Shown: positions 1 through 56,686 of the stretch, piece by piece | Position numbering within the stretch: the first letter of the stretch is position 1 | How the letters are laid out: every line of letters starts with the position of its first letter | IMG/VR virus record: IMGVR_UViG_3300031578_000043 | Reading direction: 5' to 3' (one strand) | Source of the DNA: a virus | DNA length: 56,686 bases | Made by a program: the position numbers and the translations under genes | The notes under the pieces: generated by a model | Databases searched by the model: none | Told to the model about the DNA's origin: nothing | What the model saw: the letters and a program-made list of their open reading frames with translations, nothing else

Positions 1-63
1 CTTTTCCTGCTTCTCGGATTGTCCGGCTGCGCGACAGTCGATAGGCTTGGTACGCCGCAGAAT
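1..63. repeat. Terminal overlap, left copy (identical to 56624..56686); circular-assembly closure or terminal redundancy
   Basis: Read directly: bases 1-63 (cttttcctgcttctcgg...ccgcagaat) recur exactly as the last 63 bases of the window. Confidence 0.95.
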
Positions 64-321
64 TTCGCCAAGTGCGCGACGTTCGATGTGGCGACTACGA
101 CGATTGGGCTGGCGACGAACCGTATGCACGAAATCGACCCGCTCGCCAAGGCGTTGACCATTCACGGCATTGGACGCGTGGCCGGAATTGTCGCCCCAGT
201 AATTGGTCTGAGCATCGCCGCCTACTACGCGCTCAAGTGGCTCGACAAACCGGCAGTCACCGCGACGGCAGCGGCATTGACTTGCGCGAGCGCAGCGCGT
301 AATTTGTACCTGATACGGTGA
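1..321 (+). CDS. Lipoprotein, 3' portion of a junction-spanning gene (5' end at 56609..56686)
   Basis: Position 1 is in frame with ATG at 56609. The joined N-terminus MKTLILFLLLGLSGC has a lipobox (LSGC). Paralogous to ORF 23595..23945 (shared DVATTT, IAAY, W-D-P, AARN-Y motifs). Confidence 0.7.
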   Translation, partial: LFLLLGLSGCATVDRLGTPQNFAKCATFDVATTTIGLATNRMHEIDPLAKALTIHGIGRVAGIVAPVIGLSIAAYYALKWLDKPAVTATAAALTCASAARNLYLIR

Positions 322-341
322 CAAGAAAAAGGGAATGAATA

Positions 342-572
342 ATGTCTTCCTCGGAGGAATTTCAAGATGCCTCAACAGACTTTGGACCTCTTACTCAACG
401 ACAGGCGGAAAACCTCGCAGACTTCGTTGATAAGCGCAACAATGAACGCCTGTACGCGAAAATCGGACGCAGCTTGGTTAGTCGGGCTCTATACGCGATT
501 GGGGCGGGCCTGTGTGCGCTGGCTGTTGCGCTGAGCGGTTGGTTCCACATTAGCGTAGGACCGCCTAAATAA
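342..572 (+). CDS. Small membrane protein in lysis cassette (possible holin partner/antiholin)
   Basis: 76 aa with a single C-terminal hydrophobic segment (LYAIGAGLCALAVALSGWF), immediately upstream of the holin candidate. Confidence 0.45.
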   Translation: MSSSEEFQDASTDFGPLTQRQAENLADFVDKRNNERLYAKIGRSLVSRALYAIGAGLCALAVALSGWFHISVGPPK

Positions 573-583
573 AAGGTGAAAGC

Positions 584-1000
584 ATGGAATATATTCAACT
601 GCTGATTGCATATTTCGACTTCCCAACAGTCGTGTTGTCCTTCATGCTCATCGGCATCGCGTATGCAATGTCTCAGGCCCAAAAGAAAGATGGATTCGAT
701 TGGGGCGACGGATTCAGGGACGCGAACGGAAAGGTGAGTTACACCCATGCGGCTGTTCCGATCGCCCTAGCCCTTTCCTCGGCAGTACTTTTGTACGTCA
801 CCATCGACGGGGTGAAGGGAAGTCATACGGGGCCGGAAATCTCCCAAGTACTTAATGCCCTCCTGTATTGGTATATTGCCTACATGATCGTTTGGGCCGG
901 GACTAAGACGGTGGATAAACTCGTCGAATTGATCCAGACATATTTCACGGTCAAAGGCGGTGGAAGGCCGGAAGAAAAGCAGGGCGAGAAGCATGATTAA
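584..1000 (+). CDS. Putative holin (three hydrophobic segments)
   Basis: 138 aa with three TM-like stretches and a charged C-terminus. Its stop overlaps the endolysin start (ATGATTAA). Confidence 0.5.
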   Translation: MEYIQLLIAYFDFPTVVLSFMLIGIAYAMSQAQKKDGFDWGDGFRDANGKVSYTHAAVPIALALSSAVLLYVTIDGVKGSHTGPEISQVLNALLYWYIAYMIVWAGTKTVDKLVELIQTYFTVKGGGRPEEKQGEKHD

Positions 1001-1454
1001 GGGAAACCGAAAGGCATTTCTGGACATGATCGCATACAGCGAAATAGGCCCCGCGCTGCTCTCCGTTTCGGACAACGGCTATAATGTTCTGGTCGGATCA
1101 ACACCAGAGCATCCCTTGTTATTCGACAACTACAGTCAGCACCCGAGAATACACAATGACGCAGAGGATTCAGACGCCGCAGGCCGATATCAGTTCATGG
1201 GCCGATACTGGCTCACCTACAAGGCGCAGCTTTCGCTTCCTGACTTCGGCCCGGATTCACAGGATGAGTGGGCAATGCAGTTGATCCGCGAATGTCATGC
1301 GCTCGCCGCGATAGACGCAGGCGACTTGCAGACGGCAGTGCATTTGTGCCGAAGCCGATGGGCAAGTTTCCCTGAAGCTGGATACGGTCAGCATGAGCAA
1401 CAGTTTGCGGCATTGCAAGCCGCTTATACAGCAGCGGGCGGTACGCTCGCATAG
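993..1454 (+). CDS. Endolysin, lambda R-like lytic transglycosylase (GH104-type)
   Basis: MIKGNRKAFLDMIAYSEIG...AGRYQFMGRYW...FGPDSQDEWAMQLI...WASFPEAGYGQ is colinear with phage lambda R (NQRKAFLDMLAWSEGT...GAGRYQLLSRWW...WASLPGAGYGQ), including the catalytic Glu in the SE motif. Confidence 0.85.
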   Translation: MIKGNRKAFLDMIAYSEIGPALLSVSDNGYNVLVGSTPEHPLLFDNYSQHPRIHNDAEDSDAAGRYQFMGRYWLTYKAQLSLPDFGPDSQDEWAMQLIRECHALAAIDAGDLQTAVHLCRSRWASFPEAGYGQHEQQFAALQAAYTAAGGTLA

Positions 1455-1462
1455 GAGACAGA

Positions 1463-1651
1463 ATGGCAACGATCCGTGAAGAACTGCAGACCAAACTGAA
1501 TGAAATCACCGCCGCTTACGAGGCAGAAAAGGCCCCGATCGAGGCTGCCTTAAAATCCGGCGAAAGCTGGCTTGAACGCGAGTACGAGTCAGTCGTCTCG
1601 GAATTGGAGTCTCTGATCGCAAAGGTGCGCGGCACGCCGCCCGCGCCATGA
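1463..1651 (+). CDS. Hypothetical small coiled-coil protein
   Basis: 62-aa ORF with AGGAG-like RBS upstream and ATGA coupling to the next ORF. Confidence 0.5.
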   Translation: MATIREELQTKLNEITAAYEAEKAPIEAALKSGESWLEREYESVVSELESLIAKVRGTPPAP

Positions 1652-2013
1652 AAAATCGTCAACGTGGCGTCATCACTCTTTTGATGGCCGCTGCCCTAGC
1701 CAGCGCAGCGACCTATGTCCTTGTTCCCCGGAAATTCGATCCGGGGGAGTACGGCTACTATGTGGATCTGCGGGTAATGGCGCAGCACCTTGGCTGCCCA
1801 TTCGATCCTGCCGTGTACGCCGGAATGACTACCGAAACTGAACGGCTGCAGACCTGGGTCAAGTTCCGCGGTTCCAGCGATGCAAATACCGTCGCCAAGG
1901 CCGCAGGAAGCCTCCTAGACGACGCAAAGCGCGGGGACTGCCCAACGGCGGTCAAGAACCTCGAAGCAGGCTACGACCGCATCCTGACTACGCTGGCGAA
2001 GGGAAAACCATGA
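1648..2013 (+). CDS. Hypothetical protein with N-terminal signal-anchor
   Basis: 121 aa with N-terminal hydrophobic segment VITLLMAAALASAATYVLV. ATGA-coupled on both sides. Confidence 0.5.
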   Translation: MKNRQRGVITLLMAAALASAATYVLVPRKFDPGEYGYYVDLRVMAQHLGCPFDPAVYAGMTTETERLQTWVKFRGSSDANTVAKAAGSLLDDAKRGDCPTAVKNLEAGYDRILTTLAKGKP

Positions 2014-2246
2014 ACATCACCGATCTGACCGATAGCGCAGACCCGTTCATCGCGTACCTCGGCAAGCGAGCTCAAGCGGCAAAAGACGCCCACGACGCCG
2101 GGACCATGAGCGACGGCGACTACGAGGCTCAGATTACCCAACTTACCGACTTGGAGGCGCTTGGCGAGGCTTGCGGGAGCGAGGATACCAAACTGGCGCT
2201 TGCCGAGGCTGTAGGCTACCTGGCGCAGTTCCTGGCGGCAGCGTGA
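2010..2246 (+). CDS. Hypothetical acidic protein
   Basis: 78-aa ORF, ATGA overlap upstream and GTGA overlap downstream. Confidence 0.45.
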   Translation: MNITDLTDSADPFIAYLGKRAQAAKDAHDAGTMSDGDYEAQITQLTDLEALGEACGSEDTKLALAEAVGYLAQFLAAA

Positions 2247-2818
2247 GCCCACTTTCCATCTTCTCGGGGCCGTATGCGTTTCTGGCCCGGATGGGCGTTT
2301 TCTTCCTGACGCTGTTTATTGCCATAGCCTTCGGGTTCTATGAAGGCTGGAAGTGGGAGCGGCCGGCGGTGAAGGTCGCCCAGGACAAGCTGACCGCCTT
2401 TGCCGCCCAGATCAAGACCATCGGCGATGAGTCGGCCAAGACCGCCGCCGCGAAGGATTTAGCCAATCAACAATCGAAGGAGAAAGCTGATGCCGAACAC
2501 ACGAAGGATGTTGCCACTCTTGCTGCTAATTGGGCTGCTGAGTATGACCGGCTGCGCAAGTCAGCCGCAGCTAGTGCCAGTCGCGGTCCCGTGCCCAAAG
2601 TCGCCGTCAATTCCGGCCTGTCTTGCAGCGCCACCGCAAACGCAGCAATTTCTGCCGCAGTTTCAACAAGCATCGCAGGCGCTAGAGCAGCGCTTGACGA
2701 ATGCGAATCGGGTGCTCGACAGTTCCGAGACTCAGTTGCGCAGCAGCTTGAGCAAGCCGACAGGAACACAGAAGCCCTAGTCTGCGGCGTTAAATGGGCG
2801 CATAGTATAGGGCAATGA
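2243..2818 (+). CDS. i-spanin (Rz-like)
   Basis: N-terminal TM (GVFFLTLFIAIAFGFY) followed by a long charged/coiled region. Contains an embedded +1-frame lipoprotein ORF. Start is GTG 2243 (GTGA overlap) or ATG 2291. Confidence 0.7.
   Translation: MSPLSIFSGPYAFLARMGVFFLTLFIAIAFGFYEGWKWERPAVKVAQDKLTAFAAQIKTIGDESAKTAAAKDLANQQSKEKADAEHTKDVATLAANWAAEYDRLRKSAAASASRGPVPKVAVNSGLSCSATANAAISAAVSTSIAGARAALDECESGARQFRDSVAQQLEQADRNTEALVCGVKWAHSIGQ
2490..2780 (+). CDS. o-spanin (Rz1-like), fully embedded in the i-spanin gene
   Basis: MPNTRRMLPLLLLIGLLSMTGC has a lipobox, and the mature part is Pro-rich. It lies entirely within 2243..2818 in another frame, the classic embedded spanin architecture. Confidence 0.75.
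   Translation: MPNTRRMLPLLLLIGLLSMTGCASQPQLVPVAVPCPKSPSIPACLAAPPQTQQFLPQFQQASQALEQRLTNANRVLDSSETQLRSSLSKPTGTQKP
2753..2800 (+). repeat. 48-bp direct repeat, copy 1 (functional 3' end of spanin genes); partner at 3891..3938
   Basis: caagccgacaggaacacagaagcc is identical in both copies, and the remainder differs at a few positions. Confidence 0.9.
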
Positions 2819-3354
2819 AGATTTGCTCAGACTGTAAGCGCCCCCTGCTATTGGAAATGTTTAGCAGGAACGCACAATCACGTGACGGTCGCAAGAATCA
2901 ATGCCGACCGTGCGCCAAAATTGCTTATCAAAGATGGATCGCTATTAACAAAGAAGTTCGTAATGAAAGTGCGTCCAAATGGAGAAAAGCTAATTCAGGA
3001 AAGCAACGGTTATATGACAAAAAGTGGAAAGCAAATAATCCTGACAGCTTAAAAAAACAGAGGGCTAAATGGCAGTCTGAAAACAAGCCCCACTTGGCGG
3101 AAAGAACCGCGCGTTATCGAGCAAAAGTTAGAAACGCATCTCCAGCATGGTCAAATATATTCTTCATCAAGGAAGCCTATAGCCTAGCATCAATTCGGTC
3201 TCTAGCTACCGGCATTGAGTATGAAGTGGATCATATCGTACCGATAGTAAGCGGCTTGGTCTGCGGATTGCATGTAGAACATAACCTGCGCGTCATTGAA
3301 TCGAAGATCAATCAGGCCAAAGGGAACAGACATTGGCCCAATATGCCTCGCTGA
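2815..3354 (+). CDS. HNH homing-endonuclease-like protein
   Basis: N-terminal CxxC...CxxC, repeated KW-basic segments, and C-terminal EVDHIVPI...GLH...HNLRVIESKINQAKGN (HNH motif). Confidence 0.8.
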   Translation: MKICSDCKRPLLLEMFSRNAQSRDGRKNQCRPCAKIAYQRWIAINKEVRNESASKWRKANSGKQRLYDKKWKANNPDSLKKQRAKWQSENKPHLAERTARYRAKVRNASPAWSNIFFIKEAYSLASIRSLATGIEYEVDHIVPIVSGLVCGLHVEHNLRVIESKINQAKGNRHWPNMPR

Positions 3355-3423
3355 CAAAGGCAGCCCTAGACCTGAACGGGGCGAAGGAATGGGCAAGTAA
3401 GACATTGCGCTAAGCAAATGAAA

Positions 3424-3449
3424 AGCCCCCGAGTTGGGGGCTTAGTTTT
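3424..3449. terminator. Bidirectional rho-independent terminator
   Basis: AGCCCCC-gagtt-GGGGGCT hairpin flanked by aaaa upstream and tagtttt downstream, between convergent ORFs. Confidence 0.7.
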
Positions 3450-3470
3450 GTGCAGGCCGGAGCCGCAGGT

Positions 3471-3791
3471 TCAGGTATAAGAACTGTGGATCAGCGCAGT
3501 GCCCACACCGAGCCGCGCACCCCCGGACGCGGCGCTTGAGGGCGCGATCAGCGCGGAGCGGGCATTGCCGCCGGCGAGTTCAGGGCTTTTAACAAAGGTC
3601 ACTCTATCGGCCTGCGCCGTCGAGGGCGTACACAATCGCACGTCCATAGCGGGCATCGCGGGCATCGCGGGCATCGCGCTTTGGCTGACGGCCACGGTCT
3701 GATACTTCATAACCGTCCCCGTATCTGCCATTGCGGAAAGGCCAAACAAAGCGGCGAAGATCAACCCCGCCGCGAGCAGGAGATAACGCAT
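3471..3791 (-). CDS. Small secreted protein (moron) with AMP tripeptide repeat
   Basis: Start at ATG 3791 with AAGGAGG RBS. Signal peptide MRYLLLAAGLIFAALFGLSAMA. The 9-bp unit gcgggcatc is repeated three times and encodes (AMP)x3. Confidence 0.55.
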   Translation of the reverse strand: MRYLLLAAGLIFAALFGLSAMADTGTVMKYQTVAVSQSAMPAMPAMPAMDVRLCTPSTAQADRVTFVKSPELAGGNARSALIAPSSAASGGARLGVGTALIHSSYT

Positions 3792-3865
3792 TAAAACCTC
3801 CTTTCCTATTACCGGCAGACCGTACCGGCGCGGTTTCAAGTAGCTACTCGTTACCGAGCAATTTC

Positions 3866-3893
3866 ATTCTAAGCGATCACCGCTAAATGTCAA
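3866..3893 (-). promoter_or_regulatory. Sigma70-like promoter for the moron gene
   Basis: Minus strand reads TTGACA-N16-TAGAAT. Confidence 0.5.
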
Positions 3894-3956
3894 GCCGACA
3901 GGAACACAGAAGCCTTAGTTTGCGGGGTGAGTTGGGCGGCGCGGACATTGCATTAG
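3891..3956 (+). pseudogene. Orphan remnant of a spanin (Rz/Rz1) 3' end
   Basis: Translates in the Rz frame to QADRNTEALVCGVSWAARTLH*, compared with QADRNTEALVCGVKWAHSIGQ* for the functional copy. In the Rz1 frame it gives KPTGTQKP*, identical to the functional Rz1 end. No upstream ORF body. Confidence 0.7.
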
Positions 3957-3964
3957 AAACAGCG

Positions 3965-4213
3965 TTACTTTTTCGTTTCGTTCGTGTTTGAAATGCTGGC
4001 GAATCGCGGAATCAGAACCGCTTTGAGAATCGACAGCACCATGAATAGTCCGACGCAAGCCCAGAATCCTATGTTTTGATAGACGGGCGGTAGGAAGTAG
4101 AAGTACGTTTGGCCGATCCCGCAAACCGTCCATGTGATCCAAAAAGGGACGGCGAGACTTACGGAAAAGAAAAGGGATAAGAACCATCCTACTACCGGCA
4201 ACGCATTAAGCAT
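3965..4213 (-). CDS. Hypothetical integral membrane protein
   Basis: 82 aa with multiple hydrophobic segments. Last gene of the leftward operon. Confidence 0.5.
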   Translation of the reverse strand: MLNALPVVGWFLSLFFSVSLAVPFWITWTVCGIGQTYFYFLPPVYQNIGFWACVGLFMVLSILKAVLIPRFASISNTNETKK

Positions 4214-4224
4214 TTGACTCTCCT

Positions 4225-4677
4225 TTAGTTAGCAACGCACTGTGAGCGCCCGCGCGCATCGCGGACCCTAGATTCTTCGTTGATGCACGCCTTATGTCTA
4301 GCATGGCCGAAACCATCTAAACGAAGGTTCTCAACCGAGTCGTAGTGTTTGCAAATACTACATTTCCGCCAGTTTGCATTCCCGCATGCATCGAATGCGC
4401 GTGATCGTTGGTGCAGAATACGATGATAGTTCTCATCCTGACAAATCACGAGATCATTCGGATTAACTCGCCCTTGCTGCTCATCTACATGATGAACAAC
4501 TGACTTAACTGGAAGCGATCTACCTAGGGCGCGTTCCGCGATGATAATGTGTTCCAAAACATACCCGGACGAATCGGCCCTAGGGTGTTCTGGAATCAAT
4601 AAGGTGCGGTAGCCATTCTTTATTGACCGACCGCCGTTCCAATTTGGATTGCTCTGCGCTTTCTGTGATCGACTCAT
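4225..4677 (-). CDS. HNH endonuclease (HNH_3-like)
   Basis: GYVLEHIIIAERALGRSLPVKSVVHHVDEQ...NPNDLVICQDENYHRILH. Start at ATG 4677 with AAGGA RBS. Confidence 0.75.
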   Translation of the reverse strand: MSRSQKAQSNPNWNGGRSIKNGYRTLLIPEHPRADSSGYVLEHIIIAERALGRSLPVKSVVHHVDEQQGRVNPNDLVICQDENYHRILHQRSRAFDACGNANWRKCSICKHYDSVENLRLDGFGHARHKACINEESRVRDARGRSQCVAN

Positions 4678-4774
4678 CTTGATGTCCTTACTGACATATG
4701 GAGGGTTTGCCAGCTTTCGGGTGAGTAAGCACCTTCGACTTGCGCGCATGCCTGCGACTGACAAACCCATTCTA

Positions 4775-5038
4775 TCACCTTTCCGTCCCTAGTATCTCCC
4801 TTCCCCTGACCGCTATCCCCTGGTTACCTGTGCGCTCGGCTTCGTCGAACAAAGCGAGCAGGGCGGTGCGCTGGGCGGCGAGGGTGCGTTCGAGTTCTTC
4901 GTGCGATACCAGCATTTTGTCTGCAATTCGGCAGAAATTATCCAGCCATCCATCTTTCGGATATTCGGATATTCGGCTATGGGCAGCCATTACCAGTTCC
5001 GCTTTCAGCGCATCGGTTCTCGGCGTCGGCTCGCTCAT
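4775..5038 (-). CDS. Hypothetical protein
   Basis: 87-aa ORF, ATGA-coupled to the upstream gene. Confidence 0.5.
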   Translation of the reverse strand: MSEPTPRTDALKAELVMAAHSRISEYPKDGWLDNFCRIADKMLVSHEELERTLAAQRTALLALFDEAERTGNQGIAVRGREILGTER

Positions 5039-5460
5039 TTCCCGCTCCCCTCTCGAATAACATCTTTAACGAGTGCTTCTGCGGCTGCATATGCCTCGGC
5101 AATGCCTGTAATTCTGTCGTTGCCTGGATCCACATTTGTCTGGCGGTTATAGTATAGTTTTCGTTCCGTAAGGTCTCTCGCTAGACGCTCTAGTGCGCCG
5201 CGCTGTTCGTCGAGGGCGCGCCGGTAAGCATCGATCATCCTTGCGGCGTTCATCAGCAACGGATTTCCGGGATATTCAGCGTCTGCCTCTTTAAGCTGCC
5301 GAATAATGTCGTCGCATTTTGTCGGTAGCGACAAAGGGAACGGTTCGACCCAATGACCGCCGCCTGATCTATGCGGCGTAACTTGTCGCGGACTATCTTC
5401 ACAGTGACCTACAGCGTGAATCTTGTGACATAGCGGACAAATCCCTCTTGGTGGTTTCAT
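5035..5460 (-). CDS. Hypothetical protein with N-terminal Cys/His cluster
   Basis: CPLCHKIHAVGHC near the N-terminus. ATGA coupling at 5457-5460. Confidence 0.5.
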   Translation of the reverse strand: MKPPRGICPLCHKIHAVGHCEDSPRQVTPHRSGGGHWVEPFPLSLPTKCDDIIRQLKEADAEYPGNPLLMNAARMIDAYRRALDEQRGALERLARDLTERKLYYNRQTNVDPGNDRITGIAEAYAAAEALVKDVIREGSGK

Positions 5461-5654
5461 GCCCATAGTTGCCTTTGTGCGTCTTTTAATTGTGATATTG
5501 CAATAGATAAATTGTGACGCGCTGAAGAATCTTGCTTGTAACCTCTCTGTTTCAGAAGGTCGTCCACCACCGCAAGCACATTTAAGGCGTCGTATATTCT
5601 CTGGGATGGCGTTATTACCTCACAGCCTAAACTGCTTGGTGCGCAAATTAGCAT
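5457..5654 (-). CDS. Hypothetical protein
   Basis: 65-aa ORF in the operon, overlapping its neighbours by a few nt. Confidence 0.4.
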   Translation of the reverse strand: MLICAPSSLGCEVITPSQRIYDALNVLAVVDDLLKQRGYKQDSSARHNLSIAISQLKDAQRQLWA

Positions 5655-6382
5655 GACTCACTCCCTTCGCCCTTCAGGCGGCTGATTTCGGCGCTGATAG
5701 CTTGCCCTACTTTTGCTAGTTCCTTTCGAGCTGCTCTATGGTATACCGCTGAGTCGTCAGCACCGAACGCGTCCGCTTCTGACTCGCTTATATCGTTTGT
5801 GACCTCAGCGTCCTCTAGCATTTCTTGTGCTAACTCCAGTCCGAGCAATGGTGAAGATGCGCTGTTCACAGCATTAACAAATGTTTCAGCATCTTTTCTC
5901 CACTGTGGAATTGGATCACTTTCCGTCACCGCGCTTACCTCTGCCCCTCCAGCGATTCGCGCAACCAACCTTTTGCCAAGCCAAAGGGCGGCTCCGTGAG
6001 TAGGGTTGTGCGTTAGGGATGCGCGTTCCAGTCCGGGCAGGAGGGGAGAGGCAGGGGCGGCACGACCATCAACCGCTTTGACGTTGCAATGCACGCAGCG
6101 CCCTTCAAACCATTCGTGATTGCAGGTTCGTATAAGCCACGGCTGCTGCCCTGCCGCGGTTCGCTCTGGCGCGAGGGCGGCTTCCAGCTTGGCCTCAAGC
6201 TCTCGGATAGCGGCGGCAGCGTCAGCGAATACGCCTGGGCCGAATATCCGGCCAGCCGCTTCGTCCAGCCGCGCCAGCAGTTCGAGGTGGGCGGCGGCGA
6301 GGTTACGCACCTCCCTCGAAAAAAGAGGCGCGTTTGTGATTTCCTCTGCCACTTTTGCCGCAGCCTTGTAGTCAGCGCTCAT
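5648..6382 (-). CDS. Hypothetical protein
   Basis: 244-aa ORF with a CNHEW...CVHC motif. ATGA-coupled. Confidence 0.55.
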   Translation of the reverse strand: MSADYKAAAKVAEEITNAPLFSREVRNLAAAHLELLARLDEAAGRIFGPGVFADAAAAIRELEAKLEAALAPERTAAGQQPWLIRTCNHEWFEGRCVHCNVKAVDGRAAPASPLLPGLERASLTHNPTHGAALWLGKRLVARIAGGAEVSAVTESDPIPQWRKDAETFVNAVNSASSPLLGLELAQEMLEDAEVTNDISESEADAFGADDSAVYHRAARKELAKVGQAISAEISRLKGEGSESC

Positions 6383-6798
6383 CGTCCTTTCTCCTTATCT
6401 GCGTTCGGTCTGGCGGCGAGCATGGCGCGGTATATGCGAACCGAGCGACGCACACCATCAATAGAATATGCAGTCTCGTGATTTTCGTTTGCTTCAATCA
6501 TTGCCGCCAACATTTCCTCTGTTGGCTCCTCCGGCACGCTCACGCCGGGAGGGGCGGTGTAGAGTTTTGTCCCGTTTCTAAGGGGCGCGTAAAGGGTGGG
6601 CCTGCCCATCCACACTTCTCCAACCACCTCGCCCCGTTCCTTCTCCCACTCTGCGTGCAGGCGGCGGGAGAACTCGGCCAGCACCACAGGATCATTAAAG
6701 TCAATTCGCGCTACGTTCGGCAAACCTGAAAGCACCCCCTTAAAATATGCTTCTGTTTCGCCCCAAATCCTCAGCGCCACTTCATCCCACTTATCCAT
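6379..6798 (-). CDS. Hypothetical protein
   Basis: 139-aa ORF adjoining the exonuclease gene stop. Confidence 0.55.
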   Translation of the reverse strand: MDKWDEVALRIWGETEAYFKGVLSGLPNVARIDFNDPVVLAEFSRRLHAEWEKERGEVVGEVWMGRPTLYAPLRNGTKLYTAPPGVSVPEEPTEEMLAAMIEANENHETAYSIDGVRRSVRIYRAMLAARPNADKEKGR

Positions 6799-8666
6799 TA
6801 CGCCTCCTTCGCCTTGCCGAGATAGGCGTCTATCGCCCGCGCAATCCCATCGTGCGGCTTTGATCTTTCAATCCTAGCCCGCAGCGTGGTTATCATTTCC
6901 TCGGTCAGCATGGCTTCGTGGGCTTTGCGTTCCTCGGCTTCCCTGATAGCCTGCTGGCGCACCCGTTCGGTCTCCTGCCGCGCCTGTTCGGCTAGGCGCT
7001 TTTGCCGTTCTTCCTCATCGGCCTTAGCCTTGGCCGCGCGCTCGATTCCCTCCTGCTGGATTCGGGCGGCTTCCAGGCGATCCGATTCCGCCTTCAAACG
7101 CGCTTCCTCAGCCGCGATTCTATCCCTTGCAGCAGCTTCCTCGGCTTGGATGGCCTCACGCCTTGCTTTGTCCTCGGCATCGCGTTTGGCGCGTTCCTGT
7201 GCTTGCCTTGAGGCTTCCGCGTCGGCTACCTTGGCCTTTGCTTCATCTTCGGCCAGTTGACGGCTGCGAGATTCCTGATCGACCCGGACCCGCTCGGCTC
7301 TTTCCGCTTCGGCTTTAGCTTTGGCCGCTTCCTCGGCCCTGATCTTCTCGCGTTCGGTTTCTAGGCGTTCCTTTTCAGCGTCCTGGTGAGCCCTGACCCG
7401 GTTTATCACGATGGCGTCGAAAGCCTCGGAGTCCATGTGCAGAAGGGCGTCCATGTCGCGGAACAGGAAAGTGTAGTCCTTGGCGAGCGAGTTGGCCGAC
7501 TTGAGGTTGATTTCCGCCTTGTCCGCAATTGAATTGGCCTCGATCTTGCCCGATGCCAACATGGTATCAACCGCGTCCCGGAGCGAACTAACCGTTTTTT
7601 TCCCTTTTATCGCGCCCGCAAAATCAGGCATTGAGACGGCGCCGAGCATGTAGGAGCGTCCGATGCGTTTATTCAGCATGGCAAGGTGCGCGCCCAGCGC
7701 GTCCTTCCCGCCTTGCACAATTTCGACCCTGATCGACTCTTTGCGCGCCTTCACCAGCGCAGTCAGAGCAAGCCGAGTTTGCCGAGCCTGACCCGCGTAA
7801 AGGGCGACTGTGCGGCTCATTTCGTCCACGGTGGCGACTTGGGCCAGGGCGTTCGCTTTGGCCGCTTCCAGGGCTTTCTCTGCGGTCTCCAAGGTCTTGA
7901 TTGCCGCTTCGCTGTCGGCAAATTCTTGGTCGGTGGACGGCTTCTCAGGTAGTCCCGCAATGAAGTCCGTCAACTTCTCCCCGAACAGCTTGAGGTTGTC
8001 GTGAAGGGTGATTGACCCGGCGACTTGGATGGACAGGGCAGGTAGGGCAATCGTTGCTGCCGCTTTCGCTGCGGGAATCACTTCGACCGGCTTGTAGTCA
8101 AGGAGGTCAGCTTCAAATTGCGCCCAACCTTCGCGGATTCGTTTCGCCCAAGCGGGATCTGGTTTGACCATCATGTGAACGCAGTTCTCGGGCGTTCCGT
8201 CTGAGACCATGAACAGCACTTGCTCGGCGCCCGTCACCATCATTACCTGCTGGCACTGTGGCTGATGTTCTTCTGGCAGGATTCCTTTTGCAACGGACGC
8301 CGCTAGGTCTTTGGCCCATTGCTTATGTTCCCACGCGGTTGTTTCGTCCATCGTGAGTCCGTCGCAGGATGCGGACAGTTTGCCCAACGAGCAAGTTGTC
8401 GGATAGAGATCCTCGCCAAGAATTTTTTCAGCGATCGGACGCGCCTGTGCTTCGAGTTCATGTCCGCGGGCAAAGATTTTCTCCTGCATGAAATCGCTGT
8501 ATTCCTTTGCGATGCCGGTTGCTTTTGCCCTGAGCAATTCGCTCCTTGTCATCTTGGAAGAAATTCCCAACATAGGGGCCGCTTCGCTTGCGCCGTCATG
8601 GTCAAGCCTGAACTGATCCCAAAGCGGAGTTCCTTGAATCAGGTCGTGTACGATGCGTTCGCTCAT
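6798..8666 (-). CDS. YqaJ/lambda-Exo-like recombination exonuclease fused to a long helical and E/A/R/K-rich C-terminal extension
   Basis: The N-terminal ~190 aa (LIQGTPLWDQFR...GHELEAQARP...SCDGL...WEHKQW) fit the YqaJ PD-(D/E)xK exonuclease pattern. These are followed by ~240 helical aa and ~190 aa of charged repeats. ATGA-coupled to the annealase gene. Confidence 0.7.
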   Translation of the reverse strand: MSERIVHDLIQGTPLWDQFRLDHDGASEAAPMLGISSKMTRSELLRAKATGIAKEYSDFMQEKIFARGHELEAQARPIAEKILGEDLYPTTCSLGKLSASCDGLTMDETTAWEHKQWAKDLAASVAKGILPEEHQPQCQQVMMVTGAEQVLFMVSDGTPENCVHMMVKPDPAWAKRIREGWAQFEADLLDYKPVEVIPAAKAAATIALPALSIQVAGSITLHDNLKLFGEKLTDFIAGLPEKPSTDQEFADSEAAIKTLETAEKALEAAKANALAQVATVDEMSRTVALYAGQARQTRLALTALVKARKESIRVEIVQGGKDALGAHLAMLNKRIGRSYMLGAVSMPDFAGAIKGKKTVSSLRDAVDTMLASGKIEANSIADKAEINLKSANSLAKDYTFLFRDMDALLHMDSEAFDAIVINRVRAHQDAEKERLETEREKIRAEEAAKAKAEAERAERVRVDQESRSRQLAEDEAKAKVADAEASRQAQERAKRDAEDKARREAIQAEEAAARDRIAAEEARLKAESDRLEAARIQQEGIERAAKAKADEEERQKRLAEQARQETERVRQQAIREAEERKAHEAMLTEEMITTLRARIERSKPHDGIARAIDAYLGKAKEA

Positions 8667-9658
8667 TCCCATTCTCCCCCGAATGATTCGTAAAGTTTCT
8701 CAAGGTCGGCGCTTTGCTGGTCGTCGGCAATGCGCTCGATCAGCGTAGCGGCTGCGACCAGCGCTTTCTTGTCCTTCGCTTTGTCGGCCGCTTCCAACTG
8801 TTCGGCAATCTCGGCAAAGGTGATGTTCGCTGCCTCGATTTGCTTTTTCTGCTCGTCACTCAATACCGCTTTGGACGAAACCATTGTGATGATCTGCGCA
8901 GCGGTTTTCTTCCCCGACTTGATGAGCTTCGTCCAAGCGGGGAGATTCTTGGTGAAGGCTTCGGCGGCGTAGGCAGGGAGCCCTTCGGGTTTTTGTTCTT
9001 CCCGTTTTTCCTCGTTTCTGTTTCCATCTTCGTCCGTGATGGGGACGTTGAATACCATGCAGGTCAGAACACGTCGCCCGTAGGTCGTCATGGAAACTAC
9101 GCCTTGAATCGGCGTTTTGTTCGCATTGCCTTTCACTCCGACTTCATCCGAAGGCAGGTCGATGTGATGCTGCCTCGAATGCCCTCCTGAGTGAGAAACA
9201 ATTGCGATGGTTCTGAACCACCCTTGAGGCGGCGGGCTGATCGGCTTGCCGTCTGCACCCAAAACAGGTCTGTCTGAATCGAAGGAAATGGAGAGACCTT
9301 CTGCGGTGTAGAAAGGCACGATCACCCGCGAAATAGCCGCGAGGTCCGCATAGACGCTCCGGGTGTGCTCGTTGCGTTGATTGGCGACGATAGGGACGAT
9401 CTTCGATTGAGCTCGCGCCATCGCGTCGTTAAACGCGGACTCGGCCTCCTTCGCCATCAATTGCTGGTGCATGGCGAAAAGACGCTCGATCTTTTCAATG
9501 TCCATGTCCGGGTTCGATGCGACACGCTCGATTGCGATAAGCAGGGAGCCAGCGTTGCCTTGTGAGCGAACAGCAGGAAGCGCCCGCTCGTCGTTTCGGG
9601 TGAAACTTCCCTGCGGCATTTCGATAACGCGGCCTTCGTCTTTTGCTGCTGTTTCCAT
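8663..9658 (-). CDS. ERF-family single-strand annealing protein
   Basis: AFNDAMARAQSKI...SVYADLAAISRVIVPFYTAEGLSISF...IVSHSGGH...MTTYGRRVLTCMVFNV fits the ERF pattern. GGAGGA RBS before ATG 9658. Paired with the exonuclease. Confidence 0.65.
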   Translation of the reverse strand: METAAKDEGRVIEMPQGSFTRNDERALPAVRSQGNAGSLLIAIERVASNPDMDIEKIERLFAMHQQLMAKEAESAFNDAMARAQSKIVPIVANQRNEHTRSVYADLAAISRVIVPFYTAEGLSISFDSDRPVLGADGKPISPPPQGWFRTIAIVSHSGGHSRQHHIDLPSDEVGVKGNANKTPIQGVVSMTTYGRRVLTCMVFNVPITDEDGNRNEEKREEQKPEGLPAYAAEAFTKNLPAWTKLIKSGKKTAAQIITMVSSKAVLSDEQKKQIEAANITFAEIAEQLEAADKAKDKKALVAAATLIERIADDQQSADLEKLYESFGGEWE

Positions 9659-9668
9659 ACTTCCTCCG

Positions 9669-9752
9669 TTAAGGTGACAAATTCCAATAGCAAGCGGCAA
9701 TGGACAACGCTAAAGCCGCAAGCCAAAAAAGGACGATGAAGCGATGGCTCAT
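9669..9752 (-). CDS. Possible 27-aa hydrophobic peptide
   Basis: MSHRFIVLFWLAALALSIAACYWNLSP, ATGA-coupled to the upstream ORF. Confidence 0.3.
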   Translation of the reverse strand: MSHRFIVLFWLAALALSIAACYWNLSP

Positions 9753-9931
9753 TTCGCAATCCTGCGCACTTTCCGCTCCTGTTCCGCCGTCGCCGCTTCC
9801 TCCTTCGCCTTCTTCGCAGCTTCTTGCTCGCGCAGTTCGCGGCGGATACGGTCGAATTTTGCCTTCAAGTAGCCGGGCTTGCGCGATTCCTCTGCCGTGC
9901 TGTAAGCGTATGCTCTGCAAATCTTTCCCAT
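9749..9931 (-). CDS. Hypothetical basic coiled-coil protein
   Basis: 60 aa, in a coupled gene chain. Confidence 0.45.
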   Translation of the reverse strand: MGKICRAYAYSTAEESRKPGYLKAKFDRIRRELREQEAAKKAKEEAATAEQERKVRRIAK

Positions 9932-10107
9932 CACGCCCTCCTGATAATCGGTTTGCCGTCCGCGCCCAAGTCCGAAGGGCCGGTGCTGATGTGGCGGTCT
10001 GCGCGTTCGTCGGGCTTGTCGTCGTGCCATTCGGCTGCGTCGTTGTCGCGCTTGAGCATCGCCGTCGCTTCGTCCAGTAACGGCGGAATGTCTTTCAGTG
10101 GGATCAT
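9931..10107 (-). CDS. Hypothetical acidic protein
   Basis: 58 aa, with ATGA overlap onto the DnaN-like gene stop. Confidence 0.45.
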   Translation of the reverse strand: MIPLKDIPPLLDEATAMLKRDNDAAEWHDDKPDERADRHISTGPSDLGADGKPIIRRA

Positions 10108-10712
10108 GAACGCGGCTTCTTTTCCGTATGCGCCCACGCCGGAGCCCTGCATTCGTCAGAAGTACGCATTGGCATAATGACGCCAAGGAAACTGTCCAGA
10201 TTTCGATAAGTGACGAGTCCAGATTTGTCGCCATTCGGCCATATCGTCGGACAATTGAAACTGCGATTGCCATATGCTAATTTCACCGCTTTCTGGAATT
10301 GGGCGACATACTCTGGGTTATAGTGGGCGACTTCCTTGGACGGAACAAGGCCCGCTTCTACCGCTTGTTGATAATCGGGGAATCTGCCATCTATCGGCTT
10401 GAAACAGATTTCAAGTGCGCCGTATTCCAGCGAACATTTCACACCGTCTCCGTAGTGGAAGTTGATGTTCGTAATCTTCGGTTTGCGCTTTATGGCGTCG
10501 ATTGCCTCATTGGGGATGATGAATTTCCCGGTGTGTTCGCTGGCCGTCTCGGTGCGGAATATGATGAGCTTATGTCCGTCCGTTGCAACGATGCGAAATT
10601 CCTTCGGCATGATTTCAATGCAGACGCCGTTTATGTAATAGAGAATGTCAATCTTCGCTGCCATGATTTGCGCCGCCTTCAACCATGCAATAGGAAAACT
10701 GATTTCGTTCAT
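10104..10712 (-). CDS. Truncated DnaN-like (DNA polymerase III beta sliding clamp-like) protein
   Basis: Carries RIVATDGHKLI, IDGRFPDY and a near-C-terminal VIMPMR, matching the E. coli DnaN motifs ATDGHRLA, DGRFPDY and VVMPMRL. It is only 202 aa. Confidence 0.7.
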   Translation of the reverse strand: MNEISFPIAWLKAAQIMAAKIDILYYINGVCIEIMPKEFRIVATDGHKLIIFRTETASEHTGKFIIPNEAIDAIKRKPKITNINFHYGDGVKCSLEYGALEICFKPIDGRFPDYQQAVEAGLVPSKEVAHYNPEYVAQFQKAVKLAYGNRSFNCPTIWPNGDKSGLVTYRNLDSFLGVIMPMRTSDECRAPAWAHTEKKPRS

Positions 10713-10888
10713 TTCGCCTCCTTCTTCTTCGCCCTCGTCTTGACCTCGCGCTCGGCGCCGCAGCGCGAACAGACAGAATGATAGCGTGCTATTTTAGGGT
10801 GAGCGCCGTCCGTCACGTATTCCTTGATGCGGCGGCGCCACTTGTGCGGGCGCACTTTGCATAGAATCGCGCCTAGAAATTCAAACAT
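10709..10888 (-). CDS. Hypothetical 59-aa basic protein (below the ORF-track cutoff), first gene of the leftward operon
   Basis: Hand-translated: MFEFLGAILCKVRPHKWRRRIKEYVTDGAHPKIARYHSVCSRCGAEREVKTRAKKKEAK. GGAG lies 7 nt upstream of the ATG, and there is an ATGA overlap with the DnaN-like start. Confidence 0.45.
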   Translation of the reverse strand: MFEFLGAILCKVRPHKWRRRIKEYVTDGAHPKIARYHSVCSRCGAEREVKTRAKKKEAK

Positions 10889-10919
10889 TCGTTGCTCCGG
10901 TTGGTTGGTGTACGATTAC

Positions 10920-10949
10920 AGAATAGCAAACAGTTTTTCGCGTTGTCAA
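10920..10949 (-). promoter_or_regulatory. Leftward early promoter
   Basis: Minus strand reads TTGACA-N18-TATTCT, about 30 nt upstream of the ORF start at 10888. Confidence 0.5.
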
Positions 10950-10956
10950 GAACTAA

Positions 10957-10985
10957 TTGCAAAATCGTTTGGCGTGTGCTATGTT
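10957..10985 (+). promoter_or_regulatory. Rightward early promoter
   Basis: TTGCAA-N17-TATGTT upstream of the Cro-like gene, back to back with the leftward promoter. Confidence 0.5.
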
Positions 10986-11016
10986 GGCATCTGCGTTACA
11001 AATTAAAGGACGAGCG

Positions 11017-11187
11017 ATGACGCCGAAGCAGATTATAAAATTCTATGGGGGCCGAACGAAGGCGGCAGGCGTTCTCGGCTTTACGCTACAGACATTCAGA
11101 AATTGGGAGAGGAGCGGAATCCCGCTTCGATCTCAACAGGTAATTCAGTACATCAGCGGTGGGGCGCTCAAGGTGTCGAAAAAATGA
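11017..11187 (+). CDS. Cro/YdaS-like helix-turn-helix regulator
   Basis: 56 aa. The pattern GGRTKAAGVLGFTLQTFRNWERSGIPLRSQQVIQYISGGAL resembles Cro/YdaS family proteins. First gene of the rightward operon. Confidence 0.6.
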   Translation: MTPKQIIKFYGGRTKAAGVLGFTLQTFRNWERSGIPLRSQQVIQYISGGALKVSKK

Positions 11188-11942
11188 GCGTCCGTCTGGT
11201 CACTTACGAAGCTGCCCGCGTAGCTCTCAAGCAGGCCGTCGAAATAGACGACGTAAAAGACATTCGGGACAAGGCGCAGGCGATGGCCGCGTATGCCTTG
11301 CAGATTAAAAACGACGATATGTACCAGTGGGTGAAAGATATAAAACTTCGAGCCGAACGCAGGATGGGGGAATTGCTCGAAGAAGTAGGGCCAAATAAGG
11401 GCGCGGCGACCCCCCGCACAGTCGAAATCGACAACGCGGTAACTGACAGTGACCGCGTTAAGCCGACACTGGCCGAAATCGGCATTTCCAAGAAGCAGTC
11501 CACTGATTTCAAAGCGATTGCATCAATTCCAGAAAAGGAATTTGAAGAAGCGGTAAGCGCCGGAAAAGAGACAACCGCGAGTCTCGTTAGAAAGAGCCCA
11601 AAAAAGGCCAAAGCCCTCAAGGAAGCCAAAGAGAAAAAGCCGAAGTTGCCGAAGAAGCCGAGCGCGGCGAAACCGGCTGGCGATGTGGAAAAGCGCCTCG
11701 CTAAACTCCAGGCCGACTATGACGAACTGAAAGAAAACCGCGACGATCTTGCGGACGAGTTGAAAACGTGCCTCGCAATCAGCGAAGGCAAGGACGCCAA
11801 AGTAATGAACACGCTACGCGAAGAATTGCGGATCTGCACAAGGCGAAAGAACGAGTTGATGGCGAATCTCGCAGAAGCGAAAAAGTCCGCGACGTATTGG
11901 ATGGGGCAGGCTAAGAAACTTGGTTGGAAGCCGAAGAAATGA
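11184..11942 (+). CDS. Hypothetical protein (conserved-looking N-terminal domain, K/E-rich coiled C-terminus)
   Basis: 252 aa, ATGA-coupled on both sides. N-terminus VKDIRDKAQAMAAYALQ...IKLRAERRMGELL. Confidence 0.55.
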   Translation: MSVRLVTYEAARVALKQAVEIDDVKDIRDKAQAMAAYALQIKNDDMYQWVKDIKLRAERRMGELLEEVGPNKGAATPRTVEIDNAVTDSDRVKPTLAEIGISKKQSTDFKAIASIPEKEFEEAVSAGKETTASLVRKSPKKAKALKEAKEKKPKLPKKPSAAKPAGDVEKRLAKLQADYDELKENRDDLADELKTCLAISEGKDAKVMNTLREELRICTRRKNELMANLAEAKKSATYWMGQAKKLGWKPKK

Positions 11943-13477
11943 TCGAGCTTCGGCAATATCAGCAGGACAGCATCGACGCGCTGCGTGAGGGCATACGCGC
12001 AGGCCACAAGCGGCAAATCCTCTGTTCTCCGACTGGCTCGGGGAAAACAGAAATTGCGATGGCGCTCAGCCAGGATGCGTTGAAGAAGGGAAGCAAGACA
12101 GCCTTCATCTGTGACAGAATTGCGATTTTGGATCAGACCTCTCAGCGGTTTGACTCCAATCAAATCCCCCACGGAATAATCCAAAGCGGTCACTGGCGCT
12201 GGAGACCTTCTGAGCCGGCGCAGATTTGCTCGGCGCAAACTCTGGCTCGGCGTGGAGTAATGTCCGGGCTAAAGCTAATCATCGTTGACGAGTGCCATAC
12301 GCTATACAAGTCCACCGTCAAGTTCATCGAAGCGCATCCTGAGATTGTCACCATCGGACTATCGGCCTCGCCGTTTTCGAAAGGACTCGGGGCGCTCTAT
12401 TCAAACATCGTGAACGTCACGACGACGAATAAGTTGATCGAGGAAAAATACCTTACCGGACTGCGGGTGTTCGCTGCAAAGGCAATCGACATGCGGGGCG
12501 CTAAACTGAAATTCGACGGGGAGTGGATGGACGCGGAGATTGAAAAACGCGGACTTGAAATCGTTGGCGACATAGTTCAGGAATGGGTCACAAAAACAGG
12601 GGAGATATTTGGTGGCCCGGTAAAGACAATTTTATTCTCCGCGACCGTCGCGCACGGCGAGGAGCTGTGCAGGCAGTTTCAAGCGGCTGGATTCAATTTC
12701 CAGCAGGTAAGCTACAAGGACGGCAACGACGACTCGCGCAGGGTCTTGATTGAGGAATTCCGTCAGCCGGATTCCGAAATAATGGGGCTGGTATCTGTCG
12801 AGGCGCTGGCGAAGGGCTTTGACGTTCCCGACATTCGGTGTCTCGTCTCAGCGAAGCCCTATCGCAAAATCCTCTCCGGTCACATTCAGCAAATTGGCCG
12901 CGGAATGAGGATTTCGCCCGATAAGGAATTTTGCTTGCTGCTAGATCACTCTGGAAACTTTCTCCGGTTCTACGACGATACGATGAGTTTCTTTGAGCGC
13001 GGGCTTGAGGGGCTTGGCGAGGGGCATCTTGATTCAACCGCAAGACAGGAGCCGGAAGAAAAGCAAGTCCGAGAACTCGTCTGTGGCAATTGTCGCGCAG
13101 TTATTCCGCCTGGGTCATCGTCTTGCGCGGTGTGTGGTTTGGTAAAGCCGAAAAAGCAAAACGATACAGAAAGCCTCCCCGGAGAAATGGTCGAGCTTGA
13201 ACTGAACTCTAAGGGAAAACCGCTTCCCGATTTTTTGCAGGACAAGGATCGCGTGTGGCGTCAAATCTGCCAACTGTCTCTTGATCGAAAAAGCGGTGAC
13301 GAGATTGCGGCGGAACGATTTGCTAAAGCGCAGTACATGAATATCTACGGAACATGGCCGCGTCACGCGATGAGAAACATCACGCCGGAAGAACCGAGCT
13401 TGCAGCTTCAATCGAAAATCAAGGCGAACCTGATTCGATATTTCAAGGGTAAGGCGAAACGCGAGGCGCAGGCATGA
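11939..13477 (+). CDS. SF2 DEAD/DEAH-box helicase with C-terminal zinc ribbon
   Basis: Motif I CSPTGSGKT, motif II DECH, motif VI QQIGRGMR, and C-terminal CGNC...CAVCG. Confidence 0.85.
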   Translation: MIELRQYQQDSIDALREGIRAGHKRQILCSPTGSGKTEIAMALSQDALKKGSKTAFICDRIAILDQTSQRFDSNQIPHGIIQSGHWRWRPSEPAQICSAQTLARRGVMSGLKLIIVDECHTLYKSTVKFIEAHPEIVTIGLSASPFSKGLGALYSNIVNVTTTNKLIEEKYLTGLRVFAAKAIDMRGAKLKFDGEWMDAEIEKRGLEIVGDIVQEWVTKTGEIFGGPVKTILFSATVAHGEELCRQFQAAGFNFQQVSYKDGNDDSRRVLIEEFRQPDSEIMGLVSVEALAKGFDVPDIRCLVSAKPYRKILSGHIQQIGRGMRISPDKEFCLLLDHSGNFLRFYDDTMSFFERGLEGLGEGHLDSTARQEPEEKQVRELVCGNCRAVIPPGSSSCAVCGLVKPKKQNDTESLPGEMVELELNSKGKPLPDFLQDKDRVWRQICQLSLDRKSGDEIAAERFAKAQYMNIYGTWPRHAMRNITPEEPSLQLQSKIKANLIRYFKGKAKREAQA

Positions 13478-13665
13478 GCCACAAGTTCGCCCTGCACAGT
13501 TTCCTAGCCGCTCCATATTACGGCAATTCGGAGTTTGAGCAACCTGATACCAAACCCGTTCGCGTGGTGCTCTATGAGCCTGTTGCGGCGCTCAGAAAGG
13601 AACTGCAGGCGGCGAACAAGCGGATTCAGGAATTGCAGGGTCCGAGAAAACCGAAGCGGGCTTGA
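13474..13665 (+). CDS. Hypothetical protein
   Basis: 63-aa ORF, ATGA-coupled to the helicase. Confidence 0.45.
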   Translation: MSHKFALHSFLAAPYYGNSEFEQPDTKPVRVVLYEPVAALRKELQAANKRIQELQGPRKPKRA

Positions 13666-13689
13666 CTTTTCATAATGAAAGCGTATTCT
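13662..13689 (+). promoter_or_regulatory. Candidate promoter at the start of a ~450-bp non-coding stretch
   Basis: TTGACT-N16-TATTCT. Confidence 0.35.
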
Positions 13690-13958
13690 ACAAACAACAG
13701 AGCCCCGAGGATGATTGGTCCCCGAGGCTCTAATCCTGTGTCGATCGTGACTCGGCCACAGAACAATGTAATCAGTCTAAATTGTTCCGTTCCTGCTGTC
13801 AATCCCCCCAGGCGCATAGCGGCGTTACAGCGCGTTGACGGAGCTACGTTACATCCGGGCATGGCAGGGGGCCTAATATCTGCCGGCGCTACACTGAACC
13901 CCGGCGCATTGGGCGGTAGGCTGGTTAACCGCTGCCCTCGTAAAACCCGCGCCTATGT

Positions 13959-13987
13959 GCAGAGTGCTTTCGAAAAGAGCATTCTGC
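13959..13987. repeat. 29-bp near-perfect palindrome centred on TTCGAA
   Basis: gcagagtgctttcgaaaagagcattctgc. 10 Watson-Crick plus 2 G-T pairs. Lies upstream of the ParB-like gene. Confidence 0.6.
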
Positions 13988-14120
13988 GGATGGGCTTGCT
14001 GCCTTTCGCGGGACAAACGAACGAGAGTAACCGCCGGTACGCTGGCAACAGTTCCTGCTTAATTAGCACGAACGGGGTTCGGTATGGGGAGTGGTGAAGT
14101 GTCAACTTTTGGAGGAATTT

Positions 14121-14924
14121 ATGCAACTCGAACTGATTAGCGGAAATGTCAAACAAGCGATGGCCGGGGCTTCGTCGAGAGACCTGTGGCAAGTGCCTCT
14201 CGATAAACTGAACGTCATCGACGGATTCAACGTGCGCGTCGATCGCGCGGAGCACAAGGCGCATTTGCAAGGGCTCGTCGACTCGATCATGGCGAACGGC
14301 TTTTATCAGAACAAGCCGCTTTCCGGCTACGTCGCCCTGGAAGATGGCGAACAGGTGATCTACGTCACCGATGGTCATTGCCGCCTAGAAGCCGCTACCG
14401 AAGCGGTGCGGCTTGGTGCCGAAATCAAAGCCCTGCCGGTGGTGGTGAGCCCGAAAGGGACCAGCGTCGAGGATCTGACCGTCGGCCTCGTTACAAACAA
14501 TTCCGGGCATCCTCTGACGCAGTACGAAATCGGCATCGTCTGCAAAAGGCTCATCGGATTCGGATGGAATGAAAAAGAAATCGGGAAACGTCTCGGAATG
14601 CCGGCGAGCCGGGTGCGTGACTTGCTCGATTTGGTTGGCGCTCCCGCGTCGGTGCGCGATGCGGTTGCTGACGGGGCGGTTTCCGCTACCCAAGCGATTG
14701 CGACTATTAAAAAGCATGGCGAGAAGGCTGGCGAGGTATTGCGGGCGGGCGCGGCGAAGGCGAAGGCCAAGGGAAAGAAAAAAATAACACGCCGCCACAT
14801 AGAGTCTGCGCTTACGCCGAGGGCGGTAATAAAAGCACTATTGGTTTGGTACGACGCCCCCGCCGGAACGAAAAAGGAACTTGAAAACATCGTCAAATTG
14901 GCGAGAGAGTCTATTGCGCGATGA
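14121..14924 (+). CDS. ParB-like nuclease/partition-domain protein
   Basis: GGAGG RBS. N-terminal ParB/Srx-type box (VIDGFNVRV ... YVTDGHCRLEA), central HTH-like LGMPASRVRDLLDL, and a basic tail. Confidence 0.7.
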   Translation: MQLELISGNVKQAMAGASSRDLWQVPLDKLNVIDGFNVRVDRAEHKAHLQGLVDSIMANGFYQNKPLSGYVALEDGEQVIYVTDGHCRLEAATEAVRLGAEIKALPVVVSPKGTSVEDLTVGLVTNNSGHPLTQYEIGIVCKRLIGFGWNEKEIGKRLGMPASRVRDLLDLVGAPASVRDAVADGAVSATQAIATIKKHGEKAGEVLRAGAAKAKAKGKKKITRRHIESALTPRAVIKALLVWYDAPAGTKKELENIVKLARESIAR

Positions 14925-15232
14925 ATCCTTGTAGGGTATGCGGTAAGCTATTTGACGCATCCTGCTTTTCGTGCAGAGCGAGAATGGGCATGAATGGGGG
15001 TGAATTATCCAAAAATTTAGTCGCAAAATTATTTAAACTGCAAGGCGGTCAATGCGCCTGCGGATGCGGAGGCGATTTAGGGGAGGACTACCATCTGGAT
15101 CATCGTATGCCGTTGGCGCTTGGTGGTTCCAATACTGACGGGAATATGCAGTTGTTGCGGAAACGGTGCAATCTTAGGAAGGGGGCAAAACACCCTATTA
15201 AATTCATGCAAGAGAATGGGTTTTTGCTGTGA
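14921..15232 (+). CDS. HNH endonuclease (short member of the YHLDH...NMQLL family)
   Basis: DYHLDHRMPLALGGSNTDGNMQLLRKRCNLRKGAKHPIKFMQENGFLL. Paralogous C-termini at 21836..22537 and 32963..33613. Confidence 0.75.
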   Translation: MNPCRVCGKLFDASCFSCRARMGMNGGELSKNLVAKLFKLQGGQCACGCGGDLGEDYHLDHRMPLALGGSNTDGNMQLLRKRCNLRKGAKHPIKFMQENGFLL

Positions 15233-15390
15233 AAAATCCTGAAATCTGGACCGACAGCGACGGCACGAAATACCGCCTCATCAATCCTGAGATCGTGAGC
15301 TACGCGCAAAAGCCGGTGAAGATCAAAGGGCGATTGGTGGAACAGCCCAATGCGGAATTTACCATCGTGACAGCGGAGAAGGTGGAGTGA
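15229..15390 (+). CDS. Possible 53-aa protein (below track cutoff)
   Basis: GTG start in a GTGA overlap with the HNH stop, and its TGA overlaps the MTase GTG start. Hand-translated VKNPEIWTDSDGTKYRLINPEIVSYAQKPVKIKGRLVEQPNAEFTIVTAEKVE. Confidence 0.3.
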   Translation: MKNPEIWTDSDGTKYRLINPEIVSYAQKPVKIKGRLVEQPNAEFTIVTAEKVE

Positions 15391-17090
15391 GCGTGCAGAT
15401 CATTCGCGGCGACTGCCTCGACGTGCTGAAAACGCTGCCGGATGCGAGCGTGGATTCCTGCGTAACCGACCCGCCCTATGGCCTAAAATTCATGGGCAAA
15501 CTGTGGGATCACGGAATCCCTGCAGCGCCGTATTGGGTCGAGGTGCTGCGTGTCCTGAAACCCGGAGCGCACTTGCTCGCCTTTGGCGGAACGCGCACCT
15601 ATCACCGCCTAGCCTGCGCGATTGAAGATGCGGGCTTTGAGATCCGCGATCAAATCGGCTATGCGTTCGGTTCTGGTTTCCCGAAAAGTCATAATCTCGA
15701 TCGTCATCGGGGTGCGCTGTTTTGTGGATGTGGAGACAATCACCATGAGAAGCCTGGGCCTGTCGCTGGAGCAAATGAAACTGCGAAAAAAAGAGCAACA
15801 CCTGAAAGTAAAGAGGAAGCCAAACACGGAATGCGATCACTGTGGGACGAAAATATATCGGCGCCCGAATGTGCTCCGCAAGAACGCGACGAAGTGCTGC
15901 AGCCATACCTGTCAGAACCGGCTATTGGGAAATGCACACCTGCACACGCCAGCAGTGGTAGCGAAGCGCGCCAAGGCGTTTCTGGGAGACAAGAATCCAG
16001 CGTGGAAGGGCGGAGTAATTCAGCGGCATCGGCACGGGAACTATGTACAGGTCCGGTATGTGAGAGCGCCAGAATGGGCACGGCTGATGGCGAGGAAGGA
16101 CGGCTATGTGATGGAGCATCGGCTTGTGATGGCGAACCGGATAGGCCGGACTCTGCTGCGCATGGAGGTGGTTCACCACGACGATCATGCGCCGCTGAAC
16201 AACGCGACGACGAACCTGGAGTTGTGGCCGGACAATCGGAGCCACAAACTCTGGGAGCATGGCCGAATTGCGGAAGGTGCGGCCTGCCGATTATTCCATC
16301 TGGGCTAGGCACCGCCCTCAAGCCGGCATGGGAGCCCATCGTTATGGCGCGCAAGCCGCTGGTGGGGACTGTTGCGGCGAACGTCGAGCGATTTGGAACC
16401 GGCGGGCTGAATATTGAAGAGTGCAGAGTTGGAACTGCAGTCGAGACATGGCCCATTTCGCGCAGCTACGCGCCGGGCCAGATGCAGCCGGGGCATTCAG
16501 GTGAAACGCAAGGCACCGGTGATGCGCCCCCCGGCCGCTGGCCGGCGAACCTGATTCACGACGGCAGCGAGGAAGTGCTGGCATGTTTTCCTGCCAATGC
16601 CGGCGCAGCGGCCCCGGTCCACAAGCGCAACGGCGACAAGTTCCGCAACACGTTCGGCGCATTCGCTGGAGACGTCGACGAGGCAGGCAGCACATTCCAA
16701 GGCGACAGTGGAAGCGCAGCGCGGTTCTTCTACTGCGCAAAAGCCTCCCGTCAAGACAGAAACGAGGGCCTGCGAGGGCGCGACAAGAAGCTGCTGAATT
16801 GGTCTAGCGGCACGCAATCACCCGGCACATTCCAAGCGCCCGGCACCGACAGAACCAGCGAGAACCATCACCCGACCGTCAAGCCGACCGACCTGATGCG
16901 CTACCTGTGCAGGCTGGTGACGCCGAAGGGCGGGACGGTGCTTGATCCATTTATGGGCAGCGGCAGCACCGGGCGCGGCGCGATACGCGAGGGCTTCGGC
17001 TTCATTGGAATCGAGATCGACGCGGAGTATTGCGAGATCGCGTGCCTTCGCATTCATGCCGATGCGCCACTGTTTGCCGAGGTCGCATGA
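15387..17090 (+). CDS. Beta-class N6-adenine/N4-cytosine DNA methyltransferase interrupted by a ~0.6-kb insertion
   Basis: N-terminal DPPY (motif IV) then GSGFPKS. The conserved sequence resumes at GTALKPAWEPIVMARKP...GTGGLNIEECRV. C-terminal motif I VLDPFMGSGSTG. The ~200 intervening codons are low-complexity and look off-frame. Confidence 0.8.
   Translation: MSVQIIRGDCLDVLKTLPDASVDSCVTDPPYGLKFMGKLWDHGIPAAPYWVEVLRVLKPGAHLLAFGGTRTYHRLACAIEDAGFEIRDQIGYAFGSGFPKSHNLDRHRGALFCGCGDNHHEKPGPVAGANETAKKRATPESKEEAKHGMRSLWDENISAPECAPQERDEVLQPYLSEPAIGKCTPAHASSGSEARQGVSGRQESSVEGRSNSAASARELCTGPVCESARMGTADGEEGRLCDGASACDGEPDRPDSAAHGGGSPRRSCAAEQRDDEPGVVAGQSEPQTLGAWPNCGRCGLPIIPSGLGTALKPAWEPIVMARKPLVGTVAANVERFGTGGLNIEECRVGTAVETWPISRSYAPGQMQPGHSGETQGTGDAPPGRWPANLIHDGSEEVLACFPANAGAAAPVHKRNGDKFRNTFGAFAGDVDEAGSTFQGDSGSAARFFYCAKASRQDRNEGLRGRDKKLLNWSSGTQSPGTFQAPGTDRTSENHHPTVKPTDLMRYLCRLVTPKGGTVLDPFMGSGSTGRGAIREGFGFIGIEIDAEYCEIACLRIHADAPLFAEVA
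15745..16308 (+). CDS. HNH endonuclease (HNH_3-like) nested in the +1 frame inside the DNA MTase gene
   Basis: GGAG RBS 9 nt upstream of ATG 15745. CDHCG...CCSHTC zinc motif. DGYVMEHRLVMANRIGRTLLRMEVVHHDD...NLELWPDNRSH. The stop TAG sits on the Gly-Leu-Gly codons preceding the conserved GTALKP of the MTase. Confidence 0.75.
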   Translation: MRSLGLSLEQMKLRKKEQHLKVKRKPNTECDHCGTKIYRRPNVLRKNATKCCSHTCQNRLLGNAHLHTPAVVAKRAKAFLGDKNPAWKGGVIQRHRHGNYVQVRYVRAPEWARLMARKDGYVMEHRLVMANRIGRTLLRMEVVHHDDHAPLNNATTNLELWPDNRSHKLWEHGRIAEGAACRLFHLG

Positions 17091-17557
17091 GCGAAATCTT
17101 TCTTCGCAAACTAGCGAACGGCACGCTCGCGCCGGCGACCGAGGAAGATCAGGAAGCGCTGAAACGGTTCAAAATGGGCGTCGTGGTTCGGTGCGAGGTC
17201 AAGCAGGTAAGAAATTACGAGTTCATGAAAAAGTGGTTCGCCTTGGTAAATTTCGCGTTCGACCAATGGAGTGAATTTCCGATGCCCGAGTACAACGGGG
17301 AAGCAGTCCAGCCAAACAGAGACAAGTTCAGGCGGGATGTTACGATTCTCGCTGGTTATTTCCATCCGGTCGTGAATGTTCGCGGCGAGGTCCGCGTCGA
17401 GGCCGATTCGATTTCCTTTGCGAACATGACCGAGGAGATATTCGAGAAGTTGTATTCCAAAACCATCGACGTAATCCTGCAAAAAATCCTGTACCGCAAA
17501 GGCTATAGCGAGAAGCAGTTGCGGGATTTGGTTGATCAAACATTGGCGTTTTCATGA
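17087..17557 (+). CDS. DUF1367-like phage protein
   Basis: N-terminus LRKLANGTLAPATEEDQEALKRFKMG...VRNYEFMKKWFALVNFAF resembles my recollection of the DUF1367 family. ATGA-coupled. Confidence 0.5.
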   Translation: MSEIFLRKLANGTLAPATEEDQEALKRFKMGVVVRCEVKQVRNYEFMKKWFALVNFAFDQWSEFPMPEYNGEAVQPNRDKFRRDVTILAGYFHPVVNVRGEVRVEADSISFANMTEEIFEKLYSKTIDVILQKILYRKGYSEKQLRDLVDQTLAFS

Positions 17558-17988
17558 AGGGCGGTCTGCATTGGGACGAACAGCGCCTTCTGGAATTCCA
17601 GAAGCGCATAGGCGCGAGTAAGGGGCGCGTCGTTCATCTGCTGGATAAGCCGAAGCCGAACAAGCACAAAGCGATTCCGCGGGTCGTAGATGGCGTGAAG
17701 TTCGCCAGCGGTCTTGAGGCGCAGTTATGGGTCGATTATCGTCTGCTGGAAAAGGCGGGGCAGATCAGGAATCTCAGGCGGCAGGTACGATTCAGCCTGT
17801 TTGCCAACGGGGGCGAGCACATCGGGACGTACAAGGCGGATATGGTGTTCGAGGAATTGCGGGAAGGGGTCTGGAAGCGCGTCGTGAGCGATGTGAAGTC
17901 CGAACATACCCGGAACCTTCCTGCGTGGGCCAGGACGAAGAAATTGATGCTTGCCTGCCACAATATCAGCGTGAGGGAGTTGCCGTGA
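17554..17988 (+). CDS. DUF1064-like putative nuclease
   Basis: The pattern KHKAIPRVVDGVKFASGLEAQLWVDYRLLEKAGQIRNLRRQVRF...YKADMVF...VSDVKS fits the DUF1064 layout. Confidence 0.5.
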   Translation: MKGGLHWDEQRLLEFQKRIGASKGRVVHLLDKPKPNKHKAIPRVVDGVKFASGLEAQLWVDYRLLEKAGQIRNLRRQVRFSLFANGGEHIGTYKADMVFEELREGVWKRVVSDVKSEHTRNLPAWARTKKLMLACHNISVRELP

Positions 17989-18251
17989 CTGAATCCGAAT
18001 ATCTCCTTCGCGTGAAGAACTGCCGCTGCGTTATCTGCTGGTACAAACTCGGGGTGAAAACTTCGCCGTGTGACGCGCATCATGTCGGGACCGGAAACGA
18101 GCATAACGATTTCGCCACGGTTGCTCTATGCAAAGAGCATCACCAAGGCGCGACCGGGGTGCATGGGAAGCATCGCAAGGCGTTTCATTTGCTGTGGAAC
18201 ACCAGCGATATTTTACTGTTGGCGTGGACTGTGAAGGAGGTCATGCGATGA
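17985..18251 (+). CDS. Ref/DUF968-like HNH nuclease
   Basis: GTGA-coupled GTG start. CRCVICW...CDAHHV...ALCKEHHQGATGVHGKHRKAF. Confidence 0.5.
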   Translation: MTESEYLLRVKNCRCVICWYKLGVKTSPCDAHHVGTGNEHNDFATVALCKEHHQGATGVHGKHRKAFHLLWNTSDILLLAWTVKEVMR

Positions 18252-18436
18252 AAGAAAAGGACTATCTGCCGAGCGATTTTATCAGCGAGGTCAACAAATG
18301 GAAAATGGAACTGACCCGGCCTGCCGAGCCGCCGAAGTACGAGTTCAAACCGCCAAGGCCGGTATTCCCTTTTGCGCCTCATCCTCGGCAAGATGAGCTT
18401 GACGCGCAAAAGGCAATTCCGAGCCTAGTTCGGTAA
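18248..18436 (+). CDS. Hypothetical protein
   Basis: 62 aa, ATGA-coupled. Confidence 0.45.
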   Translation: MKEKDYLPSDFISEVNKWKMELTRPAEPPKYEFKPPRPVFPFAPHPRQDELDAQKAIPSLVR

Positions 18437-18527
18437 CGCTCGAAGATTCAACGTGGTTGTTTGCTGGCCTGCTGATTGCGGCGCTGGTGTTTTGTTGGTG
18501 GTGGGGAACGAAATAACGGGAGGATGA

Positions 18528-19358
18528 ATGTACCTGATCGCAGAGTGCGGAATAAACGGAAATGGCAGCGAGGAACTTGCGAAGCTGATGATTCGGCACG
18601 CGCACGAAGCTGGCTTTGACGCTGTGAAATTCCAAAAGCGCAGCCTTGAGCAATGCTATACCAAGGAATTTCTCGATTCTCCGCGCGAGTCACCGTGGGG
18701 AAAAACGCAGCGGGCGCAGAAGGAGGCGCTTGAGTTCTCGCGGTTGCAGTACACCCTGATCGACGCTTACTGCAAGGAATTGGGTGTGGCGTGGTCGGCG
18801 TCAGCCTGGGACTTGGATTCTCAGGAATTTATTCACTCGTTCAATGTTCCGTTCAACAAAGTGGCGTCACCAATGCTCGGTAACTGGCCGCTATTGCGGA
18901 AGATCGCCAGCGAGCGCAAGCGCACCTTCATTTCTACCGGCATGAGCACGCTGGCCGAAATAGACGAAGTGGTTGCGCTGTTCCGCAAGGCCGATTGCCC
19001 GTTCGAGTTGATGCACTGCAATTCGACCTATCCGATGCCGGAAGATCAGGCGAACCTGAACTGCATTCCGATGCTGCGCGATCGGTACGGGTGTGAGGTC
19101 GGCTACTCGGGCCATGAAACCTGCCTCACGAAAGTCTGCGTTGCTGCGGTTGCTCTCGGGGCGAGTTCAATCGAGCGCCATATCACGTTGGAGCGGGCGA
19201 TGTACGGGAGCGACCAAGCCGCCTCAATCGAAACACACCATCTGCGGGATTTCGTCGAAACGGTGCGGGCGATTCCTGCGATTCTCGGAACGGGGATCAA
19301 GGACGTTACCGAAAGCGAATGGCCGGCGCGGAAGAAACTGCGGGTAGAAGTCGCATGA
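18528..19358 (+). CDS. NeuB-family nonulosonic/sialic acid synthase (no obvious C-terminal SAF domain)
   Basis: YLIAECGINGNGSEELAKLMIRHAHEAGFDAVKFQKR, FISTGMSTLAEIDEVV, LMHCNSTYPMPEDQANLNCIPMLRDRYGCEVGYSGHE and GASSIERHITLER match conserved NeuB/PseI/LegI blocks. 276 aa. Confidence 0.85.
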   Translation: MYLIAECGINGNGSEELAKLMIRHAHEAGFDAVKFQKRSLEQCYTKEFLDSPRESPWGKTQRAQKEALEFSRLQYTLIDAYCKELGVAWSASAWDLDSQEFIHSFNVPFNKVASPMLGNWPLLRKIASERKRTFISTGMSTLAEIDEVVALFRKADCPFELMHCNSTYPMPEDQANLNCIPMLRDRYGCEVGYSGHETCLTKVCVAAVALGASSIERHITLERAMYGSDQAASIETHHLRDFVETVRAIPAILGTGIKDVTESEWPARKKLRVEVA

Positions 19359-20053
19359 ACGTCGTTTGCATAATCGGCGCTCGTTCTGGCTCCAAGGGCG
19401 TTCCGGGGAAAAACATTCGCCACTTGTCCGGTCATCCCCTGCTCGCTTACTCAATCCGTTCGGCCCAGGAAGCGGGCATTGCCGAAATCGTCGTATCGAC
19501 CGATTCAATCGAATACGCCAGCATCGCCAAAAAGTACGGTGCGCGTGCGGTCTTGAGACCAGATGCGATTTCTCAGGACAATTCGACCGATTTCCAGTAC
19601 ATCGCTCACGCGATTTCGACGTTTGACCCTCCTGCGGATTTGATCGTCCACCTTCGGCCGACTACACCTCTGCGAGACCCGCTGTTGATCCAAGGGGCGG
19701 TCAATGATCTGAAAGCGTGCGAGTCTGCAACGGCTTTGCGGTCCGTGGAGGAAATGAGCGAGTCTGCGTGGAAGTGCTTCGAGATATTTTCCGGTAAGCT
19801 GATCGGATTGGGCGGGGAGGCTTCGCTGGATCAATTCAACGATCCGCGTATGGAATTCAAAAAGACATTCAGGCCGAACGGCTACGTCGATGTGATTCGC
19901 ACGTCAATGATTTACAAGGGGCTTCTTCACGGCGATGCGGTTCTCCCGTACATCACGCCAGTCGTTACCGAAATCGACACTGAGGAAGATTTTGAGTTTG
20001 TGCAGTATCAGGCCCGCAAGCATCCTGAGTTGGTGCGGGCGTTTTTCCCATGA
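19355..20053 (+). CDS. Acylneuraminate (CMP-nonulosonic acid) cytidylyltransferase family protein
   Basis: N-terminal IIGARSGSKGVPGKNIRHLSGHPLLAYSI is the NeuA/CMP-sugar synthetase signature. 232 aa. ATGA-coupled to the NeuB-like gene. Confidence 0.8.
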   Translation: MNVVCIIGARSGSKGVPGKNIRHLSGHPLLAYSIRSAQEAGIAEIVVSTDSIEYASIAKKYGARAVLRPDAISQDNSTDFQYIAHAISTFDPPADLIVHLRPTTPLRDPLLIQGAVNDLKACESATALRSVEEMSESAWKCFEIFSGKLIGLGGEASLDQFNDPRMEFKKTFRPNGYVDVIRTSMIYKGLLHGDAVLPYITPVVTEIDTEEDFEFVQYQARKHPELVRAFFP

Positions 20054-21402
20054 GCGCATATTCTTTTTCGCGTGAGTCTCGGGCGGTGCCGTTTGTGAAC
20101 ACCGAGCACAGACACATTCACACCGAAATTCCGGCGCCTGGGGCGAAGGAAATCCTTGAGCGTTTGGATGTAGTCGAGTCCAGATCAATGCACGGCCAAT
20201 TGCCGATTGTGTGGGATCATGCTTTAGATCACTACGTAGCGGACAATTGCGGAAATATGTTTCTGGATTTCACGTCCGGTATTTTCGTTGCGAACGTCGG
20301 GCATTCAAATCTGGCGGTCGTGGAAGCGGTGCGGGAAGCAATGAATATCGAGCCGCTTCATTCCTACGCATACGCTACCGAAATCCGCGCCAAGTATCTC
20401 GAACGTCTAACGCAATGGTCCGGTTTCGAAAAAGCCTTCCTGCTATCGTCTGGAACTGAGGCGACTGAAGCGGCCTTGAAGCTCATTCGGATGCGCGGCC
20501 AAAAGCTCGGAAAACGGAGACCGGGAATTCTCTGCATCGACGGAAACTGGCACGGTCGGACGATGGGCGCGCAGTTGATGAGTTCCAATGCCGCACAAAA
20601 GGCGTGGATCGGTTTCGACGACCCGAGCATTACCCATTTTCCGTTTCCTACGCAGGAAATTCTGACTATCCGCCAGCAGACAGCGGCCGAGTTTTTCCGC
20701 GATTGGTTGCCGCGGATTCTGGCGGCGAAGGGGATTGATGCGCGCAGGGACTTCTGCGGAGTGATGCTTGAGGCTTTCCAAGGGTGGTCGGCGTGGTTCT
20801 ATCCTCCCGATTTCGTCCAAGAGATTGAAAAGTGGTGCCGGGAAAACAGTCTCCTGCTGTGCTTTGACGAAATGCAGGCAGGATTCGCCAGGACAGGCCG
20901 GAAGTTCGGTTATGAGCACTACGCGGTCAAGCCTGACCTGATCTGCGTCGGCAAGGGCATGGGCGGCGGATTGCCCCTTTCCGGCGTTCTGGGCAGGGCT
21001 GAGATTCTCGATCTGCCGGAAGTCGGTAATATGTCGAGCACGCACGGCGGGAATCCGCTTTGCTGCGCGGCCGGTCTTGCGGTGATTGACGAAATCGAGC
21101 GGCTGGATTTGGTGAACGAAACGGCGAGAAAGGAAATGATCCTTTTCCCGGCGTTGGCGAATTTGCGCCTGAGTTGCTGGAGCCGAGTAACCGGCTTCTG
21201 GGGGCATGGCTTGATCGCAGCGGTGCATTTCGATTCTGCGGAACTGGCAAGCCGTGTTGCCGAGCGGTGTATGGAGAAGGGCGTATTGGTGGTGCATACG
21301 GGGCGCGAGAGTATCAAACTCGGGCCTCCGCTTACAATTCCAGATGCGGCGTTGATCGAGGGCGTCGAGGTCATCGCTGAGGCGATAAAGGAACTGGCGT
21401 GA
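20050..21402 (+). CDS. Class-III PLP-dependent aminotransferase
   Basis: SSGTEATEAALKLIR, DEMQAGFARTGRKFGYEHY and a VGKGMGGGLPLSG block (PLP-Lys region) typical of the acetylornithine/GABA/GSA aminotransferase family. Confidence 0.85.
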   Translation: MSAYSFSRESRAVPFVNTEHRHIHTEIPAPGAKEILERLDVVESRSMHGQLPIVWDHALDHYVADNCGNMFLDFTSGIFVANVGHSNLAVVEAVREAMNIEPLHSYAYATEIRAKYLERLTQWSGFEKAFLLSSGTEATEAALKLIRMRGQKLGKRRPGILCIDGNWHGRTMGAQLMSSNAAQKAWIGFDDPSITHFPFPTQEILTIRQQTAAEFFRDWLPRILAAKGIDARRDFCGVMLEAFQGWSAWFYPPDFVQEIEKWCRENSLLLCFDEMQAGFARTGRKFGYEHYAVKPDLICVGKGMGGGLPLSGVLGRAEILDLPEVGNMSSTHGGNPLCCAAGLAVIDEIERLDLVNETARKEMILFPALANLRLSCWSRVTGFWGHGLIAAVHFDSAELASRVAERCMEKGVLVVHTGRESIKLGPPLTIPDAALIEGVEVIAEAIKELA

Positions 21403-21839
21403 TGCTCGGATTGCGTCATGTCGGCATTGTCGTATCTGACCTGAATGAAGCTATCGGGTTCTATTGCAGCTTGCTCGGTTTTCAGCACGTTCAAAAAGCG
21501 TATGAGTTCGGACATTCTCTCGATTCGATGCTTGCGCTTGATGGAGCGAAAGTAACCACGGTAAAACTGATTGCGCCGAACGGCGGCATGATCGAGTTGT
21601 TGAAATTCGATGAGCCAGGGAGCTCTCCGGTAGGCCGCGCGATTTTCGACCTTGGCATTTCACACATTGCGATCACGGTGCAAAACTTGGACAAGGAATA
21701 TCAGCGGTTGAAACTGTGTGGCGTGGAGTTCGTTTCCGCGCCTGTGCAATCTGGGGCGGCGCGGGTTGCGTTCGCTATCGACCCGGAGGGGAATCGAGTC
21801 GAGCTGGTTCAGGATGTTACTTTTCCAAGGGCGGCGTGA
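21399..21839 (+). CDS. VOC (glyoxalase/bleomycin-resistance/epimerase-like) family protein
   Basis: LGLRHVGIVVSDLNEAIGFYCSLLGF ... GISHIAITV ... AFAIDPEGNRVEL, paired beta-alpha-beta-beta-beta modules. Confidence 0.7.
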   Translation: MMLGLRHVGIVVSDLNEAIGFYCSLLGFQHVQKAYEFGHSLDSMLALDGAKVTTVKLIAPNGGMIELLKFDEPGSSPVGRAIFDLGISHIAITVQNLDKEYQRLKLCGVEFVSAPVQSGAARVAFAIDPEGNRVELVQDVTFPRAA

Positions 21840-22537
21840 AAGTTTGTAAGAAATGTGGCGGGACTGATTTTGTGCCTAGCGGGTATTGCAGACCGTGTGC
21901 AAAAGTGCGTGTTGCTAAATGGCAAAAAGAGCATCCAGAGAGAGGTATAGCGGCGTCTAAAAAGTGGCGCGAAGCGCATCGAGAGAAATCGAGAGCAAAC
22001 ACAAAAAAATGGCAAGAAAAAAATAAAGAATATCGCGCTGAGTATGGGCGCAAGTGGAGAGAGGAACATCAGGAAGAACATAAAGCTGCAAAAAAGAAGT
22101 GGCGTGAAAAGAACAAAGATAGACACGAGCAATATCAAATAGCGTGGGAAACAGCGAATCGCAAGCGTCGTAGTGCCGGCCGTAAGGAATGGCGAGAACA
22201 GAACAGGGAGAGAGATCGTAAAAATTTAATTGAGTGGGCAAAAAAGTATCCCGATAGAGTTCGCATCAAAGCGCAGAACAGAAGGGCGAAAAAGAAAAGT
22301 AATGGCGGCAGTCTGTCGAGAGATATAGTCTCAAAATTACTGCAATTGCAAAAAGAGAAATGCGCGATCTGCCGCGTTCCGCTTAATGGGGAGTACCATC
22401 TAGACCACATATTGCCTTTAATCCTCAAGGGCAGAAATGAAGATAAAAATATGCAATTACTTTGTCCTCCATGTAACCTGTCTAAGTCGAGCAAGCATCC
22501 TATAGAATTCATGCAATCGAGAGGGTTTCTATGTTGA
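21836..22537 (+). CDS. HNH homing-endonuclease-like protein interrupting the sugar cluster
   Basis: GTGA-coupled start. CKKCGG...CRPC. Long KKWRE-type basic repeats. C-terminal EYHLDHILPLILKGRNEDKNMQLLCPPCNLSKSSKHPIEFMQSRGFLC. A/T-rich compared with its neighbours. Confidence 0.8.
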   Translation: MKVCKKCGGTDFVPSGYCRPCAKVRVAKWQKEHPERGIAASKKWREAHREKSRANTKKWQEKNKEYRAEYGRKWREEHQEEHKAAKKKWREKNKDRHEQYQIAWETANRKRRSAGRKEWREQNRERDRKNLIEWAKKYPDRVRIKAQNRRAKKKSNGGSLSRDIVSKLLQLQKEKCAICRVPLNGEYHLDHILPLILKGRNEDKNMQLLCPPCNLSKSSKHPIEFMQSRGFLC

Positions 22538-23334
22538 GCGGCTTATCCCAAATCAACGTTGAGTTGACTTCCCGTTGTTCTAAGAAAACGGCCTGTTTTA
22601 TGTGCGGTCATCAATCGGCGGTCGTCAATCCTCTGTTGAATTTTGGCGATATGGATTTTGCTCTTGTCGAGTCAATAGAGCGGCAGATTGGCGCAGGGGT
22701 TATCGTGAGTCTGCACAAAGATGGAGACCCAGTAGATTATGAGAGATTGGGAGACGTGCTCCGCGTGTTAAAAAAGCACCCTATTTCTGTGGTCACGCAT
22801 GGCGAACGTCTGAACGAAAAAGCGGCAGAAATTATAGGTCTGTGCACCACGGTAACTTGCAGCGTGATACCGAACGACCCGGACAGGGAGATACAGTTAG
22901 AGTCGCTGCGCGGATTCCTCGCCAAGAAAGGCGCTCGGGCGCCGATGGTGCAGTTGAAATTTGTCGGGATCGTACAGAATCCTGAACCTTATCTAAGCCT
23001 AGGATTACCCGTTATAGGGCGTGCCCTACATTCAAAAAAAGGCAATTGGAACTATTACAAAATCGACCCGATCATTCCAGAGGTCCGCGTGTGCCTCGAT
23101 TTCCTCGGCCGGCCGACGGTCGATTGGAAGGGCAATCTCTACAATTGCAATCGGTTGGACGTAAAAGGCGAAGGACTGCTCGGGAACTTGAACGAAAGTA
23201 CGCTAGAGGCGCTATGGAACGGTCCCGAGCGTGCCAGGATGCTTCGGGCGCACTTGGCGGGGCGGCGGCAGGATGCTAACCCGTTGTGCGCTTCCTGCCA
23301 ATTCTACGGGGTCAGCACGCCATCGGGCGGTTAG
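22531..23334 (+). CDS. Radical SAM protein with SPASM/twitch-like C-terminal Cys motif
   Basis: N-terminal VELTSRCSKKTACFMCG (Cx5Cx2C variant of the cluster-binding motif). C-terminal GNLYNC...GLLGNLNESTLEALWNG...CASCQFY. Confidence 0.6.
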   Translation: MLSGLSQINVELTSRCSKKTACFMCGHQSAVVNPLLNFGDMDFALVESIERQIGAGVIVSLHKDGDPVDYERLGDVLRVLKKHPISVVTHGERLNEKAAEIIGLCTTVTCSVIPNDPDREIQLESLRGFLAKKGARAPMVQLKFVGIVQNPEPYLSLGLPVIGRALHSKKGNWNYYKIDPIIPEVRVCLDFLGRPTVDWKGNLYNCNRLDVKGEGLLGNLNESTLEALWNGPERARMLRAHLAGRRQDANPLCASCQFYGVSTPSGG

Positions 23335-23337
23335 TCC

Positions 23338-23472
23338 TTAATCCGCAAGAACGAGACCGAACAGCACACCAGCAACGGCGCCAGTGGCCCCGAATATCGA
23401 AAATCCTACCCATCCGAACAGACAGGGCAGCGGAAAGCACACAATCGCCAGGATGATAAGCACGGTGTACAT
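23338..23472 (-). CDS. Possible 44-aa membrane peptide (below track cutoff)
   Basis: GAGGAA RBS 5 nt before the ATG. Hand-translated MYTVLIILAIVCFPLPCLFGWVGFSIFGATGAVAGVLFGLVLAD. Confidence 0.4.
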   Translation of the reverse strand: MYTVLIILAIVCFPLPCLFGWVGFSIFGATGAVAGVLFGLVLAD

Positions 23473-23594
23473 GCTATTTCCTCAAAAGTCGTGAACGGAT
23501 AAGCTGCAGCAGGGCGGCAAGCTCGTCCAGGCGGGCGGCGAGTGCTATCCTACCGCCGGCCGAGATCGAGCGCCAAAAGGCCCGGAATCGCGTC

Positions 23595-23945
23595 CTAGTG
23601 GCCGAAAACATAAACATTCCGCGCTGCCATACCCGATTCGATTACCACGGCGGCGGCGGTCAGTTTCGGGTTATCTACCCAGGTAATGATCTTGTACGCG
23701 GCTATGCCGGCCATCACCGAACAGACAATAATCCCGGCGTGCGGGCCGAACGGTAGAGCCTTGGCGCACCCTGCCACCAGCGGGTTAAGCTCCGTCCTGG
23801 TGGTGAATAGCTGAGTCGCGGTGGTCGTTGCCACATCAGCCCCGATTGCGCGCTTTAGGTTCTTGTGTGTCCCGATCTGTTCCATGGTCGGCATTGAAGT
23901 ACATCCGACAAGTGCGGCGATTGCGAAAATTGCGATGCGTTTCAT
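23595..23945 (-). CDS. Lipoprotein, paralog of the junction-spanning lipoprotein
   Basis: MKRIAIFAIAALVGC lipobox. Shares DVATTT, IAAY, W-D-P and AARN-Y motifs with ORF 56609..321. Confidence 0.65.
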   Translation of the reverse strand: MKRIAIFAIAALVGCTSMPTMEQIGTHKNLKRAIGADVATTTATQLFTTRTELNPLVAGCAKALPFGPHAGIIVCSVMAGIAAYKIITWVDNPKLTAAAVVIESGMAARNVYVFGH

Positions 23946-23951
23946 GGTAAA

Positions 23952-24680
23952 TTACTCCTTGGGTTTTACTACCATTAAGGCAAGTGCCATTGCTGCGCGG
24001 TACTGTTTTTCGTAGGCGCTTGATTTGTGCGTTTTGGTAACAGCGGCAGACAATTCCGATTCAGAACCCGAAAAGCATCCGGTCGTGAACCGTATGCCGA
24101 TTTTCGCGTCAGCGTGAACCGTCAGTTGATCCTTACGCGAACCGATAGGGCCGACAAAGAAAAAGTCGGCATCGCCGGACACCCGCGCATTGCCGGACAC
24201 CTGCGCACCGCCGGACACCCACGCATTGCCGGACACCTGCGCAGTGCCGGACACCTGCGCACCGCCGGACACCCACGCATTGCCGGACACCCACGCACCG
24301 CCGGACACCCACGCATTGCCGGACACCTGCGCATTGCCGGACACCCACGCATTGCCGGACACCCACGCATCGCCGGACACCTGCGCATCGCCGGACACCC
24401 GCGCATTGCCGGACACCTGCGCATTGCCGGACACCCACGCATTGCCGGACACCCGCGCACCGCCGGACACCCACGCATTGCCGGACACCCACGCATCGCC
24501 GGACACCCACGCATTGCCGGACACCCACGCATCGCCGGACACCCGCGAAAGATTCTTGTCGCTCTCGATCCATCCGCCAAGTTCTCCTTTTGCGATAAGA
24601 CCGAACGAAACGAGCGCGCGAATGCGTTTTAACGTAACTCCGCAAAATACTTTTGTGTCTCCGGTAAATTCATATTTCAT
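23952..24680 (-). CDS. Hexapeptide-repeat (predicted left-handed beta-helix) protein
   Basis: N-terminal domain MKYEFTGDTKVFCGVTLKRIRAL...GGWIESDKNLS, then 21 consecutive VSG(N/D/G)A(W/Q/R) hexapeptides, then a unique C-terminal domain. GGAG RBS. Confidence 0.7.
   Translation of the reverse strand: MKYEFTGDTKVFCGVTLKRIRALVSFGLIAKGELGGWIESDKNLSRVSGDAWVSGNAWVSGDAWVSGNAWVSGGARVSGNAWVSGNAQVSGNARVSGDAQVSGDAWVSGNAWVSGNAQVSGNAWVSGGAWVSGNAWVSGGAQVSGTAQVSGNAWVSGGAQVSGNARVSGDADFFFVGPIGSRKDQLTVHADAKIGIRFTTGCFSGSESELSAAVTKTHKSSAYEKQYRAAMALALMVVKPKE
24165..24542. repeat. Tandem 18-bp periodic DNA repeat (21 units) encoding the hexapeptide array
   Basis: Units such as gccggacacccacgcatt repeat head to tail. 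The ORF track lists long open frames over this array in five of the six frames. Confidence 0.9.
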
Positions 24681-24698
24681 AGCATTGTTCTCCTGTGG

Positions 24699-24821
24699 TT
24701 ATTGGTTCAGCCAAATAGCCAAACCGATATAAAAAGCCGCTTGCGGCCAGCGTTTCCAAGCGGCTGAGGCAAGGGCGGCGACTAGGGCGAAAAGGGATAG
24801 AACGTAGCAAATTGTTTTCAC
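24699..24821 (-). CDS. Possible 40-aa membrane peptide
   Basis: GTG start in a GTGA overlap with the upstream stop. VKTICYVLSLFALVAALASAAWKRWPQAAFYIGLAIWLNQ. Confidence 0.35.
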   Translation of the reverse strand: MKTICYVLSLFALVAALASAAWKRWPQAAFYIGLAIWLNQ

Positions 24822-25024
24822 AGTAGCGCCTCCTGTTTCGGTGCTGGCGCGTTGTGCTTGTCCCAGGCGGCGAGGGCGGCGCTGGCGTCGGCGTATGCGT
24901 TCGCGGCGGCTGAGTGCGGGCGCGGTTTCTGTTCCGGCGTCATCGCATTAAGCCGGATTTCGTGCATACATACCATTTCGCGCAATGCCTCGGCAAGTTG
25001 TGCGGCGTGGTCGTGGGTTTTCAT
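24818..25024 (-). CDS. Hypothetical protein
   Basis: 68-aa ORF, ATGA-coupled upstream. Confidence 0.45.
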   Translation of the reverse strand: MKTHDHAAQLAEALREMVCMHEIRLNAMTPEQKPRPHSAAANAYADASAALAAWDKHNAPAPKQEALL

Positions 25025-25284
25025 GATGTTTCGCTGATACTGTGATTAATTCCGGGTGCACCGTAAGCCCGCTGCATGTCCTCCGGCGCCTCGCGTCCGC
25101 TGATCCAGCCCGCACATTTTGGACAGAGGCCGTAGCCTTCGTCTCGATTCCACCATTGCCGCCCTCGCGTGGTCGAGCCGCAGCAACAGCATTCGAGCCG
25201 ACGAATCGGTTTTTGCAGTTCTGCGACCTGTGCGTTTATGCTTCGAGCAGTCGTGCGTTGTTCTTCTAGCTCGGCCGCGTTCAT
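25021..25284 (-). CDS. Hypothetical zinc-ribbon protein
   Basis: LECCCCGSTTRGRQWWNRDEGYGLCPKCAGW. ATGA-coupled at 25281-25284. Confidence 0.5.
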   Translation of the reverse strand: MNAAELEEQRTTARSINAQVAELQKPIRRLECCCCGSTTRGRQWWNRDEGYGLCPKCAGWISGREAPEDMQRAYGAPGINHSISETS

Positions 25285-25709
25285 GCTACCGCCCTGCACG
25301 CGGTAATGATGTCGTCGTGCTTCATGTGGATGCTGTCCTGCATCTCAAAGTGCCGCTCGCCGATGCGGCAGAATATCGCCGTGATATTGCCGCTGGTGCG
25401 CTCGGACAGCTTGAATGTTTCCTCTTCCGTTCCGATGCCGCGCCAAGCAACCGGAGGCAGGACTTCGAGCATTTCCATGTAGCGATCGGCAGTTATTTCG
25501 ACCGGCGGTGATTTCCACGATTCGTCCGACGCCGCAGATACAGGGCCAAGCTCGCCAAGTTGTACGCCAGGATAGCGCAGGGCGATCTGTGGTAGTGTTT
25601 CGCCTGAGTAACCGCCTACCTGCTCACCGTTGCGCATTACCGCGAGGTCGATGATGCCGGGGCGACCGGGAACGTAGAAAACTGGTGTGTTGTCGTCAAG
25701 TATGTTCAT
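25281..25709 (-). CDS. Hypothetical protein
   Basis: 142-aa ORF in the leftward accessory operon. Confidence 0.55.
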   Translation of the reverse strand: MNILDDNTPVFYVPGRPGIIDLAVMRNGEQVGGYSGETLPQIALRYPGVQLGELGPVSAASDESWKSPPVEITADRYMEMLEVLPPVAWRGIGTEEETFKLSERTSGNITAIFCRIGERHFEMQDSIHMKHDDIITACRAVA

Positions 25710-25731
25710 GGTGTGGGCCTCTTGCGTTGGG

Positions 25732-25881
25732 TTAGATTCGGATTACAATGTAAGTAGTGCCTGCTGCTGTGGTCTGGGCGTGGTGCGGCAAGTAACGGTT
25801 AGCGGCGCACCAAACGCTGAGGTTGCCGGCCTCGATTGTGGCGATATGCCTCCGGGTGTTGTAGTCGTATAGTTTGAGCAT
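25732..25881 (-). CDS. Possible 49-aa protein (below track cutoff)
   Basis: Hand-translated MLKLYDYNTRRHIATIEAGNLSVWCAANRYLPHHAQTTAAGTTYIVIRI. Starts 2 nt after the upstream stop. Confidence 0.35.
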   Translation of the reverse strand: MLKLYDYNTRRHIATIEAGNLSVWCAANRYLPHHAQTTAAGTTYIVIRI

Positions 25882-25883
25882 GG

Positions 25884-26096
25884 CTAGACGGCGAAGGCAA
25901 GATACTCGCGGGTATCGATGTGTTTGAACAAGTCATGGCCGTCTTGGGTGCCCATGTACATGTAGTTACCGGCATAGCGGCTGTTTTGCTTGTCGGGGCT
26001 CATGCGGCCGGTATTGATCGCATCCTCGAAGGCTTCGACCGGATCGCGGAAACCGAGCGCGTAGGCTTTGCGGATGGGCAGATGGTCTTGGGTCAT
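25884..26096 (-). CDS. Hypothetical protein, first gene of the leftward accessory operon
   Basis: Start at ATG 26096 with AAGGA RBS. 70 aa (MTQDHLPIRKAY...). Confidence 0.5.
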   Translation of the reverse strand: MTQDHLPIRKAYALGFRDPVEAFEDAINTGRMSPDKQNSRYAGNYMYMGTQDGHDLFKHIDTREYLAFAV

Positions 26097-26188
26097 GATT
26101 CGTCCTTTCGTGGTGGTGGGTGGATGTTGACCAGATACATGCAATTCCGGTGCCAGCTTTTGAAAATAATTTATCCTTATAAATCAGT

Positions 26189-26243
26189 GCGTCATTTTCT
26201 TGACAGATCACAATCGCGTCACTAAGTACTTCAATTTGCGTCA
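26189..26243. promoter_or_regulatory. Three direct copies of GCGTCA preceded by AAT (candidate operator sites)
   Basis: GCGTCA at 26189, 26216 and 26238 (aatcagtGCGTCA, aatcGCGTCA, aatttGCGTCA). A fourth, GCGTCT at 26267, abuts a -10 box. Confidence 0.4.
26200..26228 (+). promoter_or_regulatory. Candidate rightward promoter P1
   Basis: TTGACA-N17-TAAGTA. Confidence 0.35.
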
Positions 26244-26249
26244 CATTCC

Positions 26250-26277
26250 TTGAATCTTTACGCCTAGCGTCTATAAT
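26250..26277 (+). promoter_or_regulatory. Candidate rightward promoter P2
   Basis: TTGAAT-N16-TATAAT. Confidence 0.5.
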
Positions 26278-26624
26278 GTAAGTGTCGTCTCCTCGATTGC
26301 ATCAAATCGGGGTCGTTTCGGCGCCTCGGATGGTTCAAGCTGCAGGCGACAAGATCGCGGGAAGTGGCCAGATCAAGCGGGCGTCTCCTCGATCAAGCGG
26401 TATGCGTTCATGGTGCGCCGAAAGCCCGGTTAGCCTTCCTGCCTCGCTCCTCCTTTCCCCTATGTACCATTAAGCCTTCAATCGGTCAGTCTGTACGGTC
26501 TCGACCTCCACCAGCACCAGCGCAAAGCAAACAGGCGGCGGGCGTTCTGGCGGTCGGTCAATCAGCCCATACCAGACAGGCAGGGGCGAGGAAATATCTG
26601 GAGGCGATGATCCCCCCTCTCCCG

Positions 26625-26688
26625 AATTGTCATCCAAGCGACAATGGTTAAAGTAAAGTCTCACCCAATGTCATCCGGGCGACAATTG
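26625..26688 (+). repeat. Two copies of a 23-bp hairpin-forming element
   Basis: aATTGTCatccaagcGACAATgg (26625..26647) and cAATGTCatccgggcGACAATtg (26666..26688). 6-bp arms, 8-nt loop with conserved ATCC..GC. Confidence 0.7.
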
Positions 26689-27025
26689 CCTCGGCCAGCG
26701 TTCGCGGCGTTCTGGTTGGCGTCGATCGGGCTCGGGCGCTCGGGCGGTTTATTGCATTGCATCAATGTGATATGGGCCGGATGGTGTACATATATGTGAT
26801 TATGTTAAATGAGTTATTGCGAACTGTTCTCGGCGGTGGTGCGGTGCGGCAGGGGCGCCCAGGCGCTGCAGGCTGGGTTCCCCGATCAAGCTCGGGGCGC
26901 TCGGCGTCCAGGCCTGCACGGATTCGCGGCGCTCGGCCGGTGGCGACGGGTCGCGGTCGGCGGCATTTGCGGTCCCCCTTTCTCCATTGCCCCAAAAAAA
27001 ATCCTGTGATTTCCCCATTCAACCC

Positions 27026-27053
27026 TTGACTTCGTAAGACTAACGGTTAGACT
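27026..27053 (+). promoter_or_regulatory. Candidate promoter placing the transcription start at or next to the C5-MTase ATG (leaderless candidate)
   Basis: TTGACT-N16-TAGACT ends 6 nt before ATG 27060, and no Shine-Dalgarno sequence is visible. Confidence 0.35.
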
Positions 27054-27059
27054 AACAGC

Positions 27060-27758
27060 ATGAGACCTCTGGCAATAGACCTCTACTGCGGCCTTGGCGG
27101 CTGGACCGACGGCTTGCTGGCCGAGGGCTACGATGTGGTCGGCTTCGACATTGAACGGCACGACTACGGAACCGGCGGATACCCGGCGCAGCTCGTCCTG
27201 CAAGACGCCCTGACGCTGCACGGTAGGCAGTTCAAGGATGCCGCACTGATCGTCGCCAGCCCTCCCTGCCAGGAATACAGCTACATGGCGATGCCGTGGT
27301 CGAAGGCGAAGGCCAAAGAGAGAGACTTGCTTGAAGGCCGCGACGATCCGAAGCGCCTGACCGCCCTGTTCGATGCCTGCTTCCGCATACAGCGCGAGGC
27401 CATCGAAGCCGCCGGCCACTTCATCCCACTGGTAGTCGAGAACGTGCGCGGGGCGCAGAAGTGGGTCGGGCGCAGCAAAGCTAATGCTGGCCCGTATCAC
27501 CTGTGGGGAGATATTCCGGCCTTGTTGCCTTCGATGGAAGCCGCGAAACAGCCGGGTCATTGGTTCAAGGATTCAGGAACGGCGAGTGGGAGCGCCAGGT
27601 TCGGCTCCAAGAGCAAGGAACGCAAGGCGTGGTCTGCCGCCATAGCCAAGATACCGCTGCCGCTGGCGCGATATATAGCAAAGGTATATTATCCATTGCA
27701 TGAAACCAAACATAATCAAGCCAGGCGACAAGTTCAACAGGTGGACGGTAATCCGTGA
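27060..27758 (+). CDS. DNA (cytosine-5) methyltransferase, short phage type
   Basis: Motif I IDLYCGLGG, motif IV ASPPCQEYS, motif VI LVVENV. The 3' end overlaps the next ORF by 59 nt. Confidence 0.8.
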   Translation: MRPLAIDLYCGLGGWTDGLLAEGYDVVGFDIERHDYGTGGYPAQLVLQDALTLHGRQFKDAALIVASPPCQEYSYMAMPWSKAKAKERDLLEGRDDPKRLTALFDACFRIQREAIEAAGHFIPLVVENVRGAQKWVGRSKANAGPYHLWGDIPALLPSMEAAKQPGHWFKDSGTASGSARFGSKSKERKAWSAAIAKIPLPLARYIAKVYYPLHETKHNQARRQVQQVDGNP

Positions 27759-28296
27759 AGAAGAACAGCGTTGTGCTCATCGAATGTTCTTGTGTAGATG
27801 CGTTTGTGGCACAAAAAAGACGGTCACTCTCCAATCTATTAAACGAGGAATCAGCAAATCGTGCGGGTGCCTACTTAAAGAGACAAACACGAAACATGGA
27901 ATGTGGAAGTCGCCGGAATACCATACGTGGGCGAAGATCAAGCAGCGGTGTCACAACCCAAAAGATAACTCTTGGCATAATTACGGACGCCGAGGAATCA
28001 AGGTATGCAAGGAATGGCGGAAATCGTTCGAGGTTTTCTATGCTTACGTCGGAAACAGGCCGTCATCGAAGCACTCTCTTGATCGCTATCCGAACAATGA
28101 TGGAAACTACGAGCCTGGAAATGTACGCTGGGCAACTGCATCAGAACAACGCATGAACAAGCGGCCAAATGCAGCGGAACGCATCTTGTTGTTGCTCGCT
28201 GGATCAGGGGCGCAAGAGGTTATAAAAATGATAGCTCGGCATGAGTCTGATGAGGCTGTGGCCCGTCATATCGCGCGGTATTGGGCGCCGCAATAG
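27700..28296 (+). CDS. AP2/HNH-associated homing-endonuclease-like protein
   Basis: FNRWTVI...CRCVCGTKKTV...SCGC, then YHTWAKIKQRCHNPKDNSWHNYGRRGIKVCKEW...SLDRYPNNDGNYEPGNVRWAT, the common phage AP2-type DNA-binding pattern. Confidence 0.65.
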   Translation: MKPNIIKPGDKFNRWTVIREEEQRCAHRMFLCRCVCGTKKTVTLQSIKRGISKSCGCLLKETNTKHGMWKSPEYHTWAKIKQRCHNPKDNSWHNYGRRGIKVCKEWRKSFEVFYAYVGNRPSSKHSLDRYPNNDGNYEPGNVRWATASEQRMNKRPNAAERILLLLAGSGAQEVIKMIARHESDEAVARHIARYWAPQ

Positions 28297-28297
28297 C

Positions 28298-28696
28298 ATG
28301 GAACGACCATTTTGCCCGCTGTGTAAGACTAACCACTTTGCGCGGGAGGATCACGACTTCGGGAAGGACACCAGTGCCGAGAGAGGCGAAGCGCCTCGAG
28401 GCGGGGAACGCAGGCCGGGACGCAGCGGCGATTGTTCGAGTTCTCGTTTAACTGCGCAGGCCGGTGGAACGCCGGTCAAGGATACATCGAGGGAAGGGCA
28501 CCGCGTTCTGAAGGCAGAGGGCGTAAGCTCCGACGCTACGCGGACAGCAGCTACGGCGAAGGCCCGACCCGCCTCACGACCCCGCAAGCCTTGGGGCGAC
28601 GGCACCGCGGCTAAGCCGGAAACCGCGCCGAAGTTTGACCGTACTGCGTATCAGCGCGAGTACATGAGGGAATACCGGAAGCGGAAAAAGTCGTAA
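28298..28696 (+). CDS. Hypothetical protein (N-terminal CPLC, basic C-terminus)
   Basis: 132 aa from ATG 28298. C-terminal FDRTAYQREYMREYRKRKK. Confidence 0.5.
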   Translation: MERPFCPLCKTNHFAREDHDFGKDTSAERGEAPRGGERRPGRSGDCSSSRLTAQAGGTPVKDTSREGHRVLKAEGVSSDATRTAATAKARPASRPRKPWGDGTAAKPETAPKFDRTAYQREYMREYRKRKKS

Positions 28697-28726
28697 GGGT
28701 GCAATCGTTGCACCCTTTGGTGGTTT
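28696..28726 (+). terminator. Rho-independent terminator
   Basis: AGGGTGCAA-tcg-TTGCACCCT followed by ttggtggttt. Confidence 0.75.
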
Positions 28727-28744
28727 AATCACATTGGAGGAATC

Positions 28745-29203
28745 ATGGTTGAAAATGCGGAAAAAGTAGTTGAAGTGGCGGGTGAGCATTTCGGCGTTCG
28801 CACCGGAGTCGAAAAGCCGGTGAAAATGCCCGAGGGCAAGAAGCCGATCGAACTTCCCGACAGCCCGTTCGAGGGCTTTCGCTGCGGGGCGAATCTGGAT
28901 CTTCGCGTCCGTTTGGCGATGGACATGCTCACGCATAGCCCGATGTTCGCGCCGGGGAAAGACTCAGCGGGAACGCCGGAAGAAGCGGCGTTGTTCGCCC
29001 TGGACGCGGCGACGTACCTGTTCGATACCGCCCATGAGCGCGGCTTAATCAAGCCCTTCGGGACTGTCAAGGACGACGTTCATCTGATGGCCCACATCGA
29101 CCGGCAGATCGAGTTTCAAATAACGTCGCAGAAACGAAGCGTCACGGCGACAGAGGACGCAAACCGCATCAAGACGGCGGTTCGCGGGGCGTTCAACCAA
29201 TGA
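28745..29203 (+). CDS. Hypothetical protein
   Basis: 152 aa, GGAGGA RBS. Confidence 0.55.
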   Translation: MVENAEKVVEVAGEHFGVRTGVEKPVKMPEGKKPIELPDSPFEGFRCGANLDLRVRLAMDMLTHSPMFAPGKDSAGTPEEAALFALDAATYLFDTAHERGLIKPFGTVKDDVHLMAHIDRQIEFQITSQKRSVTATEDANRIKTAVRGAFNQ

Positions 29204-29403
29204 GCGAAGAACTTACGCCGTGGTTCCCGCCAGAGATCAAGCCTGTACATGTTGGGATGTACGAATGTGAACTTTGTGCACGTCGCCTCCCTCCTGACAA
29301 TCTCCATTACTGGAACGGCAAAGAATGGCGCTGCAGCAGAAGCGATATTCTAGGCGATTCGCTGCGTGAGTTTACGTGGCGCAGACTAGCGAGGAAACCA
29401 TGA
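29200..29403 (+). CDS. Hypothetical protein
   Basis: 67 aa, ATGA-coupled. Confidence 0.45.
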   Translation: MSEELTPWFPPEIKPVHVGMYECELCARRLPPDNLHYWNGKEWRCSRSDILGDSLREFTWRRLARKP

Positions 29404-29558
29404 AACCCGAAATCGACGAAGCGCGTATGCTCTGCGCCGCAATCGCCATGCACGGCCTTCTCGCCAGCCCGATTGATTTCAAGAAAGACGAAATCGTTTC
29501 TGAGGCTGTAGAGTTGGCCGACAAGCTCATCAAGCGGCTGGAGGAGACGACGAAATGA
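29400..29558 (+). CDS. Hypothetical protein
   Basis: 52 aa from ATG 29400, ATGA-coupled on both sides. Confidence 0.4.
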   Translation: MKPEIDEARMLCAAIAMHGLLASPIDFKKDEIVSEAVELADKLIKRLEETTK

Positions 29559-29839
29559 GCGACAGGCCGATTCAGAAAGGTGATTTGGTGATGGTGGTGA
29601 AACCGTCCTTTTGCTGTGGGACGGAAGATTTTATTTCGCGTATTTTCACCGTCGCCTATGTCGTCATGGGCGCGAAAGGAATGTGTCGCCATTGCGGAGA
29701 CATTTCGTTCAACGACACAGCCGCTACCGGAGAAATAACGAGCGTCGGTCCCGAAGGCTGTGATATTCGCCGCCTCAAGCGTCTCGACCCCGGCAATCTC
29801 TCCGAAGAAATCCCAACAAAAGAGGAACTGACAGCATGA
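29555..29839 (+). CDS. Hypothetical protein
   Basis: 94 aa, ATGA-coupled. Confidence 0.5.
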   Translation: MSDRPIQKGDLVMVVKPSFCCGTEDFISRIFTVAYVVMGAKGMCRHCGDISFNDTAATGEITSVGPEGCDIRRLKRLDPGNLSEEIPTKEELTA

Positions 29840-30159
29840 TCCTGAAAATCGGAATCCCCGACTACCCCTTTACCTGCCTTCACGAAATCGCCGGGGCAAG
29901 TCTAAAAGGGCGAAAGGTGGGCAAGGACGTTCCCGTGACGCTCATCACGCACGACGACATGAAAGCGGCGCACGAAAAATGGCCCAACATGCGCGGCTGC
30001 CCAACCAAAGTTTCGTTCGACCAGAAAAAGCAACGCATCTGGCTTCACCCGAACCCGGACGGAGAGTACGAGTTGATCGTTGACCGGGGCGAGCCGAAGC
30101 GGGAAATCGTCGGGACGATCACGAAGGCGGTGCTGAAGGGGCATTCAAATGCCGGGTGA
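29836..30159 (+). CDS. Hypothetical protein
   Basis: 107 aa, ATGA-coupled. Confidence 0.5.
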   Translation: MILKIGIPDYPFTCLHEIAGASLKGRKVGKDVPVTLITHDDMKAAHEKWPNMRGCPTKVSFDQKKQRIWLHPNPDGEYELIVDRGEPKREIVGTITKAVLKGHSNAG

Positions 30160-30343
30160 GGTCAGCAGGCAGAGCAAGGGGCCGGGGCCGGAATCGCCCT
30201 ACGTCCCGTCATGGTGCTACGACAATAACTTGCCTCCGATGTGTTCCTGTGGACACCATCACGGCTACCACAACGACGCAGGCGAATGCAACCAGAGGCA
30301 CAAATGCAAATGCGCAGGATATGACGGCGAACCGGCAGAATGA
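30149..30343 (+). CDS. Hypothetical Cys/His-rich protein
   Basis: 64 aa, CSCGHHHGYH...CNQRHKCKC. Confidence 0.45.
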   Translation: MPGEVSRQSKGPGPESPYVPSWCYDNNLPPMCSCGHHHGYHNDAGECNQRHKCKCAGYDGEPAE

Positions 30344-30513
30344 CTCTCGATGAGCGCATAGCCAAGGAGCGCAAGGCCGTAGCGTTTCACCAGCGGGCCA
30401 TAGAGCGCGGTCGTATGCCTGCGCGTAAGCTCGTTCGCCACGGCAGGGAACGACGCGCTGCGCTGGCTATCCTCGCCGTTTTGGAGAAGGTCAAACAGCT
30501 TCCGGGGATGTGA
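30340..30513 (+). CDS. Possible 57-aa protein (below track cutoff)
   Basis: ATGA overlap upstream and TGATG overlap downstream. MTLDERIAKERKAVAFHQRAIERG... Confidence 0.4.
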   Translation: MTLDERIAKERKAVAFHQRAIERGRMPARKLVRHGRERRAALAILAVLEKVKQLPGM

Positions 30514-30731
30514 TGGCCGAACTTGTCTTGCTTAAAACGCCCGGTGTTCTTCAAGCCGAAAGCGTCAACAAGTGCTTGGACGAAGCGCGGGACAAATCCT
30601 TTCAGTCAATCCTGATTATTGGGGTAATGGCCGACGGAACCTTCTGCACGTCGTCGTCACAACTCAAGGGAAAGCTCCAACTGATCGGCGCTCTTGAGTG
30701 CATCAAGCACGACATTCTCGATCTCGAATGA
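30513..30731 (+). CDS. Hypothetical protein
   Basis: 72 aa. Confidence 0.45.
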   Translation: MAELVLLKTPGVLQAESVNKCLDEARDKSFQSILIIGVMADGTFCTSSSQLKGKLQLIGALECIKHDILDLE

Positions 30732-31015
30732 CGTATAGAGGCGTTTCCGGCAACAACAAAAAGCTCGGCATCAAGCCCACTGACGAAGATCGGGCGTTCG
30801 TCCATACTCTTGCTCGAATGAAACTCGGCGTCAGAAGAATCGCGGTGCTGATGGGCGAGCGGTATGGGTTGGGAAAGTCGATGAGCCGCATGGCGCTCTA
30901 TTACCATCATCGGGAAGACCTGAAAGTATCCGAGAACGAAAAGAAACGGTTTAAACTTCGTTTGGAGAAGGGCGTCATCGAAGCGATCGAGAGAGTGATT
31001 AAATATGGCTCGTAA
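30728..31015 (+). CDS. Putative small terminase subunit / HTH protein
   Basis: 95 aa, HTH-like VRRIAVLMGERYGLGKSMSRMALY. Overlaps the terL start. Confidence 0.4.
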   Translation: MTYRGVSGNNKKLGIKPTDEDRAFVHTLARMKLGVRRIAVLMGERYGLGKSMSRMALYYHHREDLKVSENEKKRFKLRLEKGVIEAIERVIKYGS

Positions 31016-32867
31016 GAAAAAGAACGAAGCTCTGCCGGCGCAGCCGCGGTGGTTGGACCTGTTCCTTAACTTCATATCTGTGTTGTCGATCGACAGTAAA
31101 GAGACCGGGGTAAGCACGCTGAATTTGTACGGGTCTCAGAAACGGTATCTCGCTGAACTGATCGACGGGCTTGACCGCGATATTCACACCTTCGTATTCC
31201 TCAAGGCACGGCAGTTGGGTATTTCAACCGTTGCCCTGGCGGTGGATCTGTTCTGGCTCATCGCGCACCCTGGTATGCAGGGCGCGATTGTCACCGACAC
31301 CGATGGCAACCGCGACAAGTTCAGAATCATCTTGACCCGTATGCTCGCCTCACTTCCTGCTGGATACCGTGTCGATGTGAAGCTGCACAACCGGGCGAAC
31401 CTCGTTCTAGGAAACGGAAGCACGCTGGACTATCTCGTAGCGGGGACAAGAAAGACAGCAACCAAGGTAGGGATTTCTCGGGCGTACAACTTCCTTCACG
31501 CGACGGAAATATCAAACTTCGGCGCGATCGAGGGCATTCAATCGCTGTTCGCTACGCTCGCGCAGAAGCATCCAGACCGCCTTTATATGTTCGAGTCCAC
31601 GGCCCGCGGATTCAACCTGTTCTATACCCTCTGGCAGCAAGCCAGAAGCGATCCGATGACGCAGAAAGCCGCCTTCATCGGCTGGTGGGCGAACGAGCAA
31701 TATGCGCTTGATGAAAACTCCGAACTGTTCAAGCGGTATTGGGACGGAATGGTGGAGGTCGAAGAACAGGAACGCATCAACAACGTCTGGGCGAAGTACG
31801 GGGTCAGAATCACGCCTCAGCAGATCGCGTGGTATCGGTGGATGGAGGAGACTCAATCAGGCTCAACAGGTCTGATGGACCAGGATTATCCGTGGGACGA
31901 GGACGATGCCTTTCTTAAAACCGGGGTGACGTTTTTCCCGATCAAGAAAATGGTCTCGCTCATCAAAGGGATCACGTCGAGTCCAGTCCCGTTCCTGGGC
32001 TACGCCTACGAGTTTGGCGAAAACTTCATGGACACGAAAGTTCATTCCGTGGACGACGCCGACGAAGCGGAGTTGAAGGTCTATGAGGAACCGTCAGAGA
32101 TAGGCCAGTACGTCATCGGAGTTGACCCGGCATACGGCGACAGCGACAACGCTGATAACTCGGCTATCGAGGTCTATCGCTGCTATGCGGACAAGTTGGT
32201 TCAGGTCGCTGAGTTCGCTTCGGCAAACCCGATCAACGTACAGGTCGCGTGGGTGCTCGCGCACTTGGCCGGCCTCTACAAGAACGTGATGATGATTATT
32301 GAGTTGACCGGGCCGGGTGAGGCGACGGTTCTTGAATTGAAACACCTTCGCCAATTGTTCGATGCCGGTGCTTTGCCGATTCCCGGTGACGGCGGGATGG
32401 AGGACATATTCGGAAACGCCCGTTGGTTCATGTACCACAGGTCAGATTCTCCCGGCGCGGGTTACGTTTTCAACTGGAAAGCCAATCAGGACTCCACGAC
32501 GACGAACTACACCCAGGCGAAAGACTTGATCGTTCTCGATATGCTGGTAATCAATTCGATTCAGTGTGCTTTGGAGTTTCAGGGGATTGTGCAAGAGGGC
32601 GGGTCGTTCGAGCCTGCTGTGACGACCGGGAAGAAAGACAGGGTATCAGCGACGACCTATGCTGTACGGGCATGGGGGGATTGGTGCCGCCCGTCTATGA
32701 TTGCCAACAAAGAAACATTCGAGAATGAAATGCAGCGCGAAAGGGCGCTAGAAGCGCAGAGAGAAGCTGGCGGGCAAGCTACTATGGTGAGCCACGTCAT
32801 CGCGGATTTTTTTGACAAAAAGGAGCAACAAAGAGAGGACGACGAAATAGATAGGATGTGGGAGTGA
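31005..32867 (+). CDS. terL: Terminase large subunit
   Basis: ATPase region FLKARQLGISTV (Walker A-like) ... LHATE ... FESTA. C-terminal nuclease block IGVDPAYGDSDNADNSAIEVY. 620 aa, upstream of the portal gene. Confidence 0.85.
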   Translation: MARKKKNEALPAQPRWLDLFLNFISVLSIDSKETGVSTLNLYGSQKRYLAELIDGLDRDIHTFVFLKARQLGISTVALAVDLFWLIAHPGMQGAIVTDTDGNRDKFRIILTRMLASLPAGYRVDVKLHNRANLVLGNGSTLDYLVAGTRKTATKVGISRAYNFLHATEISNFGAIEGIQSLFATLAQKHPDRLYMFESTARGFNLFYTLWQQARSDPMTQKAAFIGWWANEQYALDENSELFKRYWDGMVEVEEQERINNVWAKYGVRITPQQIAWYRWMEETQSGSTGLMDQDYPWDEDDAFLKTGVTFFPIKKMVSLIKGITSSPVPFLGYAYEFGENFMDTKVHSVDDADEAELKVYEEPSEIGQYVIGVDPAYGDSDNADNSAIEVYRCYADKLVQVAEFASANPINVQVAWVLAHLAGLYKNVMMIIELTGPGEATVLELKHLRQLFDAGALPIPGDGGMEDIFGNARWFMYHRSDSPGAGYVFNWKANQDSTTTNYTQAKDLIVLDMLVINSIQCALEFQGIVQEGGSFEPAVTTGKKDRVSATTYAVRAWGDWCRPSMIANKETFENEMQRERALEAQREAGGQATMVSHVIADFFDKKEQQREDDEIDRMWE

Positions 32868-32962
32868 TATACTGAAATTGTCGGGACAGGGCCGCGCAGC
32901 CTTTTTGATGCCAACACATCGAATTACCGACCACAATCAAATTACCTTGTTGGAGGTATCGA

Positions 32963-33613
32963 ATGAAAACTTGCAGGAATTGCGGAACGCTGTTTGAAAC
33001 GCGATGCAAAAAATGCTTTAACGCATACCAAAGAAAATGGAGCAAATATAAAGCGCTCGGCCTTAAGGTTCCTAAAAAGAACAGGCCAGTAAAAGAGGTT
33101 TGCAATAAATGTGGAGGAACGGATTTATATACGGATGGGCATTGTCGCGCTTGTAAATTTGAATACAGGAAAAAATGGTATGTAACCAATAGAGAAAAGC
33201 AAATCGACAAGGCCAGAAAAAATCGTAGTGACAACAAGGAGAAAGTAAGGGAAAGCAAAAGACTATATTATGCCGAAAACAGAGAAGCACGAATGGCCTA
33301 TCACAAAAAATGGTTGTCGGAGAACCCTGAGAGAAATCGTATATATCTATTAAACAGGAGGGCCAGAAAGAAAAGTAGCGGAGGAAAGTTGTCCCCTGGA
33401 TTGGCGGAAAGGCTCTTGGCGCTTCAAAAATGCAAGTGCGCGGTATGCAGAAAGTCTCTAAAAGACGGATATCATTTGGATCACATGATGCCGCTAGGTT
33501 TACAAGGCAGGAACGAAGACAGGAACATGCAATTGCTTTGTCCTCACTGCAATCAAAGCAAGCACGACAAGCATCCGATTGATTTCATGCAATCGAGGGG
33601 ATTTTTACTATGA
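32963..33613 (+). CDS. HNH homing-endonuclease-like protein between terL and portal
   Basis: CRNCG...CKKC, CNKCGG...CRAC, basic repeats, and C-terminal GYHLDHMMPLGLQGRNEDRNMQLLCPHCNQSKHDKHPIDFMQSRGFLL. Low-GC ORF. Confidence 0.8.
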   Translation: MKTCRNCGTLFETRCKKCFNAYQRKWSKYKALGLKVPKKNRPVKEVCNKCGGTDLYTDGHCRACKFEYRKKWYVTNREKQIDKARKNRSDNKEKVRESKRLYYAENREARMAYHKKWLSENPERNRIYLLNRRARKKSSGGKLSPGLAERLLALQKCKCAVCRKSLKDGYHLDHMMPLGLQGRNEDRNMQLLCPHCNQSKHDKHPIDFMQSRGFLL

Positions 33614-34230
33614 GCTTGTACGAAGACTTGGGCGTTCACAAGGACGCTCCGAAAGCAGAAATAAAGAAAGCCTACCGCAAGAAGGCGATGAAGCTGCATC
33701 CTGATCGAAAGGGTGGAGACCCGGAGAAGTTTCACGCCATTCAGAGAGCTTACGATGTTCTCAACGACGACGCGCGCAGAGCCCACTACGATGCGACTGG
33801 CGAGGAGGGTAAGGCAGATAAGCAGGGCGCTTTGATTCAGCGGCTTGCGGCCTTGTTTATGCACTTCGTCGAGACTGCGGACGTAGATCATGCCGACATT
33901 ATCGTGCTGATGCGACAGGCGTTGCTTGATGGAAAGAACAAGACTCTCATTGCGTTACAGCAGCAGCACAAGAAAATCGAGCGGTACGAGCGAACGAAAA
34001 AGCGGCTCAAGAAAAAAGGCGACGGTGAAAACCTGTTGGCGCAATTGATTGACGGACAGATCAGCATTGTCCAAAGAGGCATCGAACTCGGCAAATCCGA
34101 AATCGGCGTGGTCGAGGAATTGATTAAGATGGTGGACGGGTATTCGTATGCGGCCGACGCCGGAAGTCAGTACGCGACCATGCAGGGGCTTGCTGGAATA
34201 GCGTTTGGCCCCGGAGTGTGGCAGCGATGA
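33610..34230 (+). CDS. J-domain (DnaJ-like) protein
   Basis: SLYEDLGVHKDAPKAEIKKAYRKKAMKLHPDRKGGDPEKFHAIQRAYDVLNDDARRAHYD contains the HPD motif. No DnaJ Zn-finger or C-terminal domains. Confidence 0.8.
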   Translation: MSLYEDLGVHKDAPKAEIKKAYRKKAMKLHPDRKGGDPEKFHAIQRAYDVLNDDARRAHYDATGEEGKADKQGALIQRLAALFMHFVETADVDHADIIVLMRQALLDGKNKTLIALQQQHKKIERYERTKKRLKKKGDGENLLAQLIDGQISIVQRGIELGKSEIGVVEELIKMVDGYSYAADAGSQYATMQGLAGIAFGPGVWQR

Positions 34231-35150
34231 TCGGCGCCGTCTGCCCGCTGTGCCATGAACTGACCGGAGACGTTCTTGCAAGCACGCTGCGCCGTGGCGT
34301 CGGAACGGTTTTTCATTGCTCGAAGTGTGACCTTGGGTTTCTGGTTGGGGCGATGCGAGAAGGCTATTACCATCGTGAGTACCGCGATACGGTCAATCAC
34401 AAGGCCGAAGGGGGCGAGACGACACCGCGGGAGATATTCGATGTGTATTCGAGATATCAGGGCGGGCGTTTGGCATTTGTTCGACCGAAAATGGAATTCG
34501 GCGGTTCAATCCTTGAGATCGGCGCGAGCGCAGGGCAGTTCATTACCGGGTTCGGCCAGTGTCGCCGCTGCGCTATAGAGCCTGACCCGCGTTGCTGCGC
34601 CTTCATGCAGGCAGCGGGAATCGAGACCGATGCAAACTATCTGAAGAACTCACGATTCTACAACGAAAAGTTTGATGTTGTCTGTGCGTTCCAAGTGCTT
34701 GAGCATGTCGATGAGCCAAGATCGTTCCTCTCGGAAGTGAAGCATGTCCTGAAACCCGGTGGCACGGCGTTCATCGAAGTACCGAACCTATATGATCCGT
34801 TGCGATCGGTGTGGGGCATTCCCGAGTACGAGAAATTTTACTTTCACGCGGACCACCTATTCTATTTCTCTTGGAAGTCGCTGGTGAAGTACGCAGTGAA
34901 GGCCGGATTCACAAAGCCGCAAGTATTCTTCACGCAGGACTATTCGTTGCTCAATCACATCCACTGGCTCATGAACAAAGGCCCGCAAGCCGACTGTCAC
35001 GTTGGCCTAGGGCCGGTGAAGTTCGAAGGCAAGGACTCGGGCATGGCGGCGTGGCTGTCGCATAAGATGTCCGCGTTGAACGAGGAATACATTTCCATGC
35101 TGGAATCGACTGGCGAGACTTCGAATTTAACTCTCGTCTTGACCAATTAG
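34218..35150 (+). CDS. Class I SAM-dependent methyltransferase with N-terminal zinc ribbon
   Basis: CPLC...CSKC. Motif I ILEIGASAGQF. Post-I/II DVVCAFQVLEHVDEPRSFLSEVKHVLKPGGTAFIEVPN. Confidence 0.75.
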   Translation: MAAMIGAVCPLCHELTGDVLASTLRRGVGTVFHCSKCDLGFLVGAMREGYYHREYRDTVNHKAEGGETTPREIFDVYSRYQGGRLAFVRPKMEFGGSILEIGASAGQFITGFGQCRRCAIEPDPRCCAFMQAAGIETDANYLKNSRFYNEKFDVVCAFQVLEHVDEPRSFLSEVKHVLKPGGTAFIEVPNLYDPLRSVWGIPEYEKFYFHADHLFYFSWKSLVKYAVKAGFTKPQVFFTQDYSLLNHIHWLMNKGPQADCHVGLGPVKFEGKDSGMAAWLSHKMSALNEEYISMLESTGETSNLTLVLTN

Positions 35151-35190
35151 CCCAAAAAGGCTATGTTAGGGTGTCAAAAAAGGGCGTTTT

Positions 35191-35634
35191 ATGGCGATAG
35201 TGCGCACGTATCAATGTGGCGATTGTGGCTGCAAATTCGACCATTTTCATGCTACCCGAGACGAACCGCCTCCAGAATGTCCGGGTTGCAAGGCTCTCGA
35301 ATCCCAAAAAGTCCCCTCAGGATTCACCATCGGCGGCGGCGCAGCGTCAAGGGCGGGAGATATTGCCCAGGACATAATCGAGAAAGACTTCGGCATGACG
35401 AACATGAAAGATCGTCTGCGCGAAGGCGATGTTGCGACGATTACCCCGCCTCATCTTCGGCCGGCCGTCGAGAATATGTGGAAAGCCGGCGGCGATGTGA
35501 TTGCCGCGGCGAAATTAGGAGCCAAGGCAGCGGCGGCTGAGGGAAGAAACCCGCTAGGACTGATGCAGCGGGCCTCGAAAGAACGAAACGGCGCCTCGCA
35601 CCGCGTTCCGATAAGCATCGTTGACCAGAAATGA
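35191..35634 (+). CDS. FmdB-type zinc-ribbon protein
   Basis: N-terminal YQCGDCGCKFDHF...PPECPGCK. ATGA-coupled to the portal gene. Confidence 0.55.
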   Translation: MAIVRTYQCGDCGCKFDHFHATRDEPPPECPGCKALESQKVPSGFTIGGGAASRAGDIAQDIIEKDFGMTNMKDRLREGDVATITPPHLRPAVENMWKAGGDVIAAAKLGAKAAAAEGRNPLGLMQRASKERNGASHRVPISIVDQK

Positions 35635-37298
35635 AAATCCCAAACTCGGCCTCATCGCTTTTGACGTTCGCGCGAGAACAGGTCGAGATTTGCACGCACT
35701 CTCAGGCTCAGCGAGCGCAGGACGCGGCGATTTATCTAGCCTATTACGAGAACGGCGCGGGAGGCGATAAATCTTCCCTCTACAACCGGACAGGGGTGCA
35801 TATCGACCGCACTGCGAGCTACCTTTACGCTCCGGGTGAAGTCAGGTATTCGATCGCCTACGATGCGACAGACGGGGAACCGTGGCTTGCAAGGGCTTTG
35901 GTGGCAGCTAAGTACCTATCGAGGGAGTATCGCAGGGCGGACGCCGATGTGACGTTCTCTCAAGGCGTGGATACCTCCCTCATCAAAGGCTGTAGCCTCC
36001 TCAAGCACAACTGGAACGACCAGACAAGTCTGTATCCGGGCTTCAATCCCGAACTCGTCCATCCAGAGTTTTTCGGCGTCGAACGCGAGGATCTTCAACG
36101 GCTAGATCAGCAGCAAGTTTTTTGCCACACGATGTACCTCTCGAAAGACCAGATCAGCCAGATCATCGAAAATCGCGCCGATGAGGAGGAGATAAAGAAA
36201 AAACTCAAGAGCCTCGGCGGTGGGTCGGATGGGCAACTTCGGCAGAACTGGCTTCATCAAGTGGTAATAGGCGGGGTTCAGCCCGTCACCGACACAACGC
36301 CGCAAGGGTCAATGGGTCAAGTCTCAATGTCCCCTTCTTCGAGGACGGACTTCGCGCCTGAGATGATGGCTGACCTTCTCCGAATGGATGAGCTTTGGGT
36401 CGTCGATAGCGCGAGGGACGACTACACCACGATTCAACTCGTCGAGGGCGAAGTCATCCTCGAAGGAAAATACCGCCACGTAAACCTGACCGGCGTAAAA
36501 GGTCTGCATCCGTTCTCGAAAATATGCCCTGATCCGGTATCCGGTTACTTCTGGGGGAGATCGGAAGTCGGGCGAGTCATGTTGCTCCAGGACTTGCTGA
36601 CTGCCGCGATAGAAGATATTCAAAAACTGATGAAGCTAAGGGTCAAGCCTCCGAAAGCATTCATCGGTTTTGGCTCGATCACGAATCAGAAACGCCGCGC
36701 GATGACTGCGCCGGGTGGTTACATCGTCGAGAACAACCCAGGCGCAAAGATCGAAGACCTCGCGCCCACCATACCGCCGGAACTGTTCGGTGAAGTTCAA
36801 GAAATCTCCTCGATGTTCGATGAAGTGGGGGGCTTTAAGCCGATTCTGCAAGGGCAGGGCGAGTCCGGCGTGCGTGCGAATGCTCACGCCAAGACCCTCA
36901 TGCGGACGGCCAGCCCTAAGTTACGCGAGCGTGCGCTTCGTGTCGAGAGAGACGCGGAGACCTCGGCACACATTTCCTTCCAACTCATGCAGCACAAGAG
37001 CGAGCGGGTATTCAAGAACGCCGAAGGTGAAGAATTCCGCCTCATGCAAATGCCAGAGGACATGTACGTGGAAGTGGATTCCCATTCCTCAAGCCCCGCG
37101 TTCGTCGATGACGCAAGGGAACTCGGTGTGACGCTCAAAAAGCTCGGCTCAATCGACGACTCCGATTTCATTCGCATGATGCACCCGCCGAACGAAGATG
37201 CCTTGATTGCCGCCGTGGACAAGAGGCAGAAGGCGCGAGCCGAAATGATAAAGCAGCACCCCGAGTTGCTGGAGAAAGGCGGGGCGAAGAAAAAATAA
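35631..37298 (+). CDS. Portal protein (by size and position)
   Basis: 555 aa, between the terminase block and the scaffold/capsid genes. Confidence 0.6.
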   Translation: MKIPNSASSLLTFAREQVEICTHSQAQRAQDAAIYLAYYENGAGGDKSSLYNRTGVHIDRTASYLYAPGEVRYSIAYDATDGEPWLARALVAAKYLSREYRRADADVTFSQGVDTSLIKGCSLLKHNWNDQTSLYPGFNPELVHPEFFGVEREDLQRLDQQQVFCHTMYLSKDQISQIIENRADEEEIKKKLKSLGGGSDGQLRQNWLHQVVIGGVQPVTDTTPQGSMGQVSMSPSSRTDFAPEMMADLLRMDELWVVDSARDDYTTIQLVEGEVILEGKYRHVNLTGVKGLHPFSKICPDPVSGYFWGRSEVGRVMLLQDLLTAAIEDIQKLMKLRVKPPKAFIGFGSITNQKRRAMTAPGGYIVENNPGAKIEDLAPTIPPELFGEVQEISSMFDEVGGFKPILQGQGESGVRANAHAKTLMRTASPKLRERALRVERDAETSAHISFQLMQHKSERVFKNAEGEEFRLMQMPEDMYVEVDSHSSSPAFVDDARELGVTLKKLGSIDDSDFIRMMHPPNEDALIAAVDKRQKARAEMIKQHPELLEKGGAKKK

Positions 37299-37354
37299 CC
37301 ACAAGAAAGGCTGCGCGCGGGCTCCTCCTCCCCCTGCGACGTTCAGCCGGTTCG

Positions 37355-37383
37355 GGCCGACCTTAATCAGTCGGCCTTTTTTT
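37355..37383 (+). terminator. Rho-independent terminator after the portal gene
   Basis: GGCCGAC-cttaatca-GTCGGCC followed by T7. The loop contains the stop codon of the antisense RHH gene. Confidence 0.75.
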
Positions 37384-37512
37384 CGCCTGCTTTTTCAGGT
37401 AATCCTCTATGGAGCGTCGTATCAGGTCGGACACCTTTAGGCCGGTTTTTTGGGAGAGCGATTTCAGTGCTGAAATCATTTGAGGCGGCATAAAGAAATT
37501 GAACTGATCCAT
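37363..37512 (-). CDS. Ribbon-helix-helix (CopG/Arc-like) protein, antisense to the structural operon (below track cutoff)
   Basis: Hand-translated MDQFNFFMPPQMISALKSLSQKTGLKVSDLIRRSIEDYLKKQAKKRPTD, the typical RHH beta-strand plus two-helix pattern. Confidence 0.55.
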   Translation of the reverse strand: MDQFNFFMPPQMISALKSLSQKTGLKVSDLIRRSIEDYLKKQAKKRPTD

Positions 37513-37584
37513 GCGAAAAGTATAGCAATTTCACTCTGCGTTTGTCTATATAAGCAATATAAAGTAGTAAAATCAATAACTTGC

Positions 37585-37613
37585 TTGACTTTTTGAAACG
37601 GCAGGAATACGAT
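37585..37613 (+). promoter_or_regulatory. Candidate promoter for head/tail genes
   Basis: TTGACT-N17-TACGAT in an AT-rich intergenic region. Confidence 0.4.
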
Positions 37614-37730
37614 TGCGCTTGAAATAACGGTTTGGCTGCACCGTACAAATGTGGCCCCAACGCAATAAGGAGCCATCATGGCCCGCAAAGCACGCAAAGC
37701 CAAACGCAGTCACAAGCGCAAGTAATCATC

Positions 37731-38156
37731 ATGCCGGATATGCCAACAGGTATGCCGATGCCAGGGGCTCCCGCTCCGGGTGCTGGCATTGTCCCTCGTC
37801 CGATGGGACCGCCTGCGGCTTCACCCGGCATCATGACCCCAACCCCAGCGGCAGCGCCGAGTGCCAACCTTGGCGCTCAGGCGCACGCCGCCGGCCAAAT
37901 GAAGCAGGCATTGCACATGGTTGAAATGGCATTGCCGAATCTTCCGCTCGATTCTCCGTTGCACAAAGTCGCAACGTCGTTCATCACCGGAACCGCGAAG
38001 CATCTTGGAAGCGCAGGCGGGGGAGATCAAGGAATTCAAGCGTCGATGTTGAGAGACCTCGCGCTGAAAGCGCAGCAATCTGCGCCCCCACTCAGACCCG
38101 CCGGTCCTCCCGGCGCACCACCCGGCGCACCAGCGCCATCACCAGCAGGAGCCTGA
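37731..38156 (+). CDS. Hypothetical Pro/Ala-rich head-module protein
   Basis: 141 aa from ATG 37731. Pro-rich N- and C-termini flank a helical core. Confidence 0.5.
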   Translation: MPDMPTGMPMPGAPAPGAGIVPRPMGPPAASPGIMTPTPAAAPSANLGAQAHAAGQMKQALHMVEMALPNLPLDSPLHKVATSFITGTAKHLGSAGGGDQGIQASMLRDLALKAQQSAPPLRPAGPPGAPPGAPAPSPAGA

Positions 38157-38157
38157 A

Positions 38158-38352
38158 ATGTTCAAAAAACAAGACACCGCCTTTCCGACGACTCAGTACA
38201 ACAGCCTGATCGAGAACGATCCGATGATCGTCAAGGTTCCGATGGACAACGTGGACTTCGGTTCGCGCAAAGGCACGATGGCGAAAGTCAGAAACCCGGC
38301 AAGCGGCGGAAACGGTCGCCTCGGCATTCGTCACGTCGAAAGCAAGAAGTAG
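38158..38352 (+). CDS. Hypothetical protein
   Basis: 64 aa. Confidence 0.45.
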   Translation: MFKKQDTAFPTTQYNSLIENDPMIVKVPMDNVDFGSRKGTMAKVRNPASGGNGRLGIRHVESKK

Positions 38353-38358
38353 ATCGCC

Positions 38359-38937
38359 ATGGCCGAGATCAACGATTTCGAGCTTGCCGAACTACGCAAG
38401 CTGCAAGCGTTCCACAAGTCGCTGTATGACGACGCGGCTGTGGGAATGGACTTCCGCAAACTGATCCGCCGGAAATACCCGCAGGCTTCAATCCCCGAAC
38501 TCGACGCGCTGGCGAAGGCCGAAGAAACCGGCAGCGCCATCGAAAAGAAATTCGAGGAACTGTCCAAAGGGGCGACGGAGAAGATCGACAAATTCCTGAC
38601 CGACCGGCAAAAGGAACAGGACGACGCCGCTGTTGCCGCTTACCAAGAGCGGTTCGACAAGATGGTGAAAGCCCGTGGATACACCGAAGACGGACAGAAG
38701 AAACTCATCGAACTGATGAAAGCCAAGGGCATTCGGGAACCCGAAGACGCGGCGATCATTTTCGAGACGATGCAGCCGAAAATCAAACCGGCGGCGAAAC
38801 AATTTTCCTCGCGCATGGCGTTCGTCTCGCCTGACGGGAAAGATGACGAGTCGTTTAAAGATTTGATGCGCGATCCTGACCAATGGATGGGCGATCAACT
38901 GATGACGGCCATTGCGGAAAACCACGAAGAAGAATAA
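38359..38937 (+). CDS. Putative scaffolding protein
   Basis: 192 aa, highly charged and helical, immediately upstream of the major capsid gene. Confidence 0.55.
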   Translation: MAEINDFELAELRKLQAFHKSLYDDAAVGMDFRKLIRRKYPQASIPELDALAKAEETGSAIEKKFEELSKGATEKIDKFLTDRQKEQDDAAVAAYQERFDKMVKARGYTEDGQKKLIELMKAKGIREPEDAAIIFETMQPKIKPAAKQFSSRMAFVSPDGKDDESFKDLMRDPDQWMGDQLMTAIAENHEEE

Positions 38938-38948
38938 AGGAGTAAATC

Positions 38949-39968
38949 ATGCCAGTTTTGAACACGGGTTTAGTCCCCGGCGGAAGTGTCGGTGCCGAGC
39001 TAACCGCCGCAACACGCAGAGCAGTCGTCCCGGCCCTGTTCGTCCAGATCTACAAAGCCACTCCGATGCTGAACCTGCTTTTTGGCACAGCCCAAAGAGC
39101 GAAAGGCGGCATGTCCCAAGTCACCGTTCCGGTGCAGGGATCGTCGTTCGTGAACTTCGCATGGACGGACTACTCGGGCGGCTTCCCTCAACCAGCGGTG
39201 CAGCCTGGAATGCAGAACGCGGAATTCAACCTCTGCGTTGGCGTGGTTCCGATCTCCTTTATGGGGATGGAAGCCCTGATTCAATCCTCGGAAGCCATCG
39301 TACCGCTGATGCGGGCTAGAATGGCCGATGCGAAGACTGTCGCTGTCCAGGCCATGTCCACAGCGCTTTTCACCAACTCCTCGAACCTGCCGAACGCTTC
39401 TCAGATCATCAATGGTCTGCCGCAGGCTTTCGATGACGGGACCAACGTCAACAGTTACGGCGGAATTTCCAGGACTGCCAGCCCGTTCTGGAAGTCAACG
39501 CTGGTTACCGCAGCCGGCGCAGTCAATACCCGTTCCGCGATGCTCTCCTACCTCGTCCAAACTACTGCCCTGAACGGCGGCGAAGCTCCTGACTTCTGCG
39601 TGATGAGCCCTTCGGACTGGACGACTCTGATGCAGGACTTCCTGACGCTGGAACGGTTCAACACCACCCCGGCCTCGAAGTACGGCAAGGACGAATCGGT
39701 GAACGCCGGCTTCCGTGGTCTGATGCTCGGTGACACCCCGTTCTTCATGGACCCGTTCTGCCCGAAAGGGACGGCGTACATGCTGAACACGAAGTATTTC
39801 GCCGCCTACGTCTCGGAAGACGCTCCGTTCGCCTTCTCTGGGTTCTACTCGGCAATCCCGAATCTGCAAATCGCAAATGTGGGGGTCGTGATCATAGCTA
39901 TGCAAACGGTCTGTGCCAAGCCCGTTAGTGGGATGCAAATTTCTGGAATAACAGGCGGCGCGTTCTAG
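38949..39968 (+). CDS. Major capsid protein
   Basis: 339 aa following the scaffold candidate. Size and position are typical of podovirus-type HK97-fold capsid proteins. Confidence 0.7.
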   Translation: MPVLNTGLVPGGSVGAELTAATRRAVVPALFVQIYKATPMLNLLFGTAQRAKGGMSQVTVPVQGSSFVNFAWTDYSGGFPQPAVQPGMQNAEFNLCVGVVPISFMGMEALIQSSEAIVPLMRARMADAKTVAVQAMSTALFTNSSNLPNASQIINGLPQAFDDGTNVNSYGGISRTASPFWKSTLVTAAGAVNTRSAMLSYLVQTTALNGGEAPDFCVMSPSDWTTLMQDFLTLERFNTTPASKYGKDESVNAGFRGLMLGDTPFFMDPFCPKGTAYMLNTKYFAAYVSEDAPFAFSGFYSAIPNLQIANVGVVIIAMQTVCAKPVSGMQISGITGGAF

Positions 39969-40001
39969 GCCAACAACGACAAAAAGCAAGGAGAAAGAAT
40001 C

Positions 40002-41129
40002 ATGATGTTAGGCGGAAGCGGAATCGGCCTCGGTCTGAGGGGGAAAGTAACCAACGCACTGACGTTGCCGGCGGGGGAGACTTACATCGTCCCTGCGGGG
40101 AACTACGCCGTCAATCTTGGTCCATACACTGAGCTTCAATATCTCGATCCTGTTACCGGGATTTGGAGAACTCAGTTATGGCCGGGGCAAGACGGGCAAT
40201 TCGCAATCGACGGCGCGAACTACCGCCTTGCCAATCTCACCGGCTGCCCCGTAGCCGCTGTCATCACGACCGCGCTTGCGACTGGCGCAGCGACCGGCAT
40301 CGGCGTAACTGCAACGCTCATGACCGTCACGGCTTCGTCCGGTTCTTCGACCTGGTGCCCGATTGTCGGCGGTGCGCTTTCGCTGACCTGCGTTACCGGC
40401 GTCACCGGATCGAGCGTCGGTGCTGGCTATCTTTTCCCGCCAACAGCGATCATTTCGGCGCCGCCTCCCGGCGGTCTTCAGGCGACGGCTCACGTTACCG
40501 GAATTCCGACGACCGGCGCGTTGCTTGCCGCTCAAGTCATCATCGACAACCAGGGCGCGGGTTATCCTGTAGCCTCGACCGGGATTTCGACGGCGACCAT
40601 CACCTTCGTCAACGACCCTCGGGACACCGCAGGCAGCGGCGCCACTGTTCGCCTTGGCGCGACCGGAACCGGGCAGTTGACGGCTCTGTATCCGCTGACC
40701 CAAGGCGTTCCGCTGACGGGGGCTCCGACGCTGGCGTTCGGCGTGGGCGCGGCTGGCGCTACGTCGATCATGAACTTCACCGTGACTGCGATTGCCTCTG
40801 GCACGACGAACACGCAGACCTACGCCACGGGCACAACCCCAATCGTTACCACCATCGGGAACATCGTTTCGGCTACACCTGCCTGGACGAATCCGATTCA
40901 CGAAAAAGCCTCCACCTTCCCGCGGCCGGCGCGGATTCAGGCGGGTCTGGCTTCGAACGTCGTTACCTCAACGGGCGCCGTTGTCGAAGATGGCGGGTTC
41001 GGGATTCAACAAGCCCCGAGCGCGATTGTCATTGGGCAACTGCTGGCGATTACCGGCGTGACGCTGGGGACCGCTCCGCTGCTTACGATTGGCGGCGTGA
41101 CGGACACAAGTTGGCTGCAGCCGATCTAA
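40002..41129 (+). CDS. Thr/Ser/Gly/Ala-rich capsid-associated protein (decoration/head-fibre candidate)
   Basis: 375 aa with repeated G-x-G-Y and T/S-rich beta-like segments, directly after the capsid gene. Confidence 0.45.
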   Translation: MMLGGSGIGLGLRGKVTNALTLPAGETYIVPAGNYAVNLGPYTELQYLDPVTGIWRTQLWPGQDGQFAIDGANYRLANLTGCPVAAVITTALATGAATGIGVTATLMTVTASSGSSTWCPIVGGALSLTCVTGVTGSSVGAGYLFPPTAIISAPPPGGLQATAHVTGIPTTGALLAAQVIIDNQGAGYPVASTGISTATITFVNDPRDTAGSGATVRLGATGTGQLTALYPLTQGVPLTGAPTLAFGVGAAGATSIMNFTVTAIASGTTNTQTYATGTTPIVTTIGNIVSATPAWTNPIHEKASTFPRPARIQAGLASNVVTSTGAVVEDGGFGIQQAPSAIVIGQLLAITGVTLGTAPLLTIGGVTDTSWLQPI

Positions 41130-41143
41130 CCTCATGAGGCTTC

Positions 41144-41998
41144 ATGGAACAGCCTCAAGGGTATGTCGATACGGTGCTCGATGATGGTCGTGTTACGCCT
41201 CTGACGATTCAGACGTACACGCTCATCGAGCAAGGGCATCTAGCCAAAAACATCGTCGAGAACCTTGGGAGGGACATTCCAAGGTTCGTCAATCGTGTCG
41301 GGCTGGGTCAGATCAGGCACGCCCCTCTTGCGATAGTCTGCGCGGGGCCGACTCTCGTTGAAACAATCGACCGGGTACGCGACTTCGAAAACGTACTCGT
41401 CTGCGGATCTGCTCACGATTTCGTTGTTCGTCAAGGCATCATCCCGAACTACGCCGTGGTGTGCGACGGCGGCAAAGATGACAAGGGCAATCTGTCACTG
41501 CCTCAGAAAGATACGACCTACCTCATCGCCTCTCAGTGCGATCCGAGTTTGTTCGATCACCTGTCTGACTACCATGTGGAAATGTGGCACTACCGCGGCC
41601 AAGCTGCGCCCACAATAGAGGAAGAAGGCAGGGTGCTTAACGGGGAGCCGTCCTTGGCGTGGGGGTCAAGCGTCGGCATCGTTTCGATATCGCTTGCGAT
41701 GCACCTTGGATTTCAGCACATCCATTTCTTCGGTCTTGACTCGTCCTACGGAGACCACGGGATGAGCCATCACTGCTGCAAAATAGCAGGCAGCATGGAG
41801 TACAAGAAAGTGCCAGTCAAAGTCGGAGAGAAAGTTTTTATTTCCGACTTGGCATTGATGGAACAGACCAATCAATTTTTCCGTTTTATTGAAACGCAGC
41901 ATCAATTCATCCACGGCACTATTCACGGCAACGGTTTAATCGCTGAAATGGCGAGACAAGGAGAGCCTGGGCTAGAGAAGTACATCAGCCTCGCATGA
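41144..41998 (+). CDS. DUF115/Maf-like (motility-associated-factor family) putative nonulosonic-acid transferase
   Basis: PLAIVCAGPTL...LVCGSAHDFVVRQGIIPNYAVVCDG...YLIASQCDP...GSSVGIVSISLAMHLGFQHIHFFGLDSSYG follows the conserved DUF115 pattern (GPSL loop, I-PD-x-V-x-x-D, GGSV...A..LG...I.L.G.D). Confidence 0.55.
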   Translation: MEQPQGYVDTVLDDGRVTPLTIQTYTLIEQGHLAKNIVENLGRDIPRFVNRVGLGQIRHAPLAIVCAGPTLVETIDRVRDFENVLVCGSAHDFVVRQGIIPNYAVVCDGGKDDKGNLSLPQKDTTYLIASQCDPSLFDHLSDYHVEMWHYRGQAAPTIEEEGRVLNGEPSLAWGSSVGIVSISLAMHLGFQHIHFFGLDSSYGDHGMSHHCCKIAGSMEYKKVPVKVGEKVFISDLALMEQTNQFFRFIETQHQFIHGTIHGNGLIAEMARQGEPGLEKYISLA

Positions 41999-42002
41999 AA
42001 AC

Positions 42003-42890
42003 ATGCTTGCTAAATATCTTTCAAGAACGTCGATCCTCCTACACGACGCTTCGTTTCAATTCTATCCGCAAGCCAATGTAATCTCGTTCATCAACGAGGC
42101 GAGGGGACAGGTAGCGGCCGAAGGACAGTGCATCAAAGTCCTGCCTCCCGGAACGAACGGAATCGCCTCGATTACCGTCAACACTGGCGGGAATTATGCG
42201 GGAACTCCTACGGTCGTCATCACCGGGCCTGGAAGCGGCGCCGTAGCGACTGCGCACATGACCGGGAGTGCCGTAACCAGCATCACCGTTGGCACGGCTG
42301 GAAGCGGTTATGACAACACCACGGTTATCAGTTTCACAGGCGGGACTCCCACGGTTCAGGCCACCGCAACCCCTGTCATCAACTGCGTCAACACCGTCGC
42401 CAATCAGGAAATCTACACCTTCTCCTCTGTCAATACGCTTGCTCAACTGACTGCGGGCGTCGCATCAATCCTATGGGTTTCGTCTGTAGCCGTTTCTTGG
42501 GGCGCGTTGAAGCCGACTCTGAGGCAGTGGAATTGGGACGACCTCCAAGCCTACATCCGGTCCTATCCCGTCGTCTCCGGTCAACCTGCGATGTTCGCTC
42601 AATTCGGCCAAGGCGAGGGCGGTTCGATTTATCTTCAACCCGTTCCAACTCAAGCCGCGGCGATGGAGTGGAACTGCGTCTGCACGCCGATTGATCTTGT
42701 TGATGACACGACGGCTGAGGCTATTCCTTATCCGTGGACCGATGCCGTCCCTTACTTCGCTGCGTATCTAGCGTTCCTGAGCGGAAGAAGGCCAATCGAA
42801 GCGAAAGGGATGTACGACATTTACGACGCGACGATGAAACGCTCGCGTTCCCAGAGCGAGTCTAGCTACATACCAGATTTCTACGCATAA
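42003..42890 (+). CDS. Virion structural protein (adaptor/neck candidate) with inserted G-x-G-Y repeat domain
   Basis: 295 aa in the head-tail joining region. Confidence 0.45.
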   Translation: MLAKYLSRTSILLHDASFQFYPQANVISFINEARGQVAAEGQCIKVLPPGTNGIASITVNTGGNYAGTPTVVITGPGSGAVATAHMTGSAVTSITVGTAGSGYDNTTVISFTGGTPTVQATATPVINCVNTVANQEIYTFSSVNTLAQLTAGVASILWVSSVAVSWGALKPTLRQWNWDDLQAYIRSYPVVSGQPAMFAQFGQGEGGSIYLQPVPTQAAAMEWNCVCTPIDLVDDTTAEAIPYPWTDAVPYFAAYLAFLSGRRPIEAKGMYDIYDATMKRSRSQSESSYIPDFYA

Positions 42891-44656
42891 TGGCCCAACT
42901 CGATCAAATCCTCGCGCAAGAAACGCCGCCGCTTTTCTACCTTCAAGGTTTCGACGGAGTTAACCTTCACGACGACCGCAGGGCTATAGGCGATCAAGAA
43001 TGTTCGTGGATGGAGAACTTCATTCCCCTCGGGGCGGGGAATGCGAGGACGCTCTACGATAACGCGACAATCCTTTACACCGCTGCCCATACCATCGTCT
43101 ATGACTTTTCGTTCAACATCGGGACGACGTTTTACAAGGCCCTGTTTCTTTCCAACGGCTCTGCAATAGCGGTCAATCTCGCTGGCGGCACGACCTCGAT
43201 GGGCGGGGCCGGGACGTTCGCTGTTTCTCCAAGCCTTCCTGCGTGCGCTCAGTGGGGCGCCTCAGGCATAGTCATTGTGACCTCCGCTGGATACTACGCT
43301 TGGGACGGTACGCTTTATTCTCCCGGTGCCTTTGCTCCCGCGTGGCTGTGCGGGTTCACTACTCTGGTTACAACCGGAACGACGCATACCAACACGACGC
43401 TTGACTCGGTTGGAAGCGTGGTGGGTATCGTTACCGGAATGACGGTCACAAGCGGGACCGGAGATATTCCTGTCGGGACTCTGGTTCAAACCTTCACTTC
43501 GGGGCCGAACGTCATTACGCTGACTCAAGCTGCGACGGGCTCTAATTCAGGCGAAGTGATTAACGTCGGCTGGGCGATGCCCTCTGGTCTTACCGGAACT
43601 GCAATCGAGTTCTACCAGCAAAGAGCATGGGTAGTGAACGGCGCTGAGATTTCGTTTTCCGCTCCAGCGAACGGGGCGAACTTTTCAACGGCGAATGGCG
43701 GCGGGACGATTATCTCAAGCGATGGTTTCCTGAAAACCGCTTTCCTGAACGTCAAGCAGTGCAATAGCTTTTTGTACCTCTTTGGCGACGGCTCGATCAA
43801 TGTCGTCTCGAATGTGCAGACTTCGGGCTCCCCATCGGTAACGACGTTCAACAATCAGAACGTGGACCCTCAGACCGGATTGGGATGGAGGGACGCATTG
43901 ACCGTTTTGGGAAACTCGGTGTGCTTCGTGAATCCTACCGGGGTGTACCAACTCTACGGCGGTAACGCAGTTAAGATTTCGAGCAAGATCGACAAACTCT
44001 TTGAGAAGGCGAATTTCTCCACGATAAAGCCGACCCTGTTCGTGACCTCGCTTTTCGGCGTTCGCTGTTTGGGCATGGTGATAAATACCCTGGACCCGAC
44101 GACGGCCACGCAAAGAACGTTGATGTGCCTGTGGAACGAAAAGAAATGGTTCATCGCTTCGCAGACTTTGACCGGCATTTACGCGACGACGATGCAGGTA
44201 GGGGCAAATCCGCAAGGGTGGGCGAACGACGGATTGAATGTATTTCAGCTTTTCCAAACACCATCGAATACGTTGCAGAAAAAGATTCAGTCGAAGCTCT
44301 GGGCTGGACGCTCTAACCTCATCTTCAAAACGGTCATGGACGTTTATACGGAGGCGCAAGACGAAAGCAATACAGGCGTCGTTTTGAGCGGGACACTGGA
44401 TTCTGACACGCAGGCAGCGGTACCGTTCACGATCAATTCAAACATCACGTTCCAGAATAATGCGCTTGGCACGATCACCTTCGTCAACAATGCAAATCAG
44501 GCTTTGAATTTCACGACCAATCCGCAAGGGGTTCAAGGATCTGGCGCAAGTCAAGTCGGGATGAGACTCGGGCTTACTTTTACCTCTACATCTGAGGACT
44601 TCACGCTGATCGGGTGTGGCGTGAGTTATTGCGAAGAAAGCTACTATGGACATTGA
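42890..44656 (+). CDS. Virion structural protein (tail tube/nozzle candidate)
   Basis: 588 aa, start overlaps the upstream stop (TAATG). Confidence 0.45.
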   Translation: MAQLDQILAQETPPLFYLQGFDGVNLHDDRRAIGDQECSWMENFIPLGAGNARTLYDNATILYTAAHTIVYDFSFNIGTTFYKALFLSNGSAIAVNLAGGTTSMGGAGTFAVSPSLPACAQWGASGIVIVTSAGYYAWDGTLYSPGAFAPAWLCGFTTLVTTGTTHTNTTLDSVGSVVGIVTGMTVTSGTGDIPVGTLVQTFTSGPNVITLTQAATGSNSGEVINVGWAMPSGLTGTAIEFYQQRAWVVNGAEISFSAPANGANFSTANGGGTIISSDGFLKTAFLNVKQCNSFLYLFGDGSINVVSNVQTSGSPSVTTFNNQNVDPQTGLGWRDALTVLGNSVCFVNPTGVYQLYGGNAVKISSKIDKLFEKANFSTIKPTLFVTSLFGVRCLGMVINTLDPTTATQRTLMCLWNEKKWFIASQTLTGIYATTMQVGANPQGWANDGLNVFQLFQTPSNTLQKKIQSKLWAGRSNLIFKTVMDVYTEAQDESNTGVVLSGTLDSDTQAAVPFTINSNITFQNNALGTITFVNNANQALNFTTNPQGVQGSGASQVGMRLGLTFTSTSEDFTLIGCGVSYCEESYYGH

Positions 44657-45000
44657 TCGTGTCTGAAATCATCGGCCTCATCGGATTCGACGCCGAAGAC
44701 CAAGGCGCTTCGGACAGGTGGGCGTTCTCGAACGCAAACCATCATACTGCGGTTCACGCCGCAATTCAGGCGGCGGGAAAGGGGAATCTTGCCGTCACTG
44801 AAATCTACCCTTTTCGTTGGGAAAACCCGAGCCAATTTCTGTTGCGGCATCAAAGTTTGCACAATGCGGTGAACCAGACATTAGGTGTTGCTGGAACGGA
44901 CCTTACGGGTATAGACTTCAAGAACAAAGCCCAATTGGATCAATGGAATCAGGCGCATTTCGATGAACACAAAACTTGGGCGGCTTTACTAGGAATTTAA
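44653..45000 (+). CDS. Hypothetical structural-module protein (start uncertain: TTG 44653 or GTG 44659)
   Basis: ORF open from 44614 with no ATG. Overlaps the upstream stop. Confidence 0.4.
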   Translation: MIVSEIIGLIGFDAEDQGASDRWAFSNANHHTAVHAAIQAAGKGNLAVTEIYPFRWENPSQFLLRHQSLHNAVNQTLGVAGTDLTGIDFKNKAQLDQWNQAHFDEHKTWAALLGI

Positions 45001-45002
45001 TC

Positions 45003-45347
45003 ATGGACACCAGTGCGTCAAACGGCCCATTTTCGGATATGTTGGCAAGTACATCTGCGGGAGATTCAGGTGAAATTCACGATGCCGCACAGGCAGCGTT
45101 AAAATCTCATGGATTATCTGGTGGATGGACCGGAACCGTTGAACATGACGGGGAGCAAATAGGTGTTAAAAATGGGTTGGCACATTTTAACGGGCAAGTG
45201 TATATCGTAAGTGACGACGGGCGATTAGTTGTAGATCAAAATAAAAGATTGGTCGGGGTGATACAAAATGGCAAGGTAGAAAACCCAACGCCGGAAATCA
45301 TAGATCAACTACAGCGTCAAGGAGCAACGCAGAATGGGCCATCTTAA
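45003..45347 (+). CDS. Hypothetical protein (A/T-rich codon usage)
   Basis: 114 aa from ATG 45003. Confidence 0.45.
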   Translation: MDTSASNGPFSDMLASTSAGDSGEIHDAAQAALKSHGLSGGWTGTVEHDGEQIGVKNGLAHFNGQVYIVSDDGRLVVDQNKRLVGVIQNGKVENPTPEIIDQLQRQGATQNGPS

Positions 45348-45705
45348 TGAATGGTTAGTAAAGCGTCGCGGGCGATTTTATTCTGGAGAAACGCTCCGTC
45401 AATCTGTTGATGCTTTTTTAAGCATGGTTGAGAATGGCGCTACCGTACATGAGTTTCCGGATGCAATTATAGTTCTTGAGAACTATGGGCTACCAGGAAA
45501 CGTAAGAGGTTGGTTGTTGTTTGATAAATTTACAAGAGGCACGGCTAAAGCAATAAAAAAAGTGTCTGACGAATTCGATGGAAAAGCTATTTATGCCTCT
45601 ACGCACGATGAAAGGATAGCAAATCTTCTGAAACAGTTTGGCTACATCGAATATGAAAAAGATGAGCACGATTTCTTTTTAAGAAAGGATTGTCATGGGC
45701 TGTAG
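45334..45705 (+). CDS. Hypothetical protein (A/T-rich codon usage)
   Basis: 123 aa. Confidence 0.45.
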   Translation: MGHLNEWLVKRRGRFYSGETLRQSVDAFLSMVENGATVHEFPDAIIVLENYGLPGNVRGWLLFDKFTRGTAKAIKKVSDEFDGKAIYASTHDERIANLLKQFGYIEYEKDEHDFFLRKDCHGL

Positions 45706-47755
45706 CTTTTTAGCTCCCGTACAAAACGCTCTTGGAGGAGCTGTATCTGCTGCTGGTCCAATTTTAACAACAGTTGCCGGTACATTCTTAGGTCCAGTTG
45801 CAGGCGCTGCAGTAGGGGCGGTAACCGGCGCTATTGCAGCTAAACACAATGGCACATCGGCAAATGCGGGAGCATTAAAAGGTGCCATCAGTGGCGGCAT
45901 TAGTGGTGCTATAGGAGATTTTACTGGTACGTCAAGCAACGCTGCATCTGCTGGACTAAATTCTATGACAGGTGGGGTAGCTGGGGTTGCCCCAACGTAC
46001 GCACCTGTTGCCGATCTATCCGGGGCCTTTAACGGCGGTGGTGTATCGGCCACTACTGGCGGGATGGTAACTCCAGGAAACTTTAACACTGGCGGTCTGG
46101 TGGACAGCACGACTGGCGCAGTCGGCGGAACGGGCGACACAGCTTCAAACTTCGGAAATTTACTCAACAGCACAAGCGCAGTTGACCCGCTTACGGGGCT
46201 GCCCGCTGACGCTACGCAAACGGCTATAAACAGCATCGGAACCTCTGCGAATACAGGACTGCCCGACTTAGGTACGGGGCTTCCTACGACGCCAGGAATG
46301 CCCGGCACAAGCACAGGAAACGCGGCGATCGACAGCTACCTGACAAATTCAGGGGTCAATCTCGCCAATAGCGGGGGTGCGCTTGTTCCCGGTCTTGGTT
46401 CTGCGGCGGCTATGCCGGAATTAGGTTCTACCAGCGGCGTCAGTGTGCCGAGGGTTTCTGGTGCGACTACTGTTCCTAGTGGTACTGTTCCGGGCGGTAC
46501 TGGCGCTGGAAGTAGCGGCGGTTCAGGCGCGGGCGGCACGAATCTAGGAAGTCTCGCTGGAATATCCGCCCTCATCCCTGGTCTTGCGATGATCGGATCT
46601 GTCGCTGCTGGAAATAAAGGCGCGGACACGTCGAATCTATCAGGCATCGCGGGAGATTTGACGACGATGGCCGGGTCGAACAAGCCGGATACCTCAGCCC
46701 TGAGCGGGATAGCGAACCAACTGACGACGGCGGCGGCAAATACGACGCCCGATACTTCGGGCCTGAGTTCTCTTGCAAGCCAATTGTCCACGAAGGCGGC
46801 AAACGAGCAACCGGATACATCGGCCTTGAGTGGCTTGGCATCCCAACTGACGACTGCCGCCGGAAATGCAACGCCTGATACATCGGCGCAAAGCGCATTG
46901 GCGGGACAACTAACCGGGGCTGGTTCGCTTGAGGCGCTTTTAACCTCGCAGGCAAATTCGTTGATTCCGAGCGTGTCAACCGGGAATCTTCCTCCGGGCG
47001 CGCAGACGCTTGTGAATAACGCATTGAACGACGCGACTACCTCGATCAAGTCAAAGTACGCACAACTAGGGCTTACCGGCTCTACGATGGAATCTCAGGA
47101 GCTTGCTTCTGCGAACGCTCAAGCTCAGGCTCAGTCATTCCAATACGCTCAACAATTGACGCAGATTGGCCTATCGGAAGCTGGTGCGGCGACCGGGGAC
47201 ATTACCAGCGCGGCGGGCATCCAAAGTTCAATCGCGCAGGAAAAACTCGCGGGTGCTGGTCTCTCGGCCTCCGACCTATCGAGCGCGGCGAACATTCAAC
47301 AAGCGATAATGAACGGGAAGCTCCAAGCCTCCAATTTGTCGTCAAGCGATTTGGCAAGTTCAGCCAATATCCAGCAGGCGATCATGCAGGGGAAAATATC
47401 CGCTGCCGGGTTGTCGGCGTCTGATTTGGCGAGCGCAGCGAATGTCCAAGGAACTATCATCAATGCCGGTCTGTCCGCTGCGGGTCTATCCGCAAGCGAA
47501 CTCGGTACGAGCGCGACGATCTACAACGATATTCTCCAACAGCAAGTCGCGCAGGACACAGCCCTTCAACAAGCTCTTGCGAACTTCGCCTCGGCTTCGG
47601 CTATCGGTGTGGGTCTTGCGGCGGGCGGTGGAGGCAGCGGAAGCAACGCGAGCGGCGTCGTCAATTCATTGTCCGGTTTAGGGACGGGGTTTAGCAACCT
47701 GCTCGGGTCGATTGGGACCGGGGTGAGCAATCTATTTAGTTCAGCAACGAGTTAA
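45695..47755 (+). CDS. Gly/Ser/Thr/Ala-rich internal virion (ejection) protein candidate with two tandem-repeat arrays
   Basis: 686 aa, low complexity, with 21-aa x5 and 25-aa x4 repeats. First of three large genes before the tail fibres. Confidence 0.45.
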   Translation: MGCSFLAPVQNALGGAVSAAGPILTTVAGTFLGPVAGAAVGAVTGAIAAKHNGTSANAGALKGAISGGISGAIGDFTGTSSNAASAGLNSMTGGVAGVAPTYAPVADLSGAFNGGGVSATTGGMVTPGNFNTGGLVDSTTGAVGGTGDTASNFGNLLNSTSAVDPLTGLPADATQTAINSIGTSANTGLPDLGTGLPTTPGMPGTSTGNAAIDSYLTNSGVNLANSGGALVPGLGSAAAMPELGSTSGVSVPRVSGATTVPSGTVPGGTGAGSSGGSGAGGTNLGSLAGISALIPGLAMIGSVAAGNKGADTSNLSGIAGDLTTMAGSNKPDTSALSGIANQLTTAAANTTPDTSGLSSLASQLSTKAANEQPDTSALSGLASQLTTAAGNATPDTSAQSALAGQLTGAGSLEALLTSQANSLIPSVSTGNLPPGAQTLVNNALNDATTSIKSKYAQLGLTGSTMESQELASANAQAQAQSFQYAQQLTQIGLSEAGAATGDITSAAGIQSSIAQEKLAGAGLSASDLSSAANIQQAIMNGKLQASNLSSSDLASSANIQQAIMQGKISAAGLSASDLASAANVQGTIINAGLSAAGLSASELGTSATIYNDILQQQVAQDTALQQALANFASASAIGVGLAAGGGGSGSNASGVVNSLSGLGTGFSNLLGSIGTGVSNLFSSATS
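46622..46936 (+). repeat. 63-bp tandem repeat x5 (coding, PDTSALSG-A-QLTTAA-N--)
   Basis: Unit starts read at 46622, 46685, 46748, 46811 and 46874. Confidence 0.85.
47258..47557 (+). repeat. About 75-bp degenerate tandem repeat x4 (coding, GLSASDL-SAANIQQAIM-GK)
   Basis: Seen in translation: four consecutive 25-aa units. Confidence 0.7.
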
Positions 47756-47757
47756 TC

Positions 47758-49020
47758 ATGGCCGATAATTTTTCCTCTGTAGTCGATTCCGCGATGACCC
47801 CGCCTGCGTCCACTTCACCGCGCGACATGATTATGACGCTGCCTGCGGAGATCGAGAAAAAACAAACAGCGGCGCTCGGTGAATTGAAGGCGAAAGAACA
47901 GGCTTCGATGACGAAGCAGGACGCCCTCTATTCCGACGCCATGAAGAAGTACAACGCGGCAATGTCGAACGTCAAGCCGGTGGAGGACGCGAATCTTCAA
48001 AACCCGCCTGACGCGCCAAATCAGAAGTTCCAAGATCCCACTCAAGTTCTCGGGAGCCTCGGAACGGTCCTCGCTATTTTCGGTTCGATGAAAACGCGCG
48101 CACCGATGACCTCGGCGTTGAATTCGATGGCCGCTGCGATGAAAGGATTTCATCAAGGCGATCAGGAGGCGGTCAAACTCAACACGGAGAAGTGGCAGAA
48201 CGATTTCAAAAAATCCCTCGCTCAAAACCAGATCGAAATGCAGCGATACACCACGGCGCTCGAAAAGAACAAATTCAGCATGGAATCGGCGCAATCCGAG
48301 TTGCGCGTTCTCGCTGTTGAAATGCAGGACAAGCAGATGCACGACGCGATAGAACAGGGCGACTATACGAAGCAGTCCGCTATTTTGTCTGGCCGGCTGA
48401 ATGCTGGGATGAAAGGTGCGGAGACGTTGGCGAAGATGGATGCGACCAAGGCGCAGCAAGCGCAGACGAACGAAATGCGTAAGGAGTCGCTGGATTTGCG
48501 CCGTCAAGAACTTTACGCAAAGTCCGACAAAGCCGCTCAAAAAGTCGTTGACGAAGGAAAGGCAGGGGACAGGGCGGTGCAGATCATCGAAGAAATGAAG
48601 GGGATTCTTCAAACCAATTCCGGTGTTACCGGCATGGCTGGTATGGTCAAGCGCCCGATGGAAAGCGTTCTCTCGATGCTGGGTCAAGGCGAGGGTGGGC
48701 CAGCGCACGAATACGAGTCTTTGGCGCGCGAACTCCAGACCATTCTTCGGCAGACGCCGCAGTTCAACTACAAGGGGCGTATGCTGTCTCGGGACGTTGC
48801 GAATCAGGACACCATCGTTCGCGGGATGAAGTTCGGTGATACAGGCTCTATCTCGATGGATCAACTCAACCACGTTGAAAATCTTCTAACAGGTCAAGGG
48901 GCTGGTTTTTCAGATCCGGGCGGTAAGGCGACTGGCGGCGGAATCGGAACTGAGCGTAAAATACTCGACGGGGTGGGATACACCAAGCGAAACGGTGAAT
49001 GGTTTCAGGACACACCATGA
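47758..49020 (+). CDS. Internal virion protein candidate
   Basis: 420 aa, helical and charged. Confidence 0.4.
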   Translation: MADNFSSVVDSAMTPPASTSPRDMIMTLPAEIEKKQTAALGELKAKEQASMTKQDALYSDAMKKYNAAMSNVKPVEDANLQNPPDAPNQKFQDPTQVLGSLGTVLAIFGSMKTRAPMTSALNSMAAAMKGFHQGDQEAVKLNTEKWQNDFKKSLAQNQIEMQRYTTALEKNKFSMESAQSELRVLAVEMQDKQMHDAIEQGDYTKQSAILSGRLNAGMKGAETLAKMDATKAQQAQTNEMRKESLDLRRQELYAKSDKAAQKVVDEGKAGDRAVQIIEEMKGILQTNSGVTGMAGMVKRPMESVLSMLGQGEGGPAHEYESLARELQTILRQTPQFNYKGRMLSRDVANQDTIVRGMKFGDTGSISMDQLNHVENLLTGQGAGFSDPGGKATGGGIGTERKILDGVGYTKRNGEWFQDTP

Positions 49021-51896
49021 GCGAAAACGCACCTGCTGTTGCTCAACCGGACACACCAAAGCCGGTAACGGACCCAGAACTTATCAAGAAGCTGGACGCG
49101 GCTCCCGTCGCTTCCCCTTCTCCAGTTTCAGAGTCGTCCGTTAAGCCAGTAACAGATCCAAGGTTGATTAGGCTGCTTGATGGAGCGGAGCCTGCCGGTG
49201 CTTTCTGGAAAGACAAAACTTCGACAAAGATCAAGGATTGGGCAGACACCGCTGCGACAAGAGAACTAAAGCAGATGGACAAGGGCGTGGACTATGCTGG
49301 AGTGAATAGTCCGACCCTGAGAGCGGAGTATAGTTTTTTGGACACGCCAGAAGAAAAAACGGCGTTCCTTCAAAAGCACTTCGGGGCAAAAAACGTCACC
49401 AAGGATTCGTTTGGCCGTGATGTCGTAGTAATCAACGGGCAAAAAGTATCTTTTCTTCCTAGGGGCAATCAGCCTCAAGGCCCATTCGTCGGTGAACCTG
49501 GATCGAAGATATCGAAGTGGGCTGACTTGGCTGGCGACGTCGCGCCTGTAGCCGGAATGGTCGTTGGCAGCTTGGCGACCGCGCCTGTCCCCGGAGCGTC
49601 GATCGCTGGTTCTGCAGTGGGGGCCGCAGGTGGAAGGGGGATCAACAAGCTCATCAAGGAAGTGATGGGCGACAACCTCCAAACTACGCCAGAAATCTCC
49701 AAAGACATTGCAATGGAAATCCCGAAAGGTGCCGCGGCGCAGGCGGGCGGCGAGGCGATCGGGATAGTCGGAAAGTCGCTCTTGCGAGGGCCGTTCCGCG
49801 AAGGGTCAATTTTCGGCCCGATCACGAAAAGAGGGAAAGAGGCGTTTGCCAAAGCCCAGACTGAGGTAGCCGGGGCTAGGGCTGAGGGGCTTATCCCAAA
49901 GGTGGGGACGTACTCTCCGAATGCTTCCTTCACGCAGCGGGTTCAAAACGCCGGATTTCGACTGTTCGGTGATGACACGACGATAAAAAACCGCCCGGTC
50001 ATTGAGGCAGGGGCGGCGAAATTGACTGGCGGCGGGATAAAGAACACGACGGACGCCGCAGAAGCCGCGAATCGTGCGATCGAGGCGAGGACAAATCAGA
50101 TCGTCAAGACATACCAAGCCGTTGCGGACGCCGCGAAGGTGGACGCAGAAACGCTTTTGAAGGGCGCTGAGGCGTCGATCACGTCGCGCGTGGGCGAGCC
50201 ATCCGGGGAACTCGCTTATCACGCTGGCGCGGACATTCAGGCGGCGAAAACGGCATTCACCAGCAAGGCAGCGGAGATATACGGTCCTGTTGATGCTCTT
50301 GCTGGAAAGCCCGTCGTCCCGTATGCCGGCGTCAAGGGCATGATGAAACAGATTTTGGACGAAATGCCGCAGACCGCAAGCGGACAACCGGCGTTTGTTT
50401 CACCAGAACTCAAGCGGTTTGCGTCCGAGATAGCCGCGCTTCCAGACTTCGGCACGTTCCAGCAAATGCAAGTGGTGCGTACTACGCTTCGGGATTACTC
50501 CGCTGTCCAGGCGTTGAACGCTGGCCTATCCGAGCGTCAAGCTGGCAGATTGGCGATGGCCGCTGATGACGCATTCAACGATGCGCAATCGGAACTGATT
50601 ACCCGCGTGACGGCGCCGACCCCTCCTCCGATGCCTGAATTCAAGGCAAAGTGGGAAATGGAAAACAGGGGGCGTGAGCAAGCCGCCTCTGAGCCTCCGC
50701 TTGTGCTTGAAACAAGGACTGTCACTCCGGGGGTGGAGGAAGCTAAAACTGCCTTGCGCGAGGGCGACAAGTTCTATCGTGAGGGCATCCAGAAATTCCA
50801 CGACCTCTCGACACTTGCTATGGTGAAAGACGCCTCTCAATCAGGGTTTGTAGAACCCGAGAAAGTGGCATCACGGCTTGCGATGCCTGGGCAAAACGAC
50901 AAACTGCTCCGCATCAAAGAGCTCGTCACGCCGAGTACGTTCGGTGAGATCGGTGCGCAGAAGTGGAGCCAAATGCTCGACAAGTCTCGGGACGCCATGA
51001 CGGGCAATGTTTCCGGTAAGACGCTCGCGCGACAGTTGAAGCAAATGGGGCCGGTGCTGGAAACGCTTTACGGCAAAGCCGAAGCGGGGAGAATGGTTTC
51101 GTATGCAGAACACCTTGCCGCATTGAACGGGGATTTCGACGCCGCTGCGCTTGAGCCTGGGCGGCTGTCCAGCGTGATAAAAGACGCGATCATGAAGAAA
51201 GAGGCGTCGGATGCCATCATGTCTCGCGGGTTCGTGAAGGCGCTTCAATCCGATGGTCCTCAATCGCTTACCGCGGTCAAGTGGTTGACTGAGCCTGAAC
51301 ATCGTTTGGCGCTGCGTCAGACGTTGGACGTTTTCGGGAAAGATTCTGCGGAAGCGAAAAACATCAAGGAATATCTGGCAAGGCGGATATTGACCAGCAT
51401 GGAGGTTCCAGCGACTCGCGGAGCCGAAAAATACGGCACGACAGAATTGATGGGCGAGCCGTTGTTGAAAGAACTTGACCGATACGGAAAGCCGTACCTG
51501 AGCGAAGTGTTCGGGAAAGACTGGACCGATGCAGCGTACAAGTTCGCCAACAACGTAGAGGTCGCAACGCGGAAGAATCCAACAGACTCGGGTGGGCTGA
51601 TCGCGGCGCAACTCGGGCTTCACTGGATTCGACACCTCGGGGAGATCGGGAAATACTTCACGGCCGGCGAAGCTCTTACTCGGCCATCGGTTATTACCTA
51701 TCTCTCGAAGGGGTTCGGTAAAGAAGGCGGCGTGATGGACTTCATGCAGAAAGCCCTTGGGACCGGGACGAAGATAGGGCTTGCCTACGAAGCCGAGGAA
51801 ATGCCAAAAAAGACCGCAGACTACACAAGCGGGATAGCAACGCACGCTCAAAGCCAGTTCGGAAACATGATTAACTCAACGGGGGTGAGACCATGA
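49017..51896 (+). CDS. Large internal virion/ejection protein candidate
   Basis: 959 aa from ATG 49017 (ATGA-coupled). Duplicated KPVTDP-LI--LD motif at the N-terminus. Confidence 0.4.
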   Translation: MSENAPAVAQPDTPKPVTDPELIKKLDAAPVASPSPVSESSVKPVTDPRLIRLLDGAEPAGAFWKDKTSTKIKDWADTAATRELKQMDKGVDYAGVNSPTLRAEYSFLDTPEEKTAFLQKHFGAKNVTKDSFGRDVVVINGQKVSFLPRGNQPQGPFVGEPGSKISKWADLAGDVAPVAGMVVGSLATAPVPGASIAGSAVGAAGGRGINKLIKEVMGDNLQTTPEISKDIAMEIPKGAAAQAGGEAIGIVGKSLLRGPFREGSIFGPITKRGKEAFAKAQTEVAGARAEGLIPKVGTYSPNASFTQRVQNAGFRLFGDDTTIKNRPVIEAGAAKLTGGGIKNTTDAAEAANRAIEARTNQIVKTYQAVADAAKVDAETLLKGAEASITSRVGEPSGELAYHAGADIQAAKTAFTSKAAEIYGPVDALAGKPVVPYAGVKGMMKQILDEMPQTASGQPAFVSPELKRFASEIAALPDFGTFQQMQVVRTTLRDYSAVQALNAGLSERQAGRLAMAADDAFNDAQSELITRVTAPTPPPMPEFKAKWEMENRGREQAASEPPLVLETRTVTPGVEEAKTALREGDKFYREGIQKFHDLSTLAMVKDASQSGFVEPEKVASRLAMPGQNDKLLRIKELVTPSTFGEIGAQKWSQMLDKSRDAMTGNVSGKTLARQLKQMGPVLETLYGKAEAGRMVSYAEHLAALNGDFDAAALEPGRLSSVIKDAIMKKEASDAIMSRGFVKALQSDGPQSLTAVKWLTEPEHRLALRQTLDVFGKDSAEAKNIKEYLARRILTSMEVPATRGAEKYGTTELMGEPLLKELDRYGKPYLSEVFGKDWTDAAYKFANNVEVATRKNPTDSGGLIAAQLGLHWIRHLGEIGKYFTAGEALTRPSVITYLSKGFGKEGGVMDFMQKALGTGTKIGLAYEAEEMPKKTADYTSGIATHAQSQFGNMINSTGVRP

Positions 51897-52111
51897 TTGA
51901 AATGAAAGCGCCACGCAATCCAAGTTCGCAGGTAATGAGCATGGGATACGACGCCGAGACTCAGACAATGGCGGTTCAGTTCTCGCGCGGAGGCGTGTAC
52001 CATTACGAAGGCGTCAGTCCGCAGACCTTCGAAGCGATGCACGCGCACGAATCGCCGGGGACGTACCTGCATCAAAATATCAAGGGCAAATACAAGTTTC
52101 AGAAAAGGTAA
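51893..52111 (+). CDS. KTSC-domain protein
   Basis: MGYDAETQTMAVQFSRGGVYHYEGVSPQTFEAMHAHESPGTYLHQNIKGKYKF fits the KTSC domain pattern. Confidence 0.55.
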   Translation: MIEMKAPRNPSSQVMSMGYDAETQTMAVQFSRGGVYHYEGVSPQTFEAMHAHESPGTYLHQNIKGKYKFQKR

Positions 52112-52113
52112 TC

Positions 52114-52575
52114 ATGGCAGAGGACACAAAAGAGGAAGCGACGGCAAAACTCGTAGCCCGCATGGACGGGGTAGCCGATGCGTTGCTTGCGCTGATCGGG
52201 AAAGAGGAGACTTCTGACGCGCAGAAGGGCCGACTTTTCACCACGGTTCAATCCTGGATGAAACTGCGGCAGACCTTGGTGCCTTCGAGTGAAGGCGATA
52301 AACTTAAAGGAATGCAAGATGCCATCAAATCTGGCGGTAGTAGCGGAAAGAGAAATTCCAGAGGCGCCGGTTCAGATCGAACAGCCGAAGATGGAAAAGC
52401 CATCGCAGCGATTATCCGAAAACTCCCAAAGCCCGGAAACGCTCGCGCTGCTGATGGAGATAAGGAGGGTGCTAAATGCGAAGGCGGCGGCGGTCTTGGC
52501 GCTGGTGGCGAGCTTCGTATTAACGGCGGCGGCGATGTGGTTGGGAACGTGGATGGCGCTCGGAATCTCAATTAG
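52114..52575 (+). CDS. Hypothetical protein (3' third doubtful; overlaps a better-looking +1-frame ORF)
   Basis: 153-aa ORF. Its last ~80 codons are Gly-rich and look off-frame. Confidence 0.4.
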   Translation: MAEDTKEEATAKLVARMDGVADALLALIGKEETSDAQKGRLFTTVQSWMKLRQTLVPSSEGDKLKGMQDAIKSGGSSGKRNSRGAGSDRTAEDGKAIAAIIRKLPKPGNARAADGDKEGAKCEGGGGLGAGGELRINGGGDVVGNVDGARNLN

Positions 52576-52645
52576 CTTCGACGTTCTGATTGCGATACCG
52601 ATTTTCTTGATCGCGTACAAAGGAGGTCATCATGCCTCTCCATAA
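52319..52645 (+). CDS. Hypothetical membrane protein (two C-terminal TM segments)
   Basis: AAGGAA RBS 6 nt before ATG 52319. [45 protein letters not shown]. Confidence 0.5.
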
Positions 52646-52790
52646 GGGCAGAAGCGATGCGGTGAGGTCCGAAAACATCCGAGAAATGGTGCGGGCAGGC
52701 CATCCTCAGAATCAGGCGGTAGCGGCGGCATACAGGGAACAACGGCAATCGAAGCGCAAGAAACGCACACACAGGAGAAAGGCAAGATGA
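52632..52790 (+). CDS. Small basic protein (below track cutoff)
   Basis: [65 protein letters not shown]-coupled to the next gene. Confidence 0.5.
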
Positions 52791-53185
52791 GAACAATAAT
52801 CGCGGTACTGCTGGCCCTTGTTTGCGGGCTCGCCCAGGCGCAGGTGTCTCAACTCGGGGCGTTTACGCCGAACGGGAATACCATTGTTTTTACCGCCAAC
52901 ACAAGCGGCAACCTTCCGGCTCCGGTTCAGGCGACCGGCTGCTCAACCGGCTCTCAATGCCAGTACCTGATTTCAAACTCTGGCGTCAACAACGTCTGTG
53001 TCGGGTATGGCACTTCGGCAAACGCCACTGCGAACGCGGTGATTCCGACCGGCACGCCGACCTTTTGCACTTGGGCGTTTGCTAACACGCAGATCATCAT
53101 TACGACTGGACCGAACAGTTACTTCACCGGGATTACCGCGTCGGGGACTTCGGTCGTGTACGTTCAGGCCGGCAACGGGACTTAA
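52787..53185 (+). CDS. Small protein with signal-peptide-like N-terminus
   Basis: [20 protein letters not shown], then a Thr/Gly/Asn-rich beta-like sequence. Confidence 0.55.
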
Positions 53186-53190
53186 TCTAA

Positions 53191-55041
53191 ATGAAGCGCC
53201 TGTTTTCATTCCTGCTCGCGTTATTGCTTACGCTTATCAGCGTAGCGGTTCCGGCTGCGCCTTCGGTATCTCAACAGGTAGGTGAGCGCATCGGCAGCGT
53301 CGTCTATGACGTAACGCACAAGGACGAGTTTTCTCCGTTCGAGCAAAAAACCGGACCTCCGACTCTCGCTCTTTCTGCAACACAGCACTTTCGCCCGCGC
53401 TGGGTTTTCGCGCAGAACAATCCTTCGTTCGTTGCTCCGCTTCAGACGACGCTTGTCCCAGACTTCTCCCTCGGCTCCGGCACCCCCACCTTCACCCGCG
53501 CCACAGCCGCAACGCAGACCGACTTCGAGGCCAAGCTAAACGTAGTCCTCTCCGGCGAAGCTAGGATGCAGGGGGCGAGGCGGGTAGCGAATAAGGCAGT
53601 CAATAGCGGAACGCTCACTGTTGCTGCTGGATGGAATAGAACAGGGACTCCGACAATCACATCAGGTAAAACTGACCCAGACGGAGGAACAACTGCTTAC
53701 AGAATAAGCGCCACAGGTGCAGGCGATGAATGGTTTTACAACGCTACCGCCGCTATTGGCACGCAGGGTATTTCTTCTCTGTGGATTAAGCGCGTAACTG
53801 GAACAGGAAACATCAAGTTTCTTACAGTGAATGGTGCGACTGGAACTGCCCTTACGCTCACAACATCATGGCAACGGTTTGCAAACGCTGTCTCTACCTC
53901 CACTGGCGGGAATTTTGATATTGGAATAAACATCTCTACGAGTGGCGATGAGGTAGATATTTGGCATCCACAACTCGAAGGTGTCACCGGCCAAGCCAAC
54001 CAGAACCCATCCGAATACGTCAGCGTCGGCGTTCTCTCCGCACCCTACCACGGCGCAGGTGTAGATGGTGTCCAGTACTTCAACTACCTCAACGGCAACA
54101 CGGTTGCATCGAACGTGGTTACGCAGGCTCAGGGACTTCCAATCGTCGCGGGCCAGTCAGGAGTTTCCGCGTCCGCACCAGTAGATGCCAAAGGTCCGTA
54201 TGGCTATCTGGCAGAGGGCGCGAGGACGAATTACTTCCTGCAATCACTCACGCCTGCAACGCAGACGATTGCAACTCTCGCAACTGGAACATATACCGCA
54301 TCGGTTGGTGCTGGCGGTACGCTTGCTATCAGTGCAGGAACAGCAACAATAACTGGTGGTGGCACAGCTACCAGCACGACGCCTCTGACCTTCGATGTAC
54401 AAGTATCTGGAACGGTCGTAGCCACTGTCGCATCTGCTCCTGCTTGGGGACAAGTAGAACTAGGTGGTTTTGCAAGCTCGCTAATCCCGACGACCACAGT
54501 TGCGGTGACGCGGAACGCGGATTTGCTGACTTACGCGAGCGCGGGGAATATTAGCGGGACGGTGGGGACGGCGTATGCGGAAGTCACCACAGCCTACCCA
54601 TCTCCTGCTGTCGGCGCAGGGCGCATTATAGCGTCGTATCCGGCAGCAGATTTTATCTTAGGAGCGGACAGCACATTCTTTGCAATCTACGACGGAACAG
54701 GGTGGAATGGATTAGGCACATATCTCTACTCAGCTACAACACCAATAAAATCGGCTGGCACATGGGGAGGAAGTACAACTCAAACTGCGCAGAGTGGAAT
54801 AGCTAATGCGACAGCAGCATTCGACGGAGATGCTGGAGTTGGAACATTGTTTGCGGTAGGGGGTCAGTCGGGGGGTGGGTCAGAACTATTCGGCACCATT
54901 AGGAATATCCGCATCTACCCGGCCGCGCTCTCGACGCCATATCTCCAAAACTTGACCGCCGACGCGACCGACTTCCTCGGAGATCCGATGTGGCGCTACG
55001 CGGCGAATGATGACTACTACAGAAAGGTGGCAAACCAATGA
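53191..55041 (+). CDS. Tail fibre/receptor-binding protein candidate with signal-peptide-like N-terminus
   Basis: 616 aa, MKRLFSFLLALLLTLISVAVPA. Late-operon position. Confidence 0.5.
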   Translation: MKRLFSFLLALLLTLISVAVPAAPSVSQQVGERIGSVVYDVTHKDEFSPFEQKTGPPTLALSATQHFRPRWVFAQNNPSFVAPLQTTLVPDFSLGSGTPTFTRATAATQTDFEAKLNVVLSGEARMQGARRVANKAVNSGTLTVAAGWNRTGTPTITSGKTDPDGGTTAYRISATGAGDEWFYNATAAIGTQGISSLWIKRVTGTGNIKFLTVNGATGTALTLTTSWQRFANAVSTSTGGNFDIGINISTSGDEVDIWHPQLEGVTGQANQNPSEYVSVGVLSAPYHGAGVDGVQYFNYLNGNTVASNVVTQAQGLPIVAGQSGVSASAPVDAKGPYGYLAEGARTNYFLQSLTPATQTIATLATGTYTASVGAGGTLAISAGTATITGGGTATSTTPLTFDVQVSGTVVATVASAPAWGQVELGGFASSLIPTTTVAVTRNADLLTYASAGNISGTVGTAYAEVTTAYPSPAVGAGRIIASYPAADFILGADSTFFAIYDGTGWNGLGTYLYSATTPIKSAGTWGGSTTQTAQSGIANATAAFDGDAGVGTLFAVGGQSGGGSELFGTIRNIRIYPAALSTPYLQNLTADATDFLGDPMWRYAANDDYYRKVANQ

Positions 55042-56609
55042 AACGACTACTCGCTCTGATCCTCGCCTTCTCGGTCAACGCATTTGGCGCAACCGCGATC
55101 CCGAACATTTTCGCCACTCAGCCCTCGGGCAACGTCCCTGCGTCTTATCTGGACACGAACTTTGCGCTGATATCGAACTACAACACGTTCTCGAACTACC
55201 TCGTCGATAGCGGGGCGGCGAATGCGTATGTGGTGACGTTTCCTGCCGGGACTACAGGATCGCTCGCTGCGGGCCTTCTGATTAACTTCAAAGCCGGGGC
55301 CGACAACACCGGAGCCTCGACCCTTGCCGTCAACGGAATGACGGCCAAGAACATCACGAACTACGATGCAACCGCTTTGGCTGCGGGACAGATAAAGGCT
55401 GGAGCGATTGTCAGCGTCATCTATGACGGGACGCAGTTCAAATTGGCGGGTCAGCCTGGGGGTGTTGCTCCTGCCAATCTGACGCCACAAGCGACGAATA
55501 CCGTTCTTGGAAATGCGACTTCTGGGACGGCTGTTCCGACTGCGCTTGCCGTTGGAACGTGTAGCACGGCCTCTAGCGCATTGATCTGGACGACGAATAC
55601 GGGGTTTGGTTGCAATACTAGCATCACGGCGAATACCGCAGCTACAGCGACAACGGCCACAAATTTCAACAACGGCACTAGCTCCTCAAGCGGGGGCACA
55701 GTCACGGCCACGACTTTCTCCGGCGCTCTATCAGGTAATGCTTCAACTGCTACGACCGCCGGAACTGTCACGACCGCCGCACAGCCCGCCATTACCTCCG
55801 TCGGCGCATTGACTGGCGGCAGCATTGGCAGCGGCTTCGGCGCAATCAACATCGGCTCCAACTCCCTCACCGCAGGCGCGATCAGCGGGACGACGGGGAC
55901 GTTTAGCGGCGGCGGAACAGATCAAGTTGCCATTTTGAAATCTACTGCTGGTGCTTACGCAACTTTCCAGAAAGGGACAACTGATAAGGGATATATTGGG
56001 TTGGGTCTTGGAGTGACGGGGGCAACGACCGACTCAATGATTGTGCGCGGTGTTGCTGATGTGCAGATTGCCGCTGGATCAAGTACGATCGTATCAACAT
56101 TCTCCTCCACCGGCCTCTCCGTCACCGGGACGACAAGCTCCACAGCTTTTTCCGGTCCGTTGACCGGCAACGTGACCGGTAATGTCTCAGGCACTGCCGC
56201 TACCGTAACCGGGGCGGCGCAGTCTGCAATAACGTCAGTCGGAACGCTAACAGGACTTTCGTCGTCATCCTATAAAGACGGCGCAGGCAATCTAATAATC
56301 TCCTCCACCGCCCCGGCAATCGCCAGCGGCTTCGGGACTTCGCCTAGCATTCTGGCGAATAATACGGCGGCGTTTCAGGTGACGGTGGGAACTGCCACTA
56401 GTACGACCTACTACGGAACGCTTACTATGCCGGCCGCTCCAAATGGGTGGGTCTGCAATGTCCAGAATGTGTCAACTCCAACCATTTCCTCTCGACAAAC
56501 CGCCAGCAGCACCACCAGTGTTAGCATAAGCGATTTCAGCTCATCTACAAACAATCTTATTCAATGGTTGACGGGTGACGTTTTGCTATTTCAATGCACC
56601 GCCTTCTAA
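55038..56609 (+). CDS. Tail fibre protein with signal-peptide-like N-terminus
   Basis: After MKRLLALILAFSVNAFGA comes IPNIF...ASYLDTNF and GAANAYVVTF...INFKAGADNTGASTLAVNGMTAKNI...AGQIKAGAIVSVIYDGTQFKL, a pattern common in phage tail fibre N-terminal domains. Ser/Thr-rich repeats follow. Confidence 0.6.
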   Translation: MKRLLALILAFSVNAFGATAIPNIFATQPSGNVPASYLDTNFALISNYNTFSNYLVDSGAANAYVVTFPAGTTGSLAAGLLINFKAGADNTGASTLAVNGMTAKNITNYDATALAAGQIKAGAIVSVIYDGTQFKLAGQPGGVAPANLTPQATNTVLGNATSGTAVPTALAVGTCSTASSALIWTTNTGFGCNTSITANTAATATTATNFNNGTSSSSGGTVTATTFSGALSGNASTATTAGTVTTAAQPAITSVGALTGGSIGSGFGAINIGSNSLTAGAISGTTGTFSGGGTDQVAILKSTAGAYATFQKGTTDKGYIGLGLGVTGATTDSMIVRGVADVQIAAGSSTIVSTFSSTGLSVTGTTSSTAFSGPLTGNVTGNVSGTAATVTGAAQSAITSVGTLTGLSSSSYKDGAGNLIISSTAPAIASGFGTSPSILANNTAAFQVTVGTATSTTYYGTLTMPAAPNGWVCNVQNVSTPTISSRQTASSTTSVSISDFSSSTNNLIQWLTGDVLLFQCTAF

Positions 56610-56686
56610 TGAAAACGCTGATTCTTTTCCTGCTTCTCGGATTGTCCGGCTGCGCGACAGTCGATAGGCTTGGTACGCCGCAGAAT
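56609..56686 (+). CDS. 5' end of the junction-spanning lipoprotein gene (continues at position 1)
   Basis: ATG 56609 overlaps the tail-fibre stop (TAATG). MKTLILFLLLGLSGCATVDRLGTPQN. Confidence 0.7.
   Translation, partial: MKTLILFLLLGLSGCATVDRLGTPQN
56624..56686. repeat. Terminal overlap, right copy (identical to 1..63)
   Basis: Read directly. Confidence 0.95.

Follow-up and report, generated by a model that had tools for sequence, protein, structure and literature searches.

Two nested events very probably built the lysis end of this phage genome, each bringing in a working 3′ module of the spanin genes Rz and Rz1 and displacing the resident gene end. We analysed a 56,686-nucleotide stretch of viral DNA (IMG/VR record IMGVR_UViG_3300031578_000043), hereafter the window, to which all coordinates refer. 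Its relatives include exact empty sites for an HNH gene that lies between the working gene end and a displaced one, and the same layout recurs in this HNH family at other genes.

The working spanin genes end in a recombinant patch

The spanin region comprises the following features:

2243–2818, plus strand: Rz (i-spanin), 191 aa, with a GTG start overlapping the upstream stop (GTGA)
2490–2780, plus strand: Rz1 (o-spanin), embedded in Rz in the +1 frame, with a lipobox-like ..LSMTGC
2465–2800, plus strand: recombinant tract, a different long-type Rz/Rz1 allele linked to the HNH gene, from comparison with L002 and L005
2753–2800, plus strand: copy 1 of a repeat, the working Rz/Rz1 end, with HNH-linked synonymous changes

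Placing the start of Rz at the GTG at 2243, an addition to the initial annotation, gives a protein of 191 aa as in its relatives (19 homologues, mostly 188–192 aa). Rz has an N-terminal transmembrane segment and a periplasmic coiled region, and its gene follows that of the endolysin (phrog_90 match, 1e-44). Pfam and NCBIfam yielded nothing usable for Rz, for either HNH protein or for the accessory and 82-aa proteins described below, and Rz itself had no PHROG match. Rz1 lies wholly within Rz and matches phrog_456 (1.4e-4) and phrog_3198 ('Rz-like spanin'). No match was found by blastn of 900–4800 against 50,697 phage records, nor by Rz searches of viral contig and genome contig collections.

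Close relatives locate the left edge of the exchanged DNA. L002, which lacks the HNH gene, shows no difference from the window over 271–2464 and then 59 differences (~17%) over 2465–2800, while all 32 differences of the HNH-carrying L005 fall within 2243–2411 and none within 2412–4257. The crossover therefore lies within 2412–2464, and the working 3′ part of Rz is a recombinant patch. DNA homology between the window and all short-type relatives ends at 2493, 4 nt into Rz1, so that the exchangeable unit is Rz1 together with the matching periplasmic part of Rz. Homology of all HNH-less Rz alleles to the window stops at 2800; from there Rz reads in phase into an inserted C terminus, HSIGQ, before its stop overlaps the HNH start in an ATGA. 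This ending, ..KWAHSIGQ, is unique within the Rz family and departs from the family-consensus tail.

An orphan copy preserves the displaced long-type tail

The last 48 nt of the Rz/Rz1 region recur as a direct repeat at 3891–3938 (88% identity, first 24 nt exact), far beyond chance in 2.5 kb. The initial annotation had described this repeat, and our repeat search recovered it, along with its reading of an orphan copy that runs on to its own stop (TAG at 3954–3956):

3891–3956, plus strand: remnant 2, the annotated orphan, a displaced long-type Rz and Rz1 tail that matches cassette-free tails

Read in the Rz frame, copy 1 gives QADRNTEALVCGVKWAHSIGQ and copy 2 QADRNTEALVCGVSWAARTLH, each followed by a stop; none of the four differences within the first 13 codons (cta/tta, gtc/gtt, ggc/ggg, gtt/gtg) changes an amino acid, as had been noted. 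Both copies read KPTGTQKP and a stop in the Rz1 frame, where ccc/cct is the sole difference, again as described. The annotation took the orphan for a displaced, once-functional gene end and suggested looking for relatives with Rz ending in VSWAARTLH. Cassette-free relatives do have tails that match the orphan (95% in L001, stop included), and one homologue, P0007, ends exactly in ..VSWAARTLH. It is the orphan that spells the family-consensus C terminus and the working tail that is odd. Every HNH-positive contig has the same copy 1 variant; its changes at 2777 and 2788 occur in no HNH-less allele or orphan copy, and those at 2782 and 2791 are also found in some HNH-less alleles.

A local tandem duplication of the Rz end, with later divergence and insertions between the copies, would produce a direct repeat in the same orientation. 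It is hardly credible here: copy 1 is 88% identical to the orphan, which has nearer matches among the alleles of other phages (95% in L001, complete identity in L015 and L020); moreover, copy 1 has changes found only in HNH-positive contigs, and a further remnant, described next, is of a different Rz type altogether. Among the relatives we found no two identical adjacent tails with nothing between them.

A second displaced tail directly follows the HNH gene

Between the repeat copies, the annotated HNH-type ORF is present, and a tail that had been overlooked abuts it:

2801–3354, plus strand: HNH-specific DNA, 14 nt and an ORF (2815–3354, 179 aa) whose ATG overlaps the Rz stop (ATGA)
3355–3412, plus strand: remnant 1, a displaced short-type Rz tail directly after the HNH stop, reading KAALDLNGAKEWASKTLR and a stop

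GC content is 42–45% in the HNH region versus 58–62% in its flanks. IMG/VR contains at least 577 relatives of this family, which combines a zinc ribbon at the N terminus with four to five helical repeats (W-x3-N) and the C-terminal ending ..KGNRHWPDMP. It also keeps the motif ..VDHIVP..GLHVEHNL..N..KGN; in its alignment H140, N157 and N166 are invariant and D139 nearly so. Profile searches matched phrog_1035 ('endonuclease VII', 6e-18), Pfam HNH/HNH_4 below threshold and the Cas9 HNH domain (E 0.024). Foldseek with an AF2 model (pLDDT 83.7; 41–54 over the catalytic loop) returned PacI and Hpy99I at E>1, and a PDB sequence search with the single sequence gave noise only. We assign the product as a putative nuclease from its motifs and sub-threshold profile matches. 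A packaging-type HNH was ruled out, as near-identical genomes manage without the gene and the terminase, at 31005, is a long way off.

Remnant 1 comes from a different, 'short' Rz type and also retains the end of the short-type Rz1 reading frame (QRQP and a stop). In the HNH-less L015 the same sequence is the end of an intact Rz (..GLADEGAKAALDLNSAKEWASKTLH and a stop), which identifies it as a displaced native C terminus. It may start near 3346, with 8 nt missing. We considered the 9-mer CTCGCTGAC, common to the HNH end and the target, as junction microhomology, but this does not account for the eight missing bases of the target; a clean microhomology join is not what the right HNH junction shows.

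Relatives supply empty sites and the order of events

L015 and L016 lack the HNH gene and carry an intact short Rz, the accessory gene, its promoter and the orphan. From 3355 they are 96–97% identical to the window (to 4257 and 4048, respectively), and they constitute the exact HNH empty site with remnant 2 already in place; the orphan therefore predates the HNH gene. The gene is thus present or absent at one site among near-identical genomes, with L005–L008, L017 and L019 having it. Forms with and without it occur in the same samples (3300031673, ERZ27256808 and ERZ27256810). In further HNH-less relatives (L001, L002, L003, L021 and L023–L027) Rz is directly followed by convergent genes. The ancestral state, long-type Rz directly before the 82-aa gene, was not found among the relatives; the L021 contig ends too soon.

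L004 carries the identical HNH gene and Rz tail in another phage background, without accessory gene or remnant 2. It shows no difference from the window over 2714–3377 (664 bp), is ~10% divergent upstream and unrelated downstream, so the gene occupies divergent backgrounds bounded by recombination tracts. Its right flank is the short Rz tail of L011 with the DNA downstream of it: the remnant equivalent to remnant 1 is the P0011/L011 tail, running on into L011 downstream DNA (96% over 158 bp). Breakpoints lie within 2412–2464, at 2713/2714 and, inside remnant 1, at 3377/3378.

These genomes bear on the origin put forward initially, in which a single cassette of HNH gene, terminator and accessory gene entered in one recombination or homing event and left the 48-bp repeat as its footprint. 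The repeat does bracket the whole 1.1-kb block, and the recombinant Rz tract abuts it. One event is nevertheless very improbable, as the orphan, accessory gene and promoter occur without the HNH gene in L015 and L016, L004 has the HNH gene without accessory gene or orphan, and a separate remnant lies between HNH and accessory genes. The idea of a co-conversion footprint survives in part: comparison with L002 bears out the recombinant Rz patch, but the remnant directly against the HNH gene is 3355–3412 and not the orphan that had been noted.

The accessory gene occupies a variable slot

The rest of the region contains the following features, among them the two-strand terminator and the oppositely oriented gene with its promoter-like site that had been annotated between the copies:

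3423–3443, both strands: hairpin, a predicted intrinsic terminator, also found directly after the intact short Rz in L015
3471–3791, minus strand: accessory (moron-like) gene, 106 aa, ATG at 3791, with a signal-peptide-like N terminus and SAMPAMPAMPAM
3866–3893, minus strand: promoter-like site TTGACA-16-TAGAAT, 11/12 consensus matches
3965–4213, minus strand: 82-aa membrane-protein gene, the fixed boundary of the whole variable zone on its right side
4258–4793, minus strand: second variable slot with a second HNH gene (ORF 4225–4770), which matches PHROG HNH families

The accessory protein has three AMP repeats here and one in its relatives, of which there are three close ones only, and it has no family match. 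The initial annotation put it forward as a candidate factor for lysogenic conversion or exclusion. Its module (3416–3872) is 80–82% identical in L012–L014; in L012 and L013 this other context is downstream of a GIY-YIG gene, and L014 begins at the accessory gene itself. Promoter and terminator are predicted purely from consensus matches. In L020 six tRNA genes replace the accessory gene. The exact 82-aa protein occurs on five further contigs with differing left neighbours, and the second slot holds an 87-aa ORF in L005 and L019 and other DNA in L015.

The −35 hexamer straddles the 3890/3891 junction, its TTG deriving from the orphan, and L020 has the same 10-mer (CTTGACATTT) at the junction ahead of its tRNA cluster. 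The orphan might accordingly have been kept for a new function, for example in the accessory-gene promoter, as a piece of its −35 box or as upstream context, or as a small ORF, and it is 100% conserved among L015, L020 and the window (it is identical in L016 too). We consider this improbable: conservation is equal across the flanking 300 bp and so reflects recency, L020 retains 27 more nt of the tail with the same −35, and the 34-aa ORF at 3887–3991 is unsupported.

The same layout recurs at other genes of the HNH family

The order of replacement tail, HNH gene and displaced native tail was found at three unrelated phage genes, strongly at L052 and L078 and weakly at L070, that is, with a detectable displaced tail at 3 of 92 other loci. 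At L052 a 40-aa displaced tail directly follows the HNH gene (E 5e-20) and is closer than the working tail to seven HNH-less relatives, 35 of its 40 residues being identical to the HNH-less tails versus 29 of 40 for the working tail (residue count on tails). The 18-aa displaced tail at L078 (E 4e-8; 24 HNH-less relatives) is in frame onto the HNH end, and that at L070 has 10 aa. L052 and L078 share the ATGA layout of the window. Controls with the reverse strand and shuffled tails gave no match at E<=1e-3. L141, L049/L033, L118 and lower protein-level matches were too weak and were taken as noise. Repeats at the DNA level flanking 76 other HNH loci were chance 13-mers only; the protein-level test alone worked. 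We found no description of this layout in phages in the searchable literature.

A proposed history and homing mechanism

The lysis operon and the leftward recombination operon converge at a junction that is probably a plasticity zone. Incoming blocks would have their left crossover within the conserved 5′ part of Rz and their right join, non-homologous or by microhomology, within the resident Rz 3′ end. Each block would have carried a complete, matched Rz C-terminal part and Rz1; lysis would therefore have stayed intact, and the resident tail, moved downstream, would have become an untranslated remnant. In the older event, a short-type Rz/Rz1 module with a promoter-driven slot, holding the accessory gene here and the tRNA genes in L020, would have displaced a long-type tail, now remnant 2. 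In the younger, a long-type Rz/Rz1 3′ module ending in ..KWAHSIGQ, translationally coupled (ATGA) to the low-GC free-standing HNH gene, would have displaced the short-type tail, now remnant 1. No endonuclease adjoins the older event, and illegitimate recombination with selection for working spanins can give remnants without homing.

The HNH protein may act as a homing endonuclease with HNH-less Rz alleles as its targets. Repair of the break would copy the HNH gene with its linked Rz/Rz1 module, using the retained native tail as right homology arm, and divergence of the replacement tail would protect the HNH-positive allele from cutting. Against this, a consensus-type copy of the long-type tail is still present in the genome as remnant 2, and a nuclease with that sequence as its target would cut the phage's own DNA.

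Mosaicism might instead have been passive throughout, by illegitimate recombination between co-infecting phages aided by the Erf/RecE-like system of this phage, with the HNH gene as cargo, inactive or irrelevant to the rearrangements. The lack of a nuclease beside the older event, the three variable slots with many alleles and the short conserved islands at gene junctions, which could seed exchange, all suit this account. Set against it are a tail-replacement layout at the exact ends of the HNH ORF in four unrelated genes, controls without comparable signal, and a 664-bp HNH module identical between ~10% divergent backgrounds. We judge purely passive exchange unlikely, if still a serious contender.

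Discussion

Two successive module replacements, the second linked to the HNH gene, remain our preferred reading. More tentatively, and with prospects we rate as close to even, the HNH family may be widespread phage homing elements, entering protein-coding genes at the 3′ end by means of a diverged replacement end, a third route beside introns and inteins. The displaced native end would be the right homology arm, and the route would work even on a dual-coding spanin segment, leaving a stacked record of successive invasions.

The region is a natural worked example of a selfish nuclease gene inside an essential phage coding region without intron or intein; the same samples yielded its empty sites and most of the intermediate states. 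What is linked to the nuclease gene is an entire matched Rz/Rz1 interaction module, and such elements would drive the exchange of spanin types between phages. Stacked remnants could serve as a relative clock of module acquisition. For annotation, orphan gene ends, nuclease ORFs reading into target codons and junction-built promoters are traps, and L015-type versus window-type DNA offers precise substrates for testing the target of a very common, uncharacterised phage HNH family.

The accessory gene resembles the morons of lambdoid and HK97-like phages, reportedly described by Juhala and colleagues and by Hendrix and colleagues in 2000. It shares with them promoter- and terminator-like sites, a differing GC content and presence or absence among relatives; unlike morons, it appears to have arrived joined to a spanin module and not as a clean insertion.

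In T-even phages, the free-standing homing endonucleases SegF, SegG and MobE show intronless homing, marker exclusion and co-conversion (PMC2988022, PMC2790892, PMC10448857). The likeness lies in an optional nuclease gene between or at gene ends, polymorphic in close relatives, with co-converted flanks; however, the T-even examples sit between intact genes with no displaced gene end, whereas here a whole replacement end is present and the old end has survived. Experiments on T4 introns demonstrated one-sided homing that ends in microhomology junctions (Parker et al. 1999, as reviewed in PMC2988022). Each remnant here would likewise be explained by a homologous arm on one side and a microhomology junction on the other, but the T4 case, as presented in that review, is an engineered intron system, and ours would be natural products selected to keep the gene whole. 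A 2018 report (PMC6139136) places a homing-type nuclease gene at an i-spanin 3′ end, with the i-spanin differing only at its extreme C terminus. In that case i- and o-spanin genes that overlapped are parted by the insertion, with no report of a displaced tail, whereas here the embedded spanins stay embedded.

The layout of the window matches that of the endonuclease 'gene hybrids' of fungal mitochondria, known from atp6 of Allomyces macrogynus (Paquin et al. 1994) and from atp6, atp9, cox2 and nad3 of Glomus (PMC3630166). In these mORF hybrids a mobile endonuclease ORF lies near the 3′ end of a host gene, an in-phase foreign C terminus precedes it and the displaced native one follows, and the native piece is closer than the inserted piece to element-free relatives (PMC3630166). 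Our case differs in that the host is a phage, the enzyme is HNH-type with putative cleavage, and the target is dual-coding (Rz with embedded Rz1), so that a replacement must keep two frames; moreover, two displaced tails are nested and the replacement belongs to a different protein length class. Both the window, with remnant 1 set against L015, and L052 nonetheless follow the same pattern as the fungal hybrids.

Layout of the variable zone

The phage is uncultured and assembles as a circle of ~56.6 kb, the first 63 nt of which recur as the last 63 nt. Its variable zone is the meeting point of the rightward lysis operon and the end of the leftward operon.

Features of the window discussed here
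960-1454, plus strand: endolysin (phrog_90), lysis operon; followed by three small ORFs, then Rz
2243-2818, plus strand: Rz (i-spanin), lysis operon
2490-2780, plus strand: Rz1 (o-spanin), embedded in Rz in the +1 frame
2815-3354: HNH ORF (179 aa)
3355-3412: remnant 1, a short-type Rz tail
3423-3443, both strands: terminator-like hairpin
3471-3791, minus strand: accessory ORF (106 aa)
3893-3866, minus strand: promoter-like site, TTGACA-16-TAGAAT
3891-3956: remnant 2, a long-type Rz tail
3965-4213, minus strand: 82-aa gene
6798-8672: RecE-like exonuclease, leftward operon
8663-9700: Erf-like annealase, leftward operon

The hairpin and the promoter-like site had been proposed in the initial annotation and were recovered by scans. 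Gene junctions of the leftward operon carry ~30-nt islands (4855-4886, 5020-5048, 5658-5701 and 6140-6182) that match the contigs L001, L002, L023, L024 and L031 at 93-100% identity within stretches that are unrelated apart from them; these may be boundary sequences that seed module exchange.

Remnant 2 is a displaced end of native type

A 48-nt direct repeat (2753-2800 and 3891-3938) had been noted before, with an orphan second copy, our remnant 2, that reads on to a TAG at 3954-3956; both observations hold, and the copies are 88% identical with 24 nt exact. In the Rz frame they read ..ADRNTEALVCGVKWAHSIGQ and ..ADRNTEALVCGVSWAARTLH up to their stops, with all four early differences synonymous as originally described, and in the Rz1 frame both end KPTGTQKP and a stop. 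We found 19 Rz homologues in metagenomes. The aligned family ends ..EQADRNTEALVCGVxWAxKTLH, and the window's working Rz tail, ..KWAHSIGQ, is unique among the aligned homologues. The initial annotation had proposed that relatives might have an Rz ending ..VSWAARTLH, and one homologue, P0007, has exactly this ending of the orphan. It had also anticipated cassette-free relatives with a contiguous junction, and these exist: DNA homology to the window stops at 2800 in every HNH-less long-type allele (L001/L022, L002, L003, L021, L023, L024, L025 and L027), which reaches its own stop within a further 18 nt, with convergent genes directly after. The orphan matches L001 at 95% through to 3955. Given this match and the divergence of the HNH-less alleles at 2800, the orphan is a displaced native-type end.

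Remnant 1 adjoins the HNH gene

Directly past the HNH stop, 3355-3412 reads KAALDLNGAKEWASKTLR and a stop, the C terminus of the short Rz type (169-170 aa; P0010, P0011, P0014 and P0017), and also keeps, in another frame, the last codons of the short-type Rz1 (QRQP and a stop). The corresponding sequence after HNH in contig L004, KAALDLNSAKTWAKSLQ and a stop, is exactly the P0011 tail, and from there homology runs on at 96% over 158 bp into the DNA downstream of the intact short Rz of L011. The conserved HNH protein ends ..MP, and the window's extra R and stop are read from ctcgctgac, which is also present in the target, 8 nt upstream of remnant 1. This may place the HNH junction near 3346, which would mean that 8 nt were lost.

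Rz1 and the end of Rz form an exchangeable unit

L002 is identical to the window over 2194 bp (271-2464) and then differs at 59 positions in 2465-2800. L005 is its mirror image, with 32 of 32 differences in 2243-2411 and none in 2412-4257. The window thus combines an L002-like left arm with an L005-like right arm, joined within 2412-2464, just before the Rz1 start. In all short-type relatives, DNA homology to the long Rz type breaks off at 2493, precisely 4 nt past the start of Rz1. This makes Rz1, with the periplasmic part of Rz that matches it, the unit of exchange; the N-terminal third of Rz acts as a conserved recombination arm, and Rz1 together with the C-terminal part of Rz behaves as a swappable cassette.

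Relatives sample the intermediate states

HNH-less and HNH-carrying intermediate states were drawn from the same samples (3300031673 and ERZ27256810).

States of the zone in related contigs
HNH-less, short Rz: L015 (3300031673) and L016 (ERZ27256810); intact short Rz ending ..AKAALDLNSAKEWASKTLH and a stop
tRNA slot: L020 (ERZ27256810); intact short Rz, tRNA genes replacing the accessory gene
HNH in another background: L004 (ERZ27256810); Hydrolase_2 endolysin, no accessory gene, no remnant 2
Window state: L005-L008, L017 and L019; the window's layout, with breakpoints inside remnant 1 (3378/3380) and beyond

Downstream of their short Rz, L015 and L016 share with the window the hairpin, the accessory gene (in them with a single AMP unit), the promoter, remnant 2 and the 82-aa gene; from 3355 onwards, as far as 4257 in L015 and 4048 in L016, they match it at 96-97% identity. 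The remnant 2 of L020 is longer by 27 nt, and identity to window 3891-4257 is 100% thereafter. L004 is 100% identical to window 2714-3377, which spans the last 105 nt of Rz, HNH and 23 nt at the start of remnant 1; upstream of this stretch it diverges by ~10%, and downstream it is unrelated. Remnant 2 is hence older than HNH and part of a block of short Rz and promoter-driven slot, and the remnant adjoining the HNH is remnant 1. The earlier reading of the orphan as the footprint of a single cassette entry thus stands in that the orphan is a displaced native-type end; it fails in tying that end to HNH, since L015 and L016 have remnant 2 without HNH and L004 has HNH without remnant 2.

The surroundings are otherwise identical in L020, where six tRNA genes (Pro, Leu, Tyr, Leu, Thr and Ser) at 471-1078 (minus strand when oriented as the window) lie behind a promoter with a 10-mer, CTTGACATTT, common to the window's promoter; the window itself has no tRNA genes. 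The accessory gene contains a 9-nt unit encoding AMP (3645-3679), present three times in the window and once in L015, L016 and L012, consistent with slippage. In L012 (2671-3859) and L013 (179-1366), a 70%-identical relative of the accessory gene comes directly after a GIY-YIG endonuclease gene, again adjoining a homing-type nuclease; in L012 the pair follows helicase and DNA methylase genes. The accessory module (3416-3872) therefore travels in more than one context. A second variable slot (4258-4793), bounded by GC-rich hairpin-like sequence at ~4240-4257 and a conserved stretch from ~4794, holds an HNH gene in the window (HNH2, 4225-4770, minus strand, its last 11 codons in the shared flank), in L017 and, 78% identical, in L001. 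L005 and L019 have an 87-aa ORF there, related to a 96-aa ORF of L004, and L015 has other DNA.

The HNH gene and its family

HNH-specific DNA (2801-3354) is essentially the ORF alone, with an ATGA overlap with the Rz stop and a GC content of 42-45% versus 58-62% in the flanks. Identical synonymous variants adjoin the insertion in every HNH-carrying contig: those at 2777 and 2788 occur only in such contigs, and those at 2782 and 2791 also in a few HNH-less alleles. The family comprises at least 148 protein relatives and at least 577 IMG/VR loci. In its proteins, a CxxC..CxxC ribbon is followed by repeated W-x3-N helices and, at the end, by the conserved ..VDHIVP..GLHVEHNL..N..KGNRHWPDMP. Moderate support for an HNH fold comes from matches to phrog_1035 'endonuclease VII' (6e-18), Pfam HNH (sub-threshold), the Cas9 HNH domain (E 0.024) and, by Foldseek, PacI and Hpy99I (top matches, insignificant). 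The non-catalytic residues 1-105 (2815-3130), comprising the ribbon and four to five W-x3-N helices, are modelled by AF2 at pLDDT ~98, the catalytic loop poorly; this region may be a modular DNA-reading array. Single viral contigs can carry two family copies ~11 kb apart (L079/L111 on 3300010384_000023; L080/L110 on 3300010226_000008), and the window phage has at least three HNH genes, including one at 15387-17090.

The same layout occurs at other genes

At 92 distinct IMG/VR loci of the family, we took the same-strand gene that ends where HNH begins and compared its last 45-50 aa with the translation of the DNA past HNH. Four loci matched on the forward strand at E<=1e-3; at the same threshold and loci, there were no matches on the reverse strand or with shuffled tails. 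In L052, a 134-aa gene ends ..TSRVYLPTQVASGNTFSLCGWYEI and a stop, with an ATGA overlap with HNH, and ..TSRAYLPTQVASGNAFLLCGSYEI and a stop follows directly after HNH (E 5e-20). Seven HNH-less relatives have a contiguous tail, ..CGSYEI or ..CGSFEI, to which the remnant is identical at 35 of 40 residues versus 29 of 40 for the working tail (manual count). In L078, an 814-aa gene ends ..PGEALPDRAPNMERAVGQ and a stop, and HNH (..WWPDMP) reads through in frame into GEIVPDRAPDLSRAVGG and a stop; the same end motif, with nothing inserted, is found in 24 HNH-less relatives. L070 has a 10-aa remnant immediately past the HNH stop. The fourth match, L141, was taken as noise (E 9e-5, 29% identity, beginning ~95 nt past HNH). 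No DNA-level repeats were detectable at these loci, which marks the replacement ends as old or foreign rather than as fresh duplications of the target.

Mechanism and known systems

Two nested replacements are recorded in the zone. In both, the left crossover was homologous and fell in Rz, the right junction was non-homologous and fell inside the resident Rz end, and a matched Rz/Rz1 pair was kept. The older brought the short-type Rz/Rz1 and the promoter-driven slot and left remnant 2; the younger brought the long-type module and HNH and left remnant 1. Judging from sequence, we lean slightly towards HNH being an active homing endonuclease. The enzyme would cleave alleles that lack HNH, and a co-infecting genome with HNH would be the template for repair, so that HNH is copied along with the linked Rz/Rz1 module. 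To enter a new allele type for the first time, the element would rely on one-sided, microhomology-joined repair, as has been shown for T4 introns (PMC2988022). After entry, the displaced tail would serve as the right homology arm, which would explain the presence of the recipient's allele in the remnant (window versus L004, L007 and L017). What speaks against homing is the lack of a nuclease beside the older event and the genome's tolerance of a consensus long-type tail, in remnant 2; the target of HNH, if any, more likely lies in the short-type region, which is absent from HNH-carrying genomes.

A phage description of such replacement-end cassettes was not found in the literature searched. 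In T5-like phages, a GIY-YIG gene lies at the i-spanin C terminus (PMC6139136). Free-standing T4 endonucleases account for co-conversion but, unlike the window, leave no displaced ends. Of the systems described, the mORF gene hybrid of fungal mitochondria comes closest (Paquin 1994; PMC3630166). The present case is particular in three respects: its target is dual-coding, the replacement belongs to another length class, and there are two stacked remnants for which relatives supply most of the intermediate states.

Follow-up and report, generated by a model that had tools for sequence, protein, structure and literature searches.

The window that we analyzed, a 56,686-nt stretch of viral DNA (IMG/VR record IMGVR_UViG_3300031578_000043), carries on its plus strand the gene of a β-class N6A/N4C DNA methyltransferase (15387..17090; 567 codons and a stop), which reads from a GTG at 15387 through all 567 codons without interruption, as the initial annotation had stated, and matches the Pfam N6_N4_Mtase domain (PF01555; 3.3e-26) in two stretches. 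The N-terminal conserved part (aa 1-105; 15387..15701) contains the DPPY motif (aa 28-31; 15468-15479), whose residues D28, P29, P30 and Y31 are invariant in our alignments (A1 and A2), conservation reaching N103. The C-terminal conserved part (16305..17087; same alignments) comprises GTALKPAWEPI..., NxHPTVKP and motif I, DPFMGSGST (aa 520-528), such that DPPY (motif IV) precedes FxGxG (motif I), as in the β class. AlphaFold models the methylase core, including most of this C-terminal part, with pLDDT >90, and the best Foldseek matches of the model are CcrM (6pbd, 3e-10), M.BceJIV, M.MboIIA and M.RsrI. The enzyme is described as a phage orphan DNA methyltransferase; being an accessory gene of the phage, it might tolerate partial loss of function.

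The two stretches are separated by about 200 extra codons. Conserved sequence ends at ...GSGFPKSHNLD (aa 96-105; 15672-15701) and picks up again at GLGTALKPAWEPIVMARKP (from aa 306, near nt 16302), boundaries that the initial annotation had placed and that alignment with 69 close insertion-free homologues upheld: their loop between GSGFPKSHNLD and GLGTALKP, of variable sequence, is just 6-10 aa long (HNGxWG or xNLDGDWxGW). The inserted element thus delimited occupies methylase codons 106-306 (15702..16304, plus strand, with boundaries uncertain by about 10 nt) and is moderately GC-rich (0.57). The extra codons are real, but 'low complexity', as they had been called, is better replaced by 'predicted disordered', with pLDDT < 50 for residues 123-268 of the methylase. 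An antisense ORF of 238 aa (15740..16456) also spans the insert; we rejected it as a third gene, its frame being open in just 4-5 of the 81 loci compared below.

Nested in the insert, in the +1 frame of the same strand, lies the ORF of an HNH_3-type (homing) endonuclease of 187 aa (15745..16308), running from an ATG at 15745 to a TAG at 16306-16308 that overlaps the Leu307 and Gly308 codons of the methylase just before GTALKP. A GGAG Shine-Dalgarno-like motif, read from the sequence, stands 9 nt upstream of the ATG (15732-15735), and only 43 nt of the insert (15702-15744) fall outside the ORF. These features, too, agree with the initial annotation, which had counted about 45 non-ORF nt. The protein matches phrog_20891 ('HNH endonuclease', 8e-16); its Pfam HNH_3 score (PF13392; E 0.008, 16.2 bits) lies under the 24.8 cut-off, and 31 of 34 relatives match that family at E<=0.01. 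It combines an N-terminal Cys4 zinc finger (C30, C33, C52 and C56; 15832..15912), which forms invariant columns in alignments A3 and A4, with a catalytic motif (HH144-145 ... N153 ... N157 ... H167; 16174..16245) whose H144/H145, N153, N157 and H167 are invariant across alignments of 34 and of 100 relatives; motif and fold place it among the His-Me finger nucleases, with their ββα-metal core. The AlphaFold model (mean pLDDT 86.5) finds phage intron-encoded and homing HNH endonucleases among BFVD folds, from 5.5e-9; a Foldseek search of the PDB gave no significant match (best E=2.4), and a PDB sequence-profile search with the protein gave weak zinc-ribbon matches only. The HNH protein is predicted to be an active nuclease.

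A scan of 14000-17600 for sigma-70-like promoters found none, and hence no internal promoter; terminator-like hairpins are no more frequent in the same region than chance predicts, and one of them (15694-15713) immediately precedes the HNH ribosome-binding site. Shine-Dalgarno motifs comparable to GGAG are present in only some relatives and automated start and Shine-Dalgarno calling across 80 loci is noisy, so we argue for internal initiation mainly from the GGAG-N9-ATG of the studied locus itself. A programmed-frameshift product joining the N-terminal end of the methylase to the HNH protein was also considered and rejected: upstream of its conserved region, the HNH frame is open for anything from 3 to 149 codons, depending on the locus.

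Selection on the host frame and its cysteine codons

The methylase frame was examined across 81 loci, namely the studied one and 80 viral loci retrieved with the HNH protein alone. It is stop-free across the HNH gene in 79 of them, over a GC range of 0.34 to 0.67, while the third frame holds 2-19 stops in each. Synonymous shuffling of the HNH codons yields a mean of 7.3 expected stops across loci, and P(0) is under 0.005 at most of them; for the studied ORF, 2000 such shuffles give a mean of 4.5 methylase-frame stops and P(0 stops) = 0.004, and its third plus-strand frame contains 12. The host frame is likewise open in 9/10 bacterial or MAG contigs, and the read-through peptide occurs within long ORFs forming 180 representative clusters (50% identity). 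These counts and shuffles show that the open host frame is kept by selection and is not due to chance, and that the DNA of the insert is dual-coding. Conserved patches in the middle of the methylase-frame peptide (EVLQ, EGR, DG..GR..DGA) were discarded as independent evidence, for they mostly follow from HNH motifs such as KCCS, EVLQ arising from the HNH Cys4 zinc finger when the frames are compared by eye.

A more specific imprint of selection is found at the two ends of the insert, where the methylase frame encodes a pair of cysteine knuckles: C113-G-C115 (15723..15731), upstream of the HNH ATG, and C295-G-R-C298-G-L-P (16269..16289), overlapping the tail of the HNH ORF. Every insert-bearing protein (31/31) has this CxC and CxxC pair on either side of the insert, and the listed insertion-free loops lack it; AlphaFold gives pLDDT 78-86 for residues 101-120 and 91 for residues 291-300, placing both knuckles at 78-91. 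The T of the second cysteine codon in the 3′ knuckle doubles as the wobble position of an HNH glycine codon, which reads GGT in all sequences (24/24), compared with 9% GGT elsewhere. Wobble-base usage of this kind shows that the host-frame cysteine codons are held by selection. Relatives of the nuclease that reside in inteins (see below) lack the HNH tail, the stretch shared with the CxxC knuckle; the nuclease itself therefore does not need it. The read-through insert thus looks like a translated and disordered loop, probably clasped by zinc. A few AT-rich relatives (L023/L025, L030 and, in part, L048 and L057) are open without the Cys motif, and the clasp is therefore not indispensable.

The catalytic motifs DPPY and FxGxG are unchanged throughout the insert-bearing alleles in our alignments; judged by this, the methylase of filled alleles is under purifying selection, and the read-through enzyme is predicted to be functional.

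Patchy distribution, lifestyles and candidate target

Long and short forms of the methylase (33 and 69, respectively) are interleaved. The flanks of the studied locus are 73% identical to empty alleles and no more than 67% identical to any filled one, and the HNH and flank identities correlate with just r=0.40. These comparisons show a patchy distribution of the element, partly decoupled from that of its host gene. One filled and empty pair (P0002/P0012, loci L094/L095) has flanks that are 90% identical and differs by a single 504-nt block; identity falls to 72% within 60 nt beside the insert, possibly a co-conversion tract.

The codons of GSGFPKS just 5′ of the insert (15672..15692, plus strand) form the candidate recognition region of the HNH nuclease, and in the studied allele they appear 'recoded' (..CCG AAA AGT). 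Lys-Ser is written AAGTCG in 15/31 empty alleles as against 1/31 filled ones (Fisher p=7e-5, with related sequences taken as independent), and AGY serine codons are enriched among filled alleles. From these codon counts and the fall in flank identity beside the insert we infer that the GSGFPKS codons are the target site. Taken together, the patchy distribution, the filled and empty allele pair and the recoded target codons point to homing.

The family to which the studied element belongs comprises about 1,100 HNH clusters (90% identity) and at least 180 host-protein clusters from several bacterial phyla, with non-actinobacterial hosts. The HNH lineage is tied almost exclusively to the one methylase family, and HNH identities within it fall to 39%; the association of nuclease and methylase is old. 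Its members differ in how they are lodged. About 30 relatives are nested out of frame (+1) inside a genuine intein (CLSEDTEIL ... VWCxxVPxGAFVARRNGKxFVTGN, followed by SGFPKS) a few codons upstream, between YG and SGFPKS; these have the intein hallmarks, an N-terminal Cys/Ser, block B TxxH, a C-terminal (H)N and Cys/Ser/Thr at +1. At two loci with the same HNH family (L017 and L050) the methylase is divided into two ORFs, and at another (L087) the HNH gene is free-standing, directly 3′ of an intact methylase. The L050 methylase is truly split, with one fragment ending in CHC and the other beginning with CPCCGKP, which suggests that the knuckle can join separate pieces.

With somewhat more doubt than belief, we propose that the insert brings its own tolerance device, a split Cys4 knuckle, and that the HNH lineage has switched repeatedly among four lifestyles. 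The split four-Cys zinc knuckle at the two ends of the element would staple the base of the read-through loop, so that the enzyme folds without splicing. In or beside the methylase gene, the HNH gene would live as a stapled read-through insert, within an intein but out of its frame, as a splitter of the host gene, whose fragments the knuckle may bring back together as in L050, or free-standing; given repeated moves among them, the HNH lineage would record evolutionary transitions between lifestyles. If this is true, stapled read-through adds to introns and inteins a third way for a homing endonuclease gene to reside in a conserved gene.

Accounts of the insert

We think it quite probable that the locus harbors a compact homing element overprinted on the methylase, with the host frame read straight through. 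The element would consist of a ribosome-binding site and the HNH_3 ORF, set in a variable surface loop of the phage orphan methylase, and would stay in both the RNA and the protein. Since the insert is stop-free in the host frame (-1 relative to HNH), ribosomes translating the methylase would traverse it and produce a full-length enzyme whose disordered loop, about 170 aa in length, would probably be pinned at its base by a four-Cys (CxC ... CxxCG) zinc knuckle contributed by the element. The nuclease would be made separately from the same mRNA, by internal initiation at GGAG-N9-ATG, and would cut or nick insertion-free alleles near the GSGFPKS DNA, whereupon repair would copy the element into them. 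This corresponds to the first of three readings offered by the initial annotation, a homing gene in a tolerant loop with overlapping genes, which is supported by the 79/81 open frames, the Cys codons and the AlphaFold loop; elements of like logic reported from actinophage methylases (PMC11855218, PMC9957025) set a precedent for it.

A related account, to which we give a small share of belief, accepts that the insert is translated and adds its removal or cleavage at the protein level, through splicing of an unrecognized type or through proteolysis of the loop, with the fragments held together by the Cys4 knuckle. Such a fate is suggested by the bona fide intein, a few codons upstream, in which roughly 30 relatives of this HNH reside, by the CHC and CPCCGKP ends of the split L050 methylase, and by the protease accessibility expected of a 170-aa disordered loop. 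Yet neither the sequence nor the alignment reveals Hint/intein blocks in the studied insert, and the other direct insertions lack any Hint block as well; moreover, the insert starts with R106 and Gly-Thr follows it, offering no Cys, Ser or Thr nucleophile, and nothing in the data demands cleavage. The exclusion of an intein in the initial annotation accordingly holds for the studied locus.

Equally improbable in our estimation is that the HNH protein is not, or no longer, selfish and acts as a partner of the methylase, attacking the unmethylated DNA of a competitor or of the host while the phage is protected. Nesting would guarantee the joint inheritance of the two genes, and the near-exclusive tie of the HNH lineage to this methylase family, the age of an association with identities down to 39% and the free-standing HNH directly downstream of the intact L087 methylase would all fit a partnership. 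It sits poorly with the closely related methylases that lack the insert, with the weak coupling of the element and host phylogenies, with the recoding of target-adjacent codons, which is expected of self-immunity in a homing element, and with the residence of the same HNH in inteins, a purely selfish arrangement.

We hold it very unlikely that the insert is taken out of the RNA, whether as a compact or unrecognized self-splicing intron or by translational bypass, to leave a mature methylase without the 200 codons. Phage group I introns do often carry HNH ORFs, the BFVD neighbors of the HNH model include intron-encoded enzymes such as I-PfoP3I of phage Pf-WMP3, and the insert interrupts a conserved gene at a conserved site. 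A covariance-model search of the kind proposed in the initial annotation (cmscan of 14500-18000 against Rfam, E<=10) nevertheless detected no intron or other credible RNA family, its four sub-threshold matches (E 0.32-9.9) being to lncRNA and snoRNA families, and just 43 nt of the insert are non-ORF sequence. Nothing would keep excised RNA stop-free, yet 79/81 loci are open, nor would anything preserve host-frame Cys codons through HNH wobble bases; both observations argue against an intron, as does the absence of an intron signal from a sister element reported by other authors (PMC11855218). The host-frame selection inside the insert thus tells against the compact intron that had been the second reading. 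The third, a dead methylase whose frame is open by chance or base composition, to which the GC content of 0.57 and the antisense ORF of 238 aa might have lent color, we regard as refuted by the stop counts and shuffles (P(0 stops) 0.004 here; 79/81 loci open, AT-rich ones included), by the rarity of an open antisense frame and by the invariant DPPY and FxGxG motifs.

Relation to known elements

To our knowledge, homing endonuclease genes have been thought to persist in essential or conserved genes only by way of introns or inteins, or else between genes. Work on the ShiLan domain, a 'hidden' HNH gene inserted out of frame into DNA methylases of actinophages (Gosselin et al., 2023, PMC9957025; Arsenault, Gosselin & Gogarten, 2025, PMC11855218), opened a third option, namely that the insert is translated along with its host while a different frame of it encodes the nuclease. 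The likeness to the studied element is extensive: in both, an orphan phage methylase of PF01555 is the host, nearly all of the insert is taken up by an HNH ORF in a different frame, the host frame lacks stops, intein and intron signatures are absent, the distribution is patchy in a manner suggestive of homing, and the peptide read in the host frame is predicted to form an unstructured loop. The two differ in site, ShiLan residing at site C, inside GTALKPxxEP...ARKP, and the studied element about 10 codons upstream at site A, between GFPKSxNLD and GxGTALKP; in frame (+2 as against +1); in nuclease, the HNH proteins being only distantly similar (39% identity over 57 aa, E=1e-8); and in hosts (actinophage as against non-actinobacterial). 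The studied element also has the CxC...CxxCG knuckles and a clear GGAG, whereas the ShiLan paper found no ribosome-binding site. Given the differences in site, frame and HNH, we regard it as the same kind of element but a separate one. The kind as such is already published (2023/2025); what is new here is the site, the frame, the HNH lineage, the Cys clasp and the host range.

The ShiLan work dealt with a few, almost identical copies from actinophages and treated host-frame selection without a statistical test (PMC11855218, PMC9957025); the present family is large, old and diverse, such that host-frame selection becomes directly measurable. It further provides a mutable candidate for tolerance, the Cys4 clasp, and a predicted target, the GSGFPKS codons, whereby the harmlessness of a non-splicing insert becomes an experimentally tractable question.

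Closer in placement are mycobacteriophage methylases of the SG4/Molly type, which have a nested HNH according to their GenBank annotations (Molly gp60/gp61, Lamina13 gp61/62, StellaBean gp97/98 and Applejack gp54/55) and share site A, the +1 frame, the open methylase frame and CxC ... CxxCGLP flanks. Their HNH belongs to a different family (PF01844 / phrog_589), and comparison with the studied HNH recovered no significant similarity beyond a zinc-finger stretch. At least 18 phages carry SG4/Molly-type copies that are >=99% identical, implying recent spread, in contrast to the old and diverse family of the studied element.

Inteins with a homing endonuclease are likewise selfish elements in conserved genes that are translated with their host, but the studied locus has no Hint domain and hence no protein splicing is expected. 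The intein that houses the roughly 30 HNH relatives has splicing blocks matching the LAGLIDADG intein of ShiLan gp65. 'Non-canonical' inteins with an endonuclease in another frame have also been described (bioRxiv 10.1101/2025.01.02.630785); these involve out-of-frame EndoVII-like endonucleases in other host genes and not HNH_3 in methylases. The HNHs of group I introns (I-HmuI, I-PfoP3I) share nuclease fold, family and homing logic with the studied protein; the studied element differs in having no ribozyme and in the selection on the host frame inside it.

The free-standing homing endonuclease mobE reportedly splits nrdA of phage Aeh1, in work attributed to Gibb & Edgell from 2007. It resembles the studied nuclease as an HNH gene in a conserved phage gene without intron or intein; unlike nrdA, the methylase is unsplit, a single ORF kept by dual coding. 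For annotation, a practical consequence is that gene callers return one of the two genes, the long methylase or the nested HNH, and seldom both.

An HNH gene nested in a phage methylase ORF

The window carries a single ORF of 567 codons, read from the sequence (15387..17090, plus strand), which the Pfam N6_N4_Mtase profile matches (3.3e-26) in two separated stretches. Because the closest structural matches of its AlphaFold model, whose core is confident, are CcrM (6pbd), M.BceJIV, M.MboIIA and M.RsrI, we assign it to the beta-class N6A/N4C DNA methyltransferases. The genes around it code for a ParB-like protein, a small HNH/EndoVII-like protein, NinB/Orf and a Holliday-junction resolvase, and constitute a phage replication/recombination module. 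The small HNH/EndoVII-like ORF (14921..15232, plus strand, 103 aa; Pfam HNH, 9.6e-7; phrog_1035, 8.9e-12) is free-standing, two genes upstream of the methylase, and overlaps the preceding ParB-like gene (14091..14924) by 4 nt.

Alignment of the methylase with 113 homologues revealed two forms: GSGFPKS and GTALKP are separated by 6–10 residues (HNGxWG or xNLDGDWxGW) in the insertion-free homologues and by ~170–206 residues in the long ones, the window's among them, which defines the extra segment as codons 106–306 (15702..16304, plus strand). Along it, in the +1 frame relative to the methylase, lies an ORF coding for a 187-aa protein on the same strand (ATG at 15745, TAG ending at 16308), preceded by a GGAG at 15732–15735; the initial annotation of an HNH gene nested out of frame in an open methylase ORF stands. 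The nested protein is matched by PHROG HNH endonuclease families (8e-16), retains the invariant N-terminal Cys4 finger and HH...N...N...H motif, and, in a BFVD structural search, is similar to homing and intron-encoded HNH proteins of phages. Its predicted fold is confident (mean pLDDT 86.5), whereas the same DNA read in the methylase frame is predicted by AlphaFold to be disordered (residues 123–268, pLDDT < 50).

A weak hairpin with a T-run behind it (15694..15713, plus strand) directly precedes the HNH GGAG and might influence internal initiation; such sites are no commoner in this region than in shuffled sequence. An antisense ORF of 238 aa (15740..16456, minus strand) covers the whole insert; we rejected it as a gene since the corresponding frame is open in just 4 of 81 related loci, and it is probably a compositional accident. 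Extra N-terminal insertions just past DPPY in some methylase homologues (P0015, P0018, P0005, P0020 and P0024; columns 40–170 of the homologue alignment), that of P0018 being Cys-rich (CQNCNH...CQC), suggest further insertion hot spots near the N-terminus in this gene family.

The open methylase frame and its cysteine motifs

We retrieved 80 viral contigs with the HNH protein alone, so that open methylase frames are not favoured in the sample. On nearly every contig the N- and C-terminal parts of the methylase, in one frame, flank the HNH, which is in +1 relative to the N-terminal part wherever the strand is the same, locus L017 excepted. In 79 of 81 loci, at GC contents of 0.34–0.67, the methylase frame runs through the HNH-coding stretch without a stop; every locus has 2–19 stops in the third frame, and the reverse frames are seldom open. 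Synonymous-codon shuffling inside each HNH gene gives an expectation of 7.3 stops on average in the methylase frame, with a probability of zero stops of 0.004 for the window and mostly < 0.005 for the other loci. Taken together, the stop-free frames and this expectation show that the methylase frame is kept open through the insert by selection, and such selection is understandable only with ribosomes reading across the insert. With the predicted disorder of residues 123–268, they support the earlier proposal of a homing endonuclease gene in a tolerant loop, the methylase and nuclease genes overlapping. Among 10 additional loci from bacterial genomes or MAGs (including Cupriavidus, Reyranella, Verrucomicrobia, Kiritimatiellae, Bacteroidetes, Chloroflexota and Gallionella), the HNH is nested and the methylase frame open in nine. 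Among 1.8 billion representative proteins searched, 180 clusters have the read-through peptide inside long ORFs; HNH clusters at E<=1e-8 number about 1,100.

Host-frame peptide conservation inside the insert is mostly a by-product of the HNH motifs (e.g., EVLQ mirrors KCCS). The two ends differ from the middle in bearing host-frame cysteine motifs that are not such by-products: CxC ~10 residues into the insert (in the window, upstream of the HNH ATG) and CxxCG(K/L)P ~10 residues ahead of GTALKP. All of the proteins with the insert (31/31) have both, and no insertion-free loop among those listed has them; the Cys motif is missing from a few AT-rich relatives. An HNH glycine codon supplies, as its wobble base, the T of the second CxxC cysteine codon. 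This glycine codon is GGT in 24/24 sequences, as against 9% of glycine codons elsewhere in the HNH genes; the HNH residue supplying the T of the first cysteine is variable (F, I, R, L, S, C, H), yet its codon always ends in T. The nuclease does not need the tail that overlaps the CxxC knuckle, since intein-hosted relatives lack it. In the AlphaFold model both knuckle regions have pLDDT values of 78–91 with everything between disordered, and we infer a four-cysteine clasp, probably zinc-binding, that would close the base of a floppy loop.

Intron, intein and homing

The proposal of a compact intron was not borne out: an Rfam search of 14500–18000 found no intron at E<=10, only 43 nt of the insert lie outside the HNH ORF, and selection on the host frame would be foreign to an intron. 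The window insert likewise has no Hint blocks, in keeping with the initial exclusion of an intein.

Several features bear on a homing endonuclease gene. Filled and empty methylase alleles (with and without the insert) are interleaved, and the nearest empty allele shares 73% flank identity with the window's methylase, the nearest filled one 67%. The filled P0002 and empty P0012 homologues have 90% flank identity and their DNAs differ by a single 504-nt block; identity is 72% in the 60 nt just upstream of it versus 87–98% farther upstream, a drop suggestive of target recoding or a co-conversion tract. At the Lys-Ser codons of GSGFPKS, AAGTCG is found in 15/31 empty alleles, in 1/31 directly filled ones (p=7e-5) and in 10/27 of those with the intein; in the window these codons take the recoded form AAA AGT. 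HNH and flank identities are weakly correlated (r=0.40). The interleaving, the allele pair, the recoded codons and the weak correlation are marks to be expected of homing with self-immunity, the nuclease activity and target site of the HNH both being predicted.

Other settings of the HNH lineage and known systems

About 30 relatives of the window HNH sit, likewise in frame +1, in a genuine intein whose insertion point, ...YG|SGFPKS, is a few codons upstream of the window's site. This intein shows the blocks CLSEDTEIL ... SRNHRC ... VWCxxVPxGAFVARRNGKxFVTGN|S, and mycobacteriophage ShiLan gp65 has a LAGLIDADG intein with matching splicing blocks. Direct-insertion HNHs are compact (160–190 aa), whereas the intein-hosted ORFs are longer (~270–310 aa; loci L061, L066–L069, L058 and L077), with a ~100-aa N-terminal extension and a strong AAGGAG ~103 codons upstream of the conserved region. 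The two kinds separate by crude clustering with two crossovers (L038 and L054), which implies more than one switch of hosting mode. At other loci the HNH is free between the two ORFs of a split methylase (L017, 2090..3599; GC 0.33), antisense between methylase fragments, the first ending in CHC and the second beginning with CPCCGKP (L050, 1281..3419), or free-standing on a Curtobacterium plasmid, with an intact methylase upstream (L087, 1152..3067). In L008, L044, L058 and L072 the C-terminal half of the methylase resumes in a different frame past a further gap, ~700–1500 nt downstream of the HNH, suggesting yet another intervening element; L058 has a second HNH-like match at 3411–3527.

The 'ShiLan domain' of actinophage methylases (Gosselin et al., 2023; PMC9957025) conceals an out-of-frame HNH, has a host frame without stops and is neither intron nor intein (Arsenault, Gosselin and Gogarten, 2025; PMC11855218). 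The window element is a member of these recently described non-spliced, dual-coded HNH insertions of phage methylases, distinct in its site, frame, HNH lineage, putative Cys4 clasp and non-actinobacterial hosts. We located the ShiLan-type element in ShiLan gp65 and Cylindrospermopsis phage Cr-LKS3, inside GTALKPxxEP...ARKP and in frame +2, whereas the window's lies in the GSGFPKS/GTALKP gap in frame +1; the HNHs are only distantly related. The 908-aa methylase ORF of L038 (1867..4593) has two elements, an intein with a +1 HNH at YG|SGFPKS and a Ser/Thr-rich insertion within GTALKPAFEP...ARKP resembling the ShiLan/Cr-LKS3 type. At least 18 mycobacteriophages (SG4, Molly, Lamina13 and others) share the window's site and frame but carry another HNH (PF01844), flanked, like the window's, by CxC...CxxCGLP; the GenBank records of four of these phages (Molly, Lamina13, StellaBean and Applejack) list the HNH as a nested gene inside the methylase. 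Inteins with out-of-frame endonucleases were reported in a 2025 preprint (bioRxiv 10.1101/2025.01.02.630785), though these are EndoVII-like and in other host genes. New here are the quantitative demonstration of host-frame selection, the link among direct, intein-hosted and gene-splitting forms of one HNH lineage, the Cys4 clasp as a hypothesis and the HNH target site as a prediction.

No close relative of the window HNH was found among isolated phages in the collection. In an Acidobacteriaceae MAG (NCBI), a 127-aa protein annotated as hypothetical (P0122) is 99% identical to it and may hint at the phage host.

Follow-up and report, generated by a model that had tools for sequence, protein, structure and literature searches.

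A phage sugar operon with a NeuB-type synthase and a BtrN-like radical-SAM enzyme, and its possible use in virion glycosylation

What does a virus make with a sugar operon of its own, and to what would the product be attached? The question arises from a DNA stretch of 56,686 nucleotides (hereafter the window) that belongs, as originally predicted, to a phage and that is bounded by an exact 63-bp terminal repeat, which indicates a complete circular assembly. The original prediction described a coupled set of five genes at 18528-23334, interrupted by an HNH gene, as a nonulosonic-acid cluster with unusual tailoring enzymes. All six ORFs are present on the + strand, and two HNH paralogues lie elsewhere in the window:

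18528..19358, + strand: NeuB-family PEP-aldehyde condensing synthase of a SAF-less subfamily, 276 aa (PF03102, E=1.5e-66)
19355..20053 (longest ORF from 19319), + strand: CMP-ulosonic acid synthetase, a cytidylyltransferase (CTP_transf_3, PF02348, E=2e-21)
20050..21402, + strand: class-III (fold type I) PLP aminotransferase (Aminotran_3, PF00202, E=1.7e-80)
21399..21839, + strand: metal-dependent VOC protein, glyoxalase I/methylmalonyl-CoA-epimerase-like (Glyoxalase/VOC, PF00903, E=2.3e-18)
21836..22537 (longest ORF from 21716), + strand: free-standing HNH homing-type endonuclease (PF01844, E=1.5e-7)
22531..23334, + strand: BtrN-like Twitch radical-SAM enzyme, 267 aa (SPASM, E=7.7e-9)
14921-15232 and 32963-33613: paralogues of the 21836-22537 HNH gene

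The synthase start is preceded, at a distance of 5 nt, by a GGGAGGA Shine-Dalgarno sequence. Overlaps of 4 nt (ATGA/GTGA) join the synthase to the cytidylyltransferase (whose ATG at 19355 overlaps the synthase stop codon), the cytidylyltransferase to the aminotransferase, the aminotransferase to the VOC gene and the VOC gene to the HNH gene, and the HNH and radical-SAM genes overlap by 7 nt. The HNH gene, which matches endonuclease VII/HNH in PHROG and has paralogues that make up a set of three in the window (39-55% identical), is indeed an insertion, because the VOC gene runs directly into the radical-SAM gene in the related phages L005-L007; it is mobile and stands outside the sugar pathway.

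The arrangement is not due to chance, since 62 viral loci and 80 cellular ones have the same gene set around a radical-SAM homologue, in many cases with the gene order unchanged; these counts come from pattern-seeded scans and are not phylogenetically independent. Altogether, about 60 viral contigs carry the module, as do more than 100 genomes, mostly of anaerobic bacteria and archaea. It is thus a widespread cellular operon rather than a phage peculiarity, a spread that the original prediction had not noted. In cellular genomes the module is surrounded by genes for polysaccharides or capsules, as in L010 with its flippase and Capsule_synth, and B12-dependent radical-SAM methylases often accompany the module. 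No literature on the five-enzyme module was found.

The first enzyme had been assigned to the NeuB family, without a SAF tail. Its alignment spans 241 of the 241 positions of the PF03102 model (Pfam), and it has the metal and PEP ligands of nonulosonic-acid synthases: metal-binding His196 and His218 and PEP-binding K34, K111, S114, S136 and S194 are kept across 122 radical-SAM-linked homologues. Membership of the superfamily therefore stands. Orthology to NeuB, PseI or LegI was rejected: every equivalog cut-off is missed, those of TIGR03569 and TIGR03586 by a wide margin (NCBIfam), an SGH motif replaces SDH, and Met116 occupies the position of the catalytic Glu134 of NmNeuB, where the 122 homologues have M, S, L or C and never E or D. 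The 276-aa protein has no SAF domain, which is never present in this subfamily; both Glu134 and the SAF features are, we assume, required in NmNeuB. The top PDB match, 6ncs, is a SAF-less synthase of 290 aa. As judged from its sequence, the enzyme is a member of a distinct NeuB-type subfamily that is diagnostic of a radical-SAM neighbourhood, and its substrate, even in carbon count, may differ from that of NeuB. The low scores and the missing Glu134 equivalent and SAF domain suggest that the product may fall outside the nonulosonic acids proper, and the GmhA-like isomerases of related clusters hint at a heptose phosphate as substrate.

The assignments made originally for the next three enzymes proved sound. 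The cytidylyltransferase is of the nonulosonic-acid type: the PseF model TIGR03584 matches it over 217 of 222 positions (6.3e-30, under its cut-off), KdsB models are weaker (NCBIfam), and R10, S13, K14, K19 and N20 are conserved. The class-III aminotransferase reaches no NCBIfam equivalog cut-off, and its PLP lysine K302 and D273 are invariant among 37 cluster-linked homologues. The VOC protein has an H7/E66/H89/E135 tetrad that 48-49 of 49 homologues keep unchanged. In the surveyed loci, nearly every class-III aminotransferase gene has a VOC gene directly 3' of it, a few VOC genes lack a detected class-III partner, and loci using a class-IV aminotransferase have no VOC gene; the protein is a putative epimerase or isomerase acting beside a carbonyl.

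The logic of the operon is that of nonulosonic-acid pathways (NeuB/PseI/LegI with NeuA/PseF/LegF), which use the same superfamilies PF03102 and PF02348: PEP and an aldose would give a 2-keto-3-deoxy acid, which would then be activated with CMP. These pathways possess the UDP-GlcNAc-processing enzymes NeuC, PseB/C/H/G or LegB/C, whereas the phage does not. The predicted absence of canonical upstream enzymes holds genome-wide within the ORFs scanned: neither Pfam searches of nearly all ORFs of at least 120 aa nor precomputed annotations revealed NeuC, PseB, PseC, DegT, an acetyltransferase or an N-acyltransferase. The missing N-acyltransferase counts against the reading proposed below. The amine, which nonulosonic-acid pathways obtain with an NAD-dependent dehydratase and a DegT-type aminotransferase, is proposed to come here from the radical-SAM enzyme and the class-III aminotransferase.

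The radical-SAM enzyme carries the predicted Cx5Cx2C motif (C16-x5-C22-x2-C25), a lineage-specific two-residue insertion relative to the Cx3Cx2C of the rest of the family. Cys 16, 22, 25, 188, 206, 253 and 256 are invariant in 139/139 homologues, which have no eighth conserved Cys that could donate a hydrogen atom. The four invariant C-terminal Cys imply one auxiliary cluster, so that the Twitch part of the predicted SPASM/twitch-like C-terminus is retained and a full SPASM domain is not. BtrN, from the 2-deoxystreptamine pathway of butirosin, is the best PDB match both by profile (E=3.4e-19; second match 3e-6) and by fold (AF2 model, pLDDT 85.8; Foldseek 1.7e-9, followed by the Twitch dehydrogenase SpeY at 1e-5). 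The two proteins (267 and 250 aa) are about 18% identical; they have in common one four-Cys auxiliary cluster, presumably with the same ligand spacing, and an aminotransferase in the operon (as in BtrN/BtrS and SpeY). The phage enzyme differs from BtrN in its Cx5Cx2C motif, in a sugar-acid rather than an aminocyclitol context and in the linked aminotransferases, which are of class III or IV rather than DegT-type.

These data make the enzyme a putative dehydrogenase that would turn a sugar hydroxyl into a carbonyl (C-OH to C=O). Oxidation followed by transamination, predicted on the BtrN or Kdo8N pattern, is the best-supported chemistry because BtrN leads the PDB matches by profile and fold, but the pairing is not obligatory. 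The radical-SAM partners are a class-III aminotransferase and VOC protein, a class-IV aminotransferase, or a short-chain dehydrogenase/reductase (SDR) with no aminotransferase detected nearby. An aminotransferase went undetected in about 10% of the cellular loci (two seed families); two of these loci, re-scanned with Pfam, have none among the scanned neighbours, and in both an SDR adjoins the radical-SAM gene. A keto intermediate would account for this interchangeability. In the Kdo8N pathway of Shewanella, the oxidase KdnB and the aminotransferase KdnA act on Kdo before CMP activation. KdnB is an Fe-dependent enzyme of the alcohol-dehydrogenase type and not a radical-SAM enzyme, and the synthase is KdsA and not NeuB-type. 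The likeness, which extends to oxidation, transamination and cytidylylation with no N-acylation step needed, is thus one of function, and no homology is claimed.

Where the sugar would go is suggested by the morphogenesis region, in which the following genes were found:

34218..35150, + strand: class-I SAM methyltransferase (Methyltransf_23, E=3.4e-16)
38949..39968, + strand: major capsid protein (PHROG major head protein, E=1.1e-23)
40002..41129, + strand: p375, T/S/G/A-rich, directly 3' of the major capsid gene
41144..41998, + strand: Maf-family (DUF115/MptE-like) glycosyltransferase, catalytic domain only, 284 aa (PF01973)
42003..42890, + strand: p295, virion structural protein with an S/T/G-rich Ig-like insert of ~85 aa (aa 48-125)

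The transferase and methyltransferase genes had been overlooked in the original prediction. The Maf-like protein scores 62.2 bits against PF01973 (cut-off 34.6) and 4e-6 with the NCBIfam PseD domain. Its top PDB match is Maf 5mu5, both by profile (E=6e-12; archaeal MptE/HPPK 1e-3) and by fold (AF2 model, pLDDT 91.7; Foldseek 4e-10, followed by CMP-sialic-acid sialyltransferases). Maf enzymes O-glycosylate surface Ser/Thr residues and use CMP-ulosonic acids as donors, namely CMP-nonulosonic acids and also Kdo (PMC11339370). The phage protein has the catalytic domain of flagellin Mafs but consists of a core of ~280 aa, without the TPR or GlfM-type parts by which cellular Mafs recognize their acceptors, a point against its proposed role. 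Its gene is inserted between two virion genes, just 3' of the capsid gene, and the same placement close behind capsid genes is seen for Maf-like genes of several unrelated lineages of phages.

Several observations link this gene to the sugar operon. The closest Maf relatives are all on contigs that also carry the radical-SAM gene, seven contig sizes are common to the listings of radical-SAM and Maf homologues, and locus L084 has a contiguous order Maf, NeuB, class-IV aminotransferase, radical SAM, cytidylyltransferase; on the other hand, the 80 cellular clusters have no Maf gene in the 10 kb to either side. Other phages have Maf fused to a methyltransferase domain, and the methyltransferase of the window, encoded in the interval from the terminase/DnaJ genes to the portal gene, shares 34% identity with that domain across 103 aa. 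Sister phages sharing the MCP-p375-p295-p588 module lack Maf and have no methyltransferase copy in their terminase-portal interval, and their seven contigs of at least 30 kb are absent from the collection-wide radical-SAM scan, so that the sugar cluster is missing along with the two genes. The methyltransferase and Maf genes are thus co-inherited. Their presence in the morphogenesis module argues for protein glycosylation, probably of the virion, over modification of host glycans or DNA, although a position among structural genes could be a mere moron insertion site.

Among the acceptors, p295, whose PHROG matches are Ig-like repeats of virion structural, head-closure and tail proteins, is the leading candidate, on evidence that is only suggestive: Maf-bearing phages have the insert and an S+T fraction of 0.17-0.21 (against 0.10-0.16), but one Maf-less phage also has the S/T-rich insert. 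An alternative candidate is p375, kept after the capsid gene in all relatives and matching no family in Pfam or PHROG; the major capsid protein is a possible one.

We infer, with about even confidence, that the phage's sugar product is a non-canonical CMP-amino-ulosonic acid and that it serves to O-glycosylate a protein of the virion. The proposed accessory system would have three parts, the sugar operon, the Maf-family transferase and the SAM methyltransferase, and can be drawn as follows, the operon steps being listed in no particular order. The SAF-less synthase would condense PEP with a host-supplied, possibly phosphorylated, aldose. The BtrN-like enzyme would oxidize one hydroxyl to a carbonyl, beside which the VOC protein would epimerize or isomerize the sugar; the aminotransferase would convert the carbonyl into an amine, and the cytidylyltransferase would make the CMP-sugar. 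The Maf-family transferase would O-link the sugar to Ser/Thr of a virion protein, at best the p295 insert and alternatively p375 or the capsid protein, and the methyltransferase would methylate the sugar or the acceptor.

Other readings of the operon itself were considered. It is distinctly unlikely that the radical-SAM enzyme instead epimerizes or dehydrates the ulosonic acid or forms a C-C bond on it, the aminotransferase drawing its carbonyl from elsewhere. The epimerase EpeE and RiPP-modifying SPASM enzymes do appear in the Foldseek list at ~1e-5, and both the loci without a detected aminotransferase and the frequent B12-dependent methylases would suit such a role. However, BtrN leads all other hits by ~13 orders of magnitude for sequence and by 4 for fold, with SpeY second, no eighth Cys is conserved as a hydrogen-atom donor, and the SDR of the two aminotransferase-less loci fits a keto product. 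Still less probable is an ordinary AMG set in which NeuB and NeuA boost canonical Neu5Ac, Pse, Leg or Kdn and the other three proteins are unrelated. Although the NeuB and PseF models score best and other phages carry NeuB homologues alone, the wide shortfall against both equivalog cut-offs argues against it, as do the translational coupling of five genes that co-occur in more than 140 loci and a synthase subfamily, devoid of Glu134 and SAF, that marks the radical-SAM neighbourhood.

As for the target, the CMP-sugar might, whether or not the phage Maf takes part, be used on the flagellin, pilin, S-layer, LPS or capsule of the host and so block superinfection or alter host recognition, as the original prediction had offered as an alternative. 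This is possible but unlikely. Flagellin is the target of every characterised Maf, the cellular module occurs in capsule contexts, late operons are a common site of moron genes, and the lambdoid recombination, ParB and nin-like genes of the phage fit a temperate or plasmid-like lifestyle. Nevertheless, genome scans identified no integrase or repressor, the phage Maf has no flagellin-binding domains, its homologues directly follow capsid genes in unrelated lineages, and the parts sit at three separate sites of insertion, of which the morphogenesis module holds two, a pattern better suited to a role in the virion. Transfer of the sugar or amine to phage DNA bases is extremely improbable. Glycosylation of DNA by phages is known (Pyle et al. 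2024, as cited in PMC12619734), and genes for DNA methylases and HNH nucleases abound in this phage. Against this, genome scans found no hydroxymethylase, thymidylate-synthase-like, DNA glycosyltransferase or kinase genes, and the sole transferase belongs to a family of protein O-glycosyltransferases. CMP-ulosonic acids are not known to be donors for DNA modification.

Decoration of the virion, the preferred reading, has a parallel in mycobacteriophages, whose glycosyltransferases decorate their own capsid and tail proteins (Freeman et al. 2023, as cited in PMC12619734 and PMC12801897). In the phage described here, the donor pathway would be phage-encoded and of the CMP-ulosonic-acid type, with radical-SAM chemistry. 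The mycobacteriophages, by contrast, reportedly use conventional nucleotide-hexose glycosyltransferases and host sugar donors. The presence of a Maf-type transferase among the capsid genes suggests that the virus may coat its own particle with the sugar made by its operon.

The stretch is a phage genome carrying an exact 63-bp terminal direct repeat (positions 1-63 and 56624-56686); the circular assembly, about 56.6 kb long, is therefore complete. The sugar cluster is preceded by genes for a RecE-like exonuclease, Erf, a helicase, ParB, NinB and a resolvase, and followed by those for the large terminase, an SU10-like portal and the major head protein. The six ORFs of the original prediction were all found on the + strand, with the same coordinates.

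Genes of the sugar cluster (coordinates, strand, family, Pfam E-value)
18528-19358, + strand, NeuB-type synthase (PF03102), E=1.5e-66
19319/19355-20053, + strand, cytidylyltransferase CTP_transf_3 (PF02348), E=2e-21
20050-21402, + strand, class-III aminotransferase Aminotran_3 (PF00202), E=1.7e-80
21399-21839, + strand, Glyoxalase/VOC protein (PF00903), E=2.3e-18
21716/21836-22537, + strand, HNH protein, E=1.5e-7
22531-23334, + strand, radical-SAM enzyme (rSAM), matching SPASM (PF13186), E=7.7e-9

NCBIfam concurs with Pfam on the cluster enzymes, none of which reaches the cut-off of any named equivalog. Successive genes overlap by 4 nt (ATGA/GTGA), the HNH/rSAM overlap being 7 nt, and a GGGAGGA ribosome-binding site lies upstream of the first gene. 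A promoter/terminator scan of 17900-24000 performed no better than on shuffled sequence. The cluster does not stand out from its genome in GC content, and so gives no indication of having been acquired recently.

The HNH gene lying between the VOC and rSAM genes is indeed a mobile insertion, since VOC abuts rSAM in related phages. It belongs to a set of three paralogues (14921-15232, 21836-22537 and 32963-33613) that are 39-55% identical, one interrupting the sugar operon and one coming after the terminase gene; their scattering suggests an actively spreading family of homing endonucleases. Elsewhere in the genome, an N6/N4 DNA methyltransferase ORF (15387-17090) encodes 567 aa, whereas that of a related phage has 273 aa; a low-complexity insert of ~290 aa, perhaps an intervening element or the remains of a decayed insertion, splits its Pfam match in two. 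An alternative-frame ORF spanning this insert (15622-16308, 228 aa) was considered as a further HNH gene and rejected, as it has neither a Pfam match nor any similarity to the three HNH genes. On the - strand, 23952-24680 encodes a 242-aa protein with ~20 'GNAWVSG' heptad repeats that matches the YdcK beta-solenoid (1.5e-31), bactofilin and PHROG families of unknown function, and 10104-10712 encodes a 202-aa protein matching the beta sliding clamp of DNA polymerase III (central domain, E=1.6e-8).

The synthase belongs, as had been proposed, to the NeuB superfamily: it matches PF03102 with 224.8 bits (cut-off 22.1) over 241/241 model positions. The profile check upholds this superfamily assignment but not a closer one, as the equivalog cut-offs of both NeuB (NCBIfam TIGR03569, 231.7 for a cut-off of 399.65) and PseI (TIGR03586, 163 for 340.25) are missed. 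In NeuB and PseI, the SAF (antifreeze-like) domain provides a substrate-binding arginine (Arg314 in NmNeuB). The phage enzyme (276 aa) stops after the barrel, without the SAF tail whose absence had already been pointed out, and this domain is absent from all 122 members of the rSAM-linked subfamily (median 276 aa). The synthase was aligned to the solved structures of NeuB, PseI and SpsE, and 122 distinct rSAM-linked homologues were then aligned. Its Met116 aligns with Glu134 of NmNeuB, a position occupied by E in NmNeuB, PseI and SpsE, by D in 6ncs, and by M, S, L or C, never E or D, in the 122 rSAM-linked sequences. The metal-binding pair H196 and H218, together with K34, K111, S114, S136, S194, E6, E216 and D229, is kept in 115-122 of these 122 homologues, and Q36 and Y168 are further conserved PEP-binding positions. 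The SDH motif is replaced by SGH in this subfamily, to which a 'GSDQ' motif is specific. Since the metal and PEP ligands are kept while the SAF domain and the acidic residue at the Glu134 position are lost, the protein is, to judge from its sequence, a PEP-aldehyde condensing enzyme of the NeuB superfamily and not an orthologue of NeuB, PseI or LegI. Related clusters quite commonly include a GmhA-like sedoheptulose-7-phosphate isomerase (188-201 bits, slightly below equivalog cut-offs; 9403-10011 in locus L043 and 10889-11482 in L010, two of the surveyed loci), and one of them includes a HAD phosphatase. These neighbours hint that the substrate is a phosphorylated aldose, perhaps a heptose (phosphate).

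The expected C16-x5-C22-x2-C25 motif is present in the rSAM. Most of the family carries the canonical Cx3Cx2C; Cx5Cx2C corresponds to a 2-residue insertion that is nearly confined to viral members. Seven cysteines are invariant in 139/139 distinct homologues: three bind the SAM cluster, and C188, C206, C253 and C256 one auxiliary cluster. The original prediction of a SPASM/twitch-like C-terminus stands for Twitch but not for a full SPASM domain, as only four conserved cysteines are found there; the seven-Cys SPASM motif CX9-15GX4C...CX2CX5CX3C...C is lacking and the PF13186 match is partial (model positions 9-67). Pfam does not report PF04055 for this protein, the radical-SAM core being matched by profile and fold (BtrN and NifB). 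Against PDB, the rSAM profile retrieves BtrN (E=3.4e-19), the alignment taking in the N-terminal as well as the C-terminal part, followed by NifB (3e-6). The AlphaFold model (pLDDT 85.8) has BtrN as its best fold match (E=1.7e-9) and then the 'Twitch radical SAM dehydrogenase SpeY'. The four-Cys single auxiliary cluster, combined with these profile and fold matches, makes the enzyme a Twitch protein closest to BtrN. BtrN and SpeY, the closest characterised relatives, oxidise a secondary alcohol, after which an aminotransferase can add an amine. This relationship lends support to the suggested pairing of a BtrN-type dehydrogenase with a transaminase. The enzyme is thereby a putative sugar-hydroxyl dehydrogenase, which would turn a secondary alcohol into a ketone by a two-electron oxidation.

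The cytidylyltransferase scores above the cut-off of PF02348 (77.2 bits for 22.6) and below that of PseF (TIGR03584, 104.5 for 205.7), the KdsB models being lower still. The aminotransferase matches PF00202 with 271.1 bits and has an invariant PLP lysine (K302) and an invariant D273; its nearest NCBIfam models are those of acetylornithine and GABA transaminases, without any equivalog cut-off being attained. The VOC protein (67.2 bits against PF00903) has an invariant H/E/H/E metal site (H7, E66, H89 and E135) and would epimerise or isomerise next to the carbonyl, a step presumably dispensable in the route using a class-IV aminotransferase. Pfam scans of nearly all remaining ORFs, together with the precomputed annotation of identical contigs, detected no NeuC, PseB/C/G/H or DegT-type aminotransferase (Pfam) anywhere in the genome, in line with the claim that the canonical upstream enzymes are absent. 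No acyltransferase gene, flagellar gene or member of the Fe-ADH and KdsA families was found in the genome either. Phosphonate and aminocyclitol biosynthesis were both considered and rejected: neither a PEP mutase nor an inositol-phosphate-synthase-type gene is present, and the cytidylyltransferase belongs to the NulO type. BtrN/BtrS, SpeY and Kdo8N are precedents for a logic of oxidation then transamination. However, the Kdo8N pathway (KdnA/KdnB) relies on a KdnB-type Fe-dependent alcohol dehydrogenase/oxidase and on Kdo made by KdsA, so that the likeness to it, drawn by analogy, is functional only.

Among 50,697 phage records, a nucleotide search with the cluster and a tblastn search with the rSAM found no match, indicating that the cluster is absent from cultured/deposited phages; the NeuB-type query gave three distant matches only. 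A large protein collection contains 115 rSAM homologues, many of them from 45-56 kb contigs. In a profile search of 1.84 billion cluster representatives, ~35 full-length 50%-identity rSAM clusters score above 230 bits, below which the score drops to a broader family of 310-340 aa. A scan of IMG/VR yielded 62 viral loci with rSAM relatives and a scan of one genome per species 117 cellular relatives. The latter come mostly from anaerobes and belong to Omnitrophota, Desulfovibrionales, Lentisphaerae, Planctomycetes, Elusimicrobia, Leptospirales, Saccharibacteria, Methanoperedens, Woesearchaeota and one Asgard archaeon, with a top identity of 51% to the window rSAM. No prophage matching the window was found among the cellular genomes scanned. 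The neighbours of the rSAM gene were counted by phmmer in ±10 kb flanks of the 80 cellular loci kept.

Genes found near rSAM in 80 cellular loci
NeuB-type synthase, 69/80
Cytidylyltransferase, 66/80
VOC, 42/80
Class-III aminotransferase, 35/80
B12-radical-SAM, 34/80
Methyltransferase, 27/80
Class-IV aminotransferase, 19/80
GmhA-like isomerase, 18/80

Many cellular loci show the order NeuB, cytidylyltransferase, class-III aminotransferase, VOC and rSAM, identical to that of the window. Three flavours of the module can be recognized. In one, VOC is nearly always directly 3' of the class-III aminotransferase gene, a few loci having VOC without a detected class-III aminotransferase; another has a class-IV aminotransferase and no VOC. 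In the last, no aminotransferase was detected near rSAM, and a short-chain dehydrogenase/reductase (SDR) gene lies directly upstream of rSAM in the two loci examined, both cellular clusters (9069-9980 in L164 and 9142-9978 in L208). This swap of a transaminase for a ketoreductase beside rSAM is what would be expected if the rSAM product were a keto sugar. In the Desulfovibrio locus L164 there are also genes for FkbM/Methyltransf_23 methyltransferases and for a TPP enzyme. The class-III/VOC flavour often comes with a methylase-like, B12-binding radical-SAM protein and with a UbiG-like methyltransferase (loci L011 and L058-L074 and many cellular loci), which suggests that the same sugar occurs there in C- or O-methylated form.

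Two genes overlooked in the original prediction lie in the virion module. One, at 41144-41998, two genes after the major capsid gene, encodes a 284-aa Maf-type protein matching PF01973 (DUF115/MptE-like; 62.2 bits for a cut-off of 34.6) and, weakly, the NCBIfam PseD domain. A profile built from its phage homologues retrieves from PDB the Maf flagellin glycosyltransferase 5mu5 (6e-12), archaeal MptE/HPPK reaching 1e-3. The AlphaFold model, built with database homologues (pLDDT 91.7), has 5mu5 as its top match (4e-10), ahead of CMP-sialic-acid-dependent GT29 sialyltransferases (~6e-6) and HPPK (8e-6). The catalytic domain is thus common to the phage protein and the Maf flagellin glycosyltransferases, but the full-length ~600-aa architecture is theirs only: the phage protein aligns only to residues 265-426 of 5mu5 and lacks the acceptor-binding N-/C-terminal (TPR) domains and a GlfM partner. 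Maf enzymes transfer nonulosonic acids in CMP-activated form, as well as Kdo, to surface-exposed Ser/Thr in O-linkage (PMC11339370), their acceptor specificity being provided by extra domains or partner proteins (preprint 10.1101/2023.12.03.569772). The other overlooked gene, at 34218-35150 between terminase and portal, encodes a class-I SAM methyltransferase.

The Maf gene is flanked by two genes for virion-module proteins.

Genes flanking the Maf gene
40002-41129, p375, T/S/G/A-rich
42003-42890, p295, residues 53-147 resembling Ig-like repeats of virion structural proteins

In phages having Maf, p295 carries an S/T/G-rich insert of ~85 aa and its S+T content is 0.17-0.21, compared with 0.10-0.16 in Maf-less phages; the link of the insert to Maf is suggestive, as one Maf-less phage has it as well. 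Neither p375 nor the capsid protein shows such a difference in S/T content between the two groups. A tail-region protein (45695-47755, 686 aa), rich in G/S/T/A and containing repeated 'DTSALSGxAxQLTTAA' units, may be a further target of glycosylation or else a protein of the virion interior.

The closest Maf relatives in IMG/VR are all on contigs also bearing an rSAM cluster. In the large collection, homologues of both rSAM and Maf come from contigs with lengths of 56686, 54517, 53906, 54077, 55400, 54427 and 31490, which is taken to mean that these seven contigs each carry both genes. In locus L084, the genes for Maf, NeuB, class-IV aminotransferase, rSAM and cytidylyltransferase are contiguous. 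In phages of the class-IV flavour, Maf is part of fusion proteins of 560-595 aa that begin with a Zn-ribbon and a class-I SAM methyltransferase domain, the latter homologous to the separate methyltransferase of the window.

Maf-methyltransferase fusions in surveyed loci
L014, 18294-19970
L016, 15099-16883
L031, 14300-16084
L047, 14082-15818

Phages with a 50-68% identical capsid protein have retained the gene order MCP-p375-p295-p588 and have no Maf gene. These Maf-less sister phages also lack the methyltransferase between terminase and portal, and the collection-wide rSAM scan contains none of their seven contigs of at least 30 kb, of which four are genome-length. They are a natural knock-out of the three-part system. 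The sugar cluster, Maf and the methyltransferase are clearly gained and lost together, the counts being phylogenetically non-independent and coming from pattern-seeded scans. Maf relatives were scanned with two separate alignments, the combined set being too diverse. About 200 more distant Maf-like genes were found in IMG/VR contigs (L093-L157), typically 0.4-1.5 kb downstream of the capsid gene, with as many as three paralogues (L103) and, within 10 kb, no gene of NeuB type. Such phages might use host CMP-sugars, and a Maf gene next to that of the capsid may be common to environmental phages in general.

Taken as a whole, the best-supported reading predicted from these genes is a donor pathway plus a transferase for virion O-glycosylation. 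The phage-encoded pathway would make a non-canonical CMP-amino-ulosonic acid as donor, and the Maf-type transferase would O-glycosylate a virion protein with that sugar. This model is weakened by the minimal Maf without acceptor-binding domain, by the divergence of the synthase, and by the cellular modules, none of the 80 loci having a Maf gene within ±10 kb. Four rival explanations have to be weighed with it. The sugar system could serve host-surface conversion, a reading to be set beside the capsid-adjacent position of the transferase gene, or it could be a plain auxiliary supply of a canonical sugar, to be set beside the missed NeuB, PseI and PseF cut-offs. The rSAM could have a role other than that of a dehydrogenase, a view that meets the BtrN and SpeY matches and the interchangeable partners, and the pathway could act in DNA modification.

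Beyond virion O-glycosylation, a wider proposal can be put forward tentatively; it is quite possible, the balance leaning slightly against it. It posits an undescribed family of CMP-activated amino/keto ulosonic acids (possibly C8 to C10), made by a SAF-less NeuB-type synthase and tailored by a BtrN-like rSAM dehydrogenase whose partners (class III with VOC, a class-IV aminotransferase, or an SDR) are interchangeable. The family would be widespread in anaerobic bacteria, CPR/DPANN and archaea, and would have been captured by many environmental phages that use a capsid-adjacent minimal Maf to 'sialylate' their own virions.

The enzyme superfamilies involved are already known. Freeman et al. (2023) reportedly described glycosylation of mycobacteriophage virions by ordinary glycosyltransferases using host donors. 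No literature was found on phage Maf or on NeuB with radical SAM, and no paper in the library searched joins 'nonulosonic' and 'radical SAM'. Likewise, no prior description was found of a BtrN-like rSAM coupled to a dedicated SAF-less NeuB subfamily, of the spread of that module in anaerobes and their phages, or of its link to a minimal transferase of Maf type encoded amid the capsid genes.

If the proposal is true, radical-SAM chemistry enters the biosynthesis of sialic-acid-like sugars, through an anaerobic route without NAD-dependent dehydratase or DegT-type enzyme and with a new NeuB subfamily whose aldehyde pocket is re-shaped. Many anaerobes not yet in culture, among them Omnitrophota, Desulfovibrionales, Planctomycetes, Saccharibacteria, Methanoperedens and Asgard archaea, would be predicted to bear an unknown sugar on their surfaces. 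The 284-aa minimal Maf and the five-gene donor operon would constitute a compact glyco-engineering toolkit. This phage would be the first whose genome supplies the donor pathway together with a Maf-type transferase for O-glycosylation of its own particle, and its virions the first phage particles bearing a self-made sialic-acid-like sugar, with a bearing on phage stability, on adsorption to mucus/biofilm and on evasion of immunity or receptors.
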